IMG/VR virus record: IMGVR_UViG_3300028909_000001 | Source: a virus | Lineage: Duplodnaviria; Caudoviricetes | Direction: 5' to 3' (one strand) | Length of the DNA: 64,000 nucleotides | Shown: in pieces, positions 1 to 64,000 of the stretch | How positions within the stretch are numbered: the first letter of the stretch is position 1 | How the letters are laid out: the number at the start of each line of letters is the position of its first letter | Notes under the pieces: generated by a model | Database searches by the model: none | The model's input: the letters and a program-made list of their open reading frames with translations, nothing else | Told to the model about the DNA's origin: nothing | Program-made: the position numbers and the translations under genes

Positions 1-1
1 A

Positions 2-370
2 TCAGAAGAAGCAGCTACTCAATACTCACCTACCCTAACTAATTGTAGAGATTGTAGAGGTTGTAGTAATTGTGATGATTGTAGTTATTGTGATGATTGT
101 AGTAATTGTAGTGGTTGTAGTACTTGTGGAGGTTGTATTAATTGTAGTGTTTGTAGTGTTTGTAGTGATTGTAGTAGTTGTGGAGGTTGTATTAATTGTA
201 GTGTTTGTAGTGTTTGTAGTGATTGTAGTAGTTGTAATGATTGTAGTGATTGTAAAAAATGTTATAAATGTGATAATGGAACACATCTAGAGCCAGTTCA
301 AATTAAGACTGAAGTTATGATAAGACCAGAATTAGACATTAATGATAGAAAGTTGGAACCAGACTTATGA
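2..370 (+). CDS. (Cys-x-x)n repeat protein, family A copy 1 (5'-truncated by window edge)
   Basis: Frame from nt 2 reads SEEAATQYSPTLTNCRDCRGC...IRPELDINDRKLEPDL-TGA; TGA 368-370 overlaps the next ATG (ATGA). Not in the ORF track because the start lies outside the window. Confidence 0.85.
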   Translation, partial: SEEAATQYSPTLTNCRDCRGCSNCDDCSYCDDCSNCSGCSTCGGCINCSVCSVCSDCSSCGGCINCSVCSVCSDCSSCNDCSDCKKCYKCDNGTHLEPVQIKTEVMIRPELDINDRKLEPDL

Positions 371-744
371 CAATAACAAAAAGAAATAATAGATGGTATG
401 ACGAAAATAATAATAGTTGGATAACTGAAGAATCAGCTACTCAATACTCACCTACCTTAACTAATTGTTATGATTGTAGAGGTTGTAGTAATTGTAGTAG
501 TTGTAGAGATTGTTATAATTGTAGTTATTGTAGTAGTTGTAGTAATTGTAGTAGTTGTATTAATTGTAATAATTGTAGTAATTGTAGTAATTGTAATAAT
601 TGTAATAGGTGTAGTGATTGTAGTGATTGTAGTTATTGTAGTCGTTGTAGAGATTGTAGTGATTGGACTGATAATAAGAAATATGAACCGGTAATTAGAC
701 CATTTATAGACTGTACTAACAGACTATTAGAACCAGATTTATGA
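367..744 (+). CDS. (Cys-x-x)n repeat protein, family A copy 2
   Basis: Conserved leader MTITKRNNRWYDENNNSW..SPTLTNC, Cxx array, ends NRLLEPDL; ATGA overlaps at both ends. Confidence 0.9.
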   Translation: MTITKRNNRWYDENNNSWITEESATQYSPTLTNCYDCRGCSNCSSCRDCYNCSYCSSCSNCSSCINCNNCSNCSNCNNCNRCSDCSDCSYCSRCRDCSDWTDNKKYEPVIRPFIDCTNRLLEPDL

Positions 745-1238
745 ATAACAACCTTAAAATAGTAGAACAAAACATATTATTAGCAGACGCCCAAGTAGTT
801 GCTCATTGCTGTAATAATATGAACAAAATGGGTAGTGGGGTAGCCAGAGCCCTAAGATGTAGATTTCCGGAAGTATATGCAACTGATACCAAGTCTTATA
901 TTAACTTTGGTTCAGCTATGTTGGGTAAATGTGTGTTAGTTCCTATCACTACTCTACCTAATCAGACCAAGCTACTATACGTTGCCAATCTATATGGTCA
1001 ATTAGGTTATGGTACAATGCATCTTAGATATGTGCATTATGAAGGATTTTACTTAGCTTTAGAGTCATTAATAAAGCAAATGAGTGAGCAGAATATGACT
1101 AGACTGGCTTTACCTTATAAGATAGGTGCGGATAGGGCTGGCGGTAATTGGAATATTATTGAAACTATGGTTAAGGAGGTTATTAAAGGAAGTAACATTG
1201 AAGTTACTCTATATAAACTTCCTAAAAAGTTAATGTAG
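741..1238 (+). CDS. Macrodomain (ADP-ribose binding/hydrolase) protein
   Basis: VVAHCCNNMNKMGSGVARALRCRFP matches the macrodomain N-x-x-x-x-x-G-x-G-V-A loop; LYVANLYGQ and LALPYKIGADRAGGNW match the phage macrodomain C-terminal motifs. Confidence 0.85.
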   Translation: MNNNLKIVEQNILLADAQVVAHCCNNMNKMGSGVARALRCRFPEVYATDTKSYINFGSAMLGKCVLVPITTLPNQTKLLYVANLYGQLGYGTMHLRYVHYEGFYLALESLIKQMSEQNMTRLALPYKIGADRAGGNWNIIETMVKEVIKGSNIEVTLYKLPKKLM

Positions 1239-1240
1239 TT

Positions 1241-1474
1241 ATGACTCTTTATATCATTCTAAGACATATCAGATCTCCATCAACTAACGCTATTATAGAC
1301 GTCCTATATCAAGCGTTTCAAAATAAGGAGGCAGCCCTGGAATATATCAAATTTTTAACAGATAATAGTACTGTAGTAGGTGAATTTGAATTGAAGGAGT
1401 TTGTATCGGTTGAGAAAGATGAGATAACAATTAGAAGTGAGGGTGGGGAAAGAAGATTAGAACCAGATTTATGA
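1241..1474 (+). CDS. Small hypothetical protein, family B, with shared C-terminal tag
   Basis: 77 aa; MTLYII..KEAA..GEFELKEF..IRSEGGERRLEPDL; ATGA overlap with the next Cys gene. Confidence 0.8.
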   Translation: MTLYIILRHIRSPSTNAIIDVLYQAFQNKEAALEYIKFLTDNSTVVGEFELKEFVSVEKDEITIRSEGGERRLEPDL

Positions 1475-1884
1475 CAATAACTAAAAGAGATACTAGATGG
1501 TATGACGAAAACTATAATAGCTGGGATACTAAAGAATCAGCTACTTTACACTCACCTACCCTAACTGATTGTAGATGGTGTAGAGGTTGTAGTGATTGTA
1601 GAAGGTGTAGTAATTGTAGATATTGTAGTGATTGTAATGCTTGTAGTGGTTGTAATGGTTGTAGAGATTGTTATAATTGTAGTAATTGTATTGATTGTAG
1701 AGATTGTAATGGTTGTAGTGATTGTAGTAGTTGTAGAGATTGTATTTATTGTAGTAGTTGTAGTAATATTTCTTCAGAAAATGATAAATCGTGGTTTAAG
1801 TCCATGTATTATGGAGATGAAGTTAATAAGGAAATAAGACCAGAATTAGACATTAATAATAGAAAGCTAGACCTAGATTTATGA
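1471..1884 (+). CDS. (Cys-x-x)n repeat protein, family A copy 3
   Basis: Same leader and Cxx array; ends IRPELDINNRKLDLDL. Confidence 0.9.
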   Translation: MTITKRDTRWYDENYNSWDTKESATLHSPTLTDCRWCRGCSDCRRCSNCRYCSDCNACSGCNGCRDCYNCSNCIDCRDCNGCSDCSSCRDCIYCSSCSNISSENDKSWFKSMYYGDEVNKEIRPELDINNRKLDLDL

Positions 1885-2207
1885 TTGTATATGCTATTAA
1901 AATATTGAAAGTTAAATATAGTAGAAATACCCTACCTAATAAGTTTGTTAGAGTAGTTATTAAGTATATCGAATTTTATGATAGGGAAGGTTACTGTGAT
2001 GATGAAGAACAGACTAGTATTGAACCTGTAGATTTATACCAAGCCTCTTTGTATCTTAGTAAAGAAGCTGTGGAACAAGAAATTAAAAGGGTAAGGATGA
2101 TAAAAGAAGCGTACAAATACGAAATAGTTGAGATAGAATTAGCTGAGTTAAGTAAGCCTGAAATAAGAATAGAGAACCAGTACAGAAGATTAGATCTAGA
2201 ATTATAA
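1881..2207 (+). CDS. Small hypothetical protein, family B, with shared C-terminal tag
   Basis: 108 aa; MIVYAI..KEAV..IVEIELAEL..IRIENQYRRLDLEL. Confidence 0.8.
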   Translation: MIVYAIKILKVKYSRNTLPNKFVRVVIKYIEFYDREGYCDDEEQTSIEPVDLYQASLYLSKEAVEQEIKRVRMIKEAYKYEIVEIELAELSKPEIRIENQYRRLDLEL

Positions 2208-2212
2208 ACAAT

Positions 2213-2653
2213 ATGCCTAAAGCCACAAATATAAATTGTCATGCCGCCAAAGATATCAATAAACTACCAGATAACACAGTATTGATATCAATAAATGAAG
2301 AATATGAGCCACTTTATCCTTTAAAGTTGGATAGAGAGTCAGAAAATGTGTTAACTTTAAGATTTACTGATATAACTGCACCTTTAACTCATGAAGGCGA
2401 AATGTATCATCCTATTAGTGCTGAAGATGCTTTTAAAATATTAAAGTTCATTGATAAGCATTTAACCAAAGATTTCATAGTTCATTGTGCAGCTGGGGTA
2501 TCTAGAAGTTCAGCTATTTGTCTCTATCTACATATTATGCATTCATATGTGTTAAAAGACAATTTTTGGCTTTCTTCTTCACCTAATTGCTATGTACTTG
2601 GTATGTTAATGCGGCGTAAGGTTGAGCAGGAATCTATGTTAGACGAGATTTAG
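2213..2653 (+). CDS. Cys-dependent (PTP/dual-specificity-like) phosphatase
   Basis: P-loop IVHCAAGVSRSSAI (HCx5R); upstream LISI and LRFTDI motifs typical of small phage PTP-like proteins. Confidence 0.88.
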   Translation: MPKATNINCHAAKDINKLPDNTVLISINEEYEPLYPLKLDRESENVLTLRFTDITAPLTHEGEMYHPISAEDAFKILKFIDKHLTKDFIVHCAAGVSRSSAICLYLHIMHSYVLKDNFWLSSSPNCYVLGMLMRRKVEQESMLDEI

Positions 2654-2654
2654 T

Positions 2655-2900
2655 ATGTCAGATCCAAATCCTCGTATCTTTCCTACTCGATTTCGGCTTT
2701 TGAGTAATATGGAAGTCATAATAACTAAAGAAATAGATGTACAGTGGTGGGGTGATCTACATTATTTATTCGATGTAATTATAGAAGATAATAATAACTA
2801 CTTTTTAGTATATAATAAAGTAGGAGAGACACAGGTTAAAGCTATTATAAAAAGGAGAGAACTTAAACAGTATAATGGTGAATACTATGAAAATAACTAA
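2655..2900 (+). CDS. Hypothetical protein
   Basis: 81-aa ORF tightly packed between neighbours; no recognised motif. Confidence 0.65.
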   Translation: MSDPNPRIFPTRFRLLSNMEVIITKEIDVQWWGDLHYLFDVIIEDNNNYFLVYNKVGETQVKAIIKRRELKQYNGEYYENN

Positions 2901-3219
2901 AAGAGATGATAGATGGTATGACGAAAACGATAATAGTTGGTCTACAGAAGAATCAGCTACTCAATTCTCACCTACTCTAACTAATTGTATTAGTTGTAGA
3001 GATTGTAGATGGTGTAATGATTGTAGAGATTGTAGAGATTGTTATAATTGTAGTAATTGTAGTAATTGTAGTAATTGTAGTAGTTGTACTTATTGTAGAT
3101 GGTGTAATGATTGTAGTAACTGTATTGATTGTAGTGATTGGACTGATAATAAGAAGTATGAACCAGTAACTAGACCGTTTATAGATTGTAGAGATAGACT
3201 ATTAGAACCAGATTTATGA
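2887..3219 (+). CDS. (Cys-x-x)n repeat protein, family A copy 4
   Basis: Start moved from 2875 to ATG 2887 to match the paralogue leader (MKITKRDDRWYDEN); ends DRLLEPDL. Confidence 0.88.
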   Translation: MKITKRDDRWYDENDNSWSTEESATQFSPTLTNCISCRDCRWCNDCRDCRDCYNCSNCSNCSNCSSCTYCRWCNDCSNCIDCSDWTDNKKYEPVTRPFIDCRDRLLEPDL

Positions 3220-3614
3220 AAATAACAAAAATAGCTAATAGATGGTATGACGAAAACAATAATAGCTGGGATACTGAAGAAGCAGCTACTTTATATTCAC
3301 CTACCCTAACTAATTGTTATAATTGTAGTAATTGTAGTAATTGTAGTGTTTGTAGTGATTGTAGTAATTGGTGTAGTAATTGTAATGATTGTGATAGTTG
3401 TAGAGATTGTATTAATTGTAATAATTGTGGTAGTTGTAGTAGTTGTAGTAATTGTAGGAGTTGTTGTAGGTGTAGTGATTGTGATAATTGTAAGTTTATT
3501 GCTTCTTTATTTGATAGAGTTGAAGTTGATGCAAGTTTAATTGAAAGCTGCAAAGAAAATTTAGTTAGAGAAGAATTTGACTTAAACAATAGAAAACTGG
3601 AAATAGAACTATGA
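3216..3614 (+). CDS. (Cys-x-x)n repeat protein, family A copy 5
   Basis: Leader plus Cxx array; ends VREEFDLNNRKLEIEL. Confidence 0.9.
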   Translation: MKITKIANRWYDENNNSWDTEEAATLYSPTLTNCYNCSNCSNCSVCSDCSNWCSNCNDCDSCRDCINCNNCGSCSSCSNCRSCCRCSDCDNCKFIASLFDRVEVDASLIESCKENLVREEFDLNNRKLEIEL

Positions 3615-3883
3615 AGACACTATACGAATTTGAAGAACAACAAAAAGAACTTATAGCTGCTTGTGAGAGAGAAGCTAAAGCTAAATTAGAAGGCAAAAAT
3701 GTATTTATGGATACTTTTGCGCATCGGTTTGAAGATATAGTTGAAGAAATACAAAGAGATGCTAGGAGAGAAGGGGTTAGAGATTGTATAAGGGATATAC
3801 ATATGTGTAAATCAGTTCAATCTAATCCAGACATTATTTATACCCATGAATTAATAATAGCAAGATTAATTAAACTATTATGA
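3611..3883 (+). CDS. Hypothetical protein (helical)
   Basis: 90-aa ORF coupled by ATGA overlap; no recognised motif. Confidence 0.7.
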   Translation: MKTLYEFEEQQKELIAACEREAKAKLEGKNVFMDTFAHRFEDIVEEIQRDARREGVRDCIRDIHMCKSVQSNPDIIYTHELIIARLIKLL

Positions 3884-3931
3884 ACATATATGAAGTAGTA
3901 GATAAATATGAACTAGCACAATATATTCTAA

Positions 3932-4225
3932 ATGAAAATATACCTAATACAGGTTCTAAAACTAAATGGTTTTCTATATGATAATGCTGATGAAATTCGG
4001 TATTTAGCAGTGAATTCTTATATAGACTATACAACAAGGGAAGTAAAAAATGCTAGAGTATTTGAAGATAGAGAAAAAATTGGAGACGAACTATATGAAA
4101 TTACACTAATGAATAGTTTTAATTTTCTCGTTACTAAAATTCTTGAGTTTGAGCTAGTAGAATTTAAAGGTAATAAGTCAATTAGAAGTGAGGGAGGAGA
4201 GAGAAGATTAGAACTAGACTTATGA
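3932..4225 (+). CDS. Small hypothetical protein, family B, with shared C-terminal tag
   Basis: 97 aa; MKIYLI..REKI..ILEFELVEF..IRSEGGERRLELDL. Confidence 0.8.
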   Translation: MKIYLIQVLKLNGFLYDNADEIRYLAVNSYIDYTTREVKNARVFEDREKIGDELYEITLMNSFNFLVTKILEFELVEFKGNKSIRSEGGERRLELDL

Positions 4226-4701
4226 CAATAACTAAAATAGATAATAGATGGTATGACGAAAACAATAATAGTTGGTCTACAGAAGAACTAGCTACTACTG
4301 ACTCTCCTACCCTAACTAATTGTAGTAGTTGTAGAGATTGTAGATGGTGTAGGAATTGTATTCATTGTAAAGGTTGTATTGGTTGTATTGATTGTTATGA
4401 TTGTAATGATTGTAGTAATTGTAGTAGTTGTAGTGGTTGTAGTAGTTGTATTGATTGTAATCGTTGTAGTGATTGTACTGGCTGTATTGATTGTAGTTAT
4501 TGTAGTTATTGTAATAATTGTAGTGAGTGTAGTAACTGTAAAAACTGTTATAAATGTAATACCTTTTCTTTTTGTAGAAACTGTGCTTTTGGTTTTAAGA
4601 AAAGCTATTATAAACCTATGAAGTATAAACGTAGAGCTAAGAAGAGTAAAATTAGACAGGAATATGACATTAATGATAGAAGATTGGAGATTGAACTGTG
4701 A
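4222..4701 (+). CDS. (Cys-x-x)n repeat protein, family A copy 6 (longest array)
   Basis: Leader, long Cxx array, basic linker, ends IRQEYDINDRRLEIEL. Confidence 0.9.
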   Translation: MTITKIDNRWYDENNNSWSTEELATTDSPTLTNCSSCRDCRWCRNCIHCKGCIGCIDCYDCNDCSNCSSCSGCSSCIDCNRCSDCTGCIDCSYCSYCNNCSECSNCKNCYKCNTFSFCRNCAFGFKKSYYKPMKYKRRAKKSKIRQEYDINDRRLEIEL

Positions 4702-4943
4702 TAGCAAACCATATAATATTAACCAGCTGTTACTTAGTAGTAGGGATACTTATAGCTTTAAGAACTGTTATTGAATATACTGACATCCATTACTATCCTA
4801 AGAAGTGTAAGTTAATATTATTTATCCTAGTAATTGCCATATATGCTGTAATAGATGTAACAATTTGGCCTTTATATGCAATTTTAGGTTTGATATCAGG
4901 AATAAGAAGATTAACCAAAGAATTTTTTAAGAATAACAACTAG
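4698..4943 (+). CDS. Small membrane protein (about 2 TM segments)
   Basis: GTG start overlapping the TGA stop; two long hydrophobic stretches and a basic C-terminus. Confidence 0.7.
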   Translation: MIANHIILTSCYLVVGILIALRTVIEYTDIHYYPKKCKLILFILVIAIYAVIDVTIWPLYAILGLISGIRRLTKEFFKNNN

Positions 4944-4968
4944 ACAAACAAACAAATTAACGTATAAT
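4941..4968 (+). promoter_or_regulatory. Sigma70-like promoter, probably giving a leaderless transcript
   Basis: TAGACA (4941-4946), 16 nt spacer, TATAAT (4963-4968); ATG 4975 lies 6 nt after the -10 box. Confidence 0.6.
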
Positions 4969-4974
4969 AAACAT

Positions 4975-5607
4975 ATGAAATTAACATCAATAACATCAAT
5001 AATGGCAGTAATTAGTCTATGCACTATTTCTGCTTTCGGTCAAACTAATGTCACTCAAGTCCCAAACTTGATGGCCAACATTCCTGTCTCAACAGCTGTG
5101 CAGGCTATCTATCAGGACATTGCAAATTCTGGTATTATGCAGGCAACTAATTGGGGAGTTAGTCCTTATGGTACTTATGCACCTAAGTCAGCTAACAAAT
5201 ATGGTGGTGGTGTATTGGCAGTATATAATGTCCCAACACTTACCGGGTCTTTAGGAGCAGTTGGTGCAGTGTTAGGGGCAGATTGGTTGGGGTCCTGGTC
5301 TTTGGTCAGTGGTTCAGTAACTCTTTCAACACCTACGCATCCATTAGCATCAACATCACTATTAAACTGGCTTCCTACCGGTATTCGTAACATTGAAGCT
5401 GATCCTATTGCTATTGCTGGTATCGGAACACCCTTATCTGGGTCATCTGGGGCAGCTGAGTTGTGGGATATAGGATACAACGTTGATATTTATAATACTG
5501 CTACTAGTAAAGTCGGCGCTGGGTTTACTTGGGGTGAATGGATCAATGCCGGAACTGAGTCTGGACATAGATATCACTTATTCGTTAGTTGGAAATACAA
5601 CTTCTAA
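4975..5607 (+). CDS. Secreted, probable outer-membrane beta-barrel protein
   Basis: Sec-type signal peptide MKLTSITSIMAVISLCTISAFG|Q; amphipathic Gly/aromatic strands; C-terminus YHLFVSWKYNF fits the BAM beta-signal (terminal Phe, aromatic at -3). Confidence 0.65.
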   Translation: MKLTSITSIMAVISLCTISAFGQTNVTQVPNLMANIPVSTAVQAIYQDIANSGIMQATNWGVSPYGTYAPKSANKYGGGVLAVYNVPTLTGSLGAVGAVLGADWLGSWSLVSGSVTLSTPTHPLASTSLLNWLPTGIRNIEADPIAIAGIGTPLSGSSGAAELWDIGYNVDIYNTATSKVGAGFTWGEWINAGTESGHRYHLFVSWKYNF

Positions 5608-5637
5608 TTTAGTTAGAGTAGTTTATACTACTACACT

Positions 5638-5961
5638 ATGAAACTAACAAAAAGAAATGATAGATGGTATGACGAAAACAATAATAGTTGGATAACAGAA
5701 CAACTAGCTACTCTACACTCACCTAATCTAACTAATTGTAACTGGTGTAGTGATTGTAGTAATTGTAATAATTGTAATAGTTGTAGTGATTGTAGTGATT
5801 GTAGAGATTGTTATATGTGTGTTAATTGTAGGAGTTGTAATCATCTTGCAAATAAGAAAAACTATAAACCACAACCTATTAAATCTAAGAAAAAGAAGAA
5901 AATTACTAAAATTAGACAAGAATACAATATTAACGATAGAAGATTGGAACTAGAATTATGA
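5638..5961 (+). CDS. (Cys-x-x)n repeat protein, family A copy 7 (shortest array)
   Basis: Leader plus Cxx array; ends IRQEYNINDRRLELEL. Confidence 0.9.
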   Translation: MKLTKRNDRWYDENNNSWITEQLATLHSPNLTNCNWCSDCSNCNNCNSCSDCSDCRDCYMCVNCRSCNHLANKKNYKPQPIKSKKKKKITKIRQEYNINDRRLELEL

Positions 5962-6656
5962 AAATAATAGCAGATGGTGATAGTTGGAACAGCTACCCAC
6001 TTCCTTTCTCTGGTGGTGGGTTGGCTGATCATTTAGCTGTTGTGTTAGATATTGATATTGAAAACTATGCCCATCCCGGTGATAGTACTGAAGAAACAAT
6101 GGGCTTAAAGAAGAGATTAAAGTTGGAACAATATCTACCAAACAGTGATATCTTATTATTCTCAGGTGGTGGTGATGATTTTGTGGGTGATCAGCTTCCT
6201 ATATTTCTAAATGATAATAAGGATGGAAATATTAATAAAGCCATAGATCTTGATAGACTTGATGCAGCCATGGATCTTGCTATAGCAGATTATGAGGATC
6301 TGTTTCAGTTAAGAGATGAAATAGCTCCTAACTGTCTCATAATTACACATAGCTATGATTTTCCTGTTCCTGAAATGATTGGTAATGGTGTATTGTGGTT
6401 AGGTCCTTGGATTAAACCTGGGATGGATCATTGTGGCTGGACTAATCCTAAAGATGCTGCTGATATAACGAAGCTTATTCTTTTAGAATTTGAAAGAAGA
6501 ATAAGTTTGCTCAGTCTACCTAATCATCTTCATATTAATTTTCAAGGAACATTAACTACTTCTGACTGGGGTAATGAAATACATCCTAATAGTAGTGGTT
6601 GGAAGAAGTTAGCTAATCAAATTAAATTGAAATTAGTCCATTATTTAAATAAATAA
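5958..6656 (+). CDS. SGNH/GDSL-type hydrolase
   Basis: Block I IIADGDSW, block II AHPG, block III SGGGDDF, block V NEIHP. Confidence 0.85.
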   Translation: MKIIADGDSWNSYPLPFSGGGLADHLAVVLDIDIENYAHPGDSTEETMGLKKRLKLEQYLPNSDILLFSGGGDDFVGDQLPIFLNDNKDGNINKAIDLDRLDAAMDLAIADYEDLFQLRDEIAPNCLIITHSYDFPVPEMIGNGVLWLGPWIKPGMDHCGWTNPKDAADITKLILLEFERRISLLSLPNHLHINFQGTLTTSDWGNEIHPNSSGWKKLANQIKLKLVHYLNK

Positions 6657-6669
6657 TATCAATCTTAAC

Positions 6670-6697
6670 ATAGCCTCCTACAAAATTAGGAGGCTAT
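6670..6697 (+). terminator. Hairpin, probable intrinsic terminator or processing stem
   Basis: Perfect 11-bp stem ATAGCCTCCTA / TAGGAGGCTAT with a 6-nt loop, in the intergenic gap; weak U-tract. Confidence 0.6.
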
Positions 6698-6717
6698 TAT
6701 CATTTACAAACAGCACT

Positions 6718-7131
6718 ATGAAACTAAGAAAACGAAATAATAGATGGTATGACGAAAATAATAATAGTTGGATAACTGAAGAATCAGCTACTCAATACTC
6801 ACCTACCTTAACTAATTGTTATGATTGTAGAGGTTGTAGTAATTGTAGTAGTTGTAGAGATTGTTATAATTGTAGTTATTGTAGTAGTTGTAGTAATTGT
6901 AGTAGTTGTATTAATTGTTATAATTGTAGTGATTGTAGTAATTGTAGAAATTGTATTAGTTGTAGTCGTTGTAGTGGTTGTAGTATTTGTAAAGGTTGCA
7001 AACAGTCAATAGAATTAGACTTTAAGAAAAACTATAAACCACAGCCTATTAAATCTAAGAAAAAGAATAAAATTGCTAAAATTAGACAGGAATACAATAT
7101 TAATGATAGAAGATTGGAGATTGAACTATGA
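6718..7131 (+). CDS. (Cys-x-x)n repeat protein, family A copy 8 (mosaic of copies 2 and 9)
   Basis: 6734-6918 is identical to 383-567; 6987-7111 is identical to 7540-7664; ends RRLEIEL. Confidence 0.9.
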   Translation: MKLRKRNNRWYDENNNSWITEESATQYSPTLTNCYDCRGCSNCSSCRDCYNCSYCSSCSNCSSCINCYNCSDCSNCRNCISCSRCSGCSICKGCKQSIELDFKKNYKPQPIKSKKKNKIAKIRQEYNINDRRLEIEL

Positions 7132-7310
7132 TAATAAACAATAAAAATACAATCGATGATACTTATATATTGGTTGATAAGATAAATGGAACATTAAATT
7201 TTGAAGACCTTACCATAGTTGATTTAAGTGATGATGAAGTTAGAATACTTAATTACGCTTATGCTTTAAATGGTAGTTCTTTACGTTATATTTCAGTAAC
7301 ACAATCATGA
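7128..7310 (+). CDS. Small hypothetical protein
   Basis: 60 aa; ATGA overlaps on both sides. Confidence 0.65.
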   Translation: MIINNKNTIDDTYILVDKINGTLNFEDLTIVDLSDDEVRILNYAYALNGSSLRYISVTQS

Positions 7311-7684
7311 AACTAACAAAAAGAGCTGATAGATGGTATGACGAAAACGGTAATAGTTGGATAACTGAAGAACTAGCTACTACATATTCACCTACCTTAA
7401 CTAATTGTTATAATTGTAGAGATTGTAGTAGTTGTAGTAATTGTAGTAGTTGTATTAATTGTAGTTATTGTAGTGATTGTATTAATTGTAATAGTTGTAG
7501 AAGTTGTAGTCGTTGTAGTGCTTGTTATAATTGTATAGGTTGTAAAGGTTGCAAACAGTCAATAGAATTAGACTTTAAGAAAAACTATAAACCACAGCCT
7601 ATTAAATCTAAGAAAAAGAATAAAATTGCTAAAATTAGACAGGAATACAATATTAATGATAGAAAGCTAGAATTAGAATTATGA
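7307..7684 (+). CDS. (Cys-x-x)n repeat protein, family A copy 9
   Basis: Leader plus Cxx array; ends IRQEYNINDRKLELEL. Confidence 0.9.
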   Translation: MKLTKRADRWYDENGNSWITEELATTYSPTLTNCYNCRDCSSCSNCSSCINCSYCSDCINCNSCRSCSRCSACYNCIGCKGCKQSIELDFKKNYKPQPIKSKKKNKIAKIRQEYNINDRKLELEL

Positions 7685-7795
7685 AACTTCACATATTATA
7701 TAATATAGCAACAATGGCAGATATTAAGTTGACTAAGAATGAAGCTAGACCACTTAATTATAGCCCTCCCAGATATGTTCTGTTTTAATCTACCT

Positions 7796-7826
7796 AAGGT
7801 GATAGCTGCAAAGCACACCTTTTTTT
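7796..7826 (+). terminator. Probable intrinsic terminator ending the accessory array
   Basis: AAGGTG / CACCTT outer stem, inner GCT-GCAA-AGC (GNRA loop), T-run 7820-7826. Confidence 0.5.
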
Positions 7827-7880
7827 AGCTATCAGTAAGTTTGCCTTGAATATAGATTAACTTGATTGTATTATATAGTT

Positions 7881-8432
7881 ATGTCAGCTATTATCTCATT
7901 GTGTGAAAGGAATGGTGTTATACCAGGCTTGATTACAGAGAATATAAGCTCAATTAGTTGGAAAGCTGTAGATGATGTTACTACTCCATATAGTTCTTAT
8001 AATGCTGTCCTCAATCTAGGCAATAATAGCTATACTGTATATAATTATTTTAAATTTACTGGAGTATTTACAAGTATAGGAAATGTATCAGTTACTCATT
8101 TAACCGGTACCCTCCCTTCCGGAGTGAAATTAATGTCGAATCCAACTATAACTCAAACTAGTAATAGACCACTTTATATTACACCTACTACAGCAACTAC
8201 CTCCATCACCTCCAATGATTTAAGTAGTGTAGGTAGTTCAGTTAATCTGTTAATAGGTCCTGCTCCTAATAATGTAGATGGTGCTGGAGCTGATGGTAAG
8301 TCTAATGCAGCTGGTAATTCAGGAACTCCATTATATAGCACATATTTTATAACTCAATTACAAGTAGCCATCAATGCCAATGCTGGAGATTTAAACAATG
8401 TAATACTCCAGGTAAGTTATAATGAAGTTTAA
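7881..8432 (+). CDS. Probable virion structural protein (beta-rich, S/T/N-rich)
   Basis: ATG 7881 preferred over TTG 7866; NSYTVYNYFKFTG and YFITQLQV strands; sits at the head of the fibre cluster. Confidence 0.6.
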   Translation: MSAIISLCERNGVIPGLITENISSISWKAVDDVTTPYSSYNAVLNLGNNSYTVYNYFKFTGVFTSIGNVSVTHLTGTLPSGVKLMSNPTITQTSNRPLYITPTTATTSITSNDLSSVGSSVNLLIGPAPNNVDGAGADGKSNAAGNSGTPLYSTYFITQLQVAINANAGDLNNVILQVSYNEV

Positions 8433-8796
8433 ATATTTATACAAAGTAGTTTATAATGATGGGTCTACTTATGAACAGAATGAGGAAGATATTTCTATTA
8501 TAGATCCTACTAAAAGCTGTTATTCTGATCTTAAATTGGATGAAATTAAGACATTTACTCTCTATAATGACGAAAACTGGTTTAGTTTGGACCTAGCTAC
8601 ATTAACATTTTATTTTAAAAAGCATATAATATTTAAACCAACCCATACTAATCCTAACTATATAAAATTGAAGCACTTTAGAAGAAATACTATAACTATC
8701 CAAAGTGACGGTAAAATAATTAATACTGAGTATCATTTAGGTTATACTGGTGAAGATGATGGAAAACTTATAGGCGAGACGATAATCATAACATAA
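8422..8796 (+). CDS. Hypothetical protein (possible fibre chaperone)
   Basis: 124 aa, charged composition unlike its structural neighbours; function inferred from position only. Confidence 0.6.
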   Translation: MKFKYLYKVVYNDGSTYEQNEEDISIIDPTKSCYSDLKLDEIKTFTLYNDENWFSLDLATLTFYFKKHIIFKPTHTNPNYIKLKHFRRNTITIQSDGKIINTEYHLGYTGEDDGKLIGETIIIT

Positions 8797-8799
8797 TTT

Positions 8800-9897
8800 A
8801 TGGCTTTTACTTTTGATCTTCACAAGAACCTGGTTAGTACTTCAGTATTAGGTGCCCCTAGTCCAGCCCTATCCGGAACATCTTTAACTCTAGCTAGTGG
8901 TGGTGGAGCCTTATTTCCTAGCCCGCCATTTAATGTAGTAGTATATCCTACAGGTATTTTCCCAACCTTATTAAACTCGGAAATCTTTAGAGTTACTGCT
9001 GTTAGTGGGGATACATTTACAGCAATAACTAGAGCACAGGAAGGAACTAGTCCAAGGTCTATATTAGTAGGGGATATAATTAGTTTAGTAGTTACAGCAA
9101 AAACACTTACTGATATTGAATCTGCTATCAATACATTAGCAGCTACTACTTCTACTTTTGATGCCTCTGCTATTATATCCGGAACATTGCCTACGCTAAG
9201 AATGCCAGCCTTGACCGGAGATATAACAACTTCAGTAGGATCAGTATTAACTACCTTAGCTACAGTAAACTCTAATGTAGGTATTTTTGGTGATTTACAA
9301 CACATTCCAGTAATTACAGTTAATGCTAAAGGTTTGATTACTGCAGTTTCTACTCAAGCGGTATCAGGAGCTTCCTTCTTTCCAGACATAACCGATGCTG
9401 GAGGTATTGTTAGTGGTACAAGTTTAAATTACGTTAATTATATATATAATAACAGTAGTTTAAATATGACCAGGGATTTATATGGTAATTATACATTAGG
9501 GGTTACTGGAGTTAGGTTTAAAGAGAATATAGGGTGGCAATTATATCATATACCTACAACTTCCTGGTATACATTAATGAATTACGGCTCAACCCCCCAA
9601 CCAGCTTTTAATAATAACTTATTTAATAATAACTTCTCTAATGTGAGATTTATAGACAATCTAGGTTTTCAATTCTACAATACTTCTACTACTAAATGGC
9701 ATACGCTTCTTTGTATAAGTAATCCAGCCGAACTAGCTTTTGATGATGGAACCACAACTACAGGTTCAGGTAGTAACTTTAGATTTGATTTGGTAAAAGG
9801 TATGCAATATCATAATAGTACAACCAATCTATGGCATACCCTAACTACAGGCAATACCTCCTTACCCACACCTACATTAGATGCAGGTAATGTATAA
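8800..9897 (+). CDS. Tail-fibre-like protein
   Basis: N-terminal ITRAQEGTSPRS fibre-base motif, GDLQHIPVITVNAKGLITAVS fibre repeat, three C-terminal GxQ..N..T..WxTL modules. Confidence 0.7.
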   Translation: MAFTFDLHKNLVSTSVLGAPSPALSGTSLTLASGGGALFPSPPFNVVVYPTGIFPTLLNSEIFRVTAVSGDTFTAITRAQEGTSPRSILVGDIISLVVTAKTLTDIESAINTLAATTSTFDASAIISGTLPTLRMPALTGDITTSVGSVLTTLATVNSNVGIFGDLQHIPVITVNAKGLITAVSTQAVSGASFFPDITDAGGIVSGTSLNYVNYIYNNSSLNMTRDLYGNYTLGVTGVRFKENIGWQLYHIPTTSWYTLMNYGSTPQPAFNNNLFNNNFSNVRFIDNLGFQFYNTSTTKWHTLLCISNPAELAFDDGTTTTGSGSNFRFDLVKGMQYHNSTTNLWHTLTTGNTSLPTPTLDAGNV

Positions 9898-9899
9898 TT

Positions 9900-10412
9900 A
9901 TGAGTACAAATCTAATAACTAACAAGACTTTGGCTGCAACCTATGAATATGATGCCAATGCTATTCAAGTAGGTGGTGGCTGGACTTCTCCTACCTTTAC
10001 CGTAACTTTAGTAAATGGTACTAATCCTCCAGCTCAAGGTGCAGAAGTAAGTATCAATTATCTTATTACAAGTTCCAATCTACCTTTAACTAGTTCTGGT
10101 CTAATTGCTGGTTCGATTAGGCAGAATGTTGTAGTAGACGGTAATTCAGGGTCTACTACTATAAAGACTATTAATCCTTATAATAGTAACTTATTTGATT
10201 TTGAATCAAATACTAATCTTAATTTAACCGGTAATTATCTATATATTTGGATCTCTCATGATAATCTATATAATCCAGTAACATTATCTGTAGTAGGATC
10301 TAGTACATCAAATGGTTCATCGTTTATTTATAGCAATACCACTACTGGATTAAGTTATAATTTACAGTGTGTCAACAATCCTCCTCAACTCGCTTGGGTA
10401 GTATCTAATTAA
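9900..10412 (+). CDS. Virion-associated protein with C-terminal NNPPQLAW module
   Basis: Ends SSFIYSNTTTGLSYNLQCVNNPPQLAWVVSN, matching the repeats in 24290-26485. Confidence 0.65.
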   Translation: MSTNLITNKTLAATYEYDANAIQVGGGWTSPTFTVTLVNGTNPPAQGAEVSINYLITSSNLPLTSSGLIAGSIRQNVVVDGNSGSTTIKTINPYNSNLFDFESNTNLNLTGNYLYIWISHDNLYNPVTLSVVGSSTSNGSSFIYSNTTTGLSYNLQCVNNPPQLAWVVSN

Positions 10413-10415
10413 TTT

Positions 10416-12911
10416 ATGTTTAAGAAATTCATAGCATCATCAATCCTATTATTTAGTTTAGTATCAATCCAGGCTAATATTATATCAGTAGCTGTTATTA
10501 CTGATACTAATGGGGTTTTAGCAGGTTCAAGTACTAATCTATTCCAGACCAATGCTCCGGCTTTGGCTGCAACACTGACTAATAGCACAGTGTTAGGATT
10601 TACCATACCTCAGAATATCCTTAGTAATAATGCTACTGGACCTGTAACCTTTAGTAATAATGTAACCGTGAACAACACACTATTGGTGAGTGGTAATTTT
10701 ACGGCTACGAATGGCATTACACAGACAGCTAGTGAGACGATTTACGGACTAACTGGATTTGATTTCATTGGTGGCTTTCAGGCAATTAATACAACTACTC
10801 GACAGCTTCGTGATTCTGGTGGAAACTTAGTAGCAACGTGGACGAATGGATTTAACCTCGTCGAGCCATCGAATCTAGGCGCTGGGACTAATCTGTCCGG
10901 CCCAAACATCGTCGGTATTATCAACCCGACCAATCTACCTTCGTTTGTCACTAATGGCGCATCACCAGCATTGAATCTGGTCAACGCAACCAACTACTCG
11001 GTTTCCACCGCAACCGGCACGCTCCCAATCGCCAGCCTGCCAGGGAGTGTGGTGACGACGAATAACTACGTCAGCACAAATACTGCAATAACGATATATA
11101 ATGACACTCTTGCCAGAACTTACTGCAATACAAATCATGTATCAGACATTGAAGCACAGTCATTTCTTACAACAGCTTGGAATGATCAGTACGCATTAAG
11201 TGTCGCGTCTAATGTGGTGTCAGCTGGATGCTTTGATAGCCGGTTCAACCCCACCAATTACGATTTAATGCTGAACCCGATGACAGTCCCATTGGGGGTG
11301 AGCTACGGTTTTACAGGCCCGAACATCAACGGAGCACGGGAGTCCGGAACCAACATTTTCACGGTCAACATTGCCCCATTAACTAATTTCTTTGCGGTCT
11401 TATGGTATTGGAATAATGCCAGCAATATGGATGCAAATAACCTTAACGAGGGTAATGGGGCGTGTCCATGGGTGGCACTTTATAATACCAATAATTGGTC
11501 CGGCATTGCTGGTACGACCATTGACGTAAACCAAAATGAACAGATATGGGCAAGCCCATTTGGTACAAATTTCAACACTTATCAGAACCCATTTAATATT
11601 TCGACAAATCAAGCCAAGATCATGATGAATGGGCAGTACGATTCGCGCACACCGATGGGAATCCCTTATGTCATCGGCATTAGTGGTAACACCAATGGTC
11701 AAGCCAGTTATTGGTGCCAGTCGAAGCCTGGTTTCTTCACATTCGCGGCAGTGCCAACGAATGTCAACAACTTTGGTCCAGCAGGCGGCCCTTATAATCA
11801 ATTATGGATTGGTGGTGCTGGAACCAATTTTGCCTTGAGTGCACCTGGGAACTTCATCACCAACGCCGTGGGCACTCTGGGTGGTTATATCCTGTACAAT
11901 GTTAGTGCGGAAAATAACCCGTCTGTTGCTATCGCGGGATACAAATTTGCGACCGATTTAATGCGTTATCACTCGGCGGTTGATTTTGGCGGGTCGAGTC
12001 TCATTAATTTTGCTGTACCTGCCAAGTTCGTCGGTCTGGGAAGCGGCATTGTCTACACCAACTCGATGCCTTATTTGTTCGCGGTCGAGAACCCAGACGT
12101 GCTGACGCTTGTTGATGCTTCGCCCGGAAGCACGATGGCGACCTATAACAATGAGGGTTATGGGACAAACTCTTGGAGTCCGGGTGCCATGACCAACCTA
12201 AACCGCTTGCGCTATCCCAGTGTAATATTTGAGACTGATGGGCCGCGCAACGATGCCTTTGCCAACACGTCCATTGCCAATATTATCTCTTATTGGAACT
12301 CGTTTTATATCCCCTTATACAATGTGGGCATCCCAATTTGGTTAATAGATACACACTGGGACTACCGCTTTGGGGCGTCAACGAATCTGTATTGGAAGAA
12401 CGTGCAAGCGGCCTTGTATACCAACTTTCTGCAATCCATCGCCGGGGTAATCCGGGAGTCGGATTATGTGGGGTCAAATGTCGAGGCCGCATTTTCGGCC
12501 GACGTGCCCCCCATCCATCCTGACGCACGCACTCTTTTCGCGCACAATTTTAACCTCGGTTTCGCGGATCTCTGTGCATTCAAACCGTGGCCGTATCCGA
12601 ACTGGTCAGCAACATGGCTGAATTACAATTCCAGCATGGGGACGGTTGATGCCGGGATTCAGGGAATGCAACAGCTGTCGTTTCAATTGGGGGATACAAA
12701 TGGCGCACAACGCACGACATTTGATGGAAGTGCATTGACCAATCTAGTATATCGCATTTACAACTTAACGAGTACTCCGACATGGTTTGGAATTTCTAAC
12801 GTATCGCTTTTGTGGGAAAGCAACAATGCAGCAGGGACCGCTGTACCAATCGGATACAGAACGTACTTTGATGCTGGACAGGTGGCACATACAGCAGTGA
12901 CTGGATTCTAA
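10416..12911 (+). CDS. Large Asn/Thr-rich protein with signal-peptide-like N-terminus; receptor-binding or glycan-active candidate
   Basis: MFKKFIASSILLFSLVSIQA|N; first ~45 aa resemble 15052-16944; body is GC-rich relative to the rest of the window. Confidence 0.65.
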   Translation: MFKKFIASSILLFSLVSIQANIISVAVITDTNGVLAGSSTNLFQTNAPALAATLTNSTVLGFTIPQNILSNNATGPVTFSNNVTVNNTLLVSGNFTATNGITQTASETIYGLTGFDFIGGFQAINTTTRQLRDSGGNLVATWTNGFNLVEPSNLGAGTNLSGPNIVGIINPTNLPSFVTNGASPALNLVNATNYSVSTATGTLPIASLPGSVVTTNNYVSTNTAITIYNDTLARTYCNTNHVSDIEAQSFLTTAWNDQYALSVASNVVSAGCFDSRFNPTNYDLMLNPMTVPLGVSYGFTGPNINGARESGTNIFTVNIAPLTNFFAVLWYWNNASNMDANNLNEGNGACPWVALYNTNNWSGIAGTTIDVNQNEQIWASPFGTNFNTYQNPFNISTNQAKIMMNGQYDSRTPMGIPYVIGISGNTNGQASYWCQSKPGFFTFAAVPTNVNNFGPAGGPYNQLWIGGAGTNFALSAPGNFITNAVGTLGGYILYNVSAENNPSVAIAGYKFATDLMRYHSAVDFGGSSLINFAVPAKFVGLGSGIVYTNSMPYLFAVENPDVLTLVDASPGSTMATYNNEGYGTNSWSPGAMTNLNRLRYPSVIFETDGPRNDAFANTSIANIISYWNSFYIPLYNVGIPIWLIDTHWDYRFGASTNLYWKNVQAALYTNFLQSIAGVIRESDYVGSNVEAAFSADVPPIHPDARTLFAHNFNLGFADLCAFKPWPYPNWSATWLNYNSSMGTVDAGIQGMQQLSFQLGDTNGAQRTTFDGSALTNLVYRIYNLTSTPTWFGISNVSLLWESNNAAGTAVPIGYRTYFDAGQVAHTAVTGF

Positions 12912-12986
12912 CTATGACCCTAACCACCGCAATCCTGTTTTTGACCAATATTATTAAGTGAATTCCGAAATCAGACTTAAATTAAA

Positions 12987-14819
12987 ATGAAGATCGTGAA
13001 TCAAGTATTTATTCTATTATTGTTATCAATTAACTATATTTTAGCTTCTACCTCCATACCTAATGAGTATTGGGTATCTACAGTTAATACCGGTAATATC
13101 TTTCCTACTAATGGTACTATAGATAATCCATTAGACGGTTCAAATAATACTAATTTCGATTTGAATATGGGTCTAATCCCAGCAAATTCTACTATTCACT
13201 TATTAACAGGTACATTCCAAACTAAAGGATCGTGGCAAGGATATGGATTAAAGTCTGGACAGAAAGTATGCGGTAGTGGCATTGATAATACTATAGTCCA
13301 ATTAGTAGCACCAACTTTTGTAGGAGGTTCAGGAGTATCAGTAATGGGAAATTTTGGTTCAGTTACTAACAATGAGATACAAGACTTAACTATAGATTGT
13401 AATGTAAGTAATGTTTTAGATACATATAGTGGAGTTGGATTGATTGGTACAGAAAATAGTATAAGAAGAGTTAAGGTAATTAACTGCGGTAAATTTGGTG
13501 GCAATAGTGAGGCTTGGGGAATAGTGATAGCAAATTATTATTTACCAGACAGTATAGGAAATATTATAGAAGAATGTGAAGTATCTCAGTATAGGGGTGG
13601 TGGAGGTATCACTAGTATAGCATTAGCAGGTGGTGGAGATAATTTTGGTAGTAATTCAGAACCAGCTCAAACTATATCTGGTATTATAAGAAATAATAAA
13701 GTTATATTAGTTAGTACAAATTATCCTATATATTCAAAAGGTTCATGGTTTGGTATCGGTTTAGGTGGTTGGCAGCATGATGTATTGATTGAAGGCAATT
13801 ATCTAGAAGGTTGTGACGTTGGCATACCTGGAGATACGGGTTGGGCACATAATGTAATAATTCAAAATAATCAAATACTGGATTGTGATTACGGAGTAGA
13901 AGCTATAGGATTTGATAGAGTTAATATAACTATAGCCAATAATCATGTAAGGATATTAAGTTTCTTTAATAACTCAACTAATGTAGGAGCTGAACCATTT
14001 CCTCCCTGTGCATTCTATTTTTATCCAGGAACTATATATACTTCATTTACGAACATCTGGATAACAGGGAATGTAGTTGAATATGTAGCAGGTGTATCTA
14101 ATGCAATCTGGCAAGGATTCGTAGCTGGTGGGGCATTTACTGGATTAAATGTAAGCGGTAATAGTTATGATAGTTCAATGAATTATAATATATTTACCTG
14201 GGCACCTTCCATTAATGTAGCTATTCATAACAATACAGATTTATTCGGAAATCCAATGCTAGGTATAGGTACTAATATATTCACTGATCCTATAAATGTG
14301 AGGAATGATTTAACTGTAAATGGTGCTATAACAGGTAATGGGTCTACTATAACAAATATTAATACTACTAATTTGGTTGGGTTTATAACATCTTCATTAA
14401 TATCAGGTAACTACTCTAATATAGTTAACTTTACAAGTACTAGTAATACATTCATAGGTAATTATATAGGTAATGGAGTTAATCTTACTAATCTAACCGC
14501 CTCCAATCTATTACCTGGAACTTATTCTAATAACTTTACCGGTACTTTTAGTGGGAGTGGACTTAATCTAACTAATTTAAATACTACTAACCTAAATAAG
14601 GGTACAATTAGTTCTTCATTGATTTCTGGCACATATTCCAATACAATTAATCTTAACAACAATACTAATAAGTTAACTGGTACATTTTCAGGTAATGGTA
14701 GTGGAGTTACAAATATACCTTATCTAGGATTAATAGGTGGATTGACAACTAATGAAGTAATATCATCTAATATAACTCTAGTATATAGTAATGGGGTATT
14801 AGTAGGTATTAAGAAATAA
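12987..14819 (+). CDS. Right-handed beta-helix (pectate-lyase-like) protein with signal peptide and C-terminal GNGxNLTNL repeats
   Basis: KVCGSGIDNTIVQL and NNEIQDLTIDCN, repeated I-x-x-N-x-I/V turns; hydrophobic N-terminus. Confidence 0.75.
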   Translation: MKIVNQVFILLLLSINYILASTSIPNEYWVSTVNTGNIFPTNGTIDNPLDGSNNTNFDLNMGLIPANSTIHLLTGTFQTKGSWQGYGLKSGQKVCGSGIDNTIVQLVAPTFVGGSGVSVMGNFGSVTNNEIQDLTIDCNVSNVLDTYSGVGLIGTENSIRRVKVINCGKFGGNSEAWGIVIANYYLPDSIGNIIEECEVSQYRGGGGITSIALAGGGDNFGSNSEPAQTISGIIRNNKVILVSTNYPIYSKGSWFGIGLGGWQHDVLIEGNYLEGCDVGIPGDTGWAHNVIIQNNQILDCDYGVEAIGFDRVNITIANNHVRILSFFNNSTNVGAEPFPPCAFYFYPGTIYTSFTNIWITGNVVEYVAGVSNAIWQGFVAGGAFTGLNVSGNSYDSSMNYNIFTWAPSINVAIHNNTDLFGNPMLGIGTNIFTDPINVRNDLTVNGAITGNGSTITNINTTNLVGFITSSLISGNYSNIVNFTSTSNTFIGNYIGNGVNLTNLTASNLLPGTYSNNFTGTFSGSGLNLTNLNTTNLNKGTISSSLISGTYSNTINLNNNTNKLTGTFSGNGSGVTNIPYLGLIGGLTTNEVISSNITLVYSNGVLVGIKK

Positions 14820-14820
14820 T

Positions 14821-15048
14821 ATGAATACGAACGAAATTCAATTAGCACAACAAATAGCTAGTGCAGCAGGTTATCATTTAAGTGGTTATGAAGTAGCATT
14901 ACTACTTGCACTCCCTCACACACTCTATCTTCATATCTGGGCTTGTATTAAGTTCTGGACTCAATTAGGTGGGTGGAAGGGTGTTAGTCTATTCTTTAAA
15001 ACTGGTACTTTAAATCCAGAGATAATTGAGGAAGTTAAACCGAAATAA
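14821..15048 (+). CDS. Small membrane protein (holin-like, unconfirmed)
   Basis: 75 aa, one hydrophobic segment, WTQLGGWKG motif, charged tail. Confidence 0.5.
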   Translation: MNTNEIQLAQQIASAAGYHLSGYEVALLLALPHTLYLHIWACIKFWTQLGGWKGVSLFFKTGTLNPEIIEEVKPK

Positions 15049-15051
15049 TTT

Positions 15052-16944
15052 ATGTTTAAGAAATATTTAATACCGTTAGCTTTATTATTTAATGTATTTT
15101 GCGTTAAAGCCCAACTAGTAGATTTGGAAGTTGTTACTGATACTAACGAAGTTCTGCTAGGTCAAAGTACAAATATATTTGCCTCCAACTCTATTCCTTT
15201 TAATGCTGCAGTAAATGCTAGTAGCCCTACAATTGTGACTAATTTTACCTTTATTTCACCGATGCAATATGGTGCAGTTGGTAACGGTATAGCAAATGAT
15301 ACTTTGGCTTTGAGCAATTCAGTTACCGCCATGAACGCGGGCAACATCCTGGTATGGGATGGGCAGGGGCAGACGTATTATATCACCTCTGGAGTTGCTT
15401 GGACTAGGGGACATATTGAAATTAGGAATGCAACCATAGTAGTCCCTAGTAATTTCGTTGGGTCTGTGTTTATACACAGCCAATCAATACAAGGACAGTT
15501 AGGCAATGGAGCTTATTATCACGGTCTAACAATTGAGAGACAAGGAACAAATGCCCCCGATCCATCCGTTGTAGGTATCCAAAATGGGGTATTAGGATTT
15601 AGCTATTTCGAAGATTTAAAAACAGAATTTGTTCACTTTTCAAACCTCTGGAGGAATGTAGAGATTATTAATACACCGCAATTCGATATTAGACATTGTA
15701 TGATGGGTAACTGTTGGAGCAACAAGGTTTATGTGGCCCAGTCGGTTGCACAATCGCAGACGTCGAGCGAGGGCGGTGACGAGAGCATAATCACGCTGAA
15801 CGACATGAACACCCTGGATGACAATAACTCGTCACCGACCAGCGTTGTTGATTCACAGCGTCATAATTGCATCGACATCCAGCTAGATGCGTACTGCATC
15901 CATCTAGAGGTCAGCTACAATAACGGCGGCAGCGATAAGCAAGCTTTCAAAGTGTCGCCCTGGGTGGGTGGATCAACGATCTTTTTCCGGGGTGGCGAAT
16001 ATGAAGGGATGTTTGCGAGCTATCCCACAAATCTGTGCCAGTTCGAAATCTGGAACTCAGTAGTGCACTTCGAGGATTGCCACATTGCGGGGAACGGTGT
16101 CTTTGGAACAAGTAATTATCTTGCCGCAATTGGTTTGTACGCGACGAACGGTCAGCATATCTCTTTCCGGTCGGACACGTTTACCGGCCAGCTGCCGAAT
16201 GAGACGAACGTATTCGATATTTGGACGGCAGACGGATTCATGGGCAACATTGATTTTTTGCAATATCCGCAATATTTATCTGCAAACACATGTGGTTTTA
16301 CGTGGCATACAAACTTGAATGATGTAGGGGTAAATTATCCGATTCAAGGGACGGTGCCGGCAGTAATTAGCGGGACAAATACGGTAGTTTGGGCGCCAGG
16401 CCAAGGCACGGTAACAATTGGGGCGGCAGGATGTATGGTTGCAGTGAATGAAAACGGCGTAGGACAATATTGCACGTTTGGCAATTCAGCGAATTTTAAT
16501 AACGGTTTTTTGTCGCTTGGGAATGCTTATTTTAATAACGGAGTCACGGAAAACGGAGGAAGACCAGACATGTCGGTCAATGCTCCTTATTCTCACGTCT
16601 TAGACTTTTTTGTGCAATCATCAGGTTTATCAGATTCACACTGGGTTAACGGGACAAATTGGGTAGCAGATGTTGTTGATTATACCAATCAAGCTAATGT
16701 ATTTGCTGGTTCAATCGGAATATTAGGTACTAATCAAGCAACTATGACCTCTACCGGTTATACTAACAATAATACCTATGATGTTAGAGTATTCAATCTT
16801 CAAGGTACAACTATCATATTTAGTAATAACGTTAGTACCGCCAATGCTATTATAGGTACGATTGCTGTTAATAATGATTTCCTTACTCTACATCCTCACG
16901 AAATGTTATATGGTACTGGTATGACTGGTAGTATCATACAATAA
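15052..16944 (+). CDS. Tailspike-like beta-helix protein with signal-peptide-like N-terminus
   Basis: ISPMQYGAVGNGIANDTLAL matches the pectate_lyase_3/tailspike (F/Y)GAxGDGxxDDT start motif; MFKKYLIPLALLFNVFCVKA|Q. Confidence 0.75.
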   Translation: MFKKYLIPLALLFNVFCVKAQLVDLEVVTDTNEVLLGQSTNIFASNSIPFNAAVNASSPTIVTNFTFISPMQYGAVGNGIANDTLALSNSVTAMNAGNILVWDGQGQTYYITSGVAWTRGHIEIRNATIVVPSNFVGSVFIHSQSIQGQLGNGAYYHGLTIERQGTNAPDPSVVGIQNGVLGFSYFEDLKTEFVHFSNLWRNVEIINTPQFDIRHCMMGNCWSNKVYVAQSVAQSQTSSEGGDESIITLNDMNTLDDNNSSPTSVVDSQRHNCIDIQLDAYCIHLEVSYNNGGSDKQAFKVSPWVGGSTIFFRGGEYEGMFASYPTNLCQFEIWNSVVHFEDCHIAGNGVFGTSNYLAAIGLYATNGQHISFRSDTFTGQLPNETNVFDIWTADGFMGNIDFLQYPQYLSANTCGFTWHTNLNDVGVNYPIQGTVPAVISGTNTVVWAPGQGTVTIGAAGCMVAVNENGVGQYCTFGNSANFNNGFLSLGNAYFNNGVTENGGRPDMSVNAPYSHVLDFFVQSSGLSDSHWVNGTNWVADVVDYTNQANVFAGSIGILGTNQATMTSTGYTNNNTYDVRVFNLQGTTIIFSNNVSTANAIIGTIAVNNDFLTLHPHEMLYGTGMTGSIIQ

Positions 16945-17082
16945 GATGTTCAATCTAGTTCATCAGTATATGAGGTATGATGGTAGCCTTAATTGGTGGG
17001 AGCATGCCTGGTTTATTGAATGGAAAAGACTGGCTAATATCTCTTCTTGACTAGTTCTTTATTTCATCATAGTATTTCAATT

Positions 17083-17316
17083 ATGAATAAAGGATATTTA
17101 CTTACAATACCGGAAGAGGTCACATTAACTCCAGAAGTGTTTAAGCAGATGATGAATCAATATAAACATTATAGGAGTGTTTCATATACATTTAGTAAGA
17201 AACATACTAATGATATTCTCAATTATAGGAAGTCTTCAGGAAAGAGTAATATAATCCCTGGTAATGTATATAATCTGCCTATTACTTATAACGCAGATAT
17301 TACTGGCGTTAAATAG
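17083..17316 (+). CDS. Hypothetical protein
   Basis: ATG 17083 is in frame with the 17047 ORF; last + strand gene before the strand switch. Confidence 0.5.
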   Translation: MNKGYLLTIPEEVTLTPEVFKQMMNQYKHYRSVSYTFSKKHTNDILNYRKSSGKSNIIPGNVYNLPITYNADITGVK

Positions 17317-17575
17317 GAAGATAAATCGGCCTTCTAGTCATTCTGGCATTACAGTTATAACTAACTTTATTAGTTTGTGTAAAGCCAGAAGTATTAATTA
17401 TCCTGGCATGACTACGATAACAATGCTCAGAAGTTTTATATACCAAGGTATTCTCTCTCCAAACCGGTTGCCCTAACTCACACAATCCTAGAATACCAGG
17501 CATTACAGGATTAATAGGTGGTATTATAGCTGGACTACCTAATTCCGGCTCGCCATATTCAATAGTTCCTATCAT
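17309..17575 (-). CDS. Hypothetical protein
   Basis: 88 aa, last gene of the long - strand operon, 1 nt from the upstream gene. Confidence 0.6.
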   Translation of the reverse strand: MIGTIEYGEPELGSPAIIPPINPVMPGILGLCELGQPVWRENTLVYKTSEHCYRSHARIINTSGFTQTNKVSYNCNARMTRRPIYLPI

Positions 17576-17576
17576 A

Positions 17577-17948
17577 TTAGTTATTGAACATTTTAGGGAA
17601 TTTATCGAATTGGGTAGGAACGTTTAACTTCACCTTATTATCTAACAATCTTTCATTAAAGAAGGTAGATATATTACTCCCTCTAGGTCTCATATTTTTA
17701 GATAGAATAGAAGCAAGAATAAGTCTAGGTCTATTAACTACTCCTCCTACTACCTTATAAGCAGCATAGCCTAGTAAATTCTGTCTCGGGTCTCTAATAT
17801 TGCTATAATAGTTCTTTCCAGTAAGTTTCTTATACCCACCAGAATACCACATCTTATCAGCAGCTCTTTGTAAAGCACTGACAGATTCTGGACTGAGGTT
17901 TAGTCTTTCTTTGCCTCTCTCCTCTGCATGATAAGGTTTAATATTCAT
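17577..17948 (-). CDS. Basic hypothetical protein with N-terminal HAxxRxxER motif
   Basis: YHAEERGKERL; overlap-coupled to the upstream gene. Confidence 0.65.
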   Translation of the reverse strand: MNIKPYHAEERGKERLNLSPESVSALQRAADKMWYSGGYKKLTGKNYYSNIRDPRQNLLGYAAYKVVGGVVNRPRLILASILSKNMRPRGSNISTFFNERLLDNKVKLNVPTQFDKFPKMFNN

Positions 17949-18412
17949 CCTGCACTAAAATATTGAATACCTACATAATTAGGTATTGGTCTACCTACAT
18001 CATTATTACAGTATCTATTATTGATATTGATATTAAAGTAATTACTACTAGCTGCAGGAGTGATCGAAAATACTAGCTGTGTCAAAACATGTCTAGTATT
18101 AACATCTCGATCTGTAGAGCCGGCTAGCGTTAAATAGTATATACCTGGCAGAAAGGTTTGTGCAGTACTAGCTCTTATCTTTATAATAACAAATCCATCT
18201 TCTAATACTATGCCATCATCTCTAGAACCTTCCCAGACTAGACCCGGACCATCTAATTCAGCTTTAAGATATGCATGTAATGTATATTTAGCAGTATCTA
18301 TCAGTTCAAAAATAGGAATAATAATATTATCTCCTTGATAGTGGTTAGGAGCTTCTTGTTTCACACCATACATTTCAAATTGGGTTGGCAAGTAATTTGG
18401 TAACTCTTTCAT
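17945..18412 (-). CDS. Ig-like/BppU-N-like structural protein
   Basis: YQGDNIII..LIDTAKYTLHAYLK..TFLPGIYYLTL pattern resembles baseplate-upper N-terminal beta-sandwiches. Confidence 0.5.
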   Translation of the reverse strand: MKELPNYLPTQFEMYGVKQEAPNHYQGDNIIIPIFELIDTAKYTLHAYLKAELDGPGLVWEGSRDDGIVLEDGFVIIKIRASTAQTFLPGIYYLTLAGSTDRDVNTRHVLTQLVFSITPAASSNYFNININNRYCNNDVGRPIPNYVGIQYFSAG

Positions 18413-18430
18413 AATTCATTATAGCTTAAT

Positions 18431-18742
18431 CTAGATACACTTCAAAGTAGTTTTACCAGAGCTATCTCTAGTATAATAACAGATTTTATCCACTTTTAAT
18501 ATAGTTTTTGCAACTATATGATCACCCTGGCTTAACATATCTAGACTGCGTTCAAAGGTGTTCTTATTAGCAGCATAGACTGGTCCAGCACTACAACCAC
18601 AACCACTCTTCTTTACTGCATCCTGGGCTTTCTTAGCTATGTCTTTAATAGGAGTAAGACTAGATAAGGCCATTAATTGAGGATATTGGCTTAATAGTCT
18701 TATTACATGGTCTATTCCACTTATAGTATAACTGTTACTCAT
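18431..18742 (-). CDS. Hypothetical protein (GCGC motif)
   Basis: 103 aa, in the operon. Confidence 0.65.
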   Translation of the reverse strand: MSNSYTISGIDHVIRLLSQYPQLMALSSLTPIKDIAKKAQDAVKKSGCGCSAGPVYAANKNTFERSLDMLSQGDHIVAKTILKVDKICYYTRDSSGKTTLKCI

Positions 18743-19488
18743 ATTGTAGGAGGGTTAGGTAGGGTTGTAGGAAGTATATCTGTAATGTTAAAATCCAACC
18801 CAATATAAACACGACTATTGTTAATATCATCGTATACTTTAAAGTGATTCCCTGCTTTTATATAGATTGGGTTGCCAGTATTTGAGGGACTAGCTCCATT
18901 AACCGTACTAACTATGCTGCTACAATCATTTACTACACCTTTAATATTGATACAAGGTAGTGGATGTCCTTCATTTCTACCCACTTCTATACTTAATTCT
19001 TGTTTTTCTGGTAATAAAGTTAATTGATATCCATCACTTAAACTCACATTTCCAGTAAGATTATTCCCATTTATATTAAGATTAGTCAGACCTAAAGTGT
19101 TGGGGTAAATCTCTATCAAAGTAGTAGGTTCAAATACAGCATTGACATTAAAGGTAAGATTATTTGATATGTGGGTTGCATCTCCTACTACTAATAAACT
19201 ATTACTACTATTTCTTACATAATAAGGATAAGTTGCAGTAAGATAGTTAGGTATCGTAAATACAGGTTGTCCAGTTATGTTTATGGATAATGCAGTAGTT
19301 GTAATTATGGTATTTAAAGTAACCGAACTAGGCACACTACTATAGAATAAGCAGGCATCAAGTATCAATGGTTTAATATATATTGTAGTACTCCCTGTAG
19401 TGATTGAATAAGGACTATTTGCTACTAAAGGATAATCCCTTAAAGCATTTTCATTCAGCCACTCTAATATTGTTGAACTATTACTCAT
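18739..19488 (-). CDS. Baseplate/fibre-associated paralogue 1 of 5
   Basis: EWLNENALRDYPL N-motif and TVNGASP..GN C-motif. Confidence 0.65.
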   Translation of the reverse strand: MSNSSTILEWLNENALRDYPLVANSPYSITTGSTTIYIKPLILDACLFYSSVPSSVTLNTIITTTALSINITGQPVFTIPNYLTATYPYYVRNSSNSLLVVGDATHISNNLTFNVNAVFEPTTLIEIYPNTLGLTNLNINGNNLTGNVSLSDGYQLTLLPEKQELSIEVGRNEGHPLPCINIKGVVNDCSSIVSTVNGASPSNTGNPIYIKAGNHFKVYDDINNSRVYIGLDFNITDILPTTLPNPPTI

Positions 19489-20914
19489 AAACTACAGACC
19501 TGGCTACATTTAAGTTACTGTCTTTAATAGGTATATTCAAGGTTAAAGTATTTCCAGTAGTTTGAGCGATGGACATTACTGCATCACCTGTAATAGTAAT
19601 TTGATTATTATATGGTGATACTCCATTAATAGTTTTTAAAGGTATAATGCTATTCAATGTAATAGTAGGTCCTCCAATAAATACAGTGTTTATATTATTC
19701 GATAAGTTGTAAGTTGATTGAAAATAAGGAGTTATATAAAGTGTATTAGTGTTGATATTGTATATATTAAAACTAGTACTATACATATTCCAACCATACA
19801 ATGCATTATTATAGATGAATATCCCTCCTAACCAAGGAACATGTTGATTAGCAGTATAATGTATAGAGTTATTTATAGTTGGATCTACTAGAGGGCCTAA
19901 TAATGTAGAAGTAGCAGTAAGACCACTAACTGTAACAGTATAAATAAAGCTGCTAAAATATACAATACTCGGCAATGTACTATAATCTTGTGGACCATTA
20001 GTAAAGGTATAAAAAGTACTATTTAGATAAGTTAGTCCTAGAGTATTAGTTATCCCAGTATCGATTCCAGTATTATTAACGGTATATGGATAATGACCAT
20101 AGTTATAAAGACTATTGTTTATTAATACCCAAAGATTAGAAGCATTATCTGTAGTGATACCAGTTATATTTCCAGTTATATTAGTTAATAATGGTGTAGC
20201 TGGAATACTGGATAAATCATAGATGGTAGCTTTATTATATTCATTTAATACTCCAATTAAATGAGAACTTTCATCATAGATAATATCATACACCTTATCT
20301 AATGTAGTTTGAGGGGAAAGCGTATTATTTACAGTATTTGCTAGAATGAGTTCCTGGCTAGAGTTAAAAAGGTATGCTTGGTTAGCAGATAATTCTAAAG
20401 TTTGTAGATTTGTAGGTAGACTAGCAGCACTGATGGTAGGGTAGCCGAAGTAGGAGCTAGTGTTATATATTAGATTGTTATCGAAAGCTATACTTACATT
20501 CCCTAATAAGCCATTAATACTATATACTCCATTAGTAGAGGTAATTGTCCTTACCGTATTATTATTGAAAGCGGCATTTAAAGTAATTATATTACTGTAT
20601 TTCTTAGCTATTATATCAGATATTAACTGGCCAAATACTAGACATCCGTAGCTTCTATTAATAGTCCTTAGTCTAACTGATACACCTTCAGACAAAGTAG
20701 ATAATGCATAAGCAAAATCATAAGCTCCATCATCCATTAATATATTTAGTATAAGCTCAGTTTCAGTAATGGTAATAGTATTTAATGTAGGTACAAAATT
20801 ATCATAGCTAATAAATGATGCATCACAGAATACTCCATTTAATCCTCCAGCATTGACTAGAGGATATTCAGTATTATTTATATTTTGCCAGTTAGTTATT
20901 CCTATTCCTTGCAT
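19481..20914 (-). CDS. Baseplate/fibre-associated paralogue 2 of 5, with inserted beta-propeller-like region
   Basis: NWQNINNTEYPL; TINGVSP; central repeats such as ITGITTDNASNLWVL and TLGLTYLNSTFY. Confidence 0.6.
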   Translation of the reverse strand: MQGIGITNWQNINNTEYPLVNAGGLNGVFCDASFISYDNFVPTLNTITITETELILNILMDDGAYDFAYALSTLSEGVSVRLRTINRSYGCLVFGQLISDIIAKKYSNIITLNAAFNNNTVRTITSTNGVYSINGLLGNVSIAFDNNLIYNTSSYFGYPTISAASLPTNLQTLELSANQAYLFNSSQELILANTVNNTLSPQTTLDKVYDIIYDESSHLIGVLNEYNKATIYDLSSIPATPLLTNITGNITGITTDNASNLWVLINNSLYNYGHYPYTVNNTGIDTGITNTLGLTYLNSTFYTFTNGPQDYSTLPSIVYFSSFIYTVTVSGLTATSTLLGPLVDPTINNSIHYTANQHVPWLGGIFIYNNALYGWNMYSTSFNIYNINTNTLYITPYFQSTYNLSNNINTVFIGGPTITLNSIIPLKTINGVSPYNNQITITGDAVMSIAQTTGNTLTLNIPIKDSNLNVARSVVYE

Positions 20915-20915
20915 A

Positions 20916-21737
20916 TTAAGAGTATTGTGGCCAGGTACTATATTCTGGATTAACTATGGTATTAATAGGCTCATAGCTAGTCTGGGATGGGTTAATAGGA
21001 GGTAGATTGATAGGAACACAAACATTAGACAAGGTTATTCCAGGTGTAGTTATAATTAGTTGAGTAACTCCATCTACTACACCAGTACTTATTACTAATG
21101 GAGATATGGCATAGATATCAATATTTCCATTAAGGTTAGGTATTACAGTATTTATACCAGATATTACAAAGTTATTGCAAGATAACTGGGTTGAACTTAA
21201 ATCCCCTCTAGATAATATATTAACTGGATAAAGGACAGATAGATTTAGTTCTGAACCTGTATTTATACCAAGACTAGTACTGGTCAATGTAATAGCACCC
21301 GTCATAGTTGTACCTTTGATAGTTATACCAGTTACTAGAGGTGGTGAGATAATCGTAATAGTGCTTCCTTCAATCAATCCATTAGTATTGTTAAACGAGA
21401 ATGTTTGCTTAGGCATGATTCTGGCACTATTCCCTATCGTAACATTTCCTATCACTCCTTCATTAAAGTTATAGATGATTAAGTTTTGATTATTTGTAGT
21501 AATTACACTATTAGCATAACCTATTGGACCATTATTACCTGCAAATGTAATCCCTATATTCCCATTATCAGTTACAATCTTGTTAATATATAAATCTAAA
21601 TCTGATAATAGACAACTTATCTTTAAACCTACTATAATATCGGTAGGTAATTTATTATTATAAGAATCAAATCCACCGTTAAAATTCCTAAACGGATATT
21701 GTCTTAACCAATTGCTCTGTATAAAATTTAATTCCAT
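20916..21737 (-). CDS. Baseplate/fibre-associated paralogue 3 of 5
   Basis: NFIQSNWLRQYPF; GINTVIP..GNI. Confidence 0.65.
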   Translation of the reverse strand: MELNFIQSNWLRQYPFRNFNGGFDSYNNKLPTDIIVGLKISCLLSDLDLYINKIVTDNGNIGITFAGNNGPIGYANSVITTNNQNLIIYNFNEGVIGNVTIGNSARIMPKQTFSFNNTNGLIEGSTITIISPPLVTGITIKGTTMTGAITLTSTSLGINTGSELNLSVLYPVNILSRGDLSSTQLSCNNFVISGINTVIPNLNGNIDIYAISPLVISTGVVDGVTQLIITTPGITLSNVCVPINLPPINPSQTSYEPINTIVNPEYSTWPQYS

Positions 21738-21738
21738 A

Positions 21739-23415
21739 TTAAATTAGCACTATATTCACAGTCTTGCTAGCACTTCCTACTCCAGAAGTAGTAAAAGTTA
21801 TGGGATATGTACCACTTAAAGTTGCAGCACAGGTTAGAGTTAAGTAATAATGATTACTATTTACAGGATTAATACTTAAACTAGTAAATCCAGAACCACT
21901 ATGACTAGCTGTAACTCCATCAAATATAGTCTGATTAAGAGTTACTGTACCTACTATTCCTGAAACTGCCAAGCTTAAATTTCCAGTAGTATTAGTTGGA
22001 TCTAGAAAACCTAAATCAAATGATACTACTTGATAAGCTATAGGTGATAATATGTTACCTGGAACTGAATAGATGTATTGAACTACATAAGCTAGTGTGA
22101 AGTTAAAATTACTTGGGTTTAAAGGCAAAACAAATCCACTTATCCCAACACTACTAGTAGTTAATAAAAAGGTTGCATCATATAAAGCAGTTCCTTGATT
22201 TAAATGGGACATGCCTGATACTGCCGCTTCTTGTAAAGTCAGTCCAGCTAATGTAGTAGTGGCACAATTAAATGAAGTATTGAATAATGGAGCAGTACTG
22301 GATGAAAATACTGGGGTAGGCTGAACCTTCTTAGTATTATCTTCCACTAAATAATAAGTTCCACTTACTATAGTAAACTCAGAGGTATTTAAAGATAGTG
22401 ATAATGAAGTAGTTATAGCTGAATTAGTAGAATAATACACACCTACAACGATGGTATGATATTGATTAACTATATTAGTAATACTGTTGGCCTGAGCTAA
22501 TATATATGGAGTAGATGGTTGTAGCTGTGCATTTTGAGTTATAGTATAGTTAGTAAGCCAGGTATTATAATTGGTATTAGTTGTATTAGCATAACCAGCC
22601 ATCTGAGTTGTTAAATCTGTAACTCTATTATAGTAGTCAGCAAAATTGATTATATTAGCTGCAGTACATTCGGGGTTACATATATTTTGTAGATGTAATC
22701 CACTTATTCCTGCATAAGAAGAATAGCAGCCATCATTAGTTAACACAAAATTTCCCGTACTATCAGCTTCAACCTCATTAATAGTTAAGATTGCACTACT
22801 AGCAGGACAATTATCATATTGTCCTTGGCCTAACCCTTGATTAACATCAAAAGTACAAGTATTAGGTGTAGTGGTAAAGCCAAGATTTGTTCCTTCACTC
22901 AAAGCCAATCCAGTTCCAGGTACTAGTATAGCTCCGGTATCATATATAGTAGTTATTCCTAAACTAGTAGTATTAATCAAAGCTATTCTAGTTATATTAG
23001 GAGGTAGTAGTTTTACACAAGATAAACAGATTGAACAACTACCATCAAAGGTATAAGTTCCGTAAGATAATCCAGTAAAATAAGTTGTTAATGCAGTAAC
23101 GTTAATATCTACATATAATACTTTAGTAGAAGTACTTATATTAAATGTACTTATACAGGCAGGACTAGGTATAGGTACCGTTATTGATAAGCTTGCTGAA
23201 CCAGTGAAATTAAATATCCAGGAAATAGAACTATACACTATTGTTGTTAAGGATAGTGAGGAAAATACACTATCCAGAGCTATTAATTGAGCATCGACAA
23301 TAACATTATTAGGCAGAACTCCACTATTACCGCCACTACTCCATATTAATGTAGCTGTATCCCGGAATGGATAGCGAATTTGGCTACATTCATTTTGATA
23401 TTCTAAAACCTGCAT
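21739..23415 (-). CDS. Baseplate/fibre-associated paralogue 4 of 5
   Basis: EYQNECSQIRYPF; TINEVEADSTGNF; CNPEC followed by a coiled coil. Confidence 0.65.
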   Translation of the reverse strand: MQVLEYQNECSQIRYPFRDTATLIWSSGGNSGVLPNNVIVDAQLIALDSVFSSLSLTTIVYSSISWIFNFTGSASLSITVPIPSPACISTFNISTSTKVLYVDINVTALTTYFTGLSYGTYTFDGSCSICLSCVKLLPPNITRIALINTTSLGITTIYDTGAILVPGTGLALSEGTNLGFTTTPNTCTFDVNQGLGQGQYDNCPASSAILTINEVEADSTGNFVLTNDGCYSSYAGISGLHLQNICNPECTAANIINFADYYNRVTDLTTQMAGYANTTNTNYNTWLTNYTITQNAQLQPSTPYILAQANSITNIVNQYHTIVVGVYYSTNSAITTSLSLSLNTSEFTIVSGTYYLVEDNTKKVQPTPVFSSSTAPLFNTSFNCATTTLAGLTLQEAAVSGMSHLNQGTALYDATFLLTTSSVGISGFVLPLNPSNFNFTLAYVVQYIYSVPGNILSPIAYQVVSFDLGFLDPTNTTGNLSLAVSGIVGTVTLNQTIFDGVTASHSGSGFTSLSINPVNSNHYYLTLTCAATLSGTYPITFTTSGVGSASKTVNIVLI

Positions 23416-23418
23416 AGA

Positions 23419-24297
23419 TTAGCACTGACATTGGTAGTTCAGTAATGTTGTTGCTTGAGTAATAGCAGCTTGCAGGTTATTTGTAAAGTTTCTTATATTG
23501 ATCACACTAGTCTCCAAGCTATTTACTTGAGTAGTTAGTGTTTCTATAGCTGTACAACCCAAACAAGTCTGGCCACAATTATCAGCAATAGATAAACCGA
23601 ATTGTGCAGTTGTTAATGCTACACATTGCTCAGGAATTAGCGTAAAATTACCATCTGAATTAGGAGGCACCCCATTAATAGTAGTAATAGGGATTTGATT
23701 GGAAACACAAATTTTATTTAGTCCTAAATCTTCACCAGCATCTATATAGACTACCCCACTACCTAGTCTGAATTGGATGTTACTATGACCATCAATTTGT
23801 ACATAGCCAGTTTGAGTTGAGGTATTGCCTTTAACATCACTAAATGATATCCAGCTAAGTCCTGGATTACTAGGACTATAAACTCTCATTAATAAAGTTG
23901 TAGCAGTATAACTAAAGATAAAGTTTCCTGATACTAAATCTACTAAATCATCTCCTGAACCAATAGTAATATTCCCAGTAGCTGAGGGGAAGTTTGAACC
24001 AGGAATCAAAGATAAATCAGTATTATAGTTAGTTAGTGGTAATGTAGTTTGAAATACCCCCATTTCTCCTAAAGTTTGATCAGATATTTCAATAGATAAA
24101 TTTGTAGGAGAGACAGATACAGCAGAAATATAAAGGCTTAAACTCACTGTACCTGGATTACATAATACCAAATCTACAATTAAACTGTTCGGAATAGTAA
24201 ACAATCCATCCACAGAAGTTCTAGAGCAACCATCCTTAATAGGGTAGTTACGTAGTGAATTCGTGTTAAGATAATCTAATGTTACCATATTATGCAA
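23419..24297 (-). CDS. Baseplate/fibre-associated paralogue 5 of 5
   Basis: DYLNTNSLRNYPI; TINGVPPNSDGNF; CGQTCLGC followed by a coiled coil. Confidence 0.65.
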   Translation of the reverse strand: MHNMVTLDYLNTNSLRNYPIKDGCSRTSVDGLFTIPNSLIVDLVLCNPGTVSLSLYISAVSVSPTNLSIEISDQTLGEMGVFQTTLPLTNYNTDLSLIPGSNFPSATGNITIGSGDDLVDLVSGNFIFSYTATTLLMRVYSPSNPGLSWISFSDVKGNTSTQTGYVQIDGHSNIQFRLGSGVVYIDAGEDLGLNKICVSNQIPITTINGVPPNSDGNFTLIPEQCVALTTAQFGLSIADNCGQTCLGCTAIETLTTQVNSLETSVINIRNFTNNLQAAITQATTLLNYQCQC

Positions 24298-26485
24298 TTA
24301 TCCAAAGAACACCAAGTATACCTATGGAATTACTATAGTTAGAATTCACTCTAGCTATTCTGAAGTTTACATATGACCCTCCTGAGAACGCAGAGGCTGG
24401 AATAGTGAAATAAGGATTATTGTTTGAATCAGTATAAATAGTAGTCTGAGTTAAACTAGGGAATAGTGAACCAGGTATACTTACATTAGATAATACTGTA
24501 GCACTTGATATGGAAGAGGTATTATAGCTTACTGCATATTCAAATGTAAAGGCAGCCGTACCAGAACCAACCGTATTATTATCAGTAAAGCATACTAATT
24601 GAATAGAGATTGGCGTATTACTTGGTATAGTAGCAGGCACCATAAACTTGCCTACAAACCCCAGCTTTTGATTAACTATAGGATTCTTTAGTCTAAGATA
24701 TGCATTAAGTCCTTTATATATAAAATCTGCCTCTTCTGGCTCAATATCGGCAACTTCTCCGGTTAATGAGAAATTACTAAGTGAAAGGACTAATTGACCT
24801 GGTATATTCTGCGTAACTACTAATCCAGGTCCTACCACTACACTATTTATTACTGGTGCAGTTTGTGTAGTAGTTAATCCAGTAGAAGTATTATAAGCTA
24901 TACTTTGTAGTGCAGTTCCATTACCAGTACTTCCTATATTAGTAATAGGAAGTTGTAGCTGTATATTTAAATTCCCTACCGTAGCAGGTTGACCGGCAGG
25001 ATTAGTTATGGTTAAAGCTGAGTTAGTCGGTGTTAGACTAGTAACTACACTATCACTAAAGTTAGGATTAAGCTTGGTTATAAGCAATTGCAAATCTACT
25101 GGACCTGGACTTCCTGACCAAGGTACATAATTGATTTGATTTTGAGTCCACCATAATCCATTCTCATCTATAATATAAGCTCCGTTAGGGTGGTCAGTAT
25201 CATTTAAGGTCTGTAATATACCATTCATGAAAACCATGGTATAAGCTACTGGATAAGCTGGTAAAGCATTCAACAATTCCAAAGCATTATCTTTTTGCAG
25301 AGCTGTCAAATAATAGGGTTGAGTATTATCTTCTGTAGTTGCAATAATTACTGCAGCAGTAGGAAGATTATAATAGAATTGAGCATTAGTAGGCGGTGTG
25401 ATTAATAGTACTGATTGAGCATCTGAAGCATTAACCCAACCTACTTTATTAGTCATGTCAGTAGTAGCATTTGGATTATGAATAATAGTCCAAACATTAG
25501 TATTAACTGAGGTTGTAAGCCAGGCTAGTTGGGGAGGAGCACCAATAGCTTCAATAGTATAGTTTAGATTAGTAGTTGTATTATTCCATACCATCACTGC
25601 TCCGTTATTAGTATTGGGAGAACCGGTTAGTACCCAAGCTAGTTGGGGTGGGTTATTGACACAGCTAATAGTATAATTAAGTCCATTAGTAGGATCGGTC
25701 CAGATTAAACCTGCTCCATTATTGTTAGCATTAATAGCAGTAGCGGTAACAACCCAGGCTAGTTGGGGTGGGTTATTAACACTACTAATAGTATAATTAA
25801 GACCAGTAGTAGTATTATGCCATACAAATAAAGAACCATTGTCAGCACTAGGTAATGACGGTGTACCAGCTACTAGAGGAGGGACTTCTATTCTATAATT
25901 AAAATATAGTTGATTTAAAGAATCAATGTTAGGAGCTAGTACCAGGCTTTCTGAACCAATATAATAACCTACAAATATACCAGCACCACTAGGATAGATG
26001 GTTAATTTACCAGGCTCATTACTAGAGAGATAAAGTGGTCCAGGTTGTAAAGTCCCTTCAGCTAAACTTGCAGTATCTAGTACCTGACTAAAATCAATAC
26101 CACTTATCAATCCTCTTACATAAATATCACCATATACTACAGGACCGGTTTGCCCTTCATATATATCATCTACTATACCAAATATAAAGGCAGAGGTAGC
26201 AGGAATTAGATGACCGGTACTATCAGGTGAATATCCAGCTTGCGCAGGATATAAGACTGCCTGCCCACTAGAGTTATTAAAGTAAACTGGTGTGCCTGGA
26301 GCTAGGTTACCATAAATAGGTTGGTTATAACTGATTAATACAGTCTTATCTGACTTATTATTCAGCATTTCAAATAGATATTGATCTCTATTAGCTAGTG
26401 CAGTAACTACAGGATTAACCGTAGCTTGATTCAATATACTAACACCGTCTGTAAATAACGGCACATTTGCAGTCCATGTACTCAT
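24290..26485 (-). CDS. Baseplate-distal/tail-fibre attachment protein with three NNPPQLAW modules
   Basis: LANRDQYL N-terminal fibre-attachment-like motif; GPLYLSSNEPGKLT; three internal ~40-aa repeats. Confidence 0.65.
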   Translation of the reverse strand: MSTWTANVPLFTDGVSILNQATVNPVVTALANRDQYLFEMLNNKSDKTVLISYNQPIYGNLAPGTPVYFNNSSGQAVLYPAQAGYSPDSTGHLIPATSAFIFGIVDDIYEGQTGPVVYGDIYVRGLISGIDFSQVLDTASLAEGTLQPGPLYLSSNEPGKLTIYPSGAGIFVGYYIGSESLVLAPNIDSLNQLYFNYRIEVPPLVAGTPSLPSADNGSLFVWHNTTTGLNYTISSVNNPPQLAWVVTATAINANNNGAGLIWTDPTNGLNYTISCVNNPPQLAWVLTGSPNTNNGAVMVWNNTTTNLNYTIEAIGAPPQLAWLTTSVNTNVWTIIHNPNATTDMTNKVGWVNASDAQSVLLITPPTNAQFYYNLPTAAVIIATTEDNTQPYYLTALQKDNALELLNALPAYPVAYTMVFMNGILQTLNDTDHPNGAYIIDENGLWWTQNQINYVPWSGSPGPVDLQLLITKLNPNFSDSVVTSLTPTNSALTITNPAGQPATVGNLNIQLQLPITNIGSTGNGTALQSIAYNTSTGLTTTQTAPVINSVVVGPGLVVTQNIPGQLVLSLSNFSLTGEVADIEPEEADFIYKGLNAYLRLKNPIVNQKLGFVGKFMVPATIPSNTPISIQLVCFTDNNTVGSGTAAFTFEYAVSYNTSSISSATVLSNVSIPGSLFPSLTQTTIYTDSNNNPYFTIPASAFSGGSYVNFRIARVNSNYSNSIGILGVLWIIA

Positions 26486-26488
26486 ATT

Positions 26489-27013
26489 TTAAGAAGCACG
26501 AAAAGTTAATCCCCAAGTAATTACTAATCCTTGAGTACTATTATATGTAATAGGGCTAAAAGCAATTCTAGAAAATAGCTTATCACCAGAAGAGCTACTC
26601 GGAACACTAGCATTGACAAGACCCAAACTAGTAATAAAATTTCCATTAGGTATTGTAGAACCTGTAATATACACACTAAAATAGACCAGATTTGATGTAT
26701 AACCTGCTTCATTTGAATAGTTGGGTGAAAATGTTAATGGTATTCTAGTAAATGTACTACCAAAACTAGTTACCGTATCATTGACTGTTACTGTAGGAAT
26801 AGCCCCTACATTATCATTAGCTACATACATATGAGTAATACCAGTATTAGGTAATCCACTCAATGCTTTGGCTGTAATGTCTGCTCCACCTAAAACAATA
26901 GTGTTCTGTTGTTCAAGTATCAGTTCTTTACTACCTTCAGGATTAACACGCCATATCCGAACTCTACCAAATGCATCTTTATTTACAGTATAGGCTTTAT
27001 CTAAATAGTCCAT
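26489..27013 (-). CDS. Baseplate/tail-fibre collar-like protein
   Basis: NTIVLGG..AKALSG..ITHMYV and LFSRIAF..LVITW motifs as in phage fibre-socket proteins. Confidence 0.6.
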   Translation of the reverse strand: MDYLDKAYTVNKDAFGRVRIWRVNPEGSKELILEQQNTIVLGGADITAKALSGLPNTGITHMYVANDNVGAIPTVTVNDTVTSFGSTFTRIPLTFSPNYSNEAGYTSNLVYFSVYITGSTIPNGNFITSLGLVNASVPSSSSGDKLFSRIAFSPITYNSTQGLVITWGLTFRAS

Positions 27014-27053
27014 AATAATGATAATAACAGTTTTATTCTAGCATCTCAATGTT

Positions 27054-28724
27054 TTAAGATGCAATAGTTAAGCTCACACCAGTAATTGGTGAAATAGGAT
27101 TAGTTACAATAACCCGGCTCGGACTCATATCTTTAATCAGCAATCCTGAACCTGAGTTAAATGATACTAAATCGTTAGTCTTTTGTAGTGGTTGATAAGT
27201 CCTCATTCCATCATCGATCACTTCAGTATTCATCTGGTAAATTTCATCTCCAACATTACCAATATCACATAAAACTATCAAGAATATATTAGGAGGCAGC
27301 ATATCCTTTACTGCTTCGAAATATTGTTGAAATGCTGCAACTTGGTCAGTAGTAAAGAACTTTATCCTTAATAGAGCGGCACAACTCTTTAATATGCAAT
27401 TAAATATGAAATTTACTGGATTAATTACATTAACTGGATTTGAATTGGATAGAGGTGGGGATATTTGAGTATTAACCAAGTTTAAAAATGCTGTATTTTT
27501 TAATGATGCTTGATAGTTAGCTACGTCAGTTGGATTGCCTATTACTGGGAAGATAGGAAATCCATTATTATCCAAAGAGATTGGTTCCAGATCATTATTG
27601 AATTGAACTGAATAATTAGCAGAGACTAATATCATACTAGCAGGTAATACTAAAGGAACCAGAGATAATCCAGTAACAGGTACTAATAATCCTGATTGAT
27701 GTGTAGGGTCAATTACATATCTAGTTGTAGGCGTAGATATATTAATACCTAATTGTGTCTGCCACCAATTAGCAGTATTTACTTCATCATATACTTCTAC
27801 TACTTCTACTGGAACATCACCTATATTCAATACAGAACTTACAATTATACCAGGTTTGATGGTATATGTATTTGGATATCTATAAGCTCCAGTATTAGTT
27901 ACAAATACATTATATCCATTATCACTTAATATGGATTGGATAGTTGATTGCTGAGTAATGACCGGCAAGCCTAGACTACTAAGAGCAATTGCTTTTAGAT
28001 CATTTATGGTAGGTCCATTAGTAAACATTTGTACTACACTTGCTAATACTTGTTTACCTAGTTCTGAATGAGGGACATCAAGGCCGAATAAATAACCTAT
28101 ATTGTATTTTAAACTCTCACTATCTATGGCCGCATTATAACACCATAGAGTAAGTAATCTATCTCCAGAATCTGTACCGTCAGAATTATAGATGATAGTT
28201 GGAGTTACCCCAGGTATGGTAAAAGGGTTTCCATAAAAGAATAACCTTTCATTTATTAATTGAAAGTTCTGACCATTAACCCATACATAGTTAGGATTGA
28301 TTATCTGATCTACTATAATAGAAGTTAACATCAAGCTATTAGGTAGAATTACACTATAAACATTGGTATCTTCAGGTATGGGGGCTCCGAATAAATACGG
28401 ATTCCCCATCACTTCAGCTCCAAACAATACATTTTCACCAAATAATAAGGTGTTATTATCCATTGCCGATAAATATATGTAAATAGGATACCAATTTTGA
28501 TGATCAAATATACTTATCTGTTTACTACTATAACTATTAATCAATTCAAGCATGTTAGTATATGCTTGTTGTGCTGCCGCTGCTTGCCCAGAAGTCAACC
28601 CAGTAATAACTTGTTGCTCACTAAATACTCGCTGCCAGAAATAGCCTAGAGAATTGAACAAATATCTACTATCGGTAGCATTGTTACCAGGATAAATATC
28701 TTGATTGTAACTTAAGAAGCTCAT
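27054..28724 (-). CDS. Baseplate wedge protein
   Basis: Directly downstream of the baseplate J-like gene; LFNSLGYFW and FTNGPT..DLK..LGLP motifs. Confidence 0.65.
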   Translation of the reverse strand: MSFLSYNQDIYPGNNATDSRYLFNSLGYFWQRVFSEQQVITGLTSGQAAAAQQAYTNMLELINSYSSKQISIFDHQNWYPIYIYLSAMDNNTLLFGENVLFGAEVMGNPYLFGAPIPEDTNVYSVILPNSLMLTSIIVDQIINPNYVWVNGQNFQLINERLFFYGNPFTIPGVTPTIIYNSDGTDSGDRLLTLWCYNAAIDSESLKYNIGYLFGLDVPHSELGKQVLASVVQMFTNGPTINDLKAIALSSLGLPVITQQSTIQSILSDNGYNVFVTNTGAYRYPNTYTIKPGIIVSSVLNIGDVPVEVVEVYDEVNTANWWQTQLGINISTPTTRYVIDPTHQSGLLVPVTGLSLVPLVLPASMILVSANYSVQFNNDLEPISLDNNGFPIFPVIGNPTDVANYQASLKNTAFLNLVNTQISPPLSNSNPVNVINPVNFIFNCILKSCAALLRIKFFTTDQVAAFQQYFEAVKDMLPPNIFLIVLCDIGNVGDEIYQMNTEVIDDGMRTYQPLQKTNDLVSFNSGSGLLIKDMSPSRVIVTNPISPITGVSLTIAS

Positions 28725-30295
28725 TTAACAGTTATATTAATATTTTGTGTCCCAGAATCATTATAATAGCTTAAGAAGAACATTGTATTTGCTGGAGAGA
28801 CACCATATTGAGTTAATGTAGTAGGTATCTCTAAGAAGTCATTTCCTTCAATTATAATATTTTCATCAGTAGCGTTTTGATTTGCATCATAAGGAGCTAG
28901 TATTTGTCCATTTAACAATATAGGTAAATCTACTCTAGCTATATTAAACTGATGACAAATACTGACTATTTGACTTACTGCTACTGAACTTCCGATAGGC
29001 AGGCTATTGACATAATTAAATATGGCAGATTGGATAGCAGATACATTAATTACATCAGTTACATTATTTCTTACAATAGAAATAGACATGCTAACATTAC
29101 AAGGAATAATACCTTTAGCTAGATAATCGGTACAAGGAATCCTATTATTATTGTTTAAAAACAGTGCTTGGGTAGGACTTAGATTAAATGGAGCAATAGC
29201 TGTTATATTGAATGTAAACGGCTGACTCATTACAGGAGGTACATAAGTAATAGCTAAAGTTGCGGTCTGATAAATGGAATATCTAGCTTGAGCAGGTGTG
29301 GTTATCTGACTAGGAGTAGTATTATCATAACCATAAGTAACTGTAAATGGTAAATAAGCTAAGTTTGTAGCTGCTGCATCCTGTACATTAACTATTCTAT
29401 AAAATCCAGGAGCTTGAGTAGCTGGAATAGTAACATCCCAGACTGCATTGATTGAATCATAAGAACCAACTATTTGGAAGCTTGTTTGTGGAATAGTAAT
29501 GTCATTTTTAACATATACATCTACACAACCAGGTACTTTTATATTTAGAAGGTTATTTTGACTTCTTATATTTACTGGAGAAGTTGTATCTGCTAAATAT
29601 GCCCCTCTAAAGCTGGGATATAACTGAGTTAATTGATTATTAATACTAGCAGCAGTTAATAGATTTGTTGTAGCCAGCCCAGTTCTGAATCTAGTAATAA
29701 GTTGTTGGTCTGTTTCTTGATTAATACCTTGTGAGAAAGTGCCATAAGCCACTGAATTTACATAGTTTGGAATAGCACTAGTAGCATTTAGTATGAATGG
29801 AGCTAGATTAGATACTGCAGTTTGAATACCTATCGTAGTAGCATAAACAGGTATGATAAAGTAATACAAACCATTTTGAAGTATGAATGAACCAGAATTT
29901 AAGGTTATCGGACTAGTAGTTTGATAAGTATAGCCTAGAGCTGGTTGGGTAAACGAAGTCCCACTAGGTAAAACATAAGTGTTGGCATTTTGTGCAGAAG
30001 TGAATACTTTAATATTACCAGCAGCTGCCGCTCCTTGAATTCTAGTTACATTATAATTACTAGCAATTTGATCTATTATAGAGCTGTAAGTAGGTGTTAA
30101 GCTATTGATGACTTGACTAATAGCTTGTTCTGTAGATATAGCATCAATATCATTATATACCTGATTCTGTATTTGAGATTCCAAACCTAGTATTAGCTCA
30201 CTAAATACTGAACCTGGAGATAAATCAAGAGTAGGTGCTGATGATTGTATAAATGCAGTCAATCTAGCTAAAGTCTGGGCAATTGTTTCTGACAT
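28721..30295 (-). CDS. Baseplate J-like (gp6/gpJ) wedge protein
   Basis: LDLSPGSVFSEL; IASNYNVTRIQGAAAAGNI; GINQETDQQLITR matches the baseplate J G.D.E.D..L..R motif. Confidence 0.85.
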   Translation of the reverse strand: MSETIAQTLARLTAFIQSSAPTLDLSPGSVFSELILGLESQIQNQVYNDIDAISTEQAISQVINSLTPTYSSIIDQIASNYNVTRIQGAAAAGNIKVFTSAQNANTYVLPSGTSFTQPALGYTYQTTSPITLNSGSFILQNGLYYFIIPVYATTIGIQTAVSNLAPFILNATSAIPNYVNSVAYGTFSQGINQETDQQLITRFRTGLATTNLLTAASINNQLTQLYPSFRGAYLADTTSPVNIRSQNNLLNIKVPGCVDVYVKNDITIPQTSFQIVGSYDSINAVWDVTIPATQAPGFYRIVNVQDAAATNLAYLPFTVTYGYDNTTPSQITTPAQARYSIYQTATLAITYVPPVMSQPFTFNITAIAPFNLSPTQALFLNNNNRIPCTDYLAKGIIPCNVSMSISIVRNNVTDVINVSAIQSAIFNYVNSLPIGSSVAVSQIVSICHQFNIARVDLPILLNGQILAPYDANQNATDENIIIEGNDFLEIPTTLTQYGVSPANTMFFLSYYNDSGTQNINITVK

Positions 30296-30298
30296 AAA

Positions 30299-30742
30299 TT
30301 AAAGTGGTAAAGGTAATAAAACTGTAACTGTGGTACCTGCTTGAGTAGTTAAAGTCATGGAATAATTTACATATGTCCCAGTACTGGTCACGTTATTTAG
30401 TTGCACTGTGCTTAACTGTTCATCCAAGAATAAAGAGGGTGTTTGACTATTCTGATAACTCTTAAAGTTTTGAATAACAATAGCATTATAGTTGTTAAAT
30501 AAATTCTTGGCAGTCTGTATATTATTACTGGATAACCCTATCAAATCTTCAACAAATCCTGAATTTATAAGACTTATAATATAACGTTGTATTAACTTTT
30601 GTACCCCAGCTATATATTGAGTAGGATAGCCAAATGAATAAGTAATATTCTGAGTAGCGGTACTTAATGGATTTAAAGTACCAGAAATATACATATCAAC
30701 TAGTCTACCACTATAATCTACTGATGTTCCTGAGACTGGCAT
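30299..30742 (-). CDS. gp25-like baseplate/sheath initiator
   Basis: IAGVQKLIQRYIISL; size and position between hub and J. Confidence 0.65.
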   Translation of the reverse strand: MPVSGTSVDYSGRLVDMYISGTLNPLSTATQNITYSFGYPTQYIAGVQKLIQRYIISLINSGFVEDLIGLSSNNIQTAKNLFNNYNAIVIQNFKSYQNSQTPSLFLDEQLSTVQLNNVTSTGTYVNYSMTLTTQAGTTVTVLLPLPL

Positions 30743-31155
30743 TAAGTACCTTTCATTATTGCTTGTAACAAATTATATCTACCTAAACTTATTGCTATGG
30801 ATGTTGAGGTTCTAATATCTTTATTCTCAATATCATCCCGATAATTTCTCAGCCTAGGTTGATGTCTATACACCATTGATTTAGCTAGACTATATATATT
30901 ATCTGCTTCTAGTTGTAGTTGGGCTACTGGTACATTGGTTAATGTTTTAGCTTGTGCCACAGCTGCTACTTGGGCATCAAATGCTTTATTAGGGACACTT
31001 GAATCAAAATAAGTATCTATATTGCTTGGTGTAAGTATATCAGTTATTCCTAGTAAACACCACTGTCTTTCAGTAGGATCAGTATACATTGAAGTATATG
31101 TATCACTTAACCAAGTTCTAATAGATTCTGCTAATTGTGTATATGTTTGAGGCAT
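30742..31155 (-). CDS. Hypothetical protein
   Basis: 137 aa, TAATG-coupled in the operon. Confidence 0.7.
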   Translation of the reverse strand: MPQTYTQLAESIRTWLSDTYTSMYTDPTERQWCLLGITDILTPSNIDTYFDSSVPNKAFDAQVAAVAQAKTLTNVPVAQLQLEADNIYSLAKSMVYRHQPRLRNYRDDIENKDIRTSTSIAISLGRYNLLQAIMKGT

Positions 31156-31796
31156 TATTCATCATCCTCCCAACCAGATTTAACTTTATCTCCTATAACT
31201 TTTACCCTACTTATTACAGTATTGGTAGAGATATTCAATTTTTTAGCTATCTCTTCGTTATTTAATGTAGGTTTATTATTAAAACCAGTTTTATATTCAA
31301 ATATTACTCTATCTAAATCTGATAAATCATGGTATACAAAATGAAGCCAATCATCATTTTGATTAGTTAAAAAGACTGGAGTATGTGTTAAACTACTTAG
31401 ATTAACTTCATTGGCTTTGTTTTGTTTTATCTTATTTACATGAACCAATGGTATATGTGTATACTCACTTACTTCCATAGCTGATGGTTCTCTACCTAAT
31501 TCATCTTTTAGATATAGTTCCGCCTCATTAATGTGCTGTGATTTAAATTGTTTATTTTCAGGCAATCTCACTGCAGCACCATATAAAGTTGATATTCTAC
31601 TAAGCTTCTTCAATTGATTAGTAAGATGAGTACTGAATTTAATATTCTTAGAAGGATCAAATGACTCAGCTGCTTTATGAGCTAACTTATATGCCTCAGC
31701 CAATACTACTTCATAAGGAATTAACTTACTATATTTTCCAGCTTCATATTTTATCATTTTATCGTAGTCAGCTAAAAGTTTTTTAATATCGTTCAT
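31155..31796 (-). CDS. RNA polymerase sigma70-family (FliA/SigF-like) sigma factor
   Basis: Region 2 KAAESFDPSKNIKFSTH, region 3 ELGREPSAMEVSE, region 4 LSDLDRVIF..EEIAKKLNISTNTV. Confidence 0.88.
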   Translation of the reverse strand: MNDIKKLLADYDKMIKYEAGKYSKLIPYEVVLAEAYKLAHKAAESFDPSKNIKFSTHLTNQLKKLSRISTLYGAAVRLPENKQFKSQHINEAELYLKDELGREPSAMEVSEYTHIPLVHVNKIKQNKANEVNLSSLTHTPVFLTNQNDDWLHFVYHDLSDLDRVIFEYKTGFNNKPTLNNEEIAKKLNISTNTVISRVKVIGDKVKSGWEDDE

Positions 31797-31797
31797 A

Positions 31798-33471
31798 TTA
31801 ACTAGGAGATATATCAGTTACAAAATGGTTACAAAAATCCTGACTATTAGCATATGTATAATTATATAGAGGCACAGAAGTTAAGCCAGAACTAATTGAT
31901 TTACCAGGTCTTCCCCCGTTAAAGTTTACATTGGTTGATGCATTACCACTGCCAGGAGTTACTTGAAATGAATGACTTACTTCAGTTACGTAAAAGTGAA
32001 CCCAAGTACCAGGATGATTAGTATATGCAGCCCCAGGAGCACCAGGAGTCCAATTATTGTTAAATGGCATTGATATCGAACCAACTCTATCGCCATACTT
32101 TATTCTACAATATTCACCTTGAGCCCAGGCATTTAAGAATGATAAAATATTATCCCGTTCAGCCAGTATCTGGCTCTTATTAGCCATGAAATTATCAGTA
32201 GCTTCTTCAGTTTCCACTTTTTTAGTTATCAAATTATCTCCATTTTTTATATTTGTCTGAATAGCCATACTACCTTGAGTAACTATCCTACTAACGTATG
32301 ATTCCGCTAACTGAGGTAGTGTTTTTACTACAATATTACCTAAGGTATTAGGAGCAGGATCTATATAATAACCATTTAATACATTAACCCCTCCAACTGC
32401 CCAAGTTCCTTGCAAACCTACTGTATCTGGTACTACATATACGCCTTTAATCGTATTCTCTCCATTATCATTAAAGTTAAAAGAATCATAATCAGCAGGG
32501 TAAGCCACATTTCTTTGTATTGACCTTTTATTGACTAGTAGTGAAGGATCTATAGTAACTTGTAGATATGCCGCTTCAGGAACAACAAAGGCAGTTTTAT
32601 TACCAACTACAAATGTCGAACCATATTGTCCTATAAAGCGTATCATTGAATTAAGTACTGTATCATCCAGACCAGACATGGCACTTATGATGGAACAGGC
32701 GATGGTCGGACTACCAGCACTTAATAAGGTATTACTAGCTTGTAATACCTCATTTGAAGTATAACTTGTATTAATTTGATTTAAGAGATTCTTAACAACT
32801 GGTAATAGATTATTGGCATTTATTTGTTGGGCTTCGATAACCTTGCCTAAAGCATTTTGTATGTTTAAATAACTGTTAGCTACTTGTAGAACACCAGTAG
32901 TTGCTTGATATACTACTACAATTTTAAATAATTGAATAATAAATGGAATAATAGGTAATGTCAGGTCAGGTGTAAATTGTGGTCCACTAAATATGCCATA
33001 TAAAGGTAAATCACTGGTCAAGAATTGAGTATTGGCTGAAGCTGGTCCAAATTGATTAGGTTCATAAGTTACTGGTTGTTGGACCGTAAACATATTAGCA
33101 GTACCGGCGTTGAGTCCTAATATTCTAGGATAAATTTCATTCAACAATACAAACTTATGCTTGATTATTAAAGCCGAAGATAAGCTACCAGGATGTTGGG
33201 ATATATTAACACCATCCAACCAGCCATTAAATTGTAAGCAACCAGGATCATAGGATAACCCACCAGTCTTTATAGTTACCGTAAGATCTCTTCTACGGTA
33301 GTTATCAAAGTCACAGAAAGTTTGCAGTCCTGATGGATCTACATCTACTTGAGCTACAGGCAACCTATTTATTCCATAAGATATAGAAGCTCCTAATACC
33401 TTTAAGTTTGGGATAATAGCAGTTATAATCGGGTCGGTGCTGCTCAAAGTTATCTGTACATTTGTATTCAT
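31798..33471 (-). CDS. Baseplate hub protein (gp27/gpD-like)
   Basis: 557 aa, beta-rich; C-terminal FYVTEVSHSF strand; syntenic position. Confidence 0.65.
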   Translation of the reverse strand: MNTNVQITLSSTDPIITAIIPNLKVLGASISYGINRLPVAQVDVDPSGLQTFCDFDNYRRRDLTVTIKTGGLSYDPGCLQFNGWLDGVNISQHPGSLSSALIIKHKFVLLNEIYPRILGLNAGTANMFTVQQPVTYEPNQFGPASANTQFLTSDLPLYGIFSGPQFTPDLTLPIIPFIIQLFKIVVVYQATTGVLQVANSYLNIQNALGKVIEAQQINANNLLPVVKNLLNQINTSYTSNEVLQASNTLLSAGSPTIACSIISAMSGLDDTVLNSMIRFIGQYGSTFVVGNKTAFVVPEAAYLQVTIDPSLLVNKRSIQRNVAYPADYDSFNFNDNGENTIKGVYVVPDTVGLQGTWAVGGVNVLNGYYIDPAPNTLGNIVVKTLPQLAESYVSRIVTQGSMAIQTNIKNGDNLITKKVETEEATDNFMANKSQILAERDNILSFLNAWAQGEYCRIKYGDRVGSISMPFNNNWTPGAPGAAYTNHPGTWVHFYVTEVSHSFQVTPGSGNASTNVNFNGGRPGKSISSGLTSVPLYNYTYANSQDFCNHFVTDISPS

Positions 33472-33473
33472 CT

Positions 33474-33923
33474 TTAACCTAATTTATATGAATAATTACA
33501 GATTAGCCCAGCCAATTTTTGCAAATTAGTAGTGCCATTTTCATATATATCCAAATATAAAGGATAGTTGGTATTGTAATTTAACATATTGGTAGTAGTT
33601 ATATTACCAATGACACTTGAAGCCACACTTATTAAATTTGGCGGAGTAGTTTGAAACACTGCTAAATCTTGTAATGTATAGGCTATTCTAGGATCTACTT
33701 GTTTAAAAACCTGATCTAATTTACAAGCAACTATTAACTGAGTATAAGCATTAGTTCTGGTAAGAATATCAGTCTCTGTATTGGATGGATACAATAAACT
33801 ATAGAAGCTGCTTAATTGTGTAGGTAAAGTTATGGTTGTAAAGGTTGAATCAATATATTCTCCAGCTATATTAGTGGGAGTAATATTCATCAATCTAGTT
33901 CTAAAATTATTAATGTATGACAT
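33474..33923 (-). CDS. Hypothetical baseplate-region protein
   Basis: 149 aa, in the operon between tube-initiator-like and hub genes. Confidence 0.65.
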   Translation of the reverse strand: MSYINNFRTRLMNITPTNIAGEYIDSTFTTITLPTQLSSFYSLLYPSNTETDILTRTNAYTQLIVACKLDQVFKQVDPRIAYTLQDLAVFQTTPPNLISVASSVIGNITTTNMLNYNTNYPLYLDIYENGTTNLQKLAGLICNYSYKLG

Positions 33924-33924
33924 A

Positions 33925-34443
33925 TTAACAGTTTGAAATAAATACTGGTGATGGCAAAGTATGATCTACAATCTCGAATTGCAGGTTATACTCTACAAAG
34001 TTTATGGCTGAAGACTCGGATGAAGCCTTAAAAGAGAAACTGGATAATACACACCAGAATGTAGTATTTCCAAAGGTTATCTGTTGTGACTTGCCTCTTA
34101 ATTGATTTCCTATTACATTCATTAACTGATCTACTCCAGGATAGTTTGTAGGTCCATTATAACTGAATTGTGAAGAAGAAGTTAAACAGGAACCAGCAAT
34201 TAACCCACTAATAGACAAACTACCCAATCCTTTACCGAAATAAAAGAAGGTAACCAAATCATTGAAGGTTAAAAAGTATTGTACCGTATCTTTATTCTGA
34301 ATGCTTACTTCACAAACTATTAACATAGCATCTGGATTAATAAGATTGGTGAGAAATGGTATATGAACAGAGTTATTTACAGTTATTCCTCCTTGAAAGA
34401 CACTGTTACCATTATCAGGGATTGTATAAAATATAGCAGCCAT
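33925..34443 (-). CDS. Tail-tube initiator-like protein (gp48/gp54-like)
   Basis: Directly after tape measure; FFYFGKGLGSLSISG and tube-like strand pattern. Confidence 0.6.
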   Translation of the reverse strand: MAAIFYTIPDNGNSVFQGGITVNNSVHIPFLTNLINPDAMLIVCEVSIQNKDTVQYFLTFNDLVTFFYFGKGLGSLSISGLIAGSCLTSSSQFSYNGPTNYPGVDQLMNVIGNQLRGKSQQITFGNTTFWCVLSSFSFKASSESSAINFVEYNLQFEIVDHTLPSPVFISNC

Positions 34444-34450
34444 ATTACGT

Positions 34451-37159
34451 TTACATGTTGGTTAAGGTACTGTTTATTTGTTGTAATTGCGTGACTAAAC
34501 TAGCAATACCATTTTTTATACCATCCATATCACTTGCTTGTTTCACAGCACTATCCTTAATTGCCTGACTATCTGCATCAGCTTGGGTCTTTTCTCCTAC
34601 TAATCCTGTTACAGTAGAATTAGAACCAGCTATGGCTTGTACGGTTTCAGCAGCTTTTTTAGCCGCATCTTCTGAATCAAATTCTTTCCCCCAATCTTTA
34701 CCTATGCCCAAGCCAAACTTTAATGTGTCTCCAGTTAATACATATTTACCATTTTTATTTTTTTCATAACCCATTCCAGCCTCACTCTGTATACCATTTA
34801 ATACATCCCAAGCATTACTACCAAGGCTACTAATAGCCTTACCTAACTGACCACCTTCCCCACCACCTTTTTGAAGGTCTGAAGCCCAACCCATCAACAT
34901 ATCATTGAAACCTTTATTCCTTTGAGCTGTATTCCCTAACGCATCTACCGTAGCTCCAACTAAAGGTTGTTTTAAGAAATCAGCAATACTACCTTGAGAA
35001 AAATCTCCAACATAACCTGATAACGTTCCACCATTAACCATATGTTGGGTAGCGGTGAATAATTGCTGAGCTGAAGCTGAATCCATATTAGCAGGATTAG
35101 CTACTAGTTTTTTCAATGCATCAGCACTTGGCCCAGCCTTTAATATGTCTTGTATAGCACTGGATTTTATTCCAAATTTCTGAGCTAAAGCTGCAAAAGT
35201 AGCTACATTTTTAGCAGCTGGTCCTTTAGCTCCAGATACAAGCATTAAATTCTCTATAGAATTAGCACCTGTTAACTTCTGTATCTGGTCTACATTTTTC
35301 ATTATACCAGCAGTTACAGTATTATCTTTTGAGAATCCCAAACTTTCAAACATGGATGAAATACCCTTATCTTTCAAATCACCACTAAACAAAGACTGAA
35401 TCATTCTTTGCATAGTAGGGGCATTCATTTTACCCATATGATAAGATACAGTTTTATCTAATAATATAGTAGATTGTACTCTATTTCTTAACAATGCATC
35501 TTGTTTAGCAAATGTACTATTATTAGCTACCGCATAATCATAAAGATACCCTTTAGATAAAGCATCTTCCCAAGCCGGTCCAAATTCCCCTTGATTTAAT
35601 CTTCTATCAGTTAACAATTGCTTAAAATTACCACTTCTAATCAAACCAGCAGCATATTTACCATAACTATTATTACCATAGAATAAGTTTATACCTTGTA
35701 GTAAACCTTGTACTTGAGCTTGTCCACCAGCTTTTAATATTTCCGGAGCATCTTGAAAACCATATCTAGTAGCAGCAGGATTGTATTGGGTATATCTCTG
35801 CATATCCACAGCATTTACACCAGTTGCTCTAGCTATACTTTCTTGAAATGCCTGCCAACCACCAGCAGTCTTATTACCAGATACGGCATAATTTCTTATT
35901 GCTTGTTGCACAGTTCCATTACCTTGAAAGTAAGTGTGCATAGCGGCTAATTGAGTAGATATACCTTGTCCAGCACTACTTAAATTCCCCTCAATAGTAC
36001 TTCTAAACATATTAGCAGTACCACCTAAATAACGAACATCTTGCCCAGTCATACCAGAAGCCATCACCATAGTCCTTAAAGCTGCCTCACTAGCCATGGG
36101 TCCTAATTCAGCACCACCTAAATGAGATAATAGAGGATTACTTCCTGCTACTCCTTGTGCCTGACCTATAACATTCAGCATAGTATCGTAACTAATACCA
36201 GTTACTCTAGCAGTGGCTTTTAAAGTACGTAGATTATTCTCTAATGCTGTCTGACCAGCTGTAGTATTGAGATTGTAATTACTGTATCCTACAAATGAGC
36301 TTAATCTATCTGCTAATTGCTTGCCACTTAAGTCATTACCAAAAGCAGATCTAGCAGCATCTAATAACTTGGGTATTCCGGCATTATTACTCCCACCAAA
36401 TTGTTCACTTATCTTTATTAAATCAGTAAATCCCTTTCCACCTACCAGACCATTTCTAATCATCTCATCTCTAGCACCCATCAAATTCTCATAACTAAAG
36501 CCCAAAGTATTAGTATAATTTACACCTCTAGTAATCTTAAAAGAATCTTCCGTACCTTTAGATATGCCAGCTTTAGCACCCTTCTCCACAGCATCAGTAA
36601 TTTGCTTAAGGCTGTCTGGGGCTAGTTTAATACCAGTATTCTGTTGATTATAGAAGTACTTCTCAAAAGCGTCTGCAGCCCCTCTAAGCTCTCCAATACT
36701 AGTACCAGTGACTTTACCTAACCCTGCAGCTCCAATGCCTTGTAGGTTAGCGAAAGCGGCCATTTGAGCTTGTATAGGGTTACCTCCTAAGAAAGGCTTC
36801 ATTAAAGTAGCAGCAATACCATCTGGATTGCTCATCATACTAGTAGCTACCGTACTTAGTAGACTATTTTGATTTAAACCGCCTAAATTCTGAAATGGCC
36901 TCCAACTAGCAACAGTATTTCTAGCTATCTGCATCATCTGAATACTCTGCTGCCTTTGAGCCATAGCATCATATATACCTTCAGGAGTACCCGGAGAAGG
37001 TATAGGAGCCATCATATTACCCATTAAGGCTGTAAGCAAGCTACCACTACCAAAAGATAGTCTATCTCCGTAACCTGCCCCAGTAGAATAGGAATGAAGC
37101 CCTGCAAATTGAGCTAGACTTGCAGGTTGTTCACCAGGTAAATATATAAAATGTCCCAT
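34451..37159 (-). CDS. Tape measure protein
   Basis: 902 aa, Ala/Gly/Gln-rich and helical; follows the tail chaperone pair. Confidence 0.75.
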   Translation of the reverse strand: MGHFIYLPGEQPASLAQFAGLHSYSTGAGYGDRLSFGSGSLLTALMGNMMAPIPSPGTPEGIYDAMAQRQQSIQMMQIARNTVASWRPFQNLGGLNQNSLLSTVATSMMSNPDGIAATLMKPFLGGNPIQAQMAAFANLQGIGAAGLGKVTGTSIGELRGAADAFEKYFYNQQNTGIKLAPDSLKQITDAVEKGAKAGISKGTEDSFKITRGVNYTNTLGFSYENLMGARDEMIRNGLVGGKGFTDLIKISEQFGGSNNAGIPKLLDAARSAFGNDLSGKQLADRLSSFVGYSNYNLNTTAGQTALENNLRTLKATARVTGISYDTMLNVIGQAQGVAGSNPLLSHLGGAELGPMASEAALRTMVMASGMTGQDVRYLGGTANMFRSTIEGNLSSAGQGISTQLAAMHTYFQGNGTVQQAIRNYAVSGNKTAGGWQAFQESIARATGVNAVDMQRYTQYNPAATRYGFQDAPEILKAGGQAQVQGLLQGINLFYGNNSYGKYAAGLIRSGNFKQLLTDRRLNQGEFGPAWEDALSKGYLYDYAVANNSTFAKQDALLRNRVQSTILLDKTVSYHMGKMNAPTMQRMIQSLFSGDLKDKGISSMFESLGFSKDNTVTAGIMKNVDQIQKLTGANSIENLMLVSGAKGPAAKNVATFAALAQKFGIKSSAIQDILKAGPSADALKKLVANPANMDSASAQQLFTATQHMVNGGTLSGYVGDFSQGSIADFLKQPLVGATVDALGNTAQRNKGFNDMLMGWASDLQKGGGEGGQLGKAISSLGSNAWDVLNGIQSEAGMGYEKNKNGKYVLTGDTLKFGLGIGKDWGKEFDSEDAAKKAAETVQAIAGSNSTVTGLVGEKTQADADSQAIKDSAVKQASDMDGIKNGIASLVTQLQQINSTLTNM

Positions 37160-37509
37160 TAAGGTTTAGGAGGTTTCTTTGTTAACTTCTTATTAGTTAC
37201 TGCTTTAGGTTGCTGCATTAACTTCTTCATAGCTGCCAAGTTATCTTTGATTGCTTTAATTTCAGTCTTAGGTATATCCTTAATATTAGCCAATTTTTTG
37301 TTGTTGGGCAAAACTATTCCACAATAAGCTTCATACTTATCAAACACATTCTTAGCTATATCTTTGGATTTACCTGAAAGAGGGAGAAGACTAGACAACA
37401 TTAATGCCTGAACCTTTAACAATTCAGCCACTACTTGATTTTCTAGATAATTTACTAGGTAATCCTCCCTAAGCCGGCTAAACGGCATGGGATATTCAAA
37501 ACTAGTCAA
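37159..37509 (-). CDS. Tail assembly chaperone, T-like segment (probably expressed as a frameshift fusion)
   Basis: Only a TTG start; frame stays open upstream through the stop of 37554-38054 in the -1 phase. Confidence 0.7.
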   Translation of the reverse strand: MTSFEYPMPFSRLREDYLVNYLENQVVAELLKVQALMLSSLLPLSGKSKDIAKNVFDKYEAYCGIVLPNNKKLANIKDIPKTEIKAIKDNLAAMKKLMQQPKAVTNKKLTKKPPKP

Positions 37510-37553
37510 GCCGCCAACATACCCTCTAGTTATAGCTATGGCGCGACGGCTAT

Positions 37554-38054
37554 TTAAAAATTTTCTTTGAAACTTTCCTCAGTCAATGCCCTGACTTTCT
37601 TCTCAAAGCTCTGGAAAGCTGCTGTTATACCACTAATTTTGAAAGTAGGCCAGTTATCCATTATCTTGAGTTTTTCAATCAAATAAGTTGTGCCAGTTTT
37701 AAGGTCAGTTGGATTGCTGGTTTCATTTATACCAGCGTTAAATGGCTTTTTATCTAATTCTATTAAACTAGCTGCTATTCTATATTGAATAACTTTAATA
37801 AGGTAAGCATCATTATCCTTGGCTGTACCATTTTCTTTGTCTAGTTGCATTTGTAGCATGACTAGATTGCTTTCAGCCATATTCAATGTCTTAAACTTGG
37901 CTGTTAGTTTTCCATTAAAAAGAGTTTCCTCTGCTACATAAGGTTTATCTGCTAAGAAAGCTTTAAAGAATTGCTCCTTCTCCGCTTCAGTTAACTTCTC
38001 TTTTACTTCTTTTAATTGATCTGTCTGTGTATTAGGTAATATTAGGTCTTCCAT
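37554..38054 (-). CDS. Tail assembly chaperone, G-like
   Basis: 166 aa, upstream of tape measure, ends at a slippery site. Confidence 0.75.
   Translation of the reverse strand: MEDLILPNTQTDQLKEVKEKLTEAEKEQFFKAFLADKPYVAEETLFNGKLTAKFKTLNMAESNLVMLQMQLDKENGTAKDNDAYLIKVIQYRIAASLIELDKKPFNAGINETSNPTDLKTGTTYLIEKLKIMDNWPTFKISGITAAFQSFEKKVRALTEESFKENF
37557..37563 (-). promoter_or_regulatory. -1 ribosomal frameshift slippery heptamer A AAT TTT
   Basis: X XXY YYZ in the correct phase immediately before the TAA (37554-37556); the -1 frame reads into 37159-37509. Confidence 0.75.
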
Positions 38055-38056
38055 AT

Positions 38057-40399
38057 TTAAAATGATTTATAATCTGTGAATATATTTTTAACGGCGAAAG
38101 GTTGTTCTTGGGAGATTAATCCCACTGCTTTGTTTGCTAGATCGGTATTTGATATATTACTTAAAGGTATGGTGATATAGGTTTGAGCATTATCATTACC
38201 TGGATAAGGATAAGTATTATTTACCGGGGTTTCAATCCAATTATTTAAGTTTTCATTTAACAAGGCATCAATTTGCTGGGATACGGTTTGAGGAATAACA
38301 TCAGAAGCTTCCAACTCATAATAACTGCTAGGTAGAAATTGAAATTTGATAGTATTGTATTGTGTAGGAGTGCTAAATACATCTAGTAGTTTAGCTGTGT
38401 TTGTAGCCTCTAATTGAGTTACCACTGCTTGTACCTGGGTTATGAACTTGTTAGATTGAGGTAATAATCCTTCTACTGGAATTTCTCCACCACCAAAGTT
38501 AGCTGCCCCAAAGTATTGTCCTTTAATACCAACTAAACTTTGAGACAATCCTATCATTACATTTGACCCATTACTAAAGCTTATTATTTCCTGGTCTGCA
38601 AATACACCAGTTACATTACTAGATAGATATAAGCTTTGATCACTTAATAGTAGTAGATCATTGGTAGTTTGAATAATTGCGTCCGGAGAAGTAGCTATGA
38701 GTGAATTGCTGGCATTTAATCCTATTTGACTAGCGTTAGCACTTATTGATGAATTGGGAGCATTTATTACAATACCAGATACACTAGATATTACAGTTGA
38801 GTTAGGATAAGTAGATACATTGTTGGTAAAGTCCTGACCATCTGTATGTAATACTATCCCGCCTTGGCTACTATATAGATATTGTGCCAAGTTTGTCTTT
38901 ACTCTCATACCACCAGAAGTACTGCTTAAATCTATATCTTGTTGAGCTGCAATACTTATATTACCACCAACCTTACCTATAATATTTCGATTAGGTTGAA
39001 CTATTAAATCCTTGGCTGGTTGAATATAGATGTTGCCACCTTCCATATTAATAGCACTACCCCAACTATCAGAAAGACTTATTCCACCATTCTTCATTAA
39101 AGCTATGCAACTCTTATTCTTTTTAAAACTAGAACCAGTTAATGGATCTACAAAGGTGATATTATTTAACTCTGTCTCTTTAGTAATATCATCATTAACA
39201 TAGAAATCCTTGGTCTGGGCTTTAAAATTAGCATAACCTATCTCTTCATTGATATAAGCTAGATAATCTTTCAGCTGTAGATAATAAAGAAAAGCTGTGT
39301 CATTGTAATTTGCATCTAGTGCAGTATAAGTATCAGTAAATGTATAATCTTCGGTAGTAGGATAATCTAATAGATCACCAGCATCACCAGTAGGGTCTTC
39401 TGGAGTTCTAATTCTATGTGGTACTCTAATCCAATCAGTTTTCTCCAAATATATACCATTGGCACTTCTAAGAATGAGTGTACCGTCTAATCCTGCTTTA
39501 ACTTGTAGCAAACCGGTATCTGGTGTTTTAGGTACAGTTCCGTCCAAAGTGTGAGGTATATTAGCAGGTTTAACTATTAAAAAGTTCACAAATTGCCCTA
39601 ATTTACCTACAAATACTTTCATTCTTTCCAACATATTTAATTGGTCAGAAGATAATTTATAGAATCTTGATAAATTAGATTCGGTTTGTGGATCGGTAGG
39701 TGATATAGCAGGATTGACGGAATTCCCCATACTTTCATCTGGATCATGAGTAGCGCCAATTTCAAGATGGATTCCTTGTCCATCATGAAATACTCTTAAC
39801 TCACCCAAAGCTGTATAATGTTGAAAGTTATGACTAATAATTCTAACCAAATCATCCAGAAAGTGACATTGAATTTGTGATAGTTCAGAAGCTTTGAGAT
39901 TAGCAAATAACTTAAATAAACCCATCATTACACCAAATTCATTGGCAATAACTTTCTCACCCTGCACAGTATCAGTAGGTAGATTATTATTTAATACTGC
40001 ACCTTTAGTTATATGAGAGGCATAACCAGTTTTATGAACTGAATCATGTACCGGCTCCCTACTAGCCAGGATTGCTTTATTAGCTAAAACTGAGGAAGCT
40101 AAAACACCATTGGATTCAGGACTAGGAATAGTGCCAATTAATATTGTACTATCACCACTTCTACCTTGACACAATACTCTAGAACCAACTCCAGGTAAGA
40201 TAGTTTCATTAAATCCCATAGCTGCACTGTAAGTAGCACAAAGGGGATGTGCTTGATAAGTCATAAATCCAGACTCACCATCAGGAGAGACAATTATACA
40301 ATGAGTAGCCGGATCACAACTAACTACAGTGGCATTAAAAATATCACTATTAAGATAGGGGGCGAAATTTTTACTCAGTTCTTGTTGACTTAGAGACAT
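38057..40399 (-). CDS. Central spike / VgrG-gp5-like protein
   Basis: N-terminal OB-fold (ATVVSCD..LPGVGSRVLC..ILIG) and C-terminal beta-helix-like repeats (GSAINMEGGNIYI). Confidence 0.7.
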   Translation of the reverse strand: MSLSQQELSKNFAPYLNSDIFNATVVSCDPATHCIIVSPDGESGFMTYQAHPLCATYSAAMGFNETILPGVGSRVLCQGRSGDSTILIGTIPSPESNGVLASSVLANKAILASREPVHDSVHKTGYASHITKGAVLNNNLPTDTVQGEKVIANEFGVMMGLFKLFANLKASELSQIQCHFLDDLVRIISHNFQHYTALGELRVFHDGQGIHLEIGATHDPDESMGNSVNPAISPTDPQTESNLSRFYKLSSDQLNMLERMKVFVGKLGQFVNFLIVKPANIPHTLDGTVPKTPDTGLLQVKAGLDGTLILRSANGIYLEKTDWIRVPHRIRTPEDPTGDAGDLLDYPTTEDYTFTDTYTALDANYNDTAFLYYLQLKDYLAYINEEIGYANFKAQTKDFYVNDDITKETELNNITFVDPLTGSSFKKNKSCIALMKNGGISLSDSWGSAINMEGGNIYIQPAKDLIVQPNRNIIGKVGGNISIAAQQDIDLSSTSGGMRVKTNLAQYLYSSQGGIVLHTDGQDFTNNVSTYPNSTVISSVSGIVINAPNSSISANASQIGLNASNSLIATSPDAIIQTTNDLLLLSDQSLYLSSNVTGVFADQEIISFSNGSNVMIGLSQSLVGIKGQYFGAANFGGGEIPVEGLLPQSNKFITQVQAVVTQLEATNTAKLLDVFSTPTQYNTIKFQFLPSSYYELEASDVIPQTVSQQIDALLNENLNNWIETPVNNTYPYPGNDNAQTYITIPLSNISNTDLANKAVGLISQEQPFAVKNIFTDYKSF

Positions 40400-40408
40400 A
40401 AATGATAA

Positions 40409-40448
40409 AACCTAGTTTAGCTATTAAAGGATAAAGCCAAACTAGGTT
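40409..40448 (-). terminator. Hairpin after the tail tube gene, overlapping a sigma70-like promoter
   Basis: 14-bp stem AACCTAGTTTGGCT / AGCTAAACTAGGTT (one G-U pair) followed by TTATCATTT; TTGACA-17-TATCCT overlaps it. Confidence 0.55.
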
Positions 40449-40467
40449 GTTGTCAAATTTCTTATTA

Positions 40468-41004
40468 TTAGCTAGGACCAGTAGGAGGAAAGTTAGGATC
40501 TTGGGAAACATTAATAGGAGACCAGCCAGATGTAAGTAGTTGCAAGAATTCAATAGTAATATTATCAACTACTTGTAGGTCATCAGCGTTACCTTGGAAT
40601 GAGTAAGCAGTGACGTAACAACCAGCTAATTGAAAAGCACCAGTAGAAGTAGAACAATCAGTAGCATTTGCACCACTAAGATTAATATGAATGGTTGCTG
40701 GGTTTAAACAGACATTCCAACCTAGCAATGTAGTAAAAATATCTTGCTGAGTACCAACAAATAAACGGCCAATCGTCATGGTACCTATAGGACGACCTGG
40801 AATTATAACTGCTTGATTCTGTTGGCTAGAAAGTGTGTATCTACGAGACACTGATTGCTGATATTGAAGCTGCACATTAGTAGCTTGATAAATATCATCA
40901 AAACTACCATCCACACCTTCCCATTGTATATAAATCTGGTCAGCTGTAATTGGATGGGTGATTCCAAATTGTGGCTTGCCAAAGATGTCTTGGTTTGTTG
41001 CCAT
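40468..41004 (-). CDS. Tail tube protein
   Basis: 178 aa downstream of the sheath; QATNVQLQYQQSVSRRY..GRPIGTMTIGRL..LAGCYVTAYSF tube-fold pattern. Confidence 0.8.
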   Translation of the reverse strand: MATNQDIFGKPQFGITHPITADQIYIQWEGVDGSFDDIYQATNVQLQYQQSVSRRYTLSSQQNQAVIIPGRPIGTMTIGRLFVGTQQDIFTTLLGWNVCLNPATIHINLSGANATDCSTSTGAFQLAGCYVTAYSFQGNADDLQVVDNITIEFLQLLTSGWSPINVSQDPNFPPTGPS

Positions 41005-41029
41005 ATATTATTATCCTGTAAATATTTTG

Positions 41030-41230
41030 TTAAATTAAGCCTAAATCAGCTGCTACTTCACTAAAATTCTTATCTTCACCTTTAGTAAATCTTATCCAAC
41101 CTTTACCAGTATCTTGAATTTTATAGATTACGTTTGGTCTGCCTTCGTCATCAGCTATCAATAATGCTGTGGCCTCAGTTGTATCTAGTAATACTGGGTT
41201 TTTAAGCCCACCTGCTACTAAAATTCTCAT
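41030..41230 (-). CDS. Small hypothetical protein
   Basis: 66 aa between sheath and tube. Confidence 0.65.
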   Translation of the reverse strand: MRILVAGGLKNPVLLDTTEATALLIADDEGRPNVIYKIQDTGKGWIRFTKGEDKNFSEVAADLGLI

Positions 41231-42888
41231 TAAACACTCAGAGACAAGGTGATAAAGTTCATTGGGTATGGAACCTGCAATGTAACTACAATATCAATCT
41301 GGTCTAGATAAGTTGGGTCTTGCTGAATACTATTAATAGTATATCCGATTAATTGATTACCAGCTCTTTCAGTAAAGGTTTCCAACATGTAAAATTGCAA
41401 TACTGAATTGATAGCAGCTTTAACTCCAAGAACCGTAGCTGGTGTAATGTTGTAAATACCTATGAATGGAGTTAGAGCAGCTTGTAGTGCATAGCTAATA
41501 CTATCTACGTTAGCTGTAATACTATCTTCTGAGAAATTAAGATTAGTATTATCACCAGTTAATTGCTGTCTAGTATAGGCTGTAGCACCTTTACCTACCT
41601 GTGTTACAATCCAGACACCAGCCGCAGCTAATTGATTGAGTTGTGTATCAGTAAAAGTAGACAAAGGTTTATCTAGATAGTAAGGTCCAAGAACCTGAGT
41701 ATTGGTTAAACTCTGATTAGGAGCAGCACCAGACCTCGTAGCAGCTAATGAAGCAGCTAAGTAATATCCAGAAACATTAGTACTAGGTCCAATATAATAA
41801 GTATCAGGGAAAACATAGTGTATTCTACGAGGACCAGTATTAATGTTAATATTCTCAGCTAATCCGTCTGGAAGAGCTGCAATATATGCATTAATTTGTG
41901 TTTGTAAACTACCAATACCAGAAAGTGAGGGAGACAACCAACAAGTACGCCATTTAGCATTGGCTGGTGTACTCATAGAGTTTATATGACTAATAACGGC
42001 AGCACTGATTCCAGAAATAGTTGCATCATTAGTTAACGGTACAATACCATAGTAATTATTTGATTTAGCAGCCAAGGCTAAAATAGCATTGTAGCCAGCC
42101 AAGTTATTAGTAGGAACTGCACCATAATAAACAGTATTGTTATTACTATTTAATACTGCACAATAAAGACCATAAGCTAAAGGATTTGCACTAGGATTAG
42201 CAGTAGGATTACCAAACAAATTTTCGATATCTGTTATTGTGTTGACCGAGCCAATAGCAGAACTATAAGCAGTATTAAGAACAGGTGAAGAACTTATAGT
42301 AACAGTGCCAGGAACTGCATTTACACCACTACCATTAGAATCAGTAACCACCAGAACTGGTGTAAGATAACTATTACCACCATTTACAACAGTATAACTA
42401 GTAATAGCACCAGTAGATAGAGTTGCAGCACCAGGAACAGCGTTATGCCCAGTAGAATCTCCAGGAGCATTAGTTACTGTGATAACTGGAGAAGTATAAT
42501 TAAATCCACCAGAAACTACAGTATATGAACCAACTGCATTACCACTTAAATTTGATGTGATTACTGCACCATAACCAGTAGGATCAGCAATTGAAACTAT
42601 AGGTGGAAGAGTATACAAAGAACCAGCAGTACCCAGAGCTACAGCAGTAATTGCACCTACTGGAACACAATTAGCTGTAATAATTGCACCAGCACCAGAA
42701 CCGGTTGAATCAGTTACTGCAACTACTGGGGCTGTGTAACCAGTACCAGCAGTACCCAGAGCTACAGCAGTAATAGAATTATTAGTGTAAGCGGGACCAA
42801 TTATCAAGGCAGAAAGTGGGCTTACTACAGAAGTTGGCGTATTAGTAAATTGCTGACTAATCTGTAGTTGGGGGACTGTATATGCCAT
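41230..42888 (-). CDS. Contractile tail sheath protein with four inserted GxxYxxP repeats
   Basis: Sheath C-terminal domain (LNQLAAAGVWIVTQ..RQQLT..EDSITANVD..VPYPMNFITL). Confidence 0.85.
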   Translation of the reverse strand: MAYTVPQLQISQQFTNTPTSVVSPLSALIIGPAYTNNSITAVALGTAGTGYTAPVVAVTDSTGSGAGAIITANCVPVGAITAVALGTAGSLYTLPPIVSIADPTGYGAVITSNLSGNAVGSYTVVSGGFNYTSPVITVTNAPGDSTGHNAVPGAATLSTGAITSYTVVNGGNSYLTPVLVVTDSNGSGVNAVPGTVTISSSPVLNTAYSSAIGSVNTITDIENLFGNPTANPSANPLAYGLYCAVLNSNNNTVYYGAVPTNNLAGYNAILALAAKSNNYYGIVPLTNDATISGISAAVISHINSMSTPANAKWRTCWLSPSLSGIGSLQTQINAYIAALPDGLAENININTGPRRIHYVFPDTYYIGPSTNVSGYYLAASLAATRSGAAPNQSLTNTQVLGPYYLDKPLSTFTDTQLNQLAAAGVWIVTQVGKGATAYTRQQLTGDNTNLNFSEDSITANVDSISYALQAALTPFIGIYNITPATVLGVKAAINSVLQFYMLETFTERAGNQLIGYTINSIQQDPTYLDQIDIVVTLQVPYPMNFITLSLSV

Positions 42889-42968
42889 AAAATTATTTAT
42901 CTCTTGTTAGATTACTTAAATGTCTTACTATAATATTATCTTGTTATACTGGCTTAGGCAACTACTTT

Positions 42969-43652
42969 TTATAACGAAATCTCTTCTATTAAGTCCTGCA
43001 CTGCATTATAAATCTCAATAGATATATGCTTCATTTTCAGTGAGTTTCTAGTAATAGACCAACTATCATTATAAGTTACATTAAGCATTAATTGGATGGA
43101 AAAGTTGTTTTTACCTTCTTTTAAGAGTTCAGGAGCTGACATCTTTTCTAGTTCAAATGTTCTAATACCGAAATCTTGTTGAATAGTACGTCTAAAATAT
43201 AATAGTGGTTGTTTAACGTATTCAGCTAAGTTTTCAACTACCTCTACTGGTTCGGCTGCTACACAAGTAATGATGACTGGTAATTTAACAAATACATCTC
43301 TAATCTCTAATCCATCTGGTTGATTACCTGCTATAGCCTGTCTCAGTACTTTGGCCTGAAAATCTGCCTCACCTCTTTGAACATAGATAGCTGGAACCTT
43401 ACTCATCGTCTTAGGTTTCCAATCATAACCAATAGCTAATAGAATGTCACTCTCAGCTTCTATCGCACTATATTTTTGAGCTAGCCTGACACCTACATCA
43501 CAAGGTTTATTAGTGAGCATATACCTCTTTATTATTTCATATACTATTCTAGGTATGGTGATAGTATTTAAAAATAATCTATCATGTTCACATACTTCAA
43601 GTCCATGTCTTTGACTAGGGGTAAGTGCAGTTGAGGTAATATTGTAGCTCAT
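42969..43652 (-). CDS. Tail terminator / neck protein
   Basis: Position before the sheath; PAIYVQRG motif typical of tail-completion proteins. Confidence 0.6.
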   Translation of the reverse strand: MSYNITSTALTPSQRHGLEVCEHDRLFLNTITIPRIVYEIIKRYMLTNKPCDVGVRLAQKYSAIEAESDILLAIGYDWKPKTMSKVPAIYVQRGEADFQAKVLRQAIAGNQPDGLEIRDVFVKLPVIITCVAAEPVEVVENLAEYVKQPLLYFRRTIQQDFGIRTFELEKMSAPELLKEGKNNFSIQLMLNVTYNDSWSITRNSLKMKHISIEIYNAVQDLIEEISL

Positions 43653-44449
43653 AGAACTGGAAATGGAGGAACTTGAATGCTTTGTGTAGTATCAGTACTT
43701 GGTATTAATCTTAGTGTAGGAGATTGTAGTAATATCATAGTAGTACCAGGAAAGTATTTATTTGCCGGGTCTATTACTATGAATCTCTTACCATCTCTCA
43801 TTACTATTATATCATGTTGATCTATATATGGGAACCCTGCACTTCTAATTAACAACATTTCTGAAAATTGTGTCCCTCGACCCGCAGCATCATAATCTTC
43901 TTTAACTTCCCTGTTCTCAATACTTATCCTAGTCAATACTGGTTCATAATATCCACCTACCACACCAGTACCGAAAGTCTTAACTGTATCTAGCATAGGT
44001 TCCCCAGTTATAGGATCTGTTTCTGCTATACAGTCAGTCGCATAGTTCTTTCGCTTTAATAAGTAAACATATAGTCCAGCATAGTTAAATCTTACCTGTT
44101 CCCTTCTAGTAATTTCCGAAGCTAATAGATAGTGATGTTGAGTTACTGAATCTGAAGGATGCCAGCCAAAGAAATTGCTATAATAACATTTCTTATTTAA
44201 ATCTGTTAACCTTAGTTTGTAGAAGAATCCAGGTAGTTGATTCTGCCTAATATTAGTATTATCTATTACAAAGAAAGTAGTACTAGGGATACAATATAGT
44301 GTAGTTTTAAATGATTCATCTTCAAATGCTAGTAGTTCAAAAGTATAAGGTGCCCTGCCATTAAATAAAGGGTCAATGTCATATTGTACCGTAATGACAT
44401 TTCCAACTATACTTAATTGTATATTAATGAATGGATTAGTGTTTAACAT
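43649..44449 (-). CDS. Neck / head-closure-like protein
   Basis: FGTGVVGGYYEP and FPYIDQHDIIV motifs; syntenic position. Confidence 0.6.
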   Translation of the reverse strand: MLNTNPFINIQLSIVGNVITVQYDIDPLFNGRAPYTFELLAFEDESFKTTLYCIPSTTFFVIDNTNIRQNQLPGFFYKLRLTDLNKKCYYSNFFGWHPSDSVTQHHYLLASEITRREQVRFNYAGLYVYLLKRKNYATDCIAETDPITGEPMLDTVKTFGTGVVGGYYEPVLTRISIENREVKEDYDAAGRGTQFSEMLLIRSAGFPYIDQHDIIVMRDGKRFIVIDPANKYFPGTTMILLQSPTLRLIPSTDTTQSIQVPPFPVL

Positions 44450-44738
44450 TTAGTCTAGTAAATTTATCGTAGTATTCTTTAGTAATATTCCAGGCAGTTT
44501 TCCCCTTACTTCTACCACTCATAAATAGGTTAGGATTATTCATTATCTTATCGTGAATCATTTTCTGTATTTGATCCTGAGCCACAACCTTACTACCAGA
44601 CAGTCTCTTTAATGATGATTTAATCTTCTTCTCACAACACCACTGCCTTAAGTTCAATGCAAACTTCTTATCACCTAGTATTTGATTAGTGGTAGGTCCA
44701 CTTTTAGCATTATCTACTATCTTATCGTATTCAGCCAT
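44436..44738 (-). CDS. Hypothetical protein
   Basis: 100-aa basic ORF in the neck module. Confidence 0.6.
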   Translation of the reverse strand: MAEYDKIVDNAKSGPTTNQILGDKKFALNLRQWCCEKKIKSSLKRLSGSKVVAQDQIQKMIHDKIMNNPNLFMSGRSKGKTAWNITKEYYDKFTRLNVKH

Positions 44739-44739
44739 A

Positions 44740-45180
44740 TCATCTAGCTACATAGATCAACTCTGAAGGCATAGTTCCAAATGCATTAGCTACATTGATA
44801 GTGATCTTTATATTAACTACCTTATCTTTAAACTCTTCCCAGAATTGATTACCTATACTAGCAAAAATCTGTGCCTTATTCTTATCTTGAACAGTTACCC
44901 CATCCGCAGAATAGTCTAATTGATTGCTAGCTTCATTTATACTAGCACTTCTTAATAGATGCCCTGCCACACCTATAAGAAGTGTGTATCTATAAGGAAA
45001 GGTTTGAGGAGTAAATGATACTACAAAAGGTGCAGTTTCATTAAAAAAATCCGTACAGCGATTCAAGGCATTATCTATATCTTCAGTAGACCATCTAACC
45101 CCACGTAAGAGAGAGTTAAGTTCTTTACGGTCCATGCAGAAGGTTCTTATATCAGTTTCTGTAATTTGAGCTATTGCCAT
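44740..45180 (-). CDS. Head-tail connector/adaptor protein
   Basis: DIRTFCMD..WSTEDIDNAL..NQLDYSADGVTV pattern typical of gp15/gp6-like adaptors. Confidence 0.65.
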   Translation of the reverse strand: MAIAQITETDIRTFCMDRKELNSLLRGVRWSTEDIDNALNRCTDFFNETAPFVVSFTPQTFPYRYTLLIGVAGHLLRSASINEASNQLDYSADGVTVQDKNKAQIFASIGNQFWEEFKDKVVNIKITINVANAFGTMPSELIYVAR

Positions 45181-45265
45181 ATTATTATTGTAGTTAATTC
45201 AAGCACTCTTCTTTCATTTTATATAAATCTAGTAATTGTAACATTATTTATATTCTATTCTTATA

Positions 45266-46408
45266 TTACTGTATTTTATCAGCTTCAGCAATCTTCTTAT
45301 AAACCCAGCGTAATTTGCCCACATCCCAGATTCTATATAAACCATTCTGAATGCTCCATTGTTTCTCAGTCAATCCTGCAGGGCAATTTGTATTTCCCTT
45401 TTTCTGTGACTGCTTCGATAATCTAACTATCTTACTACTATTAATATTAACATAGCTGTAGTCTGCATCCAAACTATCTTCTAGTACAAACCCAAGCTTA
45501 GGATATACTCCACCCGAGAACCACCTACAATCAGACCAGCTAATCAACTCAGTAATTCCAGTATGATTCAACAAGAACTTAAATAATTTCGAAGCCCCAC
45601 CAGTAACATTAACATCATATTTAAAGCACAGTCTATCTAATACAAACTTACCTATGTCTCTATGATGCTTGCCAAAACTCATAACTCCTAGCAACTCATT
45701 GTTAAAATACAGACCCGCAAATACAAAGCTCAAAAAGCTCTTCCCTTGTATATGGTTTTCGTCATAAAATGCATTACCCATATCTTTGGAGATAATCCGT
45801 ACTTCACATTTCCTAGCATAGAATATCCGGGAGTTCTTACCTAGCATGGATAAGATAGCACCTTTTACCTGCTTATTTCTATTTATCCATTCATCTTCAA
45901 AAATAGTAATTAGATGTATATTGTTATTCTTACAGTTAGTATATTTAGTGTAGTTATACTTTTGCCCACATCCTTTAGATTCATTGCAATCCTTTAATAT
46001 GCAGTAGTTTATACCTACTTTAAGGTCATCATTATATAGATCTGCGTCTTTAGTAGAGGTAAAGGTCAAACTAGTTATCTCTTCCAGCCAAGTTTTAATA
46101 GGTAGTATAGGGTTCAAGGTTCTATTCCTTTTAGGTATATTGTTCTCTCTTAATAGCTTTAATAGTGTAGGATTAGTTATATTATGTTTACTCCATATAT
46201 CAGCTACCTTCATTCCAGTATTATAATCGTTAATTAGTTCAGTTATATTTACTTTAGCTTTTTGACGATTAAGATTACCTAGTTTCTTAGCTTTATCCTT
46301 TATCCTAGGCCAGGTCGTGTTAAATAAGGCTTCCAGATCTTCTTGAGGGGCAAATCTATATAGGTCTTTTAGTTGTAGTTCTTCTTCCAGAGTCCAGAGT
46401 TTATTCAT
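45266..46408 (-). CDS. Putative homing endonuclease (HTH + PD-(D/E)xK-like domain + GNAT-like C-terminal domain)
   Basis: DADLY..VGINY..HLITIFEDEW; YARKCEV..NHIQG..VMSFG..GGASKLF pattern of phage free-standing endonucleases. Confidence 0.65.
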   Translation of the reverse strand: MNKLWTLEEELQLKDLYRFAPQEDLEALFNTTWPRIKDKAKKLGNLNRQKAKVNITELINDYNTGMKVADIWSKHNITNPTLLKLLRENNIPKRNRTLNPILPIKTWLEEITSLTFTSTKDADLYNDDLKVGINYCILKDCNESKGCGQKYNYTKYTNCKNNNIHLITIFEDEWINRNKQVKGAILSMLGKNSRIFYARKCEVRIISKDMGNAFYDENHIQGKSFLSFVFAGLYFNNELLGVMSFGKHHRDIGKFVLDRLCFKYDVNVTGGASKLFKFLLNHTGITELISWSDCRWFSGGVYPKLGFVLEDSLDADYSYVNINSSKIVRLSKQSQKKGNTNCPAGLTEKQWSIQNGLYRIWDVGKLRWVYKKIAEADKIQ

Positions 46409-46838
46409 GTTTTTGGAGATAGGTTATAGCGTTATTTAGATTAGTTATACTGTCTTTGAATTGCCCAAGCCCAAAATTACAGTCAATATAGAGCAAACCT
46501 CTTACTTTATTAGTAGTGTGGTTATGATCAACACTTAGATTAACTTTAAAAGTAGAAGCATCTTTACCACATATAGCACACTTATTATTTTGCAATTGTA
46601 GTATGTCATTATATTTTTCTAATGTTATATTAAATTTTCTTTTTAAATCTCTTCTTCTATCATAATCAGGATTTTTCTCTTTCCATTTAGCTATAGTAGT
46701 ATATTTATGAGCTATTCTGTATTGTTTATCACATAGTATACAACTAGCTCTAGGTTTGCCTTTACGTATTCCTTTCTTTCTAATATAGAATGCTGATATA
46801 TCTTTAGTTAATTTACACTGAGTACACTGTTTATTCAT
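46401..46838 (-). CDS. Endonuclease VII-type HNH homing endonuclease, possibly degenerate
   Basis: CxxC...CAICG..LSVDHNH..VRGLLYIDCNFGLG; the expected Zn-ligand Cys is Tyr (TAT). Confidence 0.8.
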   Translation of the reverse strand: MNKQCTQCKLTKDISAFYIRKKGIRKGKPRASCILCDKQYRIAHKYTTIAKWKEKNPDYDRRRDLKRKFNITLEKYNDILQLQNNKCAICGKDASTFKVNLSVDHNHTTNKVRGLLYIDCNFGLGQFKDSITNLNNAITYLQKHE

Positions 46839-46874
46839 GTTTACTACCTTATCAGAAAGAAATAAATTGTCAAG

Positions 46875-46921
46875 TAAGAAATGAAAGAAGAAGGCCTCCT
46901 ACTAGTGAAAGTAGAAGGCCT
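46875..46921 (-). terminator. Intrinsic terminator after the major capsid gene
   Basis: Minus-strand stem AGGCCTTCTACT / AGTAGGAGGCCT (one U-G pair) followed by TCTTCTTTCATTTCTT. Confidence 0.7.
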
Positions 46922-46952
46922 ATGAAACCCTTAATTTTAAAGGGAATTATTA

Positions 46953-47912
46953 TTATACAAAATCAACACGGAAAGCACCTTTTGGTCCACCTATACTCAT
47001 GCCCACGTTCAAGTACTGGAAGAACTGTAGGAAAAACGCCTTAGTCTCCATAAATACTGTTAACGGTTGGAGACGGAAGTATTTGCCTAGAAATTCCTCA
47101 GAACTGAAGAAGTAGATAGTACCATCAGGAACCAATTCACGTTTAATAGTCATGATAGTCTTGATACCGAGAATAGAAGGAGGAGGAGTACCCTCTAAAT
47201 AAGCACGTTCAGCTTCATCACCACCAACTTCACTACGTTCAAACTTCAAGAAGTCAGCCATAGTTACGTTGTTAGCAAGCATAACACCCTTACTAGAAGC
47301 ACCATCAGGTTGGAGCGGTCCGAAGGGAACGCGCAATCTCTGGAACGCTTTAACTGCTTCAATAAAGTTTGTTCTAGTAATACCACCACTCAAGGTAATA
47401 TAGCTAGGCAGACCAGTAGCAGTAAAGGAGTTAGCAGTATTAGCTACACCAAGGATACTGTTAACCTTTTCCAAGAGCTTACTATCAAGTTCAGTAGCCA
47501 AGTCTTTAGTACTGTTTTCAAGCAAGATTTGGCGAATATCGTAATCATAACCACGAAGTTTATCAATATCTTTCTGGAACACAGGACTCATCAACCTAGA
47601 GAAGTAAACTGGATAACGAGTACCAGCGAATTGGTAACCATCTGGAACGTTACCTAGTGGGACTGTAACTGCCGGAGGTTGATCAGGTTCACGATCACAC
47701 CATTTCACATGCAATTCAGGATTCTCACTCTTATCAAGTTCATCATTAGCGATGTCAATAGGAGTAAGGATCTTCTCTGCAAATGAATTTTCACGGAGTT
47801 TATTACGAGTAAAGGTAAGAGCAGATTGAGCTGCTTTCTTTTCATTTCCACCCTCTAACATATCAACAAAAGTATTATTGAATACTTTAATATCAGCAAT
47901 TTTTTCTAACAT
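46953..47912 (-). CDS. Major capsid protein (HK97-fold expected)
   Basis: 319 aa; KLRENSFAEKIL, YDIRQILLENSTKDLATELD and IKRELVPDGTIYFF patterns; AAGGA RBS; followed by a terminator; downstream of scaffold and decoration genes. Confidence 0.75.
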   Translation of the reverse strand: MLEKIADIKVFNNTFVDMLEGGNEKKAAQSALTFTRNKLRENSFAEKILTPIDIANDELDKSENPELHVKWCDREPDQPPAVTVPLGNVPDGYQFAGTRYPVYFSRLMSPVFQKDIDKLRGYDYDIRQILLENSTKDLATELDSKLLEKVNSILGVANTANSFTATGLPSYITLSGGITRTNFIEAVKAFQRLRVPFGPLQPDGASSKGVMLANNVTMADFLKFERSEVGGDEAERAYLEGTPPPSILGIKTIMTIKRELVPDGTIYFFSSEEFLGKYFRLQPLTVFMETKAFFLQFFQYLNVGMSIGGPKGAFRVDFV

Positions 47913-47931
47913 ATAATTATTTCCTTTAAGG

Positions 47932-48552
47932 TTAGACGGTAGCAGCGAGCTTAATCGTCAGAACAGGGACATTAATTTGGGCCTTGTAAGTGTTTGATTT
48001 AGTAGTAGGTGTATAAGCTGGAAAAGCTGTATTACCTGATGCATTAGAAGCAGCATAGTCAGCAGCTTCAGTAGCAGATGTATAGTTCTGTGTAAGTGAA
48101 GAACCGGCACCAGCAATAGGAGGACCAAGTGAGCTGGGGGTTGACAATTGCAAGAACCGAACGTCTCTAACCCATCCAACCAAAGTACCAGTAGAGGTTT
48201 TCTGTACTAGACCAGGGTTATTAGTACTACCATAAATAGCAGTACCGACAGGGTAGTTAGTGAGTGAAATGACAGAAACGCTGTCAGTAGCAATATCTAC
48301 TTGGTCGGTTTCAAGAATAGTATTTCCATCCAAAGAATAGAGGGCGATTTTCTGACTCTCAATAACATCACCATCTGTAGAGTTATTGATAGCAAAACCA
48401 CGAATACCATTTGAACCTGAGCCACCAGCAGTAATACTACCAGTAGTTGAATCGATGCGGCATAACATTCCAGCATAAATGCCTGAAGTAGCTGGGCCAA
48501 TAAGATCGGCTTGTGCTAGCGAATGACTTGTACCTTTTCTTACGTTAATCAT
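47932..48552 (-). CDS. Capsid decoration/cement protein
   Basis: IYAGML..GIRGFAI..YPVGTAIYGS..GLV..VGWV beta-tulip-like pattern; directly upstream of the capsid gene. Confidence 0.6.
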   Translation of the reverse strand: MINVRKGTSHSLAQADLIGPATSGIYAGMLCRIDSTTGSITAGGSGSNGIRGFAINNSTDGDVIESQKIALYSLDGNTILETDQVDIATDSVSVISLTNYPVGTAIYGSTNNPGLVQKTSTGTLVGWVRDVRFLQLSTPSSLGPPIAGAGSSLTQNYTSATEAADYAASNASGNTAFPAYTPTTKSNTYKAQINVPVLTIKLAATV

Positions 48553-48643
48553 ATAAAAATCCTTTTATAAGGTTTAAAATTGTTCTCTTTTGATGAGTAG
48601 GTTATGCTGGTCAAGATAACCGACCACTTACTAGATTAATATT

Positions 48644-48672
48644 ATTTTAAGGTAATTATATAGTTATGTCAA
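48644..48672 (-). promoter_or_regulatory. Sigma70-like promoter for decoration and capsid genes
   Basis: TTGACA (48672-48667), 17 nt spacer, TAAAAT (48649-48644). Confidence 0.65.
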
Positions 48673-48693
48673 TTAATTATATAATAAGTACTA

Positions 48694-49110
48694 TTATGAA
48701 AGAAGAAGACTTGGAGAATGCTTTTGTAGATATTTTATAGCATTTGTGAGGGTGTTAATATTCTCATCAGCCCTACTTAGTATATAATTGCAGTTGTTAT
48801 GCACAATACCTCTAACCTTGCCTGTCTTGTGTGAATGATCTAAATGAATACTTTTTAATATTGTAAAGTCTAAAGGTTTATTACATATAGGACAAATATT
48901 TTTCTGTTTAATTAATATATTATTATATTCTTCTAGTGTGATATTATACAGTCTTTTTAACCTACTATTTCTATACTGTAGTTTAATTTCAGGCCGGTTT
49001 CTATATTCTTTACCTCTAGCTGCAATTCTTAGTTTAACTTCAGGCCTGCTTCTATATATTTTATTCCAAATAGGGTTATTACTCATTATCTTGTAAATAT
49101 TTAATAGCAT
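48694..49110 (-). CDS. Endonuclease VII-type HNH homing endonuclease
   Basis: YNITLEEY..QKNICPIC..HLDHSHKTGKVRGIVHNNCN. Confidence 0.85.
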   Translation of the reverse strand: MLLNIYKIMSNNPIWNKIYRSRPEVKLRIAARGKEYRNRPEIKLQYRNSRLKRLYNITLEEYNNILIKQKNICPICNKPLDFTILKSIHLDHSHKTGKVRGIVHNNCNYILSRADENINTLTNAIKYLQKHSPSLLLS

Positions 49111-49573
49111 TTAATAACGTTTGTGGATTTTCATAAGCAAATCCTAATAAGTGATTACATTTACTATGCAAAACACCACGTATTTTGCTGGTTATGTGGT
49201 CATGATCTAGATGGGTATGCCTAGTATTAACAAGATCTAATGGTTGTTCACAAATAGGACATTTATTATCTTGTGCTTTAAGTAGACTATTATATTCTTC
49301 TAGCGTAATACCAAATCTTCTTTTTAGATCATTATTCCTACGTCTTAATTTATTTTCAGGTTTAGCATCATAGTCTATATTATAATGTGTTATACAGAGA
49401 CCTAAATGTTTAACTGGGAAATTACAACCTGCTCTTATACATACTTTTGGTTTTTCTGGTTTTATAGGTAATTCTAGTGTTCCGTGTTTCTTAAGTCTAT
49501 AGTAATGTTTTTGGCAATATCCATTACTATTTACATTTTTATCACAGTCTTCAACCTTACATTTGCTTGGCAT
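49079..49573 (-). CDS. Endonuclease VII-type HNH homing endonuclease with N-terminal Cys/His zinc modules
   Basis: CKVEDC..GYCQKHY; CIRAGC..GLCITHY; FGITLEEY..CPIC..HLDHDH..RGVLHSKCN. Confidence 0.85.
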   Translation of the reverse strand: MPSKCKVEDCDKNVNSNGYCQKHYYRLKKHGTLELPIKPEKPKVCIRAGCNFPVKHLGLCITHYNIDYDAKPENKLRRRNNDLKRRFGITLEEYNSLLKAQDNKCPICEQPLDLVNTRHTHLDHDHITSKIRGVLHSKCNHLLGFAYENPQTLLNAIKYLQDNE

Positions 49574-49654
49574 AATTCTCTAATATATCTAATTATATAA
49601 TTAAGTCAAATAATATAATGAAAGAAGAAGGCTTTGAAATTAATACTAATACCT

Positions 49655-49692
49655 AAAAATAAGAAGGGTGGTTAAACTTAATTAACCACCCT
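49655..49692 (-). terminator. Intrinsic terminator after the scaffold block
   Basis: Perfect 11-bp stem AGGGTGGTTAA / TTAACCACCCT (49665-49692) followed on the - strand by TCTTATTTTT. Confidence 0.7.
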
Positions 49693-49719
49693 CAATATAT
49701 GAATAATCAATCAACCAAC

Positions 49720-50115
49720 CTATTCGTCAACCAAAGTTCTAGCACTATAACCGAAAGCAGCTTCCATTACGGGGTCGTAGGATTCAGCAGTTTTAGGTCT
49801 AGCCGCAATTCTAGCAGGTTTACCTATTTGCGCCACATCACTAGCAGCACAAACCTTTTCGAGTGTCCTTATTATATAGATAGGATCTTCCATAGCTTTT
49901 TTAACAAAGCTTCTCTTCTCATGTTCCCCACTCAAAAAATCACTATCATATAAAACATCAGCAACCTTATTCAAAGCCATCTTATATTTTTCTTTATTTA
50001 ATTCTTGAACGGTAGCAGCTTTTATTTGATTCAACAATCTATCTTGCAAATCTTCATTTACTTCTATAGCTAACTTAATAAAGGATGCCGCTTGATGTAA
50101 AAAATTATTATCCAT
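49720..50115 (-). CDS. Head-module helical protein
   Basis: 131 aa; FIKLA and PKTAE K-x-A motifs. Confidence 0.7.
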   Translation of the reverse strand: MDNNFLHQAASFIKLAIEVNEDLQDRLLNQIKAATVQELNKEKYKMALNKVADVLYDSDFLSGEHEKRSFVKKAMEDPIYIIRTLEKVCAASDVAQIGKPARIAARPKTAESYDPVMEAAFGYSARTLVDE

Positions 50116-50272
50116 TAGCTTGTTTAGATAGATGTTTTACTGCACTTATATAATCGATTACCTTTAACTTTTCTTTATCTGGGAGTTTATCCAGACTATT
50201 GCTATTAACTTTGCTAGAAGTAGGTTTATTTACTTCTAGCTTAGTCTGAAGTTTATTTAACAGAGAAGGCAT
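50108..50272 (-). CDS. Small head-module protein (54 aa; below the ORF-track cutoff)
   Basis: Manually translated MPSLLNKLQTK..LSKQANG; TAATG overlap with the scaffold stop; fills the gap exactly. Confidence 0.6.
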   Translation of the reverse strand: MPSLLNKLQTKLEVNKPTSSKVNSNSLDKLPDKEKLKVIDYISAVKHLSKQANG

Positions 50273-51438
50273 TATTTAGCAGACTCAGTCTTAAGTCTAG
50301 CAATAACTTCTTCCACTACTCTACCACCCCAGGAAGCAAATTTAGCATCAAGTTTAGCTTCTTCTGCCTGCTTCTCAATAGTAGTTTCATAATGAGCTAC
50401 CTTGTCAGCCAGTTCTTTAGCTTTCTTTTCAGCTGCATACTTCTCATTAGTCAAAGCATTAACCTTCTGTTCAAATGCAGCCTTGATTTGATTAGCTTGT
50501 TCTTCTTCCTGTGCCTGCTTCAAAAGAGCATAGAACGCTTGGGCACCGGCTTCTTCTGCCTGCTTAACTTGCTGTTCTTCTGCCTGTTTCTGGAGTTGAG
50601 CATCATTAACATTAGCTTGCTTAGTAACAGGTTTAGGAGCAACTACTTTATTCTCATTTTCTAGTTCAGCCGCAGCAGTAGCAATAAGAGCTTCGAAGTC
50701 TCTCCTACCCGCTTCCTTATAGATATTAGCATCTACACTAGCAGTCTTACTCTTCAAGAATTCACGAGCAAACTGTCTACCCAACTCAAAGCTAGCTTCC
50801 TTATCCAATTCAAGTTCTTCAGCATTCTTAATAGCCTTGTCATTACCTTTTTCCTGCTTAAATTCTTGAGGATTGTGTTCGGGATGACCTTCCTTATTCT
50901 TATTAACCTTCTCAGTCTCTTTACTAACAGAGACGTAATGTGTATCAGCAGAGGGTTTACCGGTAGCCTTACCAGCTTCACCTGACTTCTGCATCTCATT
51001 AATAGTATCTAACAATTGCTGACCTAACTGAGCCAACTTTTCATTAGCGCCAGATTCAGCAGCCATTTTCTTACCTTCATGTTGCATAATTGTAGTAGGA
51101 GCTTCTTCTTTAGCTACTTCAGCAGGCTTAGTATTAGGAACCGCACATTCTTCTTTCTTGGCTTCCTTGGCAATTTCCGCTACTTTTTCAGGTTCAGGAG
51201 TAGGAGTGGCTTCAGCATTCTTAATAGCCTTGTCATTACCCATCTCTTGTTTAAACTCTTGAGGATTATGTTCGGGGTGACCTTCTTTATTCTTGTCTAC
51301 CTTTTCATGTTCCTTGCTTACTTCTGTATAATGTGTATCAGCTCCAGGCTTACCTGTAGCTACTCCTGCAGTGGCTTCTTTCTTGATCATAGTATTAAGT
51401 TGTTCTAGAAAGGCTGCATTCTTAGTAATTTTACCCAT
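50272..51438 (-). CDS. Probable prohead scaffold/core protein
   Basis: 388 aa, E/K/A/Q-rich coiled coil, duplicated ~50-aa His-rich unit, about 14 K-x-A motifs; upstream of the capsid genes. Confidence 0.65.
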   Translation of the reverse strand: MGKITKNAAFLEQLNTMIKKEATAGVATGKPGADTHYTEVSKEHEKVDKNKEGHPEHNPQEFKQEMGNDKAIKNAEATPTPEPEKVAEIAKEAKKEECAVPNTKPAEVAKEEAPTTIMQHEGKKMAAESGANEKLAQLGQQLLDTINEMQKSGEAGKATGKPSADTHYVSVSKETEKVNKNKEGHPEHNPQEFKQEKGNDKAIKNAEELELDKEASFELGRQFAREFLKSKTASVDANIYKEAGRRDFEALIATAAAELENENKVVAPKPVTKQANVNDAQLQKQAEEQQVKQAEEAGAQAFYALLKQAQEEEQANQIKAAFEQKVNALTNEKYAAEKKAKELADKVAHYETTIEKQAEEAKLDAKFASWGGRVVEEVIARLKTESAK

Positions 51439-51480
51439 AATTATTATTGGTTAGTGGTTATTAGTTATTATCTAGCTTTA

Positions 51481-52281
51481 TTAGGAGGGACCTTGGGGAC
51501 CAGCTGGCATTGGAGGCATTGCACCAGGACCTCCTGGGGGTGCTCCGGCAGGACCTGCTCCGGCTGGACTTGGTCCACCACCTTGGCCACTAATTGCAGC
51601 TAAAAGACTTTGAATTATTTGTTGCTGTTCTTCAGGAGGCAAGCTTTGAAGCATCTGCATAATTTGTGCAGTTTCAGCATCAGCACCTGGAGCACCTTGG
51701 CTAGGATCACTACCAGGACCACTAGGACCACCAGGACTTGGAGGTGCACCAGCAGAAGGATCACTAGGAGGAGCACCGGCACCAGCATCAGGAGGTTGCT
51801 TAAACATTCCGGTACTATCATCTGAACCATGTGCTTGCTTCTCTCTATCAACAACATCAACTAAAAGTGAAACAGCTTCATCTTGACTTAGACCAGCTTG
51901 TTTAGCCATACCAATAAACCCTTCAGCATATTGGCTGAGTCTTGGGTCATTAGCGATGGCATTAACCTTAGACATAAATGCCAACTTAGTATTGGTGGCA
52001 TCTAGAGCAGTCTTGGTGAATTGCAAAGCTTGGGCAACATTAGCACCATTCATAAATGCTTCATTAAGAATACCATTTACATAACTAATCGAAGAAGCAT
52101 TCTTTTCCATTCCAGCATTCTTAAGTAAACTATCTACAATATCTAGTTTAGGAGCAGCTGCAGTTTTTGTTTGTCTACTAGCAATTTGAGAGGCCTTGTT
52201 TAGAAGGGCGGCAATGTTTTGTTGAGGTACACCATTAGCCAAAGCTTGCTTAGTGAACTCTTGGACGTATAAATTATTCAT
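51481..52281 (-). CDS. Head-module protein with three helical repeats and a Pro/Gly-rich tail
   Basis: YVQEFTKQALANG / YVNGILNEAFMNG / YAEGFIGMAKQAG repeats. Confidence 0.7.
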   Translation of the reverse strand: MNNLYVQEFTKQALANGVPQQNIAALLNKASQIASRQTKTAAAPKLDIVDSLLKNAGMEKNASSISYVNGILNEAFMNGANVAQALQFTKTALDATNTKLAFMSKVNAIANDPRLSQYAEGFIGMAKQAGLSQDEAVSLLVDVVDREKQAHGSDDSTGMFKQPPDAGAGAPPSDPSAGAPPSPGGPSGPGSDPSQGAPGADAETAQIMQMLQSLPPEEQQQIIQSLLAAISGQGGGPSPAGAGPAGAPPGGPGAMPPMPAGPQGPS

Positions 52282-52344
52282 GATATCCTGTGTTGTTATA
52301 ATTATAATATGTTAAATTGATTAAATCGTCAACTATTTAGTATC

Positions 52345-53217
52345 TTAAGGACCGTGGTTTATAGCACCATTAATTACGTTAGTTTCATCTTGATTAGGCT
52401 TTGGTGCATTGAATGCTCCATCAGTTAAGGCAGACAAAGGACCATGACTACCACCAGGAGCACTAGAAGGTAATTCTTGTTGGCCTAATAGTTTAGCTAG
52501 TACATGTGGGTCAATTGAAGCACCACCTAATCCACCCAAACCAGCTCCAGTCAATCCACCTAGTAAAGCTCCACTACCTCTATGTTCTTTCCCACCAGCC
52601 ATAGCTCCTAAACTAGCTCCACCCAATCCACCACCTATAGCACCAGCAGCTTCAGGGTGTTGAGCTATTAATTGTTGTAATTGATGCATATCAAAGGCGT
52701 GCTTCAATAATTTAACAGCTAATAGAGGTTGTACTCCGTTAGTCAGTGCAGTCTTTATAAATCCTCTATCAAATGCTTCTTTGTTCATGTCTTTAAGTGC
52801 TTCAGGTTTAACTATCTCTTTAATTAGTTTCTTATCTTCTTGTTCATCTCCATGTCCGATACACTCAGGACATTTACCACATTCACAACTACCTCGCTTA
52901 ACATCAATACCGGTCATGTCTTTGAATTTTTCTGGAGAATAGTGCCCATTAATATTGTTGATGTTATTACGATATTCTTCATACCAGCCTGCTCGCTTTT
53001 CTTTATTCATCTGTTTCTTAATAGTTTTAAGTATTTCTGCTCTTTTAGGCAGTGATTTATCTATATGTCCTCTTCCCATAAAATGTTCTACAGAGCTTGG
53101 TTTCAGTTCGTGCGCAACTTCTTCTACTTTAGGATAGCCTTTACCACTAGCTTCACCCTTTTGAACTGCATGCACAAAATTAAAGAACTTTTCTTGTTTC
53201 TGACTAGTACTAGGCAT
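52345..53217 (-). CDS. Mosaic head-module protein: DUF3008-like N-terminus plus glycine zipper
   Basis: MPSTSQKQEKFF start; FDRGFIKTALTNG; GAIGGGLGGASLG and GALLGGLTGAGLGG. Confidence 0.6.
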   Translation of the reverse strand: MPSTSQKQEKFFNFVHAVQKGEASGKGYPKVEEVAHELKPSSVEHFMGRGHIDKSLPKRAEILKTIKKQMNKEKRAGWYEEYRNNINNINGHYSPEKFKDMTGIDVKRGSCECGKCPECIGHGDEQEDKKLIKEIVKPEALKDMNKEAFDRGFIKTALTNGVQPLLAVKLLKHAFDMHQLQQLIAQHPEAAGAIGGGLGGASLGAMAGGKEHRGSGALLGGLTGAGLGGLGGASIDPHVLAKLLGQQELPSSAPGGSHGPLSALTDGAFNAPKPNQDETNVINGAINHGP

Positions 53218-53258
53218 ATTGTTAATTGTAAGTGATATCTTTAATCATTTTAACTTAT

Positions 53259-53684
53259 TTATATATTATTACAAGCTGATAAATGTGTTAATATATCTTC
53301 TGCAACTTTATCAAACTCTTTTAGTATGGCAGAACCTTTATATCTTAGAACAATATAATTTAACTTTTGTAATCTACTATTTATCCTGGCATCACGAAAT
53401 CTTCTTTTAGCTCCTGAATGCCATCTATCTCCATCACAATAAATCAATACATTATTATCTAAAACAAAGTCAGGAACAGAAATATTCTTTATACTTACTT
53501 GAGATTTAAAGTTTATATTTTGTTTCTCCAACCATTCTCTCATCTTCTTCTCTATATCAGTTTCATGGTGATGGCTAGCTATGTAGAATAGAGAACCACA
53601 TTTTCTAGAACAGTAGTTTTTCCATCTACCTTTTAATACTTTACCACAATTTTTACATTTAAGTTCCATATTACTTCGATTCAT
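53259..53684 (-). CDS. DUF559/Vsr-like endonuclease with N-terminal zinc finger
   Basis: CKNCG..YCSRKC; TDIEKKM..FKSQ..VPDFVL..IYCDGDRWH..RDARIN..VLRY. Confidence 0.8.
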   Translation of the reverse strand: MNRSNMELKCKNCGKVLKGRWKNYCSRKCGSLFYIASHHHETDIEKKMREWLEKQNINFKSQVSIKNISVPDFVLDNNVLIYCDGDRWHSGAKRRFRDARINSRLQKLNYIVLRYKGSAILKEFDKVAEDILTHLSACNNI

Positions 53685-55071
53685 GCCAGGCTAGGAATGA
53701 GGGTTGGAATAAGGCCCCACTTCTCATCTGCTTACTATATCTTACATTAGCTACTCGTCCTAAATAATCTTTAGGATTGTTGTATATATCTTTTCTAGTA
53801 GCATCAGTCAATCCACTCGCAACCTCACCTACTACTTTACTTTTAGGTGTTAAAGAATATTTAACTGCACCCACTCCTTTATTCTTCAATCTACCCTTAC
53901 CTTCAGAAAATCCTCTAGCATATACATCTCTTTCAATAAAGTTCTTCAATTTAAAAGGCTCATTATTTTTTCTAGACCAGGCTACCACACCCTCACTAGT
54001 CAACTTATTCTTACCTTTAGCTATATCCTGTATCTTCTTAACTACATTTTCTCTATCTAGATACGGTACTTCTTCAAATTTATCTTTAGGTAGGTGTTGT
54101 AGTATCTCTTGTATTTTAGCTCTTCTATTATCTGGGCCACCTTTAAATCCTACTATATCAAATATGGCAGCTTTAAGTTTTATCTTTTCCTTCTTCTGTG
54201 TATTTAATGACTTCTCAGTACTAGAATTAAGCAGCCCACCTAAAGTTTGTTCAGGTATAGCTTCACCATTTCTAATACCATATAGTTCACCTCTCAATAT
54301 AGTACCAACCAATTCATCTGGTATATCCAAGTCTTGTTTATCTAGTCCGAACATTTTAAGAGTATGTATTATAGGCCTCCCAGTCTTACTAACTCTATAA
54401 GATACTACATCTACACTATTTTTATTAAGTCTAAACAAGTTCGAAGCCCCACTCAATTTAGCTGAGATTAGATGTGTCTTAGATAGTTCTTTTAAGTCTG
54501 GATTAGTTAGAGACTTCATTTTTAATTTATTCAATGCTTCTGGATTCTTAATATACTTCTTAGCATTGGTAGGACTTGTATTTAATGCCAACCAGTTTTT
54601 ACCTTTAGTATTGATTAAGGAGAACTGTTCAGGAAACTTTCTATGTAATAAGGTGAAGTTAATCTTTTTAGGTTCAGCTTTAGTTACAATAGCACTGCCT
54701 GATTCATTGGTGGTTACTTTTCCAGCCCCATATCCACTTTTAATCTCTCCTCGAAAATCTGCATATTCTCTAGTATGTAAAGGTTGTTGGATAAATAACC
54801 TCTTCTCTCCAGGTTTAGGTAGTCCATGTTTAGATACAAAACTATGGAGTTCTTTATCTCCTAATCTAATATCATGGTGAAATCCAGCCTTCCTAGCATA
54901 ATGATTTTGAACAACGAACTTAAGCTTTTTATAGAGTGGAATATCTTTTACATTTCCATAGTTGTTTCTATCTTTAATTCCAGGAGCAAAATCAGCTAGC
55001 TTAGTATAAAGAGGAACTCCACCAAATTTGGTGGAGTTCTTTATTATATCTCTTAGTACTTCAAAACTCAT
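53671..55071 (-). CDS. LigD-type 3'-phosphoesterase fused to an ATP-dependent ligase-like domain and OB fold
   Basis: FVVQNHYARKAGFHHDIRL..HTREY..GYGAG (PE domain); AKLSG, LRGELY, AAIFDI, SEGVV, KLK (nucleotidyltransferase motifs); EVASGLTD..ALFQPSF (OB fold). Confidence 0.8.
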   Translation of the reverse strand: MSFEVLRDIIKNSTKFGGVPLYTKLADFAPGIKDRNNYGNVKDIPLYKKLKFVVQNHYARKAGFHHDIRLGDKELHSFVSKHGLPKPGEKRLFIQQPLHTREYADFRGEIKSGYGAGKVTTNESGSAIVTKAEPKKINFTLLHRKFPEQFSLINTKGKNWLALNTSPTNAKKYIKNPEALNKLKMKSLTNPDLKELSKTHLISAKLSGASNLFRLNKNSVDVVSYRVSKTGRPIIHTLKMFGLDKQDLDIPDELVGTILRGELYGIRNGEAIPEQTLGGLLNSSTEKSLNTQKKEKIKLKAAIFDIVGFKGGPDNRRAKIQEILQHLPKDKFEEVPYLDRENVVKKIQDIAKGKNKLTSEGVVAWSRKNNEPFKLKNFIERDVYARGFSEGKGRLKNKGVGAVKYSLTPKSKVVGEVASGLTDATRKDIYNNPKDYLGRVANVRYSKQMRSGALFQPSFLAWHESK

Positions 55072-55214
55072 TTAATATATTGTTTAAGCCAACCAGCCCT
55101 CTTATTATATAGTTTGTTAGTGAAGTTATTATCTATACCTAATTCTGCAGCAGCTTTGAAGAAACCAGCTTTGAATGCTATTTTTATTTTATTTTCTTTA
55201 ACTGACTTATTCAT
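55068..55214 (-). CDS. Small protein consisting almost only of the GFxKxA module (48 aa; below the ORF-track cutoff)
   Basis: Manually translated MNKSVKENKIKIAFKAGFFKAAAELGIDNNFTNKLYNKRAGWLKQYIK; ATGA overlap with the ligase start. Confidence 0.7.
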   Translation of the reverse strand: MNKSVKENKIKIAFKAGFFKAAAELGIDNNFTNKLYNKRAGWLKQYIK

Positions 55215-55219
55215 AGAGT

Positions 55220-55882
55220 TTAACCCATCCTTGCACCAATCATATCACCAAAAGGCAAAGCAGTGAGATAAGGATGTTCATTCTTCATTTTAAGTGCCCT
55301 ATGTTGTGATTCATTAGTAGTATTATTTGTAATATATTTGTTTATTGCACCACCCAAACCTCCGCCCAAACCTCCAACCAAACCTCCAACACCAGTACCA
55401 ATTAAGGCTCCTACTCCACCATTCATTAGCATTTCTTTTGTGTTTAGTATTTCGGGGTCAGGCCCAACGTGGCTACCTGCATATCCACCAATAGCAGCAC
55501 CAGCAAGACCACCTAATAGTGCCATAGGTTTTGCCCATTGTTTAGCACTATGCCATGTATTTTCACCCGTTGTCCTTGCCTTCATATCTTGCAAACTTTG
55601 ATTCATCCTTTTCCCTCGTTCATCTTTTTTACCTAAGAAACGGCTGGCGAACATTTCTGGGGTACCTAACAAACTAACATAAGGAACAGAACCTAACATC
55701 ATACCAGGAACTGATCTAGCTGGATTATCTACATATGTTTGCGCAGCTATAGCTTTTTGGGCAAAGTATCTACCTAACCCAGAAGATTCAGCTAATTTGA
55801 GTAGTTCTCCTGTCTGTAATAGATTTAATCCATTATCGATAGCAGCTTTAATGAAACCGTATTTAAAAGATTCTTCATTCAT
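55220..55882 (-). CDS. Glycine-zipper protein with N-terminal GFIKAA module
   Basis: FKYGFIKAAIDNG..LLKLAE; ALLGGLAGAAIGG and GALIGTGVGGLVGGLGGGLGG. Confidence 0.7.
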   Translation of the reverse strand: MNEESFKYGFIKAAIDNGLNLLQTGELLKLAESSGLGRYFAQKAIAAQTYVDNPARSVPGMMLGSVPYVSLLGTPEMFASRFLGKKDERGKRMNQSLQDMKARTTGENTWHSAKQWAKPMALLGGLAGAAIGGYAGSHVGPDPEILNTKEMLMNGGVGALIGTGVGGLVGGLGGGLGGAINKYITNNTTNESQHRALKMKNEHPYLTALPFGDMIGARMG

Positions 55883-55885
55883 AAC

Positions 55886-58444
55886 TTACTGATTCATTAA
55901 AATAGTATTAAGTAGAATATCATCAGTTAGCTTACCTTGTTCATTAATGTAGTTTAAACTAGCTAGCTGATACTCCGCATACTTCTTTGCAAATTCCAGG
56001 TCACATGCTTCTTTAGTAGGTTCTTGTTCTTCTCTCTTAATATTCCCACTACCACAAATTACAATCATTAGTCTTCTAACTACTGGACCTTCTTTCAAAC
56101 TATGCCCTTCCTCCAAACCTTTAACCGTCTTATCCAAATCATGAGGAGTATGAGTATGCAGGCTAGGATCAAATGTTTCAGAGTTTACAGCCTTATCATT
56201 ATCCAGCTTATTATAGATATGAGGTAAATGTGTCTTCATTCCTTCTACTCGCTCAGGCTTAACCTTATCATCAAACACATATCTACTAAAATCCTCAGGC
56301 TTTAAAACTATTCCATGATCTGCCAATGTCTTCAATACAGTACCTGGATCTAGTTTACGTAATGAATCTATGCTATTACTATCTATATTAGGAGTATGCT
56401 TAAGTTTATGTCCATGTTCCTTAATAAACTTATCCTTACTAGTAACTGGATTACCTTTAGTTACAGCATCCACATACTTTTCTAATTCTGCTAATTTCGT
56501 TAGTAATTCCCTTTTATCCGAAGCTTTCTTACTAATCATTAATTCATCAGGTATATAAATATCACTGTATAGATTAAGGAAGTGAGAGGGAGGAAGTGGT
56601 TTATAAGTTAAATCTGACGCTAGTTTGGATAAGCTCATACCAATCCTGTCAGCAGGTCTACGTACATAACTAATCTCAAACCATCTAGGGTCCGGAGTAT
56701 TAATCATTCGGCACATTTCACCCTCTTTATTAATTTCTCCTAAATGATTCTTAACGCAATCACATCTATCATTCTCTGTTTTAGCTCTATGACCACACCA
56801 AGAGCATAGGTCAGAGGCCATTTTTGCAGCCATACTCCAATTCGTATTACCTGTTCGTTCTTGCTCATCTAGAATATCTGCACATTTATCTCTATCCAAT
56901 CCTACTACTAATTCTATTCTACGCATCTTGTCATTATAAGCTGAAGCTTTTATAGTTCCATACTTAGGATCATTTGGTTTATTTTGATGATGCCTATGCA
57001 CAGCTCTTTTACTATCAGAGAAATAATGATGATTTTTGATACAATCCTTCTCTAAAAAGCAATCGCCGTTGCGATTGCTATTATGTACTTGGATGTCCAC
57101 TACATATGTATTATCTTCTTCAACTTCTAGATTATACTTTATTGTATCTTCTATTTCAGATAGTTCAACCAGTCCAACTTGTAATACTAAATGATTACTA
57201 CTAATCCAAGATCTACCTGCAAGATATTTTGGTTGTTTACTTGATGGAGCTAGTCGAAGAGTATATTGTAGTATTTTATTCGAATGACAACTCCCAACCC
57301 CTACAGTATAAATAACATGGTCAGTTTTTCCAAAGCATCCATTAGAGTGTTTATTCATTCCTTTATAAACATTCGAAGTTATACCACAAGAAGCCAATAA
57401 CCGATGTAAATCATAAGCTAGATTTCTAGAAGCTGTGGAGGCTGACATTGAACCTATATATCTGGCTGCTCCATTTGAATCAGGTCCTATAACATGTCCA
57501 TCACCATCAAAATAAGCAGCTAAGAACTTAAGTTTCCACTCAATAGATTGCTGGAATATTATAGGTGATAAGAATTTTATAGTGGAATGACAACCAAATA
57601 GTTTTAGGCATTGTTGGGCTTTTTCATAATTTTGGAACGAAAATCTTCTGCCATATTCACTAGTAAATGATTTTTGAATACTAGTTTCGGCCCCATTCAG
57701 TTTCTTTATAATAGATTGGATCTTATCAATACAAGGCTGATCCCCAACCGCCATAGTAAACAGGATTTTTGTATACTCACCACAATGACTTCTATCTTCT
57801 CTATATTCTTTCGCCAAACATCCTTCAGCTAAGTAATAACCAAACAAATAAGCATCATCTTCAGAAAATACTTCTTTTTTATCTTCATTATCTATATTAA
57901 TAGGAGTTAATACATAATCTCCAGGTTTAATCTCACTAGCTGGAATATAGGGGGCTTTGCTTATAATATCATCCAATACATCTTTGGGATTCACACCATC
58001 ATCTAATAATGAAGGACAGCGATGTTTAGTTCTAAAATCTACAGCTTTAATTACTTGTATAGGATGATTATCAGTGCATTCTATTCTATCACACAGACTA
58101 ACAATATCTAATGATACTTTAACTCCACTAAAATCATTTTCGTAGGTTTTTAGCACTTTTCTATATCTGCCTTTATGTGTAAGTACTAAATCTCCAACTT
58201 TTATATCTTCTATAGGTTTTATACCATTGATAGTTTGTACTGGTGCTCCTTTAAAGAAACATCCTGTACCTTCATATGATCCTACAGCAATTATATGCAA
58301 ATCCTCTTGATTTGGAGTCTTTTCGTACTTCAATAATGATTTAGCAGAAGCCCTCTTCTTTAACTCTTTGCCTGAGTCTTTTAAAAGCACCACACTTTCA
58401 CAATCAAAATCAAAGTCATTATTACCAGTAAATTTAAGAATCAT
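55886..58444 (-). CDS. Probable prohead protease interrupted by an intein
   Basis: Spliced product reads HIIAVGSYEGTG|SNRNGDCF..HRHH..WSMA..FEISYV..PAD, a herpes-assemblin/HK97-protease-like pattern; lies upstream of scaffold and capsid genes. Confidence 0.65.
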   Translation of the reverse strand: MILKFTGNNDFDFDCESVVLLKDSGKELKKRASAKSLLKYEKTPNQEDLHIIAVGSYEGTGCFFKGAPVQTINGIKPIEDIKVGDLVLTHKGRYRKVLKTYENDFSGVKVSLDIVSLCDRIECTDNHPIQVIKAVDFRTKHRCPSLLDDGVNPKDVLDDIISKAPYIPASEIKPGDYVLTPINIDNEDKKEVFSEDDAYLFGYYLAEGCLAKEYREDRSHCGEYTKILFTMAVGDQPCIDKIQSIIKKLNGAETSIQKSFTSEYGRRFSFQNYEKAQQCLKLFGCHSTIKFLSPIIFQQSIEWKLKFLAAYFDGDGHVIGPDSNGAARYIGSMSASTASRNLAYDLHRLLASCGITSNVYKGMNKHSNGCFGKTDHVIYTVGVGSCHSNKILQYTLRLAPSSKQPKYLAGRSWISSNHLVLQVGLVELSEIEDTIKYNLEVEEDNTYVVDIQVHNSNRNGDCFLEKDCIKNHHYFSDSKRAVHRHHQNKPNDPKYGTIKASAYNDKMRRIELVVGLDRDKCADILDEQERTGNTNWSMAAKMASDLCSWCGHRAKTENDRCDCVKNHLGEINKEGEMCRMINTPDPRWFEISYVRRPADRIGMSLSKLASDLTYKPLPPSHFLNLYSDIYIPDELMISKKASDKRELLTKLAELEKYVDAVTKGNPVTSKDKFIKEHGHKLKHTPNIDSNSIDSLRKLDPGTVLKTLADHGIVLKPEDFSRYVFDDKVKPERVEGMKTHLPHIYNKLDNDKAVNSETFDPSLHTHTPHDLDKTVKGLEEGHSLKEGPVVRRLMIVICGSGNIKREEQEPTKEACDLEFAKKYAEYQLASLNYINEQGKLTDDILLNTILMNQ
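57080..58261 (-). mobile_element. Intein (394 aa) with LAGLIDADG homing endonuclease
   Basis: Starts C62 (CFFKGAPV..IEDIKVGDLVLTH), ends YNLEVEEDNTYVVDIQVHN, +1 residue Ser; LAGLIDADG helices YLFGYYLAEG and FLAAYFDGDG. Confidence 0.93.
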
Positions 58445-58448
58445 GATA

Positions 58449-59072
58449 TTACTTTAAATTAGCTGCATTCTCTCTTACCGCATTAAGATTGTTAACATCG
58501 TTATATCTTTCATCTTGCAGCCCATATTCATGTAGCCCACTAGATAATCCATAACCTAAACCTGCACCTAACAAACCTTTAAATGATAACGTCTTTGTAG
58601 GATACTTGCCAAATTTGAGTTCTGGAGGAGCACCTTTATATTTGGCATACCAATGATCTGGATATTTTTCTGTATCTATTTGTTTTCTAGCATATTGTGA
58701 TAGTCCAGGTAACACTGCCCCTCCACCCAATGAACTTAGTCCTGGATGTCCTGCCACCCAATCTAAACCACTATGTATCATGCCTTTCTGTTCTGTAGGT
58801 TTAGGAGTAGAAGCAGGGTTAAGCAAATCACCTAACCCAGCAGAAGGATCATGTGATGCTTCTGGATCTAAATAATCTTTGGCAGCGCGCATACCTCCAC
58901 CAGTAACACCACCTAAAGCACCACCTAATAGCATACTCTTTAACAAACTTCTTTTCTTGTGTTCTTCTGGAGATAGTAGATTAGCAGCACCCATACCAAC
59001 TGCTCCAATTCCAGCACCTACACCTGCACTACTACCCAAACCTTTAAGTAAATCGATTGTTTGTTGGTCCAT
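58449..59072 (-). CDS. Glycine-zipper protein
   Basis: GVGAGIGAVGMGAA, MLLGGALGGVTGGG, GLLGAGLGYGLSSG. Confidence 0.7.
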   Translation of the reverse strand: MDQQTIDLLKGLGSSAGVGAGIGAVGMGAANLLSPEEHKKRSLLKSMLLGGALGGVTGGGMRAAKDYLDPEASHDPSAGLGDLLNPASTPKPTEQKGMIHSGLDWVAGHPGLSSLGGGAVLPGLSQYARKQIDTEKYPDHWYAKYKGAPPELKFGKYPTKTLSFKGLLGAGLGYGLSSGLHEYGLQDERYNDVNNLNAVRENAANLK

Positions 59073-59076
59073 AAAA

Positions 59077-59442
59077 TTAAATTACAGTAATAAATTCATT
59101 GCTGAAGTTATCTGTGGTAGATCTCAATGTAGTTATAGCACTAGTAATTCTAGTAACCATTGTAGTTCTATATAAGTCTAGATTAGCCTCTACAGTAACA
59201 TCAAATGGTACAGTTCCTGAGAATGAAATACAGACTGGGAAATCGTTAGGGAAGTCATAGTAATTACTAGGCATAGTATACATTTGAGTTCCATTAGTAA
59301 AAGAGCCACCAAAATCTATACTAGGTTGCCCAAATTTCCTGACTAACAAATAATCTGTATCACTAATGCTTTCAGGATCAATAGTGAATAGAAACTTAAA
59401 GTTATCATTTACTATTTGTTGTTGTACTCTTAGTTTAGCCAT
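59077..59442 (-). CDS. Hypothetical head-module protein
   Basis: 121 aa, in the operon. Confidence 0.7.
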   Translation of the reverse strand: MAKLRVQQQIVNDNFKFLFTIDPESISDTDYLLVRKFGQPSIDFGGSFTNGTQMYTMPSNYYDFPNDFPVCISFSGTVPFDVTVEANLDLYRTTMVTRITSAITTLRSTTDNFSNEFITVI

Positions 59443-59478
59443 AAATTTGTTATATAGTTAAGAAGCACTCTTCTTTCA

Positions 59479-60870
59479 TTATTCCCCTGCTACTGGATTA
59501 GGAGGCGGTTGTAGTCCTCTTTGTAGTTGATGTTGCTTAAATAAACCTGTATTCGCCTTAATTAAGTCAGCTGCCTCAAATGGTGAAATGGCCTGACTCG
59601 CACCAGCTTGTCTAAGGAATGCTCTAGTAATTTCCTTCTCACTACTTAATTCTGGAGCAATTCTAAGCATTTGTTGGTAAGCATCTACTACATGATGAGT
59701 AGGAAACTTACTTATAATAGGATCAGTAGCTACAAGTTCTTGTAGTAATAATGCTCTATCCCTGTTCGCTTCAGGAGTATTAGTACTGGCACTCAATTCT
59801 GGTTTACCTTGTTTATCCTTATAACCTGAAAAGCTTTTAGTTATATTCATGAGGTCAATTGCAGACTTAATTCTACTATCAAACTCCTCCTCTACCGCAG
59901 CTTTCTTTTCAGCAATACAAGTCATAACCGGATCTTCAGGGTCAGCCTTGGCAATCTTACTTCTTTCTGCCTTGATAGATGCATCGACCTGGGCTAACAA
60001 AGAATCAGTATCTGCTATCTTTTCTATATCTTGTTTAAACAATCCTTTAAAATAACTCTGTTCAAAATTAAGGTTATAGGCTGCATCTTCTGACTTTACG
60101 GTAGCTTCTTTAAGATATGTTACACTATTAATAAACTTATCATATAGTTCAGTTTCATTACATAGTGCAGCTAATTTAATGTTGGAATCATGAACACCTC
60201 TTTCTTCTTTTAGATTAGAGGTTTTATATAACAAATCCAAATATCCATTACTAGCATTACCATACTTACTAAATACGCTAGTTTCAAATTCATGCCAGGC
60301 AGATCTACAATCATTACTCTCAGCGAATTTTCTAAGTATATTGCAGAAGTTTTTATTTACTTCAAATTCAGCATCTAATCTATCTGCTTCAGCATCATAG
60401 GCTTGTTTTTGTAATTTACTAATATATTTTACACTCTTATCATAAGCACCAGATTTACTTAATTCATTTTTACCTACATCTTCAGTAAGTATTAGTTTAG
60501 CATAAGCTTCTTTATAAGGTCCTGGCTCCAAATATCTTGCAAATTTAGGAGCAGTTTCTTGGATTTGAAAAGAAGAGAATAGTTCTGATTCCAATTCTGA
60601 GGCAGTCTTTTCTTTTCCGCTATATATATCTTCAGCAACTTTGGCTGCATCAACTATGGGAAAATCATCAGCTTTTGAGTCTGGATGCTTCTTAAAGTGA
60701 TCATAGTGCAAAGCTACATTAATAGCTTCACAACTACGCTTAATAAAGTTATGATTAAGTTCCAGTGATTTAGCAACCTTAGTAGCTGCTTCTTGAGGTG
60801 GAGTACCAGTATTTATCTCAGTAACTATCTCATGGACTGCAAATTTTACCAATTCTTCAGGTGTGCGCAT
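59479..60870 (-). CDS. Large helical head-module protein with K-x-A motifs
   Basis: 463 aa; EKTAS, EKIAD, EKKAA; C-terminal ATDPII..QMLRIAPE..RAFLRQ domain. Confidence 0.7.
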   Translation of the reverse strand: MRTPEELVKFAVHEIVTEINTGTPPQEAATKVAKSLELNHNFIKRSCEAINVALHYDHFKKHPDSKADDFPIVDAAKVAEDIYSGKEKTASELESELFSSFQIQETAPKFARYLEPGPYKEAYAKLILTEDVGKNELSKSGAYDKSVKYISKLQKQAYDAEADRLDAEFEVNKNFCNILRKFAESNDCRSAWHEFETSVFSKYGNASNGYLDLLYKTSNLKEERGVHDSNIKLAALCNETELYDKFINSVTYLKEATVKSEDAAYNLNFEQSYFKGLFKQDIEKIADTDSLLAQVDASIKAERSKIAKADPEDPVMTCIAEKKAAVEEEFDSRIKSAIDLMNITKSFSGYKDKQGKPELSASTNTPEANRDRALLLQELVATDPIISKFPTHHVVDAYQQMLRIAPELSSEKEITRAFLRQAGASQAISPFEAADLIKANTGLFKQHQLQRGLQPPPNPVAGE

Positions 60871-60922
60871 AAAAGTGTTTGTTATATCTATATTAATATG
60901 TTATATAATTCTAGTCAATTCA

Positions 60923-61993
60923 TTAAGGCTTTACCTCCAACACATCTACATATGAAGGATATTTGCCTGGATTCTCTAATAACATCATTTCTCTTAAGTT
61001 TTCCATTAAAGTATTATCTTCTACGGTAAGACTTACAGTTTCATTGATACCCAACTCTTTTTCTATTCTTTGAGCATTCAACCTCATTACTGCAGCCCTT
61101 TGTTCAAGTTCAAGTCTGTGTAGATTAGCATTAACATAACCTACTACAGAATTATTAAAGATAACTGATTCTTTAAGACTAGTTATGGCAAATCTCTGAT
61201 CCATTAAGTTATCCACACCTGCTCCAGCTAAATAAGACTTAACCTCATCCCTTTCATCTTCAGTTAATACTTGATGTCCCAATATACTTCTTAAACCCAG
61301 TTCTCCTAAATCATAAATACGCTTAAATGCATGATAATCAGCATCATCTATCTCTTTATTATTGGCTAATTGTCTTAAGCAACTATATTGAACTAACTTA
61401 TCTTTAGGCCAGCCAGAATAGTCAAAGAATATTAATCTTAAAGCTTCTATGAATTTAACTGGCTTATACCATTGTTTAGCTAGTTCTATATCTGTTTTAT
61501 TACCATATATACTATAATTTAACCATTTACAATTAGTCTCATTAGTCTTGGTTTTATAGAACTTTATAGCTTCTGAAATATACTCATTAGCTTCATAGTT
61601 ATAGCAATGAAAGATAAGTTTTTGAACATAATCGTCATTAATCTTTTTAACCTTATTAATGTTCCAGTTAATCATCCCTGCCCGGTTATTATTGAAAGTA
61701 ACTTTTCTAACCCTATTATTAAAGTATCTTTTATCCCAAACTTTTATAAGTTGTTGATAAAGTAAGGCTGGAAGCTTGTTATATAATTGTTTAATATATA
61801 TAGGTAGATCATAAGAATCTACAGGAACGATACCATTAGAAATTAAACGCTTTAAATTGCCTGAGTTAACACCGGGCTGGGAACAGAACTTTTCAAATCC
61901 AAATCGTTCAGGGTAAAAAGCTAATTGATATCTCCAGGAAGGGGATTGAAACTGAGTCCCCATCTTGCTGATTGGAACTATAGGTAAAAGCAT
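60923..61993 (+). CDS. Hypothetical protein (only + strand gene in the morphogenesis block)
   Basis: 356-aa ORF filling the gap exactly; helical with an acidic/coiled C-terminus. Confidence 0.75.
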
Positions 61994-62016
61994 GATTACT
62001 ATCTGATTCCATCTAA

Positions 62017-62304
62017 TTAAATACTAAATGGTTTATTATTTAGATTTGGAACTACTCCCGGTACTTGAGATATTGGATTTTGTTGTCTGAACTGGGAGAG
62101 TAATTGGTAGAAAGGGAGTTGTTGTGCTCCTGATTGATTTTGTGGTTGTGAAGGTTGAGCTGGTCTAGTAGCTTGAGGTCCTGGTTGATTCATTGCAGGG
62201 TTAGGTTGTGACATATTACTCATTGCACCTAAAGCCGGAATTTGACCACCTTCTCCTAACGCTGCTTTTATAAAACCATTAATATATGCATCTTCTATTG
62301 TCAT
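62017..62304 (-). CDS. Gln/Pro-rich small protein with GFIKAA module
   Basis: Start moved to ATG 62304 (1 nt after the upstream stop); MTIEDAYINGFIKAALGEG. Confidence 0.65.
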   Translation of the reverse strand: MTIEDAYINGFIKAALGEGGQIPALGAMSNMSQPNPAMNQPGPQATRPAQPSQPQNQSGAQQLPFYQLLSQFRQQNPISQVPGVVPNLNNKPFSI

Positions 62305-62305
62305 A

Positions 62306-64000
62306 TTATATATCATTTTTAGATTGGTCATTAGAATTGATATCCATATTTGGCATCTGTTTTTTTAGGAAGATTACCAGATCTCCTAAATTATTAAATA
62401 CATTTTTAACTAATTCAATTAGTTCTGGAAGTTGATCTTTGCCGAACAATTCATCAAATTCATCAGTATTCCAATAAGTTAAAAACAACATTTTACCAAG
62501 TTTATCTAGAGCCGATACAAAGTTAGGCACGTATTCCTGTATTTTATCTCCAGAATTAGTATATTTAGCCAATGCACCAATAGTCTGGGTATCGAATATT
62601 TCTTTTTGTCCTTGTTGAGCTAATTGAACTGCATGATTGATTGTACCGTCTAATTGTGCTTCATCAGGCTTAACCCCCAAACCTTGCTGTGTAGGATCTT
62701 TGGTATACCCATCACTACAATCATGCTGGTCTACCCAAGGAATGCCATAATAAGTAGGTTGCCCAGCTTCATTACTTTCCGGAGTTTCATCTTGTAGAGT
62801 TAAAGTATGGTCACCTAACACAGATATTTTAACCATTCCTTCTCTTTTCTTATTAGGAATTAGGTCAGCCAAAACTGCCTCTGCATCCTTTTCTCTCAAT
62901 CCAATATCAGTAACCATTGCAATTTTAGCTTCAAGTGGATTTGCATAAGTTACTTTTGCGCCAGCTACATTAAGGAAGAAGTCACTACCATTTGTGTGTA
63001 AAGTTAACGGGAAAGTATTGTTCTCTCTAAGGAAACTAGTTAGATAACATAGACCACCAGGTTTGCCAGACTTGATTTCAGACTGCTGTTTCTGACCCTC
63101 CATTCTCTGTTTATCTTGTTGTGTCTTGGAAGCAGAATAATCTATGTCAGGACGATAATAAGAACTTAAATGTATTTTAAGCAATTTGAATCCTTTAGGA
63201 ACATAGACAGCCTTATTACGATGTTCTAGTTTATCCCCTGGTTTTTTAGTAAGTACCAATATTGTTTCGCCATTGTCTTTCTTCCTAGGTTCACCACAGT
63301 TATAAGCTTTTTTAGCTTCATTATACCAGGTAGGTTCAATTTTAAGCCTTCTAATACCAGAACCATCTTTATAGTTCTCAATGATTCTAAAAGGTTCAGT
63401 AGCTTTAAGATTCTCATTCAATAATACATAGTCATCATAGCTAGGCAAGGCTTCAGCTAATTCCTCCAAATTCTTCATAGCCTCACTTATATCTTTAACT
63501 ACTATTTGGTCCTTAATAAATATATCCTTTACATTGCAATCATAGGCCTGTCCCGGTCTAGCTGCTTGTAAATCTATAACCAAGGCTTTATCATGACCAT
63601 AACCAGGTATTAATGATTCAACACTAGTTAATACTAACCCATATCTAATAGTACCTAACTCAGTTATATATGGATAAAAACCAGTTTGTACAGGGTTGCT
63701 AAACTGCTCAGTAAACTTAAAGATACCAACTTCAGATATCTCTTCCTTCATTCTATTATCTACAATAGAAATTCCTTTAGTAACCAGTTCTTTCTTAGTA
63801 TGTTCAGACAAATCTTTAAAGTTAGTTTCGGTATCAAAGTCTATTACCTTTAATTTCTTAGGTTTAGCTTCTTTTACAATAGCTGGAACAGTCAAAGCTT
63901 CAGCAATTGCATTATCAGAATAGAATGTCCTGACAGCATCAGTAAATTCAGCATTCTTATTCATAACGTCCCAAAATGCTTCTTTAACTGAATTATCCGA
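62306..64000 (-). CDS. Large head-module protein (5'-truncated by window edge)
   Basis: Frame stays open from 64000 (SDNSVKEAFWDV-MNKNAE...), so the real start lies outside the window. Confidence 0.75.
   Translation of the reverse strand, partial: SDNSVKEAFWDVMNKNAEFTDAVRTFYSDNAIAEALTVPAIVKEAKPKKLKVIDFDTETNFKDLSEHTKKELVTKGISIVDNRMKEEISEVGIFKFTEQFSNPVQTGFYPYITELGTIRYGLVLTSVESLIPGYGHDKALVIDLQAARPGQAYDCNVKDIFIKDQIVVKDISEAMKNLEELAEALPSYDDYVLLNENLKATEPFRIIENYKDGSGIRRLKIEPTWYNEAKKAYNCGEPRKKDNGETILVLTKKPGDKLEHRNKAVYVPKGFKLLKIHLSSYYRPDIDYSASKTQQDKQRMEGQKQQSEIKSGKPGGLCYLTSFLRENNTFPLTLHTNGSDFFLNVAGAKVTYANPLEAKIAMVTDIGLREKDAEAVLADLIPNKKREGMVKISVLGDHTLTLQDETPESNEAGQPTYYGIPWVDQHDCSDGYTKDPTQQGLGVKPDEAQLDGTINHAVQLAQQGQKEIFDTQTIGALAKYTNSGDKIQEYVPNFVSALDKLGKMLFLTYWNTDEFDELFGKDQLPELIELVKNVFNNLGDLVIFLKKQMPNMDINSNDQSKNDI

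Follow-up and report, generated by a model that had tools for sequence, protein, structure and literature searches.

A strictly C-terminal peptide tag shared by unrelated small proteins of an uncultured giant phage

Introduction

In phage T4, the C-terminal tails of gp43, gp33 and gp55 dock on gp45, and the corresponding motifs for the bacterial beta clamp are QL[SD]LF and QLxLxL. The ssrA degron and the C-terminal tail of the adaptor SspB are free C-terminal peptides that are read by an AAA+ machine; ClpX itself is docked on ClpP by its IGF loops. Class II PDZ ligands have the form hydrophobic-x-hydrophobic-COOH, and bacterial PDZ proteases are mostly periplasmic. The T4 internal proteins IPI-III and Alt carry an N-terminal capsid targeting sequence that the head protease cuts off at an L/I-x-E site, and the cargo-loading peptides of encapsulins are C-terminal, have a GSL-type consensus and bind an HK97-fold shell. 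The ankyrin-repeat proteins of poxviruses have a C-terminal PRANC/F-box-like motif, PRANC being a folded domain of about 30-50 residues.

Here we describe a C-terminal tag in a giant phage from peat bogs with a genome of over 210 kb. The window, i.e., the whole stretch of DNA (64,000 nucleotides; IMG/VR record IMGVR_UViG_3300028909_000001), opens with an array of tagged genes. Our results support a strictly C-terminal, peptide-level element that is common to unrelated protein bodies.

Results

The core of the tag is R-x-L-[D/E]-x-x-L-COOH, located at the free C-terminus and often placed after a low-complexity linker. In an alignment of 36 tails, it belongs to a conserved module of about 16 residues, [IV]R-x-E-x4-[DN]-R-x-L-[DE]-x-x-L. 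A first-pass annotation of the window had listed twelve tagged gene ends, and all twelve open reading frames match exactly (Table 1), with the same split into nine Cys-repeat and three non-Cys proteins. The upstream [IV]R-x-E that it reported for most of these proteins is found in ten; in the genes ending at 744 and 3219, [IT]RPF takes its place. Four Cys genes lack a tagged upstream neighbour, as had been stated (those starting at 2875, 5638, 6718 and 7307 follow untagged genes), and the enzymes of the array are indeed untagged, the tail being absent from the Macro, DSP-phosphatase and SGNH-like genes. The carriers had also been assigned to two unrelated families. The bodies are unrelated, but two is too low a number: with the tail removed, the three non-Cys bodies of the window have no significant similarity to one another.

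Table 1. Tagged genes and untagged neighbours in the array (positions in the window)
Feature	Position	Strand	Tail	Remarks
Cys-repeat protein	2..370	+	RKLEPDL	5´ end clipped by the window edge; complete gene -55..370, 141 aa; stop overlaps next start (ATGA)
Cys-repeat protein, 125 aa	367..744	+	RLLEPDL	ATGA overlap with Macro-domain gene
Macro-domain-like protein, 165 aa	741..1238	+		Untagged neighbour; PF01661, E = 0.004, below Pfam cut-off
Small non-Cys protein, 77 aa	1241..1474	+	RRLEPDL	ATGA overlap
Cys-repeat protein, 137 aa	1471..1884	+	RKLDLDL	ATGA overlap
Small non-Cys protein, 108 aa	1881..2207	+	RRLDLEL	TAA stop; next gene starts 6 nt on
Dual-specificity-phosphatase-like protein, 146 aa	2213..2653	+		Untagged neighbour; PF00782, E = 5e-5, below cut-off
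Cys-repeat protein, 114 aa	2875..3219	+	RLLEPDL	ATGA overlap
Cys-repeat protein, 132 aa	3216..3614	+	RKLEIEL	ATGA overlap
Small non-Cys protein, 97 aa	3932..4225	+	RRLELDL	ATGA overlap
Cys-repeat protein, 159 aa	4222..4701	+	RRLEIEL	GTGA overlap with small membrane-protein gene
Cys-repeat protein, 107 aa	5638..5961	+	RRLELEL	ATGA overlap with SGNH/GDSL-like gene
SGNH/GDSL-like hydrolase, 232 aa	5958..6656	+		Untagged neighbour; weak match
Cys-repeat protein, 137 aa	6718..7131	+	RRLEIEL	ATGA overlap
Cys-repeat protein, 125 aa	7307..7684	+	RKLELEL	Last gene of the array; ATGA kept, followed only by a 9-codon ORF

By BLAST, 95 distinct tagged proteins from populations of the phage fall into 18 body clusters, the largest being the Cys-repeat family. 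The tail is modular in its spread, being found on small accessory proteins of at least 18 unrelated kinds, and tagged small proteins make up about 17% (approximately 1 in 6) of the called genes in the sequence examined. Searches of Pfam and PHROGs gave no matches for the tagged bodies. The tagged arrays adjoin genes of counter-defence type (Tad4, Macro, cREC). Separately, structural-region proteins of the same genome carry an N-terminal leader of the FINGFIKAA type.

The position of the tag is invariant. A six-frame translation of the 127-kb assembly yields 15 instances of R[RKL]L[ED]x[DE]L, all of them directly before a stop codon (P ~2e-17, based on a six-frame stop fraction of 0.076) and none out of frame or in intergenic DNA. 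None of the 1985 distinct proteins sampled from more distant related phages (80 control loci) has the pattern. A DNA-pattern scan of 2.9 million IMG/VR contigs returned multi-match contigs from the source phage only, with 6 and 9 matches in the matching stretches and, on the contig with 6, one more in a second stretch; the remaining 45 contigs had one match each, which is at chance level. A database search with a profile of the tail gave only three matches at E <= 0.001, all of which end at the last residue of the protein. Distant members of the Cys-repeat family have other C-termini, among them an ending that is again shared but different and one that is hydrophobic and resembles a membrane anchor. 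The tagged lineages known so far are all uncultured.

Synonymous codon variation had been taken as a sign of selection on the peptide, and a codon test, a dN/dS-type count and the tail flavours of related lineages all agree with this. The codons of the central Leu (TTA 26, CTA 10, TTG 8, CTT 4, CTG 3) fit the synonymous usage of the genome (chi-square p = 0.44), and five codons are in use for the Arg at -7. Synonymous differences per codon amount to 0.084 in the tail, 0.101 in the pre-tail and 0.072 in the linker. The corresponding non-synonymous values are 0.14, 0.13 and 0.41 in a count whose sequence pairs include paralogues and are not independent; the tail has roughly three times fewer such differences than the linker.

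Three sister lineages with a syntenic ligase-cREC-AAA-HNH block each have a uniform tail flavour, i.e., ERRLDP[QD]L (L160), R[RN]L[DN][PW][DE]L (L076) and R[NR]I[TES]L[EQR]L (L075), with synonymous codon variation within each of them. Across four lineages with G+C of 0.33-0.44, the tail is kept on unrelated proteins with differing codons. One orthologous WGR-like protein is tailed in all four, always in the local flavour; in this protein, a K/P-rich linker of 35-50 residues joins a domain to the tail. The Cys proteins have K-rich linkers, and AF2 gives no regular structure on the tail (pLDDT 44-52, a weak indication from models too poor to tell whether the tail packs against its own body). The tail is a short linear motif that is selected as a peptide: it is short, conserved, portable, under purifying selection and outside folded domains, with disorder of the linker suggested by composition and low-confidence models.

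The tail is also linked to gene junctions. An ATGA overlap (-4) with the next start is found in 35/47 (74%) tagged versus 28/230 (12%) untagged genes (Fisher p = 2e-17) and in 11 of the 12 tagged genes in the window, counting the GTGA at 4698 and the 9-codon ORF after 7684. The link is also present in the sister lineages. The stop codon is TGA in 41 and TAA in 10 of 51 tails, TGA being used by 13 of 69 long ORFs genome-wide, and the codon of the terminal Leu ends in A in 49/51. The tail DNA is therefore of dual use, encoding a peptide and a translational restart junction. The residues are set by the peptide, and the third base of the last codon and the TGA stop are set by the overlap. No consensus RNA structure is predicted at the junction, which speaks against an RNA element, and Shine-Dalgarno sequences are generally absent before the genes of this genome, which speaks against a ribosome-binding-site element.

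Discussion

Selection acts on the peptide, and its copies change in concert in sister phages, so that it looks like a private address or docking handle. We consider it probable that the tail, carried at the C-terminus on a linker, serves for docking to one putative hub with which it co-evolves. Because the last five residues alternate between hydrophobic and acidic and the free end is strictly needed, the tail may insert as an extended C-terminal ligand into one shared reader protein. In this way, the variable bodies could be tethered, sorted or handed over to one common hub, and co-evolution of this hub with the tag would explain why there is one flavour per genome and different flavours in sister phages. 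The address tag proposed in the first-pass annotation is upheld as far as it is peptide-level, strictly C-terminal and present on unrelated bodies; its leading precedent, the sliding clamp, fares less well (see below).

Two other explanations start from the DNA of the junction. If the tail and its ATGA merely provided homology for shuffling, the peptide would be a functionless by-product of junction duplication or cassette recombination. The array does parse into units, each running from the ATGA after a tail to a tagged gene, its content varies between samples of the same phage, and the junctions before Cys genes have common DNA on both sides. However, the tail matches the linker in synonymous divergence but keeps its amino acids, it is confined to the reading frame and to genes, and it recurs on unrelated proteins in lineages that differ in G+C and codons, making an already disfavoured explanation very improbable. 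The strong ATGA link nevertheless places part of the conservation at the level of DNA or translation and is compatible with a role in cis at the ribosome. The last 8-16 residues, as nascent peptide and/or as unstructured A/G-rich RNA, could retain or recycle the terminating ribosome for the overlapping ATG in a host not relying on Shine-Dalgarno sites. Such a role would fit the excess of overlaps, TGA stops and A-ending Leu codons, their persistence in sister lineages (for the ATGA link), the predicted lack of structure in the junction RNA and the general lack of Shine-Dalgarno sequences. It is difficult to reconcile with the 7 of 47 tagged genes that have an intact tail with nothing coupled behind it (e.g., 7307-7684 and the isolated gene at 89445-89840) and with the tails ending in TAA. 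It also gives no account of why the tail is limited to small non-enzymatic proteins or why the WGR-like orthologue keeps it behind a linker of ~40 residues in four lineages. We know of no bacterial precedent for a coupling peptide of this kind, and none turned up when sought, which counts further against it. Coupling cannot account for the conserved residues, and we regard a cis-acting coupler as unlikely. The first-pass annotation, which held that the tag is not simply a coupling signal, dismissed coupling in spite of the strong overrepresentation of overlaps. There is a slim chance that the nascent tail and the UGA stop hold the terminating ribosome for the overlapping AUG as a portable, peptide-encoded form of coupling, which could be combined with docking after release.

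A specific version of the docking proposal takes the reader for an AAA+ unfoldase or protease, with the tail serving as a degron or as a peptide that tethers an adaptor, as for ssrA or the SspB tail on ClpX. The arrays themselves include the gene of a classic-clade AAA ATPase of 326 aa, which is ATGA-coupled to a tagged Cys gene; among PDB structures, the best relatives of this ATPase are the D2 domain of Cdc48/VAT/p97 and YjoB (E ~1e-20). An identical protein is found on a 217-kb contig with an AAA-region gene array as in relatives of the phage, and most homologues end in [VILM]-G-F-G, which recalls the IGF loops of ClpX and provides a lead. However, the AAA family extends far beyond the tag: 430 IMG/VR loci encode it, and the 80 loci examined have no tagged protein and, in few cases only, a common C-terminal motif of any kind. 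No peptidase partner came to light, and the tails end in the acidic [DE]-x-[DE]-L and not in a non-polar end of the L-A-A type. An AAA+ reader is thus possible but rather unlikely. Binding to a sliding clamp, as by the T4 tails on gp45 or QLxLxL on the beta clamp, is suggested by the resemblance of x-L-x-[LIP]-x-L to QLxLxL and of LDPFL variants to T4 LDFLF. Genes for replication and recombination surround the tagged arrays (RecA-like, DNA ligase and HNH nucleases by Pfam), together with RuvC-like and Cas4-like genes as read from sequence only. Yet Gln at the first motif position, as required by the beta-clamp consensus, is found in 0/51 distinct tails (R 19, K 15, L 11, N 6). The Leu/Phe positions of the motif give a mixed picture: the terminal residue is Leu in 51/51, and the middle position, where the motif needs Leu, is Pro in 26/51 and L/I/F in 25/51. 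Clamp motifs need not be terminal, whereas the tag always is, and about 17% of genes as clamp clients seems implausible. No clamp gene was seen in the phage sequence examined, and we give this alternative very little credence.

If a single reader serves approximately one in six called genes, it would be a hub at the centre of the infection cycle that has so far escaped notice. The fast-evolving accessory proteins of the phage, many of them amid counter-defence genes, would then come already labelled by the tag, which would also offer an easy means of spotting such genes in metagenomes and of pulling down the hub. In view of the ATGA link, one may ask how the translation of long arrays of small genes proceeds in hosts that manage without Shine-Dalgarno sites.

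Comparison with known systems

The phage tag resembles ssrA and SspB in being a free C-terminal peptide behind a probably flexible linker, with a classic AAA ATPase encoded within the arrays, but it has no likeness to LAA or LRVVK and the AAA protein is Cdc48/VAT-like and not ClpX. Clamp-binding tails are likewise short hydrophobic/acidic C-terminal peptides on unrelated proteins, which they plug into one hub in T4 and bacteria; clamp systems have three to ten clients and the phage has dozens. As in class II PDZ ligands, the tag is strictly C-terminal, with a beta-strand-like alternation of residues and Leu at P0 in all 51 tails. The position P-2 is aliphatic or aromatic in 25/51 and Pro in 26/51, the latter being atypical of PDZ ligands, and the tagged proteins are without signal peptide. 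No PDZ or Clp protein was found in the phage sequence examined.

T4 capsid targeting sequences and encapsulin cargo-loading peptides are, like the tag, portable terminal addresses on unrelated, fast-evolving cargo. Both were rejected as candidates, the T4 sequence because of its N-terminal position, which contrasts with the invariably C-terminal tag, and the encapsulin peptides because G-S-L is found in 0/36 aligned tails. A further difference from capsid targeting is that the tagged genes sit among early-type and counter-defence genes. The PRANC proteins of poxviruses offer a parallel in a large, variable host-range and immune-evasion family with a conserved C-terminal docking element for one host hub. 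In poxviruses, this element is a folded domain within a single family, whereas the phage uses a linear motif of 7-16 residues on at least 18 unrelated bodies.

Occurrence and position of the tail

The tail R-x-L-[D/E]-x-x-L is strictly C-terminal. A genome-wide scan had been proposed in the first-pass annotation as a check on its C-terminal position, and in a six-frame translation of the 127-kb assembly that contains the window all 15 occurrences of the strict motif are followed directly by a stop codon (P ~2e-17, given a six-frame stop fraction of 0.076). Looser patterns bring in two further, degenerate tails: DRNLDPNL, which ends a 175-aa protein, and RNLDPFL, which ends a short Cys protein. 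Both lie just upstream of the window. When IMG/VR was scanned with a degenerate DNA pattern for the tail followed by ATGA, several matches per contig were found only in two contigs, both of this phage and from one peat metagenome; 45 other contigs had one match each, about the number expected by chance. An hmmsearch with a tail profile against 1.84 billion representatives gave three matches, all C-terminal, the motif being too short to map the range of the tag.

Tagged proteins

All 12 tails first listed for the window were reproduced by an ORF listing and a codon-by-codon reading of the gene ends, as was the division of the carriers into nine Cys-repeat and three small non-Cys proteins. The Macro-like, phosphatase-like and SGNH-like enzyme genes of the array lack the tail, again as described. 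With the tail removed, the three non-Cys bodies have no significant mutual similarity. Conservation extends beyond seven residues, 36 aligned tails giving [IV]R-x-E-x4-[DN]-R-x-L-[DE]-x-x-L. Cys-repeat carriers have a conserved 33-residue N-terminus, M-x-I/L-T-K-R-x-x-R-W-Y-D-E-N-N-N-S-W...S-P-T-L-T-N-C, followed by a variable number of C-x-x triplets.

The phage is present in at least 60 sample blocks, with contigs of up to 212,886 and 217,546 bp. Relatives were gathered via the Cys family and by exact-protein look-ups. All gathered loci of this phage together hold 95 distinct tagged proteins, whose bodies fall into 18 BLAST clusters; 58 of the proteins belong to the Cys family. In the non-redundant set, 47 of 277 called genes are tagged. 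Several clusters comprise proteins of 80-97 residues that start M-x-E-[FY]-x-[IV]-G-D and are SH3-like in appearance; these carriers, like the AAA ATPase described below, were confirmed on related contigs only. The other carriers are the small proteins of the window and proteins of 90, 101, 140-146, 150 and 175 residues.

Tagged proteins are small, paralogous and fast-changing. Their bodies have no match in Pfam, the only significant PHROGs match is one unnamed PHROG for the Cys family, and the ESM Atlas returned unnamed viral clusters only. AlphaFold2 models have a mean pLDDT of 51 for a Cys-repeat protein and 45 for a 97-aa protein; the only confident part is a mini-domain of the Cys family, a beta-hairpin and helix formed by residues 1-30 (pLDDT 81-83). 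A scan of bacterial and archaeal genomes found no relatives of the Cys family, which therefore does not point to a host.

Distant members of the Cys family from other environments share the N-terminus and the Cys repeats and have different C-termini, and a paralogue within this phage also has an unrelated C-terminal end. The tail is thus an exchangeable C-terminal module, and the C-terminus of the Cys family seems to be a place where localisation modules get swapped. The family is found with different C-terminal modules in many other phages (loci L012-L018). Three of these proteins end ...DLSG[EK]IIEI[KD]G[MK]KYKL[IVT]KV, one with a further terminal L, and this ending may be another tag.

Features of the tagged array, its genome and related loci
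Sequence	Position (strand)	Feature
Window	1-7684	Array, divisible into units: ATGA/GTGA right after a tail, 0-2 untagged genes, one tagged gene (e.g. Macro + 77-aa protein; SGNH + Cys protein)
Window	367-741	Cys-repeat protein; this and paralogues have 10-35 C-x-x triplets after the N-terminal mini-domain
Window	4975-5607	210-aa protein, signal-peptide-like N-terminus
Window	7681-7710	ATGA past the last tail, opening only a 9-codon ORF that starts M-K-L; may be what is left of the start of a further Cys gene
Window	10416-16944 (+)	Three large proteins (831, 610, 630 aa), signal-peptide-like N-termini
Window	50000-64000 (-)	Structural-region proteins, several with an N-terminal FINGFIKAA-type leader; these continue beyond the window (127-kb assembly G000, 26-56 kb)
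Window	55889-58444 (-)	852-aa protein, endonuclease-like and head-maturation-protease-like PHROG matches
G000	C1:19150-19500 (window coordinates ~87400-87750, outside the window)	Long G-S / G-S-R dipeptide-repeat coding stretch, adjoining the next feature
G000	89445-89840 (window coordinates)	Isolated tagged Cys gene
L011 (relative)	3625-4602	AAA ATPase P0001
L011; L157 (relatives)	5174-5500; 11550-11879	Tad4 homologue, immediately following a tagged Cys gene and ATGA-coupled to it
L011	14023-14628	Cys-repeat paralogue, same phage population; hydrophobic, membrane-anchor-like end (...LVVLLGGTLLILMLVN) instead of the tail

Selection on the peptide and coupling to the next gene

We compared 51 distinct tail DNAs. 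The central Leu is encoded by TTA (26), CTA (10), TTG (8), CTT (4) and CTG (3), in agreement with synonymous usage in the genome (chi-square p = 0.44), and five codons are in use for the Arg at -7. Divergence was counted in 74 right-aligned pairs of related genes, each pair drawn from different sources. Per codon, synonymous differences are of similar size in the last 8 codons (0.084), the preceding 8 (0.101) and the linker (0.072); non-synonymous differences are 0.14 and 0.13 in the first two of these segments versus 0.41 in the linker, a crude count because the pairs include paralogues, but clear in direction. The original proposal that selection acts on the peptide is upheld by both the Leu codons and the low non-synonymous divergence of the tail.

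The tail DNA has a dual use, encoding the peptide and forming a stop/start coupling junction. An ATGA overlap with the next start is found in 35 of 47 tagged genes versus 28 of 230 untagged genes (Fisher p = 2e-17). In keeping with the overlap, 49 of 51 tails have A as the third base of the terminal Leu codon (59% expected), and TGA is the stop in 41 of 51 tails, compared with 13 of 69 long ORFs genome-wide. The first-pass annotation had argued that the tail is not simply a coupling signal. This holds in that coupling alone fails to explain the motif, but the coupling is real and calls for an explanation. Apart from the third base of the last codon, the overlap imposes no constraint, such that neither the Leu nor the upstream residues are dictated by it, and seven of the 47 tagged genes have kept the tail intact without any gene coupled to them downstream. 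Coupling may be favoured at this place because the tail-coding RNA is a good unstructured restart site or because the nascent peptide has a role in cis; neither accounts for the motif alone. Genes of this genome have no Shine-Dalgarno sequence and GGAG occurs in only 2 of 12 tails, so that conservation of the tail is not explained by a ribosome-binding site. A conserved RNA structure is rejected, as the junction region yields no consensus structure and 0 predicted pairs. A -1 frameshift that joins adjacent genes would suit the frame of the downstream gene but is rejected, since a conserved slippery site is missing and slippage is impossible at tails ending in CTA. Stop-codon read-through would meet the next stop within 2-7 codons and is likewise rejected.

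Sister lineages

Arrays near a classic AAA ATPase sit in a syntenic block with DNA ligase, cREC_REC, AAA, RlaP, NT5C, HNH, a WGR-like protein and PurA, and other huge phages have this block as well. Three sister lineages (AAA identity 52-58%) have the tail, each in its own flavour: ERRLDPQL and ERRLDPDL (twice each) in L160; RNLNPDL, RRLDPDL, RRLDPEL and RRLDWDL in L076; and RNITLEL, RRIELRL, RNISLQL and RNITLGEL in L075. Within each, the codons of the tail vary synonymously, and these codon differences make gene conversion unlikely. In each of the four lineages the orthologous WGR-like protein still ends in the tail, which has the local flavour every time and follows a linker of 35-50 residues rich in K and P. 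A flavour that is uniform within a genome and different between genomes is predicted by co-evolution with a single reader, i.e., a putative hub protein that binds the tail. The tag is old, and its copies drift in concert.

Among 1985 proteins from 80 loci of more distantly related phages that encode this AAA family, none matches the tag. AAA-linked tags are rejected as a general rule, as these loci lack a shared C-terminal motif except for two weak triplets (L126 and L132). The ending [YS]LNT[GK]D occurs three times in L132, and L161 (ENA NODE_216, 108 kb; same AAA family) has [KR]IEIVEQ[ML]E[LV] and E[ES]R[KR]IAV twice each. The shared endings of L161 and L132 may be tags of their own.

Genome context and candidate readers

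The untagged array genes include a homologue of the Thoeris inhibitor Tad4 (PF25186, E = 4e-11), as well as cREC_REC, Macro-like, phosphatase-like, HNH and RecA-like genes and a weak radical-SAM match. By gene content, the arrays look like counter-defence and host-takeover islands. The signal-peptide-like N-termini and the lack of Shine-Dalgarno sequences hint at a Bacteroidota-like host.

A packaging receptor was among the hubs originally envisaged. The separate N-terminal leader of the structural-region proteins makes a capsid-loading role of the C-terminal tag less likely. The array-encoded AAA ATPase, a classic-clade, Cdc48/VAT-like protein of ~330 aa, is an attractive candidate reader. 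Members of its family share the N-terminal motif L-[ED]-[ED]-F-G-T and typically end in [VILM]-G-F-G, an ending reminiscent of the ClpX IGF loops. The family is found at 430 IMG/VR loci, on hundreds of large phage contigs, and this range, far wider than that of the tag, counts against it as the reader. Gene-content profiling around the AAA gene was not discriminating in the search for a reader.

In conclusion, the tail is a real, peptide-selected and lineage-specific C-terminal tag, which many unrelated accessory proteins carry at the end of a flexible linker. Its most likely role, which we consider somewhat probable, is docking to one co-evolving, putative hub. The beta-clamp tails invoked as a precedent do not fit, as their defining Gln is found in none of 51 tails. 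A literature search found no description of the tag and no like member, but in kind it belongs to the known class of portable terminal docking or address peptides.

Follow-up and report, generated by a model that had tools for sequence, protein, structure and literature searches.

The window, a 64,000-nucleotide stretch of DNA from an uncultured peat jumbo phage, opens with a run of genes (positions 2–7684) whose products are built around a Cys-x-x repeat of variable length. What these proteins might do, and why a phage should carry so many differing copies of them, is the question that this locus raises.

A multicopy family of cysteine-repeat genes

The first-pass annotation had counted nine copies, and all nine open reading frames are present on the + strand where it placed them (Table 1); the 127-kb virus record holds 15, all on one strand. 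This record is only 58% complete, and some 42% of the genome is therefore missing from the gene searches reported here. The proteins (107–171 aa) follow one plan: the N-terminal module of 33 aa leads into a (Cys-x1-x2)n array with 12–29 Cys, after which come one of several tails and, at the C-terminus, the peptide R-x-L-[DE]-x-[DE]-L. Among the 15 members of the record there is one without the leader, one with a transmembrane helix at its end and one with a globular domain there. Copies 7 and 6 do carry the shortest and the longest array of the window, as annotated (27 of the 29 Cys in copy 6 are in strict register), and the 54-bp tandem duplication in copy 1 is exact (125–178 = 179–232), a database allele (P0009) being without it. 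The claim of a strict period of three holds as a 9-bp period in every array, but copy 5 contains irregular stretches (CSNWCSNC, CCRC).

Table 1. Cysteine-repeat genes and other genes ending in the shared C-terminal peptide, positions 2–7684 of the window
Feature	Coordinates	Strand	Length (aa)	Cys	Tail or end	Remarks
Copy 1	2..370	+	141 (full gene)	26 (full gene)	IRPELDINDRKLEPDL	5' end cut by window edge; full gene starts 55 nt upstream
Copy 2	367..744	+	125	23	acidic, DWTDNKKYEPVIRPFIDCTNRLLEPDL	phrog_15341 E 1.8e-11
Non-Cys tagged ORF	1241..1474	+	77		..IRSEGGERRLEPDL	stop overlaps copy 3 start (ATGA)
Copy 3	1471..1884	+	137	22
Non-Cys tagged ORF	1881..2207	+	108		..YRRLDLEL
Copy 4	2887..3219	+	110	18		further in-frame ATG at 2875
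Copy 5	3216..3614	+	132	22	KFIASLFD...RKLEIEL
Non-Cys tagged ORF	3932..4225	+	97		..GGERRLELDL	stop overlaps copy 6 start
Copy 6	4222..4701	+	159	29	Lys/Arg-rich	phrog_15341 E 1e-19; used for structure modelling
Copy 7	5638..5961	+	107	12	Lys-rich
Copy 8	6718..7131	+	137	21	Lys-rich
Copy 9	7307..7684	+	125	17

These are real protein-coding genes. Heads and tails are conserved and under protein-level constraint, and neighbouring genes share an ATGA in which stop and start codon overlap. Contigs of three peat RNA libraries match 206–371, 503–698, 5660–6139, 7316–7451 and 7476–7664 with 0–1 mismatches (none over the copy 7 region), and one library holds a variant allele of the copy 7 array. Several copies may be transcribed, a candidate reading of contigs that in themselves are no proof of transcription and even less of translation.

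The repeat unit has the consensus TGT-AGT-[AG]AT (Tandem Repeats Finder), and its Cys codons are almost uniformly TGT (282, against 6 TGC). Cysteine makes up 33% of the arrays compared with 0.9% of the long ORFs of the genome. Over 2,928 units, x1 is preferentially S, R, I, T or K, with Ser the commonest, and x2 is D, N, G, S or Y; aromatic residues (Y, W) take up about 9% of the x positions, and the bulky I and R are common. Cys numbers prefer neither even values nor multiples of four (85:77 modulo 2, uniform modulo 4), so the data do not call for discrete Zn(Cys)4 sites or for disulfide pairs. The array units showed no clear super-period from which to read the length of a coil.

The HMM of phrog_15341 matches all eight copies tested (E 1e-9 to 1e-19), while neither Pfam nor NCBIfam has a model for the family. 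A family profile search returned 3778, 736 and 79 cluster representatives at E ≤ 1e-3, 1e-10 and 1e-30; the 736 are mostly viral, and so, in the main, are the closest clusters in the ESM Atlas (Uroviricota). By these profile matches, the window genes are a lineage-specific expansion of the widespread, uncharacterised phage family PHROG 15341. As this family is of unknown function, the annotators were right to assign the genes to no characterised one. Members elsewhere share the N-module (aromatic-x-D-x-N-x-N-x-W ... TL-x-N-C) leading directly into the array, and the plan of head, array and C-domain, together with the x1/x2 preferences, is retained down to 40% identity in hundreds of phage clusters. 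Typical members, however, are single-copy genes of small phages, surrounded by genes for early functions, recombination or replication, and have a conserved domain of about 75 aa (GSR...CGCF) at the C-terminus. In the window lineage, by contrast, there are 15 copies in 127 kb, all but one with short tails in place of that domain; the C-terminal peptide (on the nine window copies and most others in the record) is specific to this lineage, and the arrays are hypervariable between strains.

A head followed by Cys-x-x units also recalls heterocycloanthracin precursors, in which a conserved leader precedes strain-variable Cys-Xaa-Xaa repeats, far from the maturases (Haft 2009, PMC2674419). On that model the 33-aa head would be a RiPP leader and the array a core whose Cys residues end up in thiazol(in)es (the heterocycloanthracin case), in lanthionines formed with Ser or in thioethers made by a radical-SAM enzyme, with one maturase serving many hypervariable cores as for the prochlorosins. 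The leader shared by many copies, the hypervariable arrays and the frequent Ser at x1 would suit it, as would whole-unit indels, which the heterocycloanthracin and sonorensin (TOMM, or LAP) precursors also have. Those precursors, however, are of 50–90 aa, with a C-terminal core of Gly-rich units and dissimilar leaders, and require genes for a cyclodehydratase, a scaffold and a dehydrogenase. The longer proteins described here have a head predicted to be folded, and their arrays are no free C-terminal core, being followed by conserved tails, the tag, a membrane helix or the 75-aa domain. YcaO, LanC-like and radical-SAM genes were not found in the 58%-complete 127-kb record, and no NCBIfam precursor model matched at E ≤ 1. 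The sole radical-SAM gene near a single-copy relative (L003) lies 8 kb off beside a PTPS gene, a pair that we take to be deazaguanine genes. A RiPP function is, in our judgement, very unlikely.

Fold of the array

The annotation had proposed a β-solenoid with a Cys ladder or a multi-metal binder. Structure prediction gave a two-sided answer: an AF2 model of copy 6 from one alignment (A1) placed an isolated β-bridge at every x1, but with low confidence in the array (pLDDT 53–62, against 80–89 for the N-module), and with a second alignment (A2) the array was disordered (pLDDT 27–36). No solved structure matched the array (Foldseek E > 1, TM 0.1–0.2). The weak Foldseek matches are mostly β-solenoids, pentapeptide-repeat proteins among them, and neighbours of the ESMFold model (TM 0.58–0.68) include Beta_helix/DUF3737.

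A further indication comes from the C-domain of the single-copy, ancestral type, which is itself modelled well (pLDDT 80–93). It aligns, with GCF, E and Y invariant, to the C-termini of two cultured-phage proteins: gp25 of Listeria phage LP-HM00113468 (Pfam Pentapeptide, E 5.5e-50) and gp34 of Ruminococcus phage phiRM10 (B_solenoid_ydck, E 1.5e-41). The same phage domain is thus found after pentapeptide, YdcK/bactofilin-type and Cys-x-x arrays, which suggests that the Cys array sits in the slot of a solenoid. Together with the β-bridge pattern and the x1/x2 residues, this is most consistent with the Cys-ladder or metal-binder proposal, and the models suggest that the arrays are probably a thin, solenoid-like rod with a Cys core, probably stabilised by metal.

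Known β-solenoids (Qnr/MfpA/AlbG, YdcK/bactofilin, TmAFP) likewise combine a short period and free copy number with an invariant inward-pointing residue and turn-forming D, N or G. Their periods are 5, 6 or 12 instead of 3, Pfam repeat families do not match the arrays, and the structural matches are non-significant. The antifreeze protein TmAFP of Tenebrio molitor (1EZG/1L1I) has a Cys ladder in the core of its 12-residue coil, but it is secreted and disulfide-bonded with a Thr ice-binding face, whereas the family proteins carry no signal peptide.

Within the solenoid interpretation, the rod might mimic DNA to block restriction or target gyrase, like Qnr, MfpA, AlbG or Ocr. Pentapeptide-repeat proteins are solenoids that dimerise through C-terminal helices and mimic DNA (PMC10886550); besides their presence among the weak Foldseek matches, a phage protein of this class, encoded beside 'host nuclease inhibitor', methyltransferase and Gam-like genes, has the same C-domain. 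The arrays, however, are no polyanions: with a net charge between −6 and +2 for 34–89 residues they are close to neutral. Several tails carry a strong positive charge (+7 to +9), and a rod of period 3 would be far thinner than B-DNA. A target that is conserved, as gyrase is, has no need of hypervariable surfaces either, and we give DNA mimicry only a small chance.

Alternatively, metal and thiols could themselves be the point: like metallothioneins, the proteins would sequester, store or detoxify Zn, Cu, Fe or Cd, or act as a redox buffer, inside a host from acidic peat; the copies would then supply dosage, and the array would need no defined rod or binding surface. Its Cys content of one third, overlapping CxxC motifs, the small cytoplasmic proteins and the S/N/D/G/K between cysteines all resemble metallothioneins. 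The absence of any parity or quartet constraint is as expected of clusters with bridging thiolates, the array is disordered in the A2-based model, and Foldseek places fungal (CXX)n proteins, labelled metallothionein by automatic annotation, among the neighbours (A0A6A6H6J6, E 9e-4). The strict period and the aromatic and bulky residues are nevertheless unlike metallothioneins, and none of their Pfam families matches. A bulk chelator needs no folded head, position-specific x1/x2, address-like tails or docking tag, and the relatives elsewhere are lone copies within early or recombination blocks. We consider this explanation unlikely, if still one to be reckoned with.

Variation between near-identical strains

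A comparison with a syntenic relative (L008) adds a new observation: in nucleotide alignments, near-identical strains differ mainly in these repeats. Thirteen flanking genes are 97.4–100% identical in nucleotides, against 74–95% for arrays, 86–99% for heads and 89–100% for tails, and the differences begin and end abruptly at module borders. The array of copy 3 is 74% identical and its tail 99%; the positional ortholog of copy 2 has 49 Cys instead of 23, and the allele of copy 8 has 24 Cys and a 27-nt indel. The head of copy 4 is fused to the tail of copy 5, two window genes being one gene in L008 and likewise in a second relative (L011), and copy number also varies between relatives. Copy 9 has an array of 49 aa in both genomes, with 78% nucleotide identity and an identical tail, an equal-length difference that metallothionein-like dosage leaves unexplained. 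This extreme strain-to-strain variability fits the variant coverage that had been proposed for the nine copies.

All indels are multiples of 9 nt (9, 27, 54 and 234). Of 65 head differences, 61 show a state that another paralog has at that position, where about 18% would be expected. In the L008 arrays, 24% of the sequence lies in exact tracts of at least 36 nt that come from non-orthologous paralogs, compared with 1% in a unit-shuffled null; the L008 allele of copy 7, for example, contains a 63-nt tract identical to the copy 6 array. Judged by these tracts, the array differences are patchworks of sequence from other paralogs and reflect gene conversion in a 9-bp register.

A dedicated mutator such as a diversity-generating retroelement could also concentrate changes in A-rich x codons while leaving the A-free TGT codons untouched, as is seen. 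Yet the variant tracts match other paralogs exactly, fifteen arrays of differing lengths vary and heads do so too, and adenine mutagenesis alone cannot turn an AAY template codon into AGA (Arg) at x1. With no reverse transcriptase found in the 58%-complete record, such an origin is an extremely remote prospect.

Since gene conversion keeps TGT codons and register without selection, the array variability could be neutral instability and not diversifying selection. In the extreme case, the repeats would be selfish or neutral low-complexity DNA, recombinogenic, expanding and contracting, whose ORFs have little or no function. This would suit the exact 54-bp duplication, the other reading frames of the arrays, which are open as well, and the fragmented assembly of the arrays in DNA runs. 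It is scarcely plausible given that none of 33 copies (15 + 10 + 8, on three contigs) is frameshifted or truncated, that heads and tails are constrained as proteins, and that architecture and x1/x2 preferences persist across the family.

Multigene families diversified by gene conversion include Neisseria pilE/pilS, Borrelia vlsE and the lamprey VLR assembly. As in these, and in the targets of diversity-generating retroelements, surface positions on a fixed scaffold are recombined out of a set of related cassettes, and close genomes differ almost only there. The donors here, unlike the silent cassettes of the former, appear to be intact, expressed paralogs within a phage genome; the likeness is putative as regards selection or programmed switching.

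The C-terminal peptide and a candidate function

The R-x-L-[DE]-x-[DE]-L peptide ends all nine window copies, as first annotated, but it is not private to them: it terminates 15 ORFs of the record, 3 of which have no Cys array (Table 1), and is thus a genome-wide tail found on unrelated proteins too. Between array and tag the linker is variable, being acidic, Lys-rich, a membrane helix or a globular domain.

As a whole, we tentatively favour, at slightly under an even chance, accessory host-interaction proteins made of a docked, recombinationally varied Cys-core rod. The folded N-module (β-hairpin, strand and helix) would adjoin the array, probably as a cap, head and array forming the conserved working unit. 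The array would stack as a thin rod, its Cys column forming a core that metal-thiolate bonds hold together in the reducing environment of the cytoplasm, exposing x1 (S/T/R/K/I/Y) and x2 (D/N/G/S/Y) at the surface. Its length is free (3 to ~49 units: 3–5 in some relatives, 49 Cys in L008, with the end modules intact), which argues for a rod or valency element and not an enzyme or a fixed-geometry metal site. Continual reshuffling of heads and arrays between paralogs, by gene conversion and gain or loss of units in the 9-bp register, gives near-identical strains their differing array surfaces, lengths and copy numbers. The tag presumably docks every carrier to one common partner, and the proteins might then act as variable-surface adaptors or decoys at a common hub.

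Short peptides at the extreme C-terminus of unrelated proteins are known from the T4 gp45 clamp-binding tails and from the bacterial β-clamp hexapeptide QLxLxL, as at the C-terminus of Pol IV. No clamp gene was found in the 58%-complete 127-kb record. The pattern of the tag, L-x-[LIP]-x-L-COOH after a polar residue, resembles QLxLxL, but the polar residue is R and not Q and the positions between the leucines are acidic, which leaves clamp binding a putative likeness. The Leu codons of the tag differ synonymously between carriers (TTG, TTA, CTA and CTG).

Gene reality and the shared C-terminal tag

The window corresponds to positions 42900-106899, minus strand, in a 127,352-bp IMG/VR virus record, whose completeness is put at 58% by CheckV. 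Contigs of up to 218 kb carry related proteins, indicating a jumbo phage; a scan of IMG/VR for larger relatives returned only fragments of up to 68 kb. All nine Cys-array genes proposed in the first-pass annotation are present on the plus strand with the three-part layout described there: a head of 33 residues (M-[TK]-[IL]-x-K-x-x-x-R-W-Y-D-E-N-x-N-S-W-...-S-P-x-L-T-N-C), then repeated Cys-x-x units, and a tail that closes with R-[RKL]-L-[ED]-x-[DE]-L-stop. Tandem Repeats Finder recovered the proposed 9-bp unit, a repeat of three residues, in every array, and the reported 54-bp tandem duplication is exact. The Cys spacing, described as strict, is so in general but irregular at a few points, while the count of nine copies, correct for the window, rises to 15 over the whole record, all on one strand.

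Several features of the coding sequence speak to the reality of these genes. The in-register Cys codons are TGT in 282 cases and TGC in 6, and cysteine makes up 33% of the arrays versus 0.9% of the genome's long ORFs. In the Cys reading frame the start, the head and the tail are conserved; no frameshifted copy was found among 33 copies from three contigs, and indel sizes are multiples of 9 nt only. The other frames across the arrays are also open (Val/Ile-rich and Thr/Ile-rich) and are by-products of the repeat. The finding is thus real and no artefact, and no characterised family accounts for the genes, as the earlier annotation had also concluded: neither Pfam nor NCBIfam gave a match for 16 family members, and all eight complete window copies match phrog_15341, a phage family of unknown function (E 7e-9 to 1e-19), over head and array (profile positions about 4-135 of 276).

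Coordinates of the Cys-array genes and associated features (window positions unless a contig is named; L001, the virus record; L008, syntenic contig of a related strain)
Feature	Coordinates	Strand	Description
Copy 1	2-370	+	Cys-array gene
Tandem duplication	125-178/179-232		54 bp, exact
Copy 2	367-744	+	Cys-array gene
Macro-like gene	741-1238	+	165 aa; phrog_335 'phosphatase' E 9e-33; Pfam Macro E 0.004, below cut-off
Tagged ORF	1241-1474	+	small, no Cys array
Copy 3	1471-1884	+	Cys-array gene
Tagged ORF	1881-2207	+	small, no Cys array
Phosphatase-like gene	2213-2653	+	146 aa; H-C-x-x-G-x-x-R-S; DSPc E 5e-5 and Y_phosphatase E 2e-3, both below cut-off
Copy 4	2887-3219	+	Cys-array gene
Copy 5	3216-3614	+	Cys-array gene
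Tagged ORF	3932-4225	+	small, no Cys array
Copy 6	4222-4701	+	Cys-array gene
Sigma-70-like site	4941-4968		11/12; ahead of the 4975-5607 gene
Copy 7	5638-5961	+	Cys-array gene
Terminator-like hairpin	6670-6697	+	11-bp stem, T-rich tail; between the 5958-6656 gene and copy 8
Copy 8	6718-7131	+	Cys-array gene
Copy 9	7307-7684	+	Cys-array gene
Tail fibre match	8800-9897	+	phrog_8469, E 3e-12
Atypical member	L001:156-419	-	upstream of the window; leaderless, 88 aa, ends R-N-L-D-P-F-L
Atypical member (P0010)	L001:12601-13113	-	upstream of the window; ancestral globular C-domain
Atypical member	L001:19020-19412	-	upstream of the window; tail is a hydrophobic membrane-type helix
Extra gene	L008:4747-5043		98 aa; missing at the matching window place
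Extra gene	L008:6752-7252		166 aa; missing at the matching window place

The C-terminal tag, previously regarded as shared by the family, does end all nine window copies, but in the same stretch it also ends three unrelated ORFs that lack Cys arrays; over the record, 15 ORFs carry it at their extreme C-terminus. In 13 of these 15, the stop codon and the start that follows share an ATGA or GTGA, an arrangement suggestive of translational coupling along the block. The Leu codons of the tag vary synonymously, and hence the peptide itself is under selection. In sequence, its pattern, L-x-[LIP]-x-L-COOH, resembles the beta-clamp hexapeptide QLxLxL; no sliding clamp (DNA_pol3_beta, gp45) was matched in the 127-kb, 58% complete record.

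Relatives, architecture and the solenoid reading

A word-indexed search recovered 32 relatives, whose sequences fall into two architectures. Close relatives have head, array, tails and tag in common with the window copies. Distant relatives combine a related head (G-Y-W-V-D-x-N-x-N-x-W ... T-L-I-N-C) and an array with a conserved C-terminal domain (C-domain) of about 75 residues, marked by F-K-x-N-P-Q-R ... G-S-R ... C-G-C-F-x-G-T-L-x-E-F. This ancestral domain is absent from all nine window copies; one copy elsewhere in the record, P0010, keeps it. A profile of the distant type, run against 1.84 billion entries, matched 3778, 736 and 79 cluster representatives at E <= 1e-3, 1e-10 and 1e-30, including arrays of 3-5 units, stand-alone C-domains, proteins with other C-terminal domains and giant multi-array proteins. 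The closest ESM Atlas clusters are unnamed and mainly from Uroviricota. In small phages the gene is single-copy: on one contig (L003) it adjoins an SNF2 helicase gene, and on another (L007) it sits in a block with DnaA_C, VRR_NUC, ParB and terminase genes. Multi-copy, tag-bearing sets were found only in the peat jumbo lineage (L008, L010-L015). Two giant AT-rich database proteins, P0042 (1426 aa) and P0103 (795 aa), contain many Cys-x-x arrays with Ig-like-looking spacers between them; many of these arrays are preceded by D-E-N-G-N-[VI]-x-C, echoing Y-D-E-N-x-N-S-W of the phage head.

For the arrays, a beta-solenoid or a multi-metal binder had been proposed. With an alignment of the close family, AF2 predicted a folded head (beta-hairpin 4-11, strand 17-18 and helix 21-30, pLDDT 80-89) and an array of lower confidence (pLDDT 53-62) with an isolated beta-bridge at every x1, the first of the two variable positions in each unit. 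With the distant alignment, the head (pLDDT 74-79) and the C-domain (80-93) were confident, and the array was of low confidence (27-36). Foldseek found no significant solved match in the PDB for an array protein (E > 1); beta-solenoids make up most of the weak rows, among them tailspikes, pentapeptide-repeat proteins and the Tenebrio antifreeze protein. For the same protein, the ESM Atlas model (pTM 0.34) has neighbours at TM 0.58-0.68, Beta_helix/DUF3737 among them, and beta-helix neighbours over TM 0.42-0.68. The repeat HMMs PF00805, PF18836 and PF00132 were unmatched, with no other Pfam hit. Sequence hits in the PDB (SWIM zinc finger E 0.023, TmAFP E 0.024, CXXC fingers) are compositional only and were rejected as homology. 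Over 192 arrays (2,928 units), x1 favours S/R/I/T/K/N/Y and the second position, x2, favours D/N/Y/S/G, strand-type and turn-type residues respectively, as in a structural repeat. Residue autocorrelation gave no clear coil length, the small Gly-x2 bumps at lags of 3 and 6 units being confounded by composition differences between proteins.

Beside these residue preferences, an independent, indirect argument for the solenoid comes from the C-domain. It ends gp25 of Listeria phage LP-HM00113468 (L024:3494-4207) behind pentapeptide repeats (Pfam E 5.5e-50), and gp34 of Ruminococcus phage phiRM10 (L025:3407-4225) behind YdcK/bactofilin-type solenoid repeats (E 1.5e-41), with invariant G-C-F, E and Y columns in the joint alignment. 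Since the same C-domain follows true solenoids in sister proteins, the Cys-x-x array occupies the solenoid slot. Both are genes of cultured temperate phages, with 'host nuclease inhibitor', Gam-like, methyltransferase and recombinase genes as neighbours. They were recovered from INPHARED only through the non-repetitive C-domain; megablast of window 1-8000 and tblastn of the whole copy 6 protein gave no matches there, searches in which the BLAST low-complexity filter may mask the arrays. The C-domain itself has no recognisable fold (best Foldseek E 0.84, best VIA Z 5.4) and no Pfam model.

The array can be as short as 3 units or as long as 49 Cys while both end modules stay intact, and Cys number follows no parity or quartet rule; in our reading the array serves as a rod or valency element rather than a set of fixed metal sites. 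On inspection of the sequences, the head is hydrophilic and no signal peptide is seen; the proteins would thus be cytoplasmic, making metal-thiolate bonding likelier than disulfides. A bulk chelator resembling metallothionein is a less probable alternative. The arrays, with Cys at every third position, agree with the about 30% Cys in CxC/CxxC motifs expected of a metallothionein, but aromatic residues, virtually absent from metallothioneins, account for some 9% of array x positions (Y + W, 50/576). No Pfam metallothionein family matched at E <= 1, and bulk chelation leaves the head, the x1/x2 rules, the address tails and sequence variants of equal length unexplained. DNA mimicry is weakened as an explanation by near-neutral arrays and basic tails.

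The closest published architecture to a head followed by Cys-x-x units is that of the heterocycloanthracin precursor, which joins a conserved leader to strain-variable Cys-Xaa-Xaa repeats (Haft 2009, PMC2674419). If the genes encoded RiPP precursors, the head would be the leader and the array the core, which we consider highly improbable. Heterocycloanthracin-type TOMM/LAP precursors have 50-90 aa and a C-terminal Cys-rich core; the proteins here are longer (107-171 aa), with a predicted folded head and an internal array, behind which stand 28-77 residues of conserved tail or domain. No YcaO, LanC-like (PF05147) or radical-SAM (PF04055) match was found in the 58% complete record, and two window copies matched no NCBIfam precursor family at E <= 1, in a release that may lack the precursor model. 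For annotators, the lesson is that (Cys-x-x)n behind a conserved head does not by itself make a phage protein a bacteriocin precursor.

Variation between strains and occurrence in peat

We compared the window with L008, a syntenic 61.5-kb contig of NCBI assembly GCA_003191745.1. Nucleotide identity is 97.4-100% in 13 flanking non-Cys genes, 89-100% in the tails, 86-99% in the heads and 74-95% in the arrays; differences start at the head and end abruptly at the array end. In copy 9 nearly every unit is changed and the next 132 nt of tail are identical. Lengths and copy number differ as well: the copy 2 locus has 23 Cys in the window versus 49 in L008, the copy 8 locus 21 versus 24, and L008 and a third haplotype (L011) each have one gene in place of copies 4 and 5, its head being that of copy 4 and its tail that of copy 5. 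Two small genes of L008 are missing from the matching places in the window; gene cassettes, besides arrays, therefore come and go in the block.

The heads and arrays of L008 are pieced together from tracts that match non-orthologous copies exactly; the copy 7 locus, for instance, contains a 63-nt piece of the copy 6 array. Among 65 head differences, 61 correspond to the state at the same site in another paralog (about 18% expected), and non-ortholog tracts of at least 36 nt cover 24% of the L008 arrays versus 1% in a unit-shuffled null. By these sequence comparisons, recombination among paralogs is the source of the variation. The third position of TGT serves as an internal neutral control: with one change in about 80 Cys codons, counted from the alignments, raised point mutation is not the cause. 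A diversity-generating retroelement (DGR) is an unlikely source as well, given variant tracts that are copies of paralogs and no reverse transcriptase (RVT_1) match in the record, 58% complete. In-register conversion would by itself keep the Cys codons and the frame, without selection for diversity.

At least 14 peat metagenome runs contain the window DNA (0.94-0.95 of sampled words), as do four peat metatranscriptome runs (0.23-0.32) and, at smaller shares, two further runs of the latter kind. Parts of copies 1, 2, 7 and 9 are matched with 0-1 mismatches by contigs of three RNA libraries, which is consistent with transcription, short of proof, and one RNA library holds a variant array allele with unchanged flanks. 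Uncovered bins and 'joints' between arrays of different paralogs in Logan contigs were set aside as indistinguishable from repeat-assembly effects.

Proposed role and the surrounding block

Taken globally, the Cys-array genes are a repeat-protein multigene family within an uncharacterised phage family already clustered by PHROGs, of which literature searches found no description. New here are the expansion to 15 copies bearing address tails, a hypervariability that conversion drives and that sets near-identical strains apart and, in our reading, the equivalence of the Cys-x-x array and solenoid repeats. Mechanistically, the proteins may act as metal-cored rods, adaptors or decoys, a reading we favour tentatively. 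A more specific and speculative proposal, which we regard as unlikely, is a phage binder repertoire on a new, very thin, metal-stabilised Cys-ladder solenoid, recombined in register among 15-18 expressed paralogs. Outward x1/x2 residues, rod length and the C-terminal 'address' would be reshuffled by in-register gene conversion, a DGR-independent diversification of antigenic-variation or VLR type in a virus of bacteria, tracking variable host targets such as defence proteins.

If these ideas hold, the strict period-3 Cys repeat would be a minimal repeat fold not described before, one that takes the place of pentapeptide or YdcK-type solenoids and may have a continuous metal-thiolate core; hundreds of phage protein clusters carry the repeat without annotation. 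Local variation of 5-26% in genomes otherwise 97-100% identical would mark strong conflict or strong instability; to our knowledge, few phage loci show such localised variation, DGRs and tail-fibre swaps aside. The family would also be tied to a putative genome-wide docking tail, and its 15 natural variants could serve in the search for whatever reads that tail.

The surrounding block contains other accessory genes. The macro-like gene, which lies between two Cys genes and is 98.4% identical at the nucleotide level in L008, probably encodes an ADP-ribose-processing macro domain, and the phosphatase-like gene of the same block is a candidate Cys-based phosphatase. Promoter-like sites occur at chance level, one good sigma-70-like site being listed in the table; the hairpin ahead of copy 8 is the sole terminator-like one in the first 8.6 kb. 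The tail fibre match is the first structural match past the accessory block, and a run of large unannotated genes, possibly tail-related, follows the Cys cluster immediately and in its orientation.

Follow-up and report, generated by a model that had tools for sequence, protein, structure and literature searches.

Evidence for gene conversion and unequal crossing-over among the copies of a small cysteine-repeat gene family in an uncultured peat phage

An uncultured large phage from peat carries about 15 paralogs of a small cysteine-repeat (Cys) gene on a 127-kb contig, and nine of the 15 are in the 64,000-nt stretch of DNA analysed here (the window). It is very likely that these paralogs continually exchange sequence by homology-dependent gene conversion and unequal crossing-over, processes that can proceed without a reverse transcriptase or a site-specific enzyme. 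Almost all sequence change at the strain level in a region of about 29 kb is found in this gene family.

The Cys gene family

The genome is that of an uncultured peat jumbo phage of a lineage that is abundant in peat. The Cys genes are located in its early/accessory region, and the contig has a completeness of 58%. In these genes a conserved 33-residue head is followed by a Cys-x-x ladder encoded by 9-nt units and by a tail belonging to one of a few types, and the proteins have in common the C-terminal end R-x-L-[DE]-x-x-L. All 14 copies that possess a head have an ATG start and a full frame, and most of the starts overlap the stop codon of the upstream gene. The copies in the window, their shared blocks and the interspersed cargo genes are listed in Table 1. 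A promoter scan revealed no enrichment (45 found vs 46 expected).

Codon usage is skewed: TGT makes up 97% of the Cys codons in the Cys genes vs 76% in the background, and AGT 78% of the Ser codons vs 38%. Synonymous sites of the head are almost fixed inside the lineage and different in distant relatives. Both the codon bias and the near-fixed synonymous sites speak for homogenisation of the copies at the DNA level.

Table 1. Cys gene copies, shared blocks and cargo genes, in window coordinates
Feature	Position	Strand	Remarks
Copy 1 (c1)	2..370	+	3' 369 nt of a 426-nt gene starting 55 nt before the window; first 183 nt identical to copy cD, 2.1 kb upstream, outside the window
Tandem duplication in c1	124..235	+	perfect; unit 54 nt (six Cys-x-x units)
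Copy 2 (c2)	367..744	+	125 aa; head, Cys-x-x ladder, tail type A ending ..RLLEPDL
185-nt block in c2	383..567	+	gene nt 17-201; identical to 6734-6918
Tail A of c2	655..744	+	9/90 sites differ from c4 tail, 3130-3219
Segment of c2 tail	678..737		60-nt exact match to cD tail (outside the window)
Cargo gene	741..1238	+	macro domain, weakly DarG-like; 99.9% identity strain A vs B
Copy 3 (c3)	1471..1884	+	137 aa
Segment of c3	1641..1708		68-nt exact match to copy cF, ~88 kb away, outside the window
Cargo gene	2213..2653	+	weak dual-specificity phosphatase match
Copy 4 (c4)	2887..3219	+	a single fused gene stands for c4 + c5 in strains B and C
Copy 5 (c5)	3216..3614	+	in tandem with c4; start overlaps c4 stop
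Copy 6 (c6)	4222..4701	+	159 aa; 4312-4387 equals the patch inside copy 7 of strains B and C
Copy 7 (c7)	5638..5961	+	107 aa
Cargo gene	5958..6656	+	no family match; 99.9% identity strain A vs B
Copy 8 (c8)	6718..7131	+	chimera: first 16 nt c9-like; nt 17-201 c2 block; 6919-6986 (68 nt) unique; then c9 tail block
185-nt block in c8	6734..6918	+	identical to 383-567
125-nt tail block in c8	6987..7111	+	identical to 7540-7664; ends 20 nt before stop codon
Copy 9 (c9)	7307..7684	+	125 aa; tail type B
125-nt tail block in c9	7540..7664	+	identical to 6987-7111

Exact blocks shared between copies

An earlier sequence-only reading of this DNA had described copy 8 as a chimera, and the comparisons on which that description was based proved to be accurate. 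The 185-nt block shared by copies 2 and 8 and the 125-nt block shared by copies 8 and 9 are both maximal exact matches with 0 mismatches, and the hand count of differences between the tails of copies 2 and 4 was correct. Copy 7 has the tail type of copies 8 and 9 (distances over the last 63 nt: 0.11 from copy 8, 0.13 from copy 9), and the last part of copy 6 is common with copy 8 (distance 0.14). Further exact blocks were found contig-wide between cD and c1 (184 nt), c3 and cF (68 nt), the tails of cD and c2 (60 nt), c4 and cF (55 nt), and c9 and cF (53 and 43 nt). Since heads differ on average at 15.6% of sites, the 185-nt identity is far beyond chance (185 identical sites in a row: ~1e-14 per placement).

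With copies 2 and 9 taken as the parents of copy 8, a single switch near gene nt 233 accounted for 81 of 87 informative sites, and the sites fell into 9 runs vs ~43 expected (z about -7.6, runs test by hand). The c2 patch extends from gene nt 17 to about nt 201-233. Both of its ends are intragenic, which makes it a conversion tract and not a crossover: copy 8 fits a gene of c9 type that bears a c2 patch.

Two expectations were tested, namely that within tracts the paralogs of one genome are closer to each other than the same-slot alleles of near strains, and that tract ends are intragenic, with flanks unrelated or of their own ancestry. Both were borne out. The c2/c8 block is identical at 185/185 sites between the paralogs, whereas the same segment matches the syntenic genes of strains B and C (see below) at only 144-159 of 185 sites; for cD and c1 the values are 183/183 between paralogs and only 143-170/183 with their alleles in these strains. 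Upstream of the cD/c1 block, identity drops sharply to the background (13/40). As neither c2 nor c8 resembles its own B and C alleles in the shared segment, donor and recipient are not distinguishable for this pair.

Uncoupling of heads and tails

Congruent genealogies of heads and tails, which the sequence-only reading had named as evidence against shuffling, were not observed. The Mantel correlation between head and tail distances within the genome was near zero (r = 0.075, p = 0.27), and pooling of 53 copies gave r = 0.135, compared with r = 0.61 for the two halves of the tail, which served as control. Head and tail similarity is thus nearly uncoupled. On the alignment of the 105-nt head the PHI test gave no significant result (p = 0.23). 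Sites there show high incompatibility whatever their distance, and the head alone therefore does not allow recombination to be told from repeated mutation.

Comparison of near-identical strains

The phage of the window (strain A) was compared with strain B (contigs L006, L005 and L003) and strain C (QGNH01001261), all of them short-read metagenome assemblies. Strains B and C come from other assemblies, are near-identical to A and collinear with the window. In non-Cys DNA 50 of 11,691 sites differed between A and B and 130 of 22,259 between A and C (0.4-0.6%, that is, the flanks are 99.4-99.6% identical), whereas the Cys genes differed at 398 of 3,632 and 437 of 4,600 sites, respectively (9.5-11%). 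The Cys genes thus vary 16- to 25-fold more than the DNA around them, and 77-89% of all between-strain substitutions in the region fall in them.

For 336 of 796 allelic differences (42%) both alleles were inside exact matches of at least 30 nt to non-allelic copies; random point mutation would give ~0.5%. This measure was used in place of 'either allele matches a paralog', which covers 88% of the differences and is misleading since 57% of unchanged sites match too; the 46% of differences with a paralog match for only one allele are uninformative for the same reason. In DNA of such low complexity, 18-mers lacked the specificity needed to paint strain B genes, and exact matches of at least 28-30 nt were used instead. 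The headless copy cE, which has no exact match of its own of at least 30 nt to other copies, is identical at 267/267 sites in all three strains and can be regarded as a single natural control on whether transfer depends on shared homology.

The comparison across strains, which the sequence-only reading had proposed, shows patch transfer as well as fusion and duplication of copies directly. In copy 7 of strains B and C and of contig L003, gene nt 91-166 (window 5728-5803) are replaced by copy 6 sequence, with flanks 98.5-100% identical; three assemblies, made from different samples, carry this patch and agree with c6 over 76 nt, and an overlap of just 13 nt rules out a k-mer jump as its origin. 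Strain B has its own exact blocks, as do more distant relatives, and these link other copy pairs. Between strains, copies were found fused, in tandem pairs, duplicated, present or absent. Relative to copy 1, the independent contig L011 has one 54-nt unit absent (an in-frame indel) and otherwise 2 mismatches in 3.8 kb.

Proposed mechanism

The observations could be accounted for as follows. Short non-reciprocal patches of ~30-240 nt (gene conversion) would overwrite part of one copy with the sequence of another, unequal crossing-over between copies would fuse, duplicate or delete copies together with the cargo genes between them, and slippage or unequal exchange within the 9-nt repeat would alter the ladder length in frame. 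Strand invasion may be seeded by perfect tracts of at least 30 nt in head, ladder and tail, which conversion itself would maintain. The most likely catalyst would be a phage recombinase of the UvsX/RecA type, acting during replication or co-infection. This suggestion comes from a relative, a related contig having a RecA/UvsX-like gene, because the 58%-complete contig of the phage itself yielded no RecA-like recombinase gene, a result that says little about the whole phage. The outcome is directly visible: heads, ladders and tails have been re-paired in new combinations, and no other DNA varies nearly as much as the Cys genes between these otherwise near-clonal strains. The data do not separate exchange within one genome from exchange between co-infecting genomes.

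The sequence-only reading had attributed new head-tail combinations to conversion or recombination inside the TGT repeat. Mosaics and strain patches agree with such combinations, but breakpoints also occur outside the repeat; the 185-nt block, for example, has its 5' edge at gene nt 16/17, in the head. It had also spoken of a diversification system without reverse transcriptase. No match to reverse transcriptase (PF00078) was detected in the 127-kb contig (58% complete), in line with the latter half of this statement; as to the former, the pattern fits plain homology-dependent recombination and not necessarily a selected device.

Alternative explanations

That the assembler made the identical blocks or the head-tail pairings in a repetitive region is hardly credible. 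Short-read contigs from several samples do break at or inside Cys genes, and L011 ends 5 nt past the 185-nt block, with the first base after the block (window 568) following the c8 branch and not that of c2. Against this, in the independent peat run X10 the 125-nt block was a separate piece with boundaries that match the block and a depth of 68.9 vs ~33 for its neighbours, and a single-depth piece (6889-7016) spanned both internal joints of copy 8, from the head block through the unique middle to the tail block. An independent JGI contig, L015, has 100% identity over 2,599 nt across c1, 20 runs contain 93-96% of the sampled words of the stretch, and a molecule with two direct repeats would have a single order in which every segment is used. 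The contigs in question were built from short reads and not from long ones. For single alleles some mixing of paralogs by the assembler is conceivable, all strain genomes being short-read assemblies. Inter-copy 'joints' in Logan contigs were rejected as coexisting arrangements of strain A, their sides being only 24-52 nt, so that they could belong to other copies or strains. If, on the other hand, old divergent alleles of each slot were swapped between co-infecting strains via conserved flanks, no transfer between slots would be needed. Strains A and B are indeed found together in runs X10 and X15, with similar depths (29 vs 25.7 in X10), and their near-identical flanks would permit allele replacement. 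Such swapping can give neither the perfect 184-185-nt blocks that different slots have in common within one genome nor a patch in one slot equal to another slot (c7 with its c6 patch), nor 42% of differences with both alleles matching non-allelic copies. It is contradicted as the sole explanation, and highly improbable as such; it may add to the main process.

A further possibility accepts the same recombination and adds selection: the 9-nt in-frame repeat, the homogenised head and the many full copies would be kept because variable Cys-ladder proteins are favoured, for example in an arms race with host defence, and the copies would double as portable homology arms reshuffling cargo. Consistent with this are the share of between-strain substitutions carried by the Cys genes, the intact open frames of every headed copy in the three strains, the retention of multiple copies in every related contig seen, the location of cargo indels at Cys-gene borders, and the cargo itself, which looks like counter-defence (macro/DarG-like here; in a relative, Tad4 and others adjoin the copies). 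However, the dN/dS of the head (~0.58) indicates mild constraint only, a 9-nt unit preserves the frame automatically, high variability is expected of any multi-copy family in a recombination-proficient phage, and neither a dedicated enzyme nor an expression site accompanied by silent cassettes was found. An evolved origin of this kind seems distinctly unlikely. It is likewise rather doubtful that the family is a phage device for combinatorial variation without reverse transcriptase, in which selection keeps DNA-homogenised full copies for new head-ladder-tail proteins while counter-defence cargo is shuffled, duplicated and dropped; if this were true, the device would be a viral counterpart of the antigenic-variation families of bacteria and protozoa.

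Relation to known systems

To our knowledge, hypervariable loci described in phages to date depend on retroelements, invertases or the swapping of tail fibres. The process underlying the exchange among Cys genes is ordinary recombination. Interlocus (ectopic) gene conversion and concerted evolution of multigene families have been reviewed for paralogs (PMC3966223, PMC3924837). The Cys genes share with these non-reciprocal patches between paralogs, paralogs closer than alleles in tracts, genealogies incongruent along the gene, homogenisation of copies while allelic variation rises, and changes of copy number by unequal crossing-over; they differ in that ~15 tiny genes are interleaved with unrelated cargo in a virulent-type phage genome. 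Literature searches on gene conversion among phage paralogs and on Cys-x-x phage proteins brought up nothing specific and no phage with a comparable family.

Segmental gene conversion also underlies antigenic variation at Neisseria pilE/pilS, Borrelia vlsE and Anaplasma msp2. Antigenic-variation systems express a single locus, to which sequence is transferred one way from silent, partial donor cassettes. Mosaics of trypanosome VSG genes belong to the same type (PMC3170485). Likenesses are the absence of a reverse transcriptase, the formation of mosaics from templated paralog patches and the high variation between lineages. In the peat phage, in contrast, every headed copy is a full frame that has a start of its own, no copy is set apart as donor or acceptor, and the known variation is between strains, switching within one lineage not having been observed. 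Membership in the cassette (pilE/pilS-like) type was rejected, as 14/14 headed copies have an ATG and a full frame.

Phage diversity-generating retroelements of the BPP-1 Mtd type hypervary one protein while the rest of the genome is constant, and phage-borne hypervariation against a constant genome is seen here as well. In the Cys genes, however, there is no pair of template and variable repeats, and the changes are copied blocks and not point changes. Adenine was involved in only 70% of 650 allelic differences (30% were without it), in DNA that is 36% A. A retroelement was rejected on the grounds that no reverse transcriptase match was present in the 58%-complete contig and that the differences are not confined to adenines and come as blocks. 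In the 'genomic accordions' of poxviruses one gene is amplified transiently under selection by recombination; there, too, the copy number of a virus gene grows and shrinks via recombination between repeats, whereas the Cys genes are a standing family with mosaic exchange.

The Campylobacter group II phages CP21, CP220 and CPt10 contain repeat regions, with units of 72-86 bp, that separate large modules (PMC4546147). Repeats are a target of recombination in a large myovirus genome in this case also, with unit number and module order varying, and one Cys-x-x ladder protein with a similar head is encoded (CPt10_1641). The repeats are not genes, however, and the Cys-x-x gene of these phages is not reported as multi-copy or mosaic. 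In CPt10 a radical SAM gene is located two genes from the Cys-x-x homolog, which is a lead only.

As a natural system in an uncultured jumbo phage, the peat phage family is suited to measuring how long recombination tracts are and how much homology they need. It is also a warning that genes of this kind fragment and mislead short-read assembly. The Cys-ladder proteins and the interspersed cargo genes are likely players in phage-host conflict.

The Cys proteins

Searches of Pfam and NCBIfam with the Cys proteins gave no match. Copies 6 (E 1e-19, 72 bits) and 2 (E 1.8e-11) matched the profile of PHROG 15341, a phage family without assigned function that has Cys-x-x ladders like those of the copies here and is expanded to ~15 copies per genome in the present lineage. 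The subfamily with the RWYDENNNSW head is rare (34 cluster representatives among 1.84 billion proteins). Membership in the CXXX-repeat or radical-SAM-modified Cys-repeat peptides was rejected: the NCBIfam models for CXXX-repeat and radical-SAM Cys-repeat precursors had no match in the five copies tested, the period of the Cys repeat is 3 residues and not 4 as in CXXX-repeat peptides, and the array contains no radical SAM (maturase) gene. As a guess, the Cys protein might be a rod stabilised by metal or disulfides, with a docking tail. AlphaFold2, run with an alignment of 36 sequences, was confident for the head only (residues 1-30, pLDDT 82-85), for which it predicted 2-3 short strands and a helix; ladder and tail scored <50. 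A low-confidence model in the Atlas resembles beta-helix proteins (TM 0.58-0.68) and may serve as a lead only.

The Cys gene family

The source of the window is a single IMG/VR virus contig of 127,352 bp (35.5% G+C; CheckV completeness 58%), whose structural phage genes include one for a tail sheath. Nine small Cys-family genes (c1 to c9) are on the + strand within window positions 1-7,700; contig-wide the family has 15 copies, ten of which form an array that begins 3.6 kb ahead of the window and ends at position 7,684. The encoded protein has four parts: a conserved head of 33 residues (consensus M-x-I-T-K-R-x-N-R-W-Y-D-E-N-N-N-S-W-x-T-E-E-x-A-T-x-Y-S-P-T-L-T-N), a ladder of 10-25 Cys-x-x units with a 9-nt period, a tail drawn from a few types, and the C-terminal ending R-x-L-[DE]-x-x-L. 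Copy cE consists of ladder and tail without a head. Cys codons number 316 in the 15 small genes versus 235 in all contig ORFs of at least 200 residues together.

The proteins match PHROG 15341, and no match was found in Pfam or NCBIfam. A head profile search of 1.84 billion proteins returned just 34 cluster representatives; other environments have homologs that share both head and ladder, and Campylobacter group II phages have a single copy. Structure prediction gave a confident fold for the head alone, whose dN/dS is about 0.58. The C-terminal ending is common to Cys and non-Cys genes of the array; synonymous variation in its Leu codons is consistent with selection for the peptide. Our guess is that the Cys proteins are rod-like and cysteine-stabilised, with a docking tail. 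In two large proteins (P0017 and P0021; 849 and 894 residues) the head profile matched 5-7 repeated stretches, with a W..F..AT.A.L motif inside Ig-like repeats; this likeness is probably due to chance or very distant.

Instead of a short tail, copy cB has at its C-terminus a domain some 75 residues long (..IGSR..W.G....CGCFTG.L.EF...V...H..NKFG.QYKK..), for which Pfam gave no match. L005, L017 and P0025 have the same head-ladder-domain layout, which is found again in unrelated metagenomic phages and may be the original full-length form.

Exact blocks shared between copies

The two exact blocks and the tail resemblance proposed in the sequence-only reading were all recovered at full length (Table). 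A search of all copy pairs, including those outside the window, yielded further blocks: cD/c1 (184 nt), c3/cF (68), cD/c2 tail (60), c4/cF (55) and c9/cF (53 and 43); cF is thus finely pieced together from c9, c4 and c3. Since the mean difference between heads is 15.6% of sites, identical runs of such length are not due to chance; upstream of the blocks identity falls at once to background. Strain B and the more distant relatives L002, L004 and L007 have blocks of their own, up to 92 nt, between other copy pairs.

Table. Coordinates of features (window positions unless a contig is named)
Feature	Position	Counterpart	Remark
Head block, c2/c8	383-567	6734-6918	185 nt, maximal exact match
Tail block, c8/c9	6987-7111	7540-7664	125 nt, maximal exact match
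Tails of c2/c4	655-744	3130-3219	9 mismatches in 90 nt
Copy cB	12.5-13.0 kb before window		
cB-like layout	L005:2462-2977		
Macro-domain gene	741-1238		adjoins c2
Terminator-like hairpin	6670-6697		between gene 5958-6656 and c8
98-residue gene	L006:7228-7524		right after c3 in strains B and C; absent from window strain
Inverted segment	59487-59793	L012, merged coordinates 19449-19755	307 nt, 100% identity; within minus-strand gene 59479-60870

Copy c8 had been taken for a chimera of c2 and c9, and when it was modelled as their child, 81 of 87 informative sites did fit one switch. Taking into account this site pattern and the first 16 nt of c8, which are again c9-like, c8 has the appearance of a tandem c9 sister gene carrying a pasted c2 patch of about 185-215 nt; such a patch, starting and ending within the gene, would be a conversion tract. 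The proposal that recombination takes place inside the TGT repeat applies to a part of the breakpoints: the ladder holds some, others are in the head (nt 16/17) and in the tail.

Misassembly of the blocks was considered at short-read level. Of the words sampled from window positions 300-7,800, twenty peat metagenome runs contained 93-96%, and Logan contigs (k = 31 pieces, not long reads) of four of them were aligned to the window. In run X10 the c9 tail block made up a piece by itself, exactly 125 nt long, with a depth of 68.9 versus about 33 in its neighbours, depth was 82.5 at 387-504 versus about 29, and a single-depth piece (6889-7016) linked the head block, the unique middle and the tail block of c8. 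With two direct repeats on one molecule, we infer, one order alone uses every segment. L015, an independent JGI contig, was 100% identical over 2,599 nt across c1. On these short-read data an assembly artefact is very improbable.

Comparison of strains

The window strain (A) was compared with two near-identical strains recovered in other assemblies, B (L006, 16.5 kb, with L005 and L003) and C (QGNH01001261, 42.7 kb used), both collinear with the window. Non-Cys DNA differed at 50 of 11,691 sites (0.43%) between A and B and at 130 of 22,259 (0.58%) between A and C; in Cys genes the differences were 398/3,632 (11.0%) and 437/4,600 (9.5%), with many indels besides. Cargo genes were 99.4-100% identical between strains.

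The allelic differences are copied blocks. In strains B and C and in L003, c7 contains 76 nt of c6 between flanks 98.5-100% identical; in strain B the gene in the c9 slot (a position shared between strains) opens with 59 nt of c7, that in the c3 slot contains 64 nt of c1/cD, and that in the c1 slot has just its last 130 nt in common with c1. Nine slots compared in three strain pairs gave 796 differences, a match being exact, at least 30 nt long and to a non-allelic copy. Both alleles were within such matches at 336 differences (42%), for which random point mutations give 0.5%; one allele alone matched at 368, a class that carries no information, since 57% of unchanged sites match too, and neither at 92. 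The long blocks of strain A arose after the strains had separated: in these segments paralogs are 100% alike versus 78-93% for alleles.

Copy number and ladder length change as well. In B and C, cC and cD are fused, with 1.4 kb lost, c4 and c5 are a single gene, and a slot without a copy in A holds one; strain B has an additional copy ahead of c8, and the cD slot of L013 a tandem pair. Over 3.8 kb L011 is the same as the window except for 2 mismatches and one missing unit of c1's perfect 54-nt tandem duplication. The c2-slot gene encodes 125 (A), 119 (B) or 200 (C) residues.

New head-tail combinations had been proposed, and head and tail distances were indeed uncorrelated within the genome (Mantel r = 0.075, p = 0.27). 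For no copy was the nearest neighbour by head also the nearest by tail. Head neighbours were loosely defined except in the converted pairs c2/c8 and cD/c1. Among 53 pooled copies r was 0.135 for head versus tail, with half-versus-half values of 0.61 for tails and 0.14 for heads. Another sample yielded a representative protein, P0004, in which the head-and-ladder start of c2/c8 is followed by a fourth type of tail.

Mechanism

The sequences show the pattern of homology-dependent recombination. DNA-level homogenisation is seen in the ladder, where TGT makes up 97% of Cys codons versus 76% elsewhere, and AGT 78% of Ser codons versus 38%. Within the lineage the head has almost no synonymous variation, and distant relatives encode the same peptide with other codons; the head is thus a protein domain under selection whose DNA is kept uniform as well. 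Perfect tracts of this kind can be starting points for strand invasion, and out-of-register events stay in frame owing to the 9-nt unit. The headless cE, the one natural control, has no such perfect tracts and is invariant across all three strains.

In agreement with the view that no reverse transcriptase is needed, none was found in the 58%-complete contig, and a retroelement system was rejected for the array. No RecA-like gene was found in this partial contig either; a related contig with the same Cys family encodes a RecA/UvsX-like protein (E 1.3e-28). Strains A and B occurred together at similar depth in two of four runs, so exchange during co-infection is possible, and the data do not distinguish it from exchange within a genome. 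The exchange is interlocus gene conversion with unequal crossing-over in a multigene family, already known as a process; in this phage its rate makes the Cys family the dominant source of strain-level variation. Conversion-based antigenic variation families work alike, but the Cys array is without their expression-site and silent-cassette layout. That the diversity of the Cys genes is under selection appears rather improbable.

Cargo genes and neighbouring features

Among the unrelated cargo genes between the copies, one encodes a macro domain, one weakly matches a dual-specificity phosphatase, and further ones belong to no family. The macro-domain protein weakly matches the DarG antitoxin model NF048014 (E 1.1e-7, far under the cut-off), and is a candidate counter-measure to ADP-ribosylating defence. 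In L002 (Ga0311358_10000030, 217 kb), a more distant relative, Cys genes alternate with Tad4, cREC_REC, R2K_2, AAA and HNH_5 matches, which fits an accessory, counter-defence region. The 98-residue gene of strains B and C, whose start overlaps the c3 stop, has CxxC...CxxxxC motifs and a weak zinc ribbon match (Ribosomal_L37ae, E 0.003). In strain C the inverted segment is inserted next to the slot at which strain A lacks a Cys gene. The hairpin ahead of c8 (11-bp stem, then a T-rich run) is the sole terminator-like one in window positions 1-8000.
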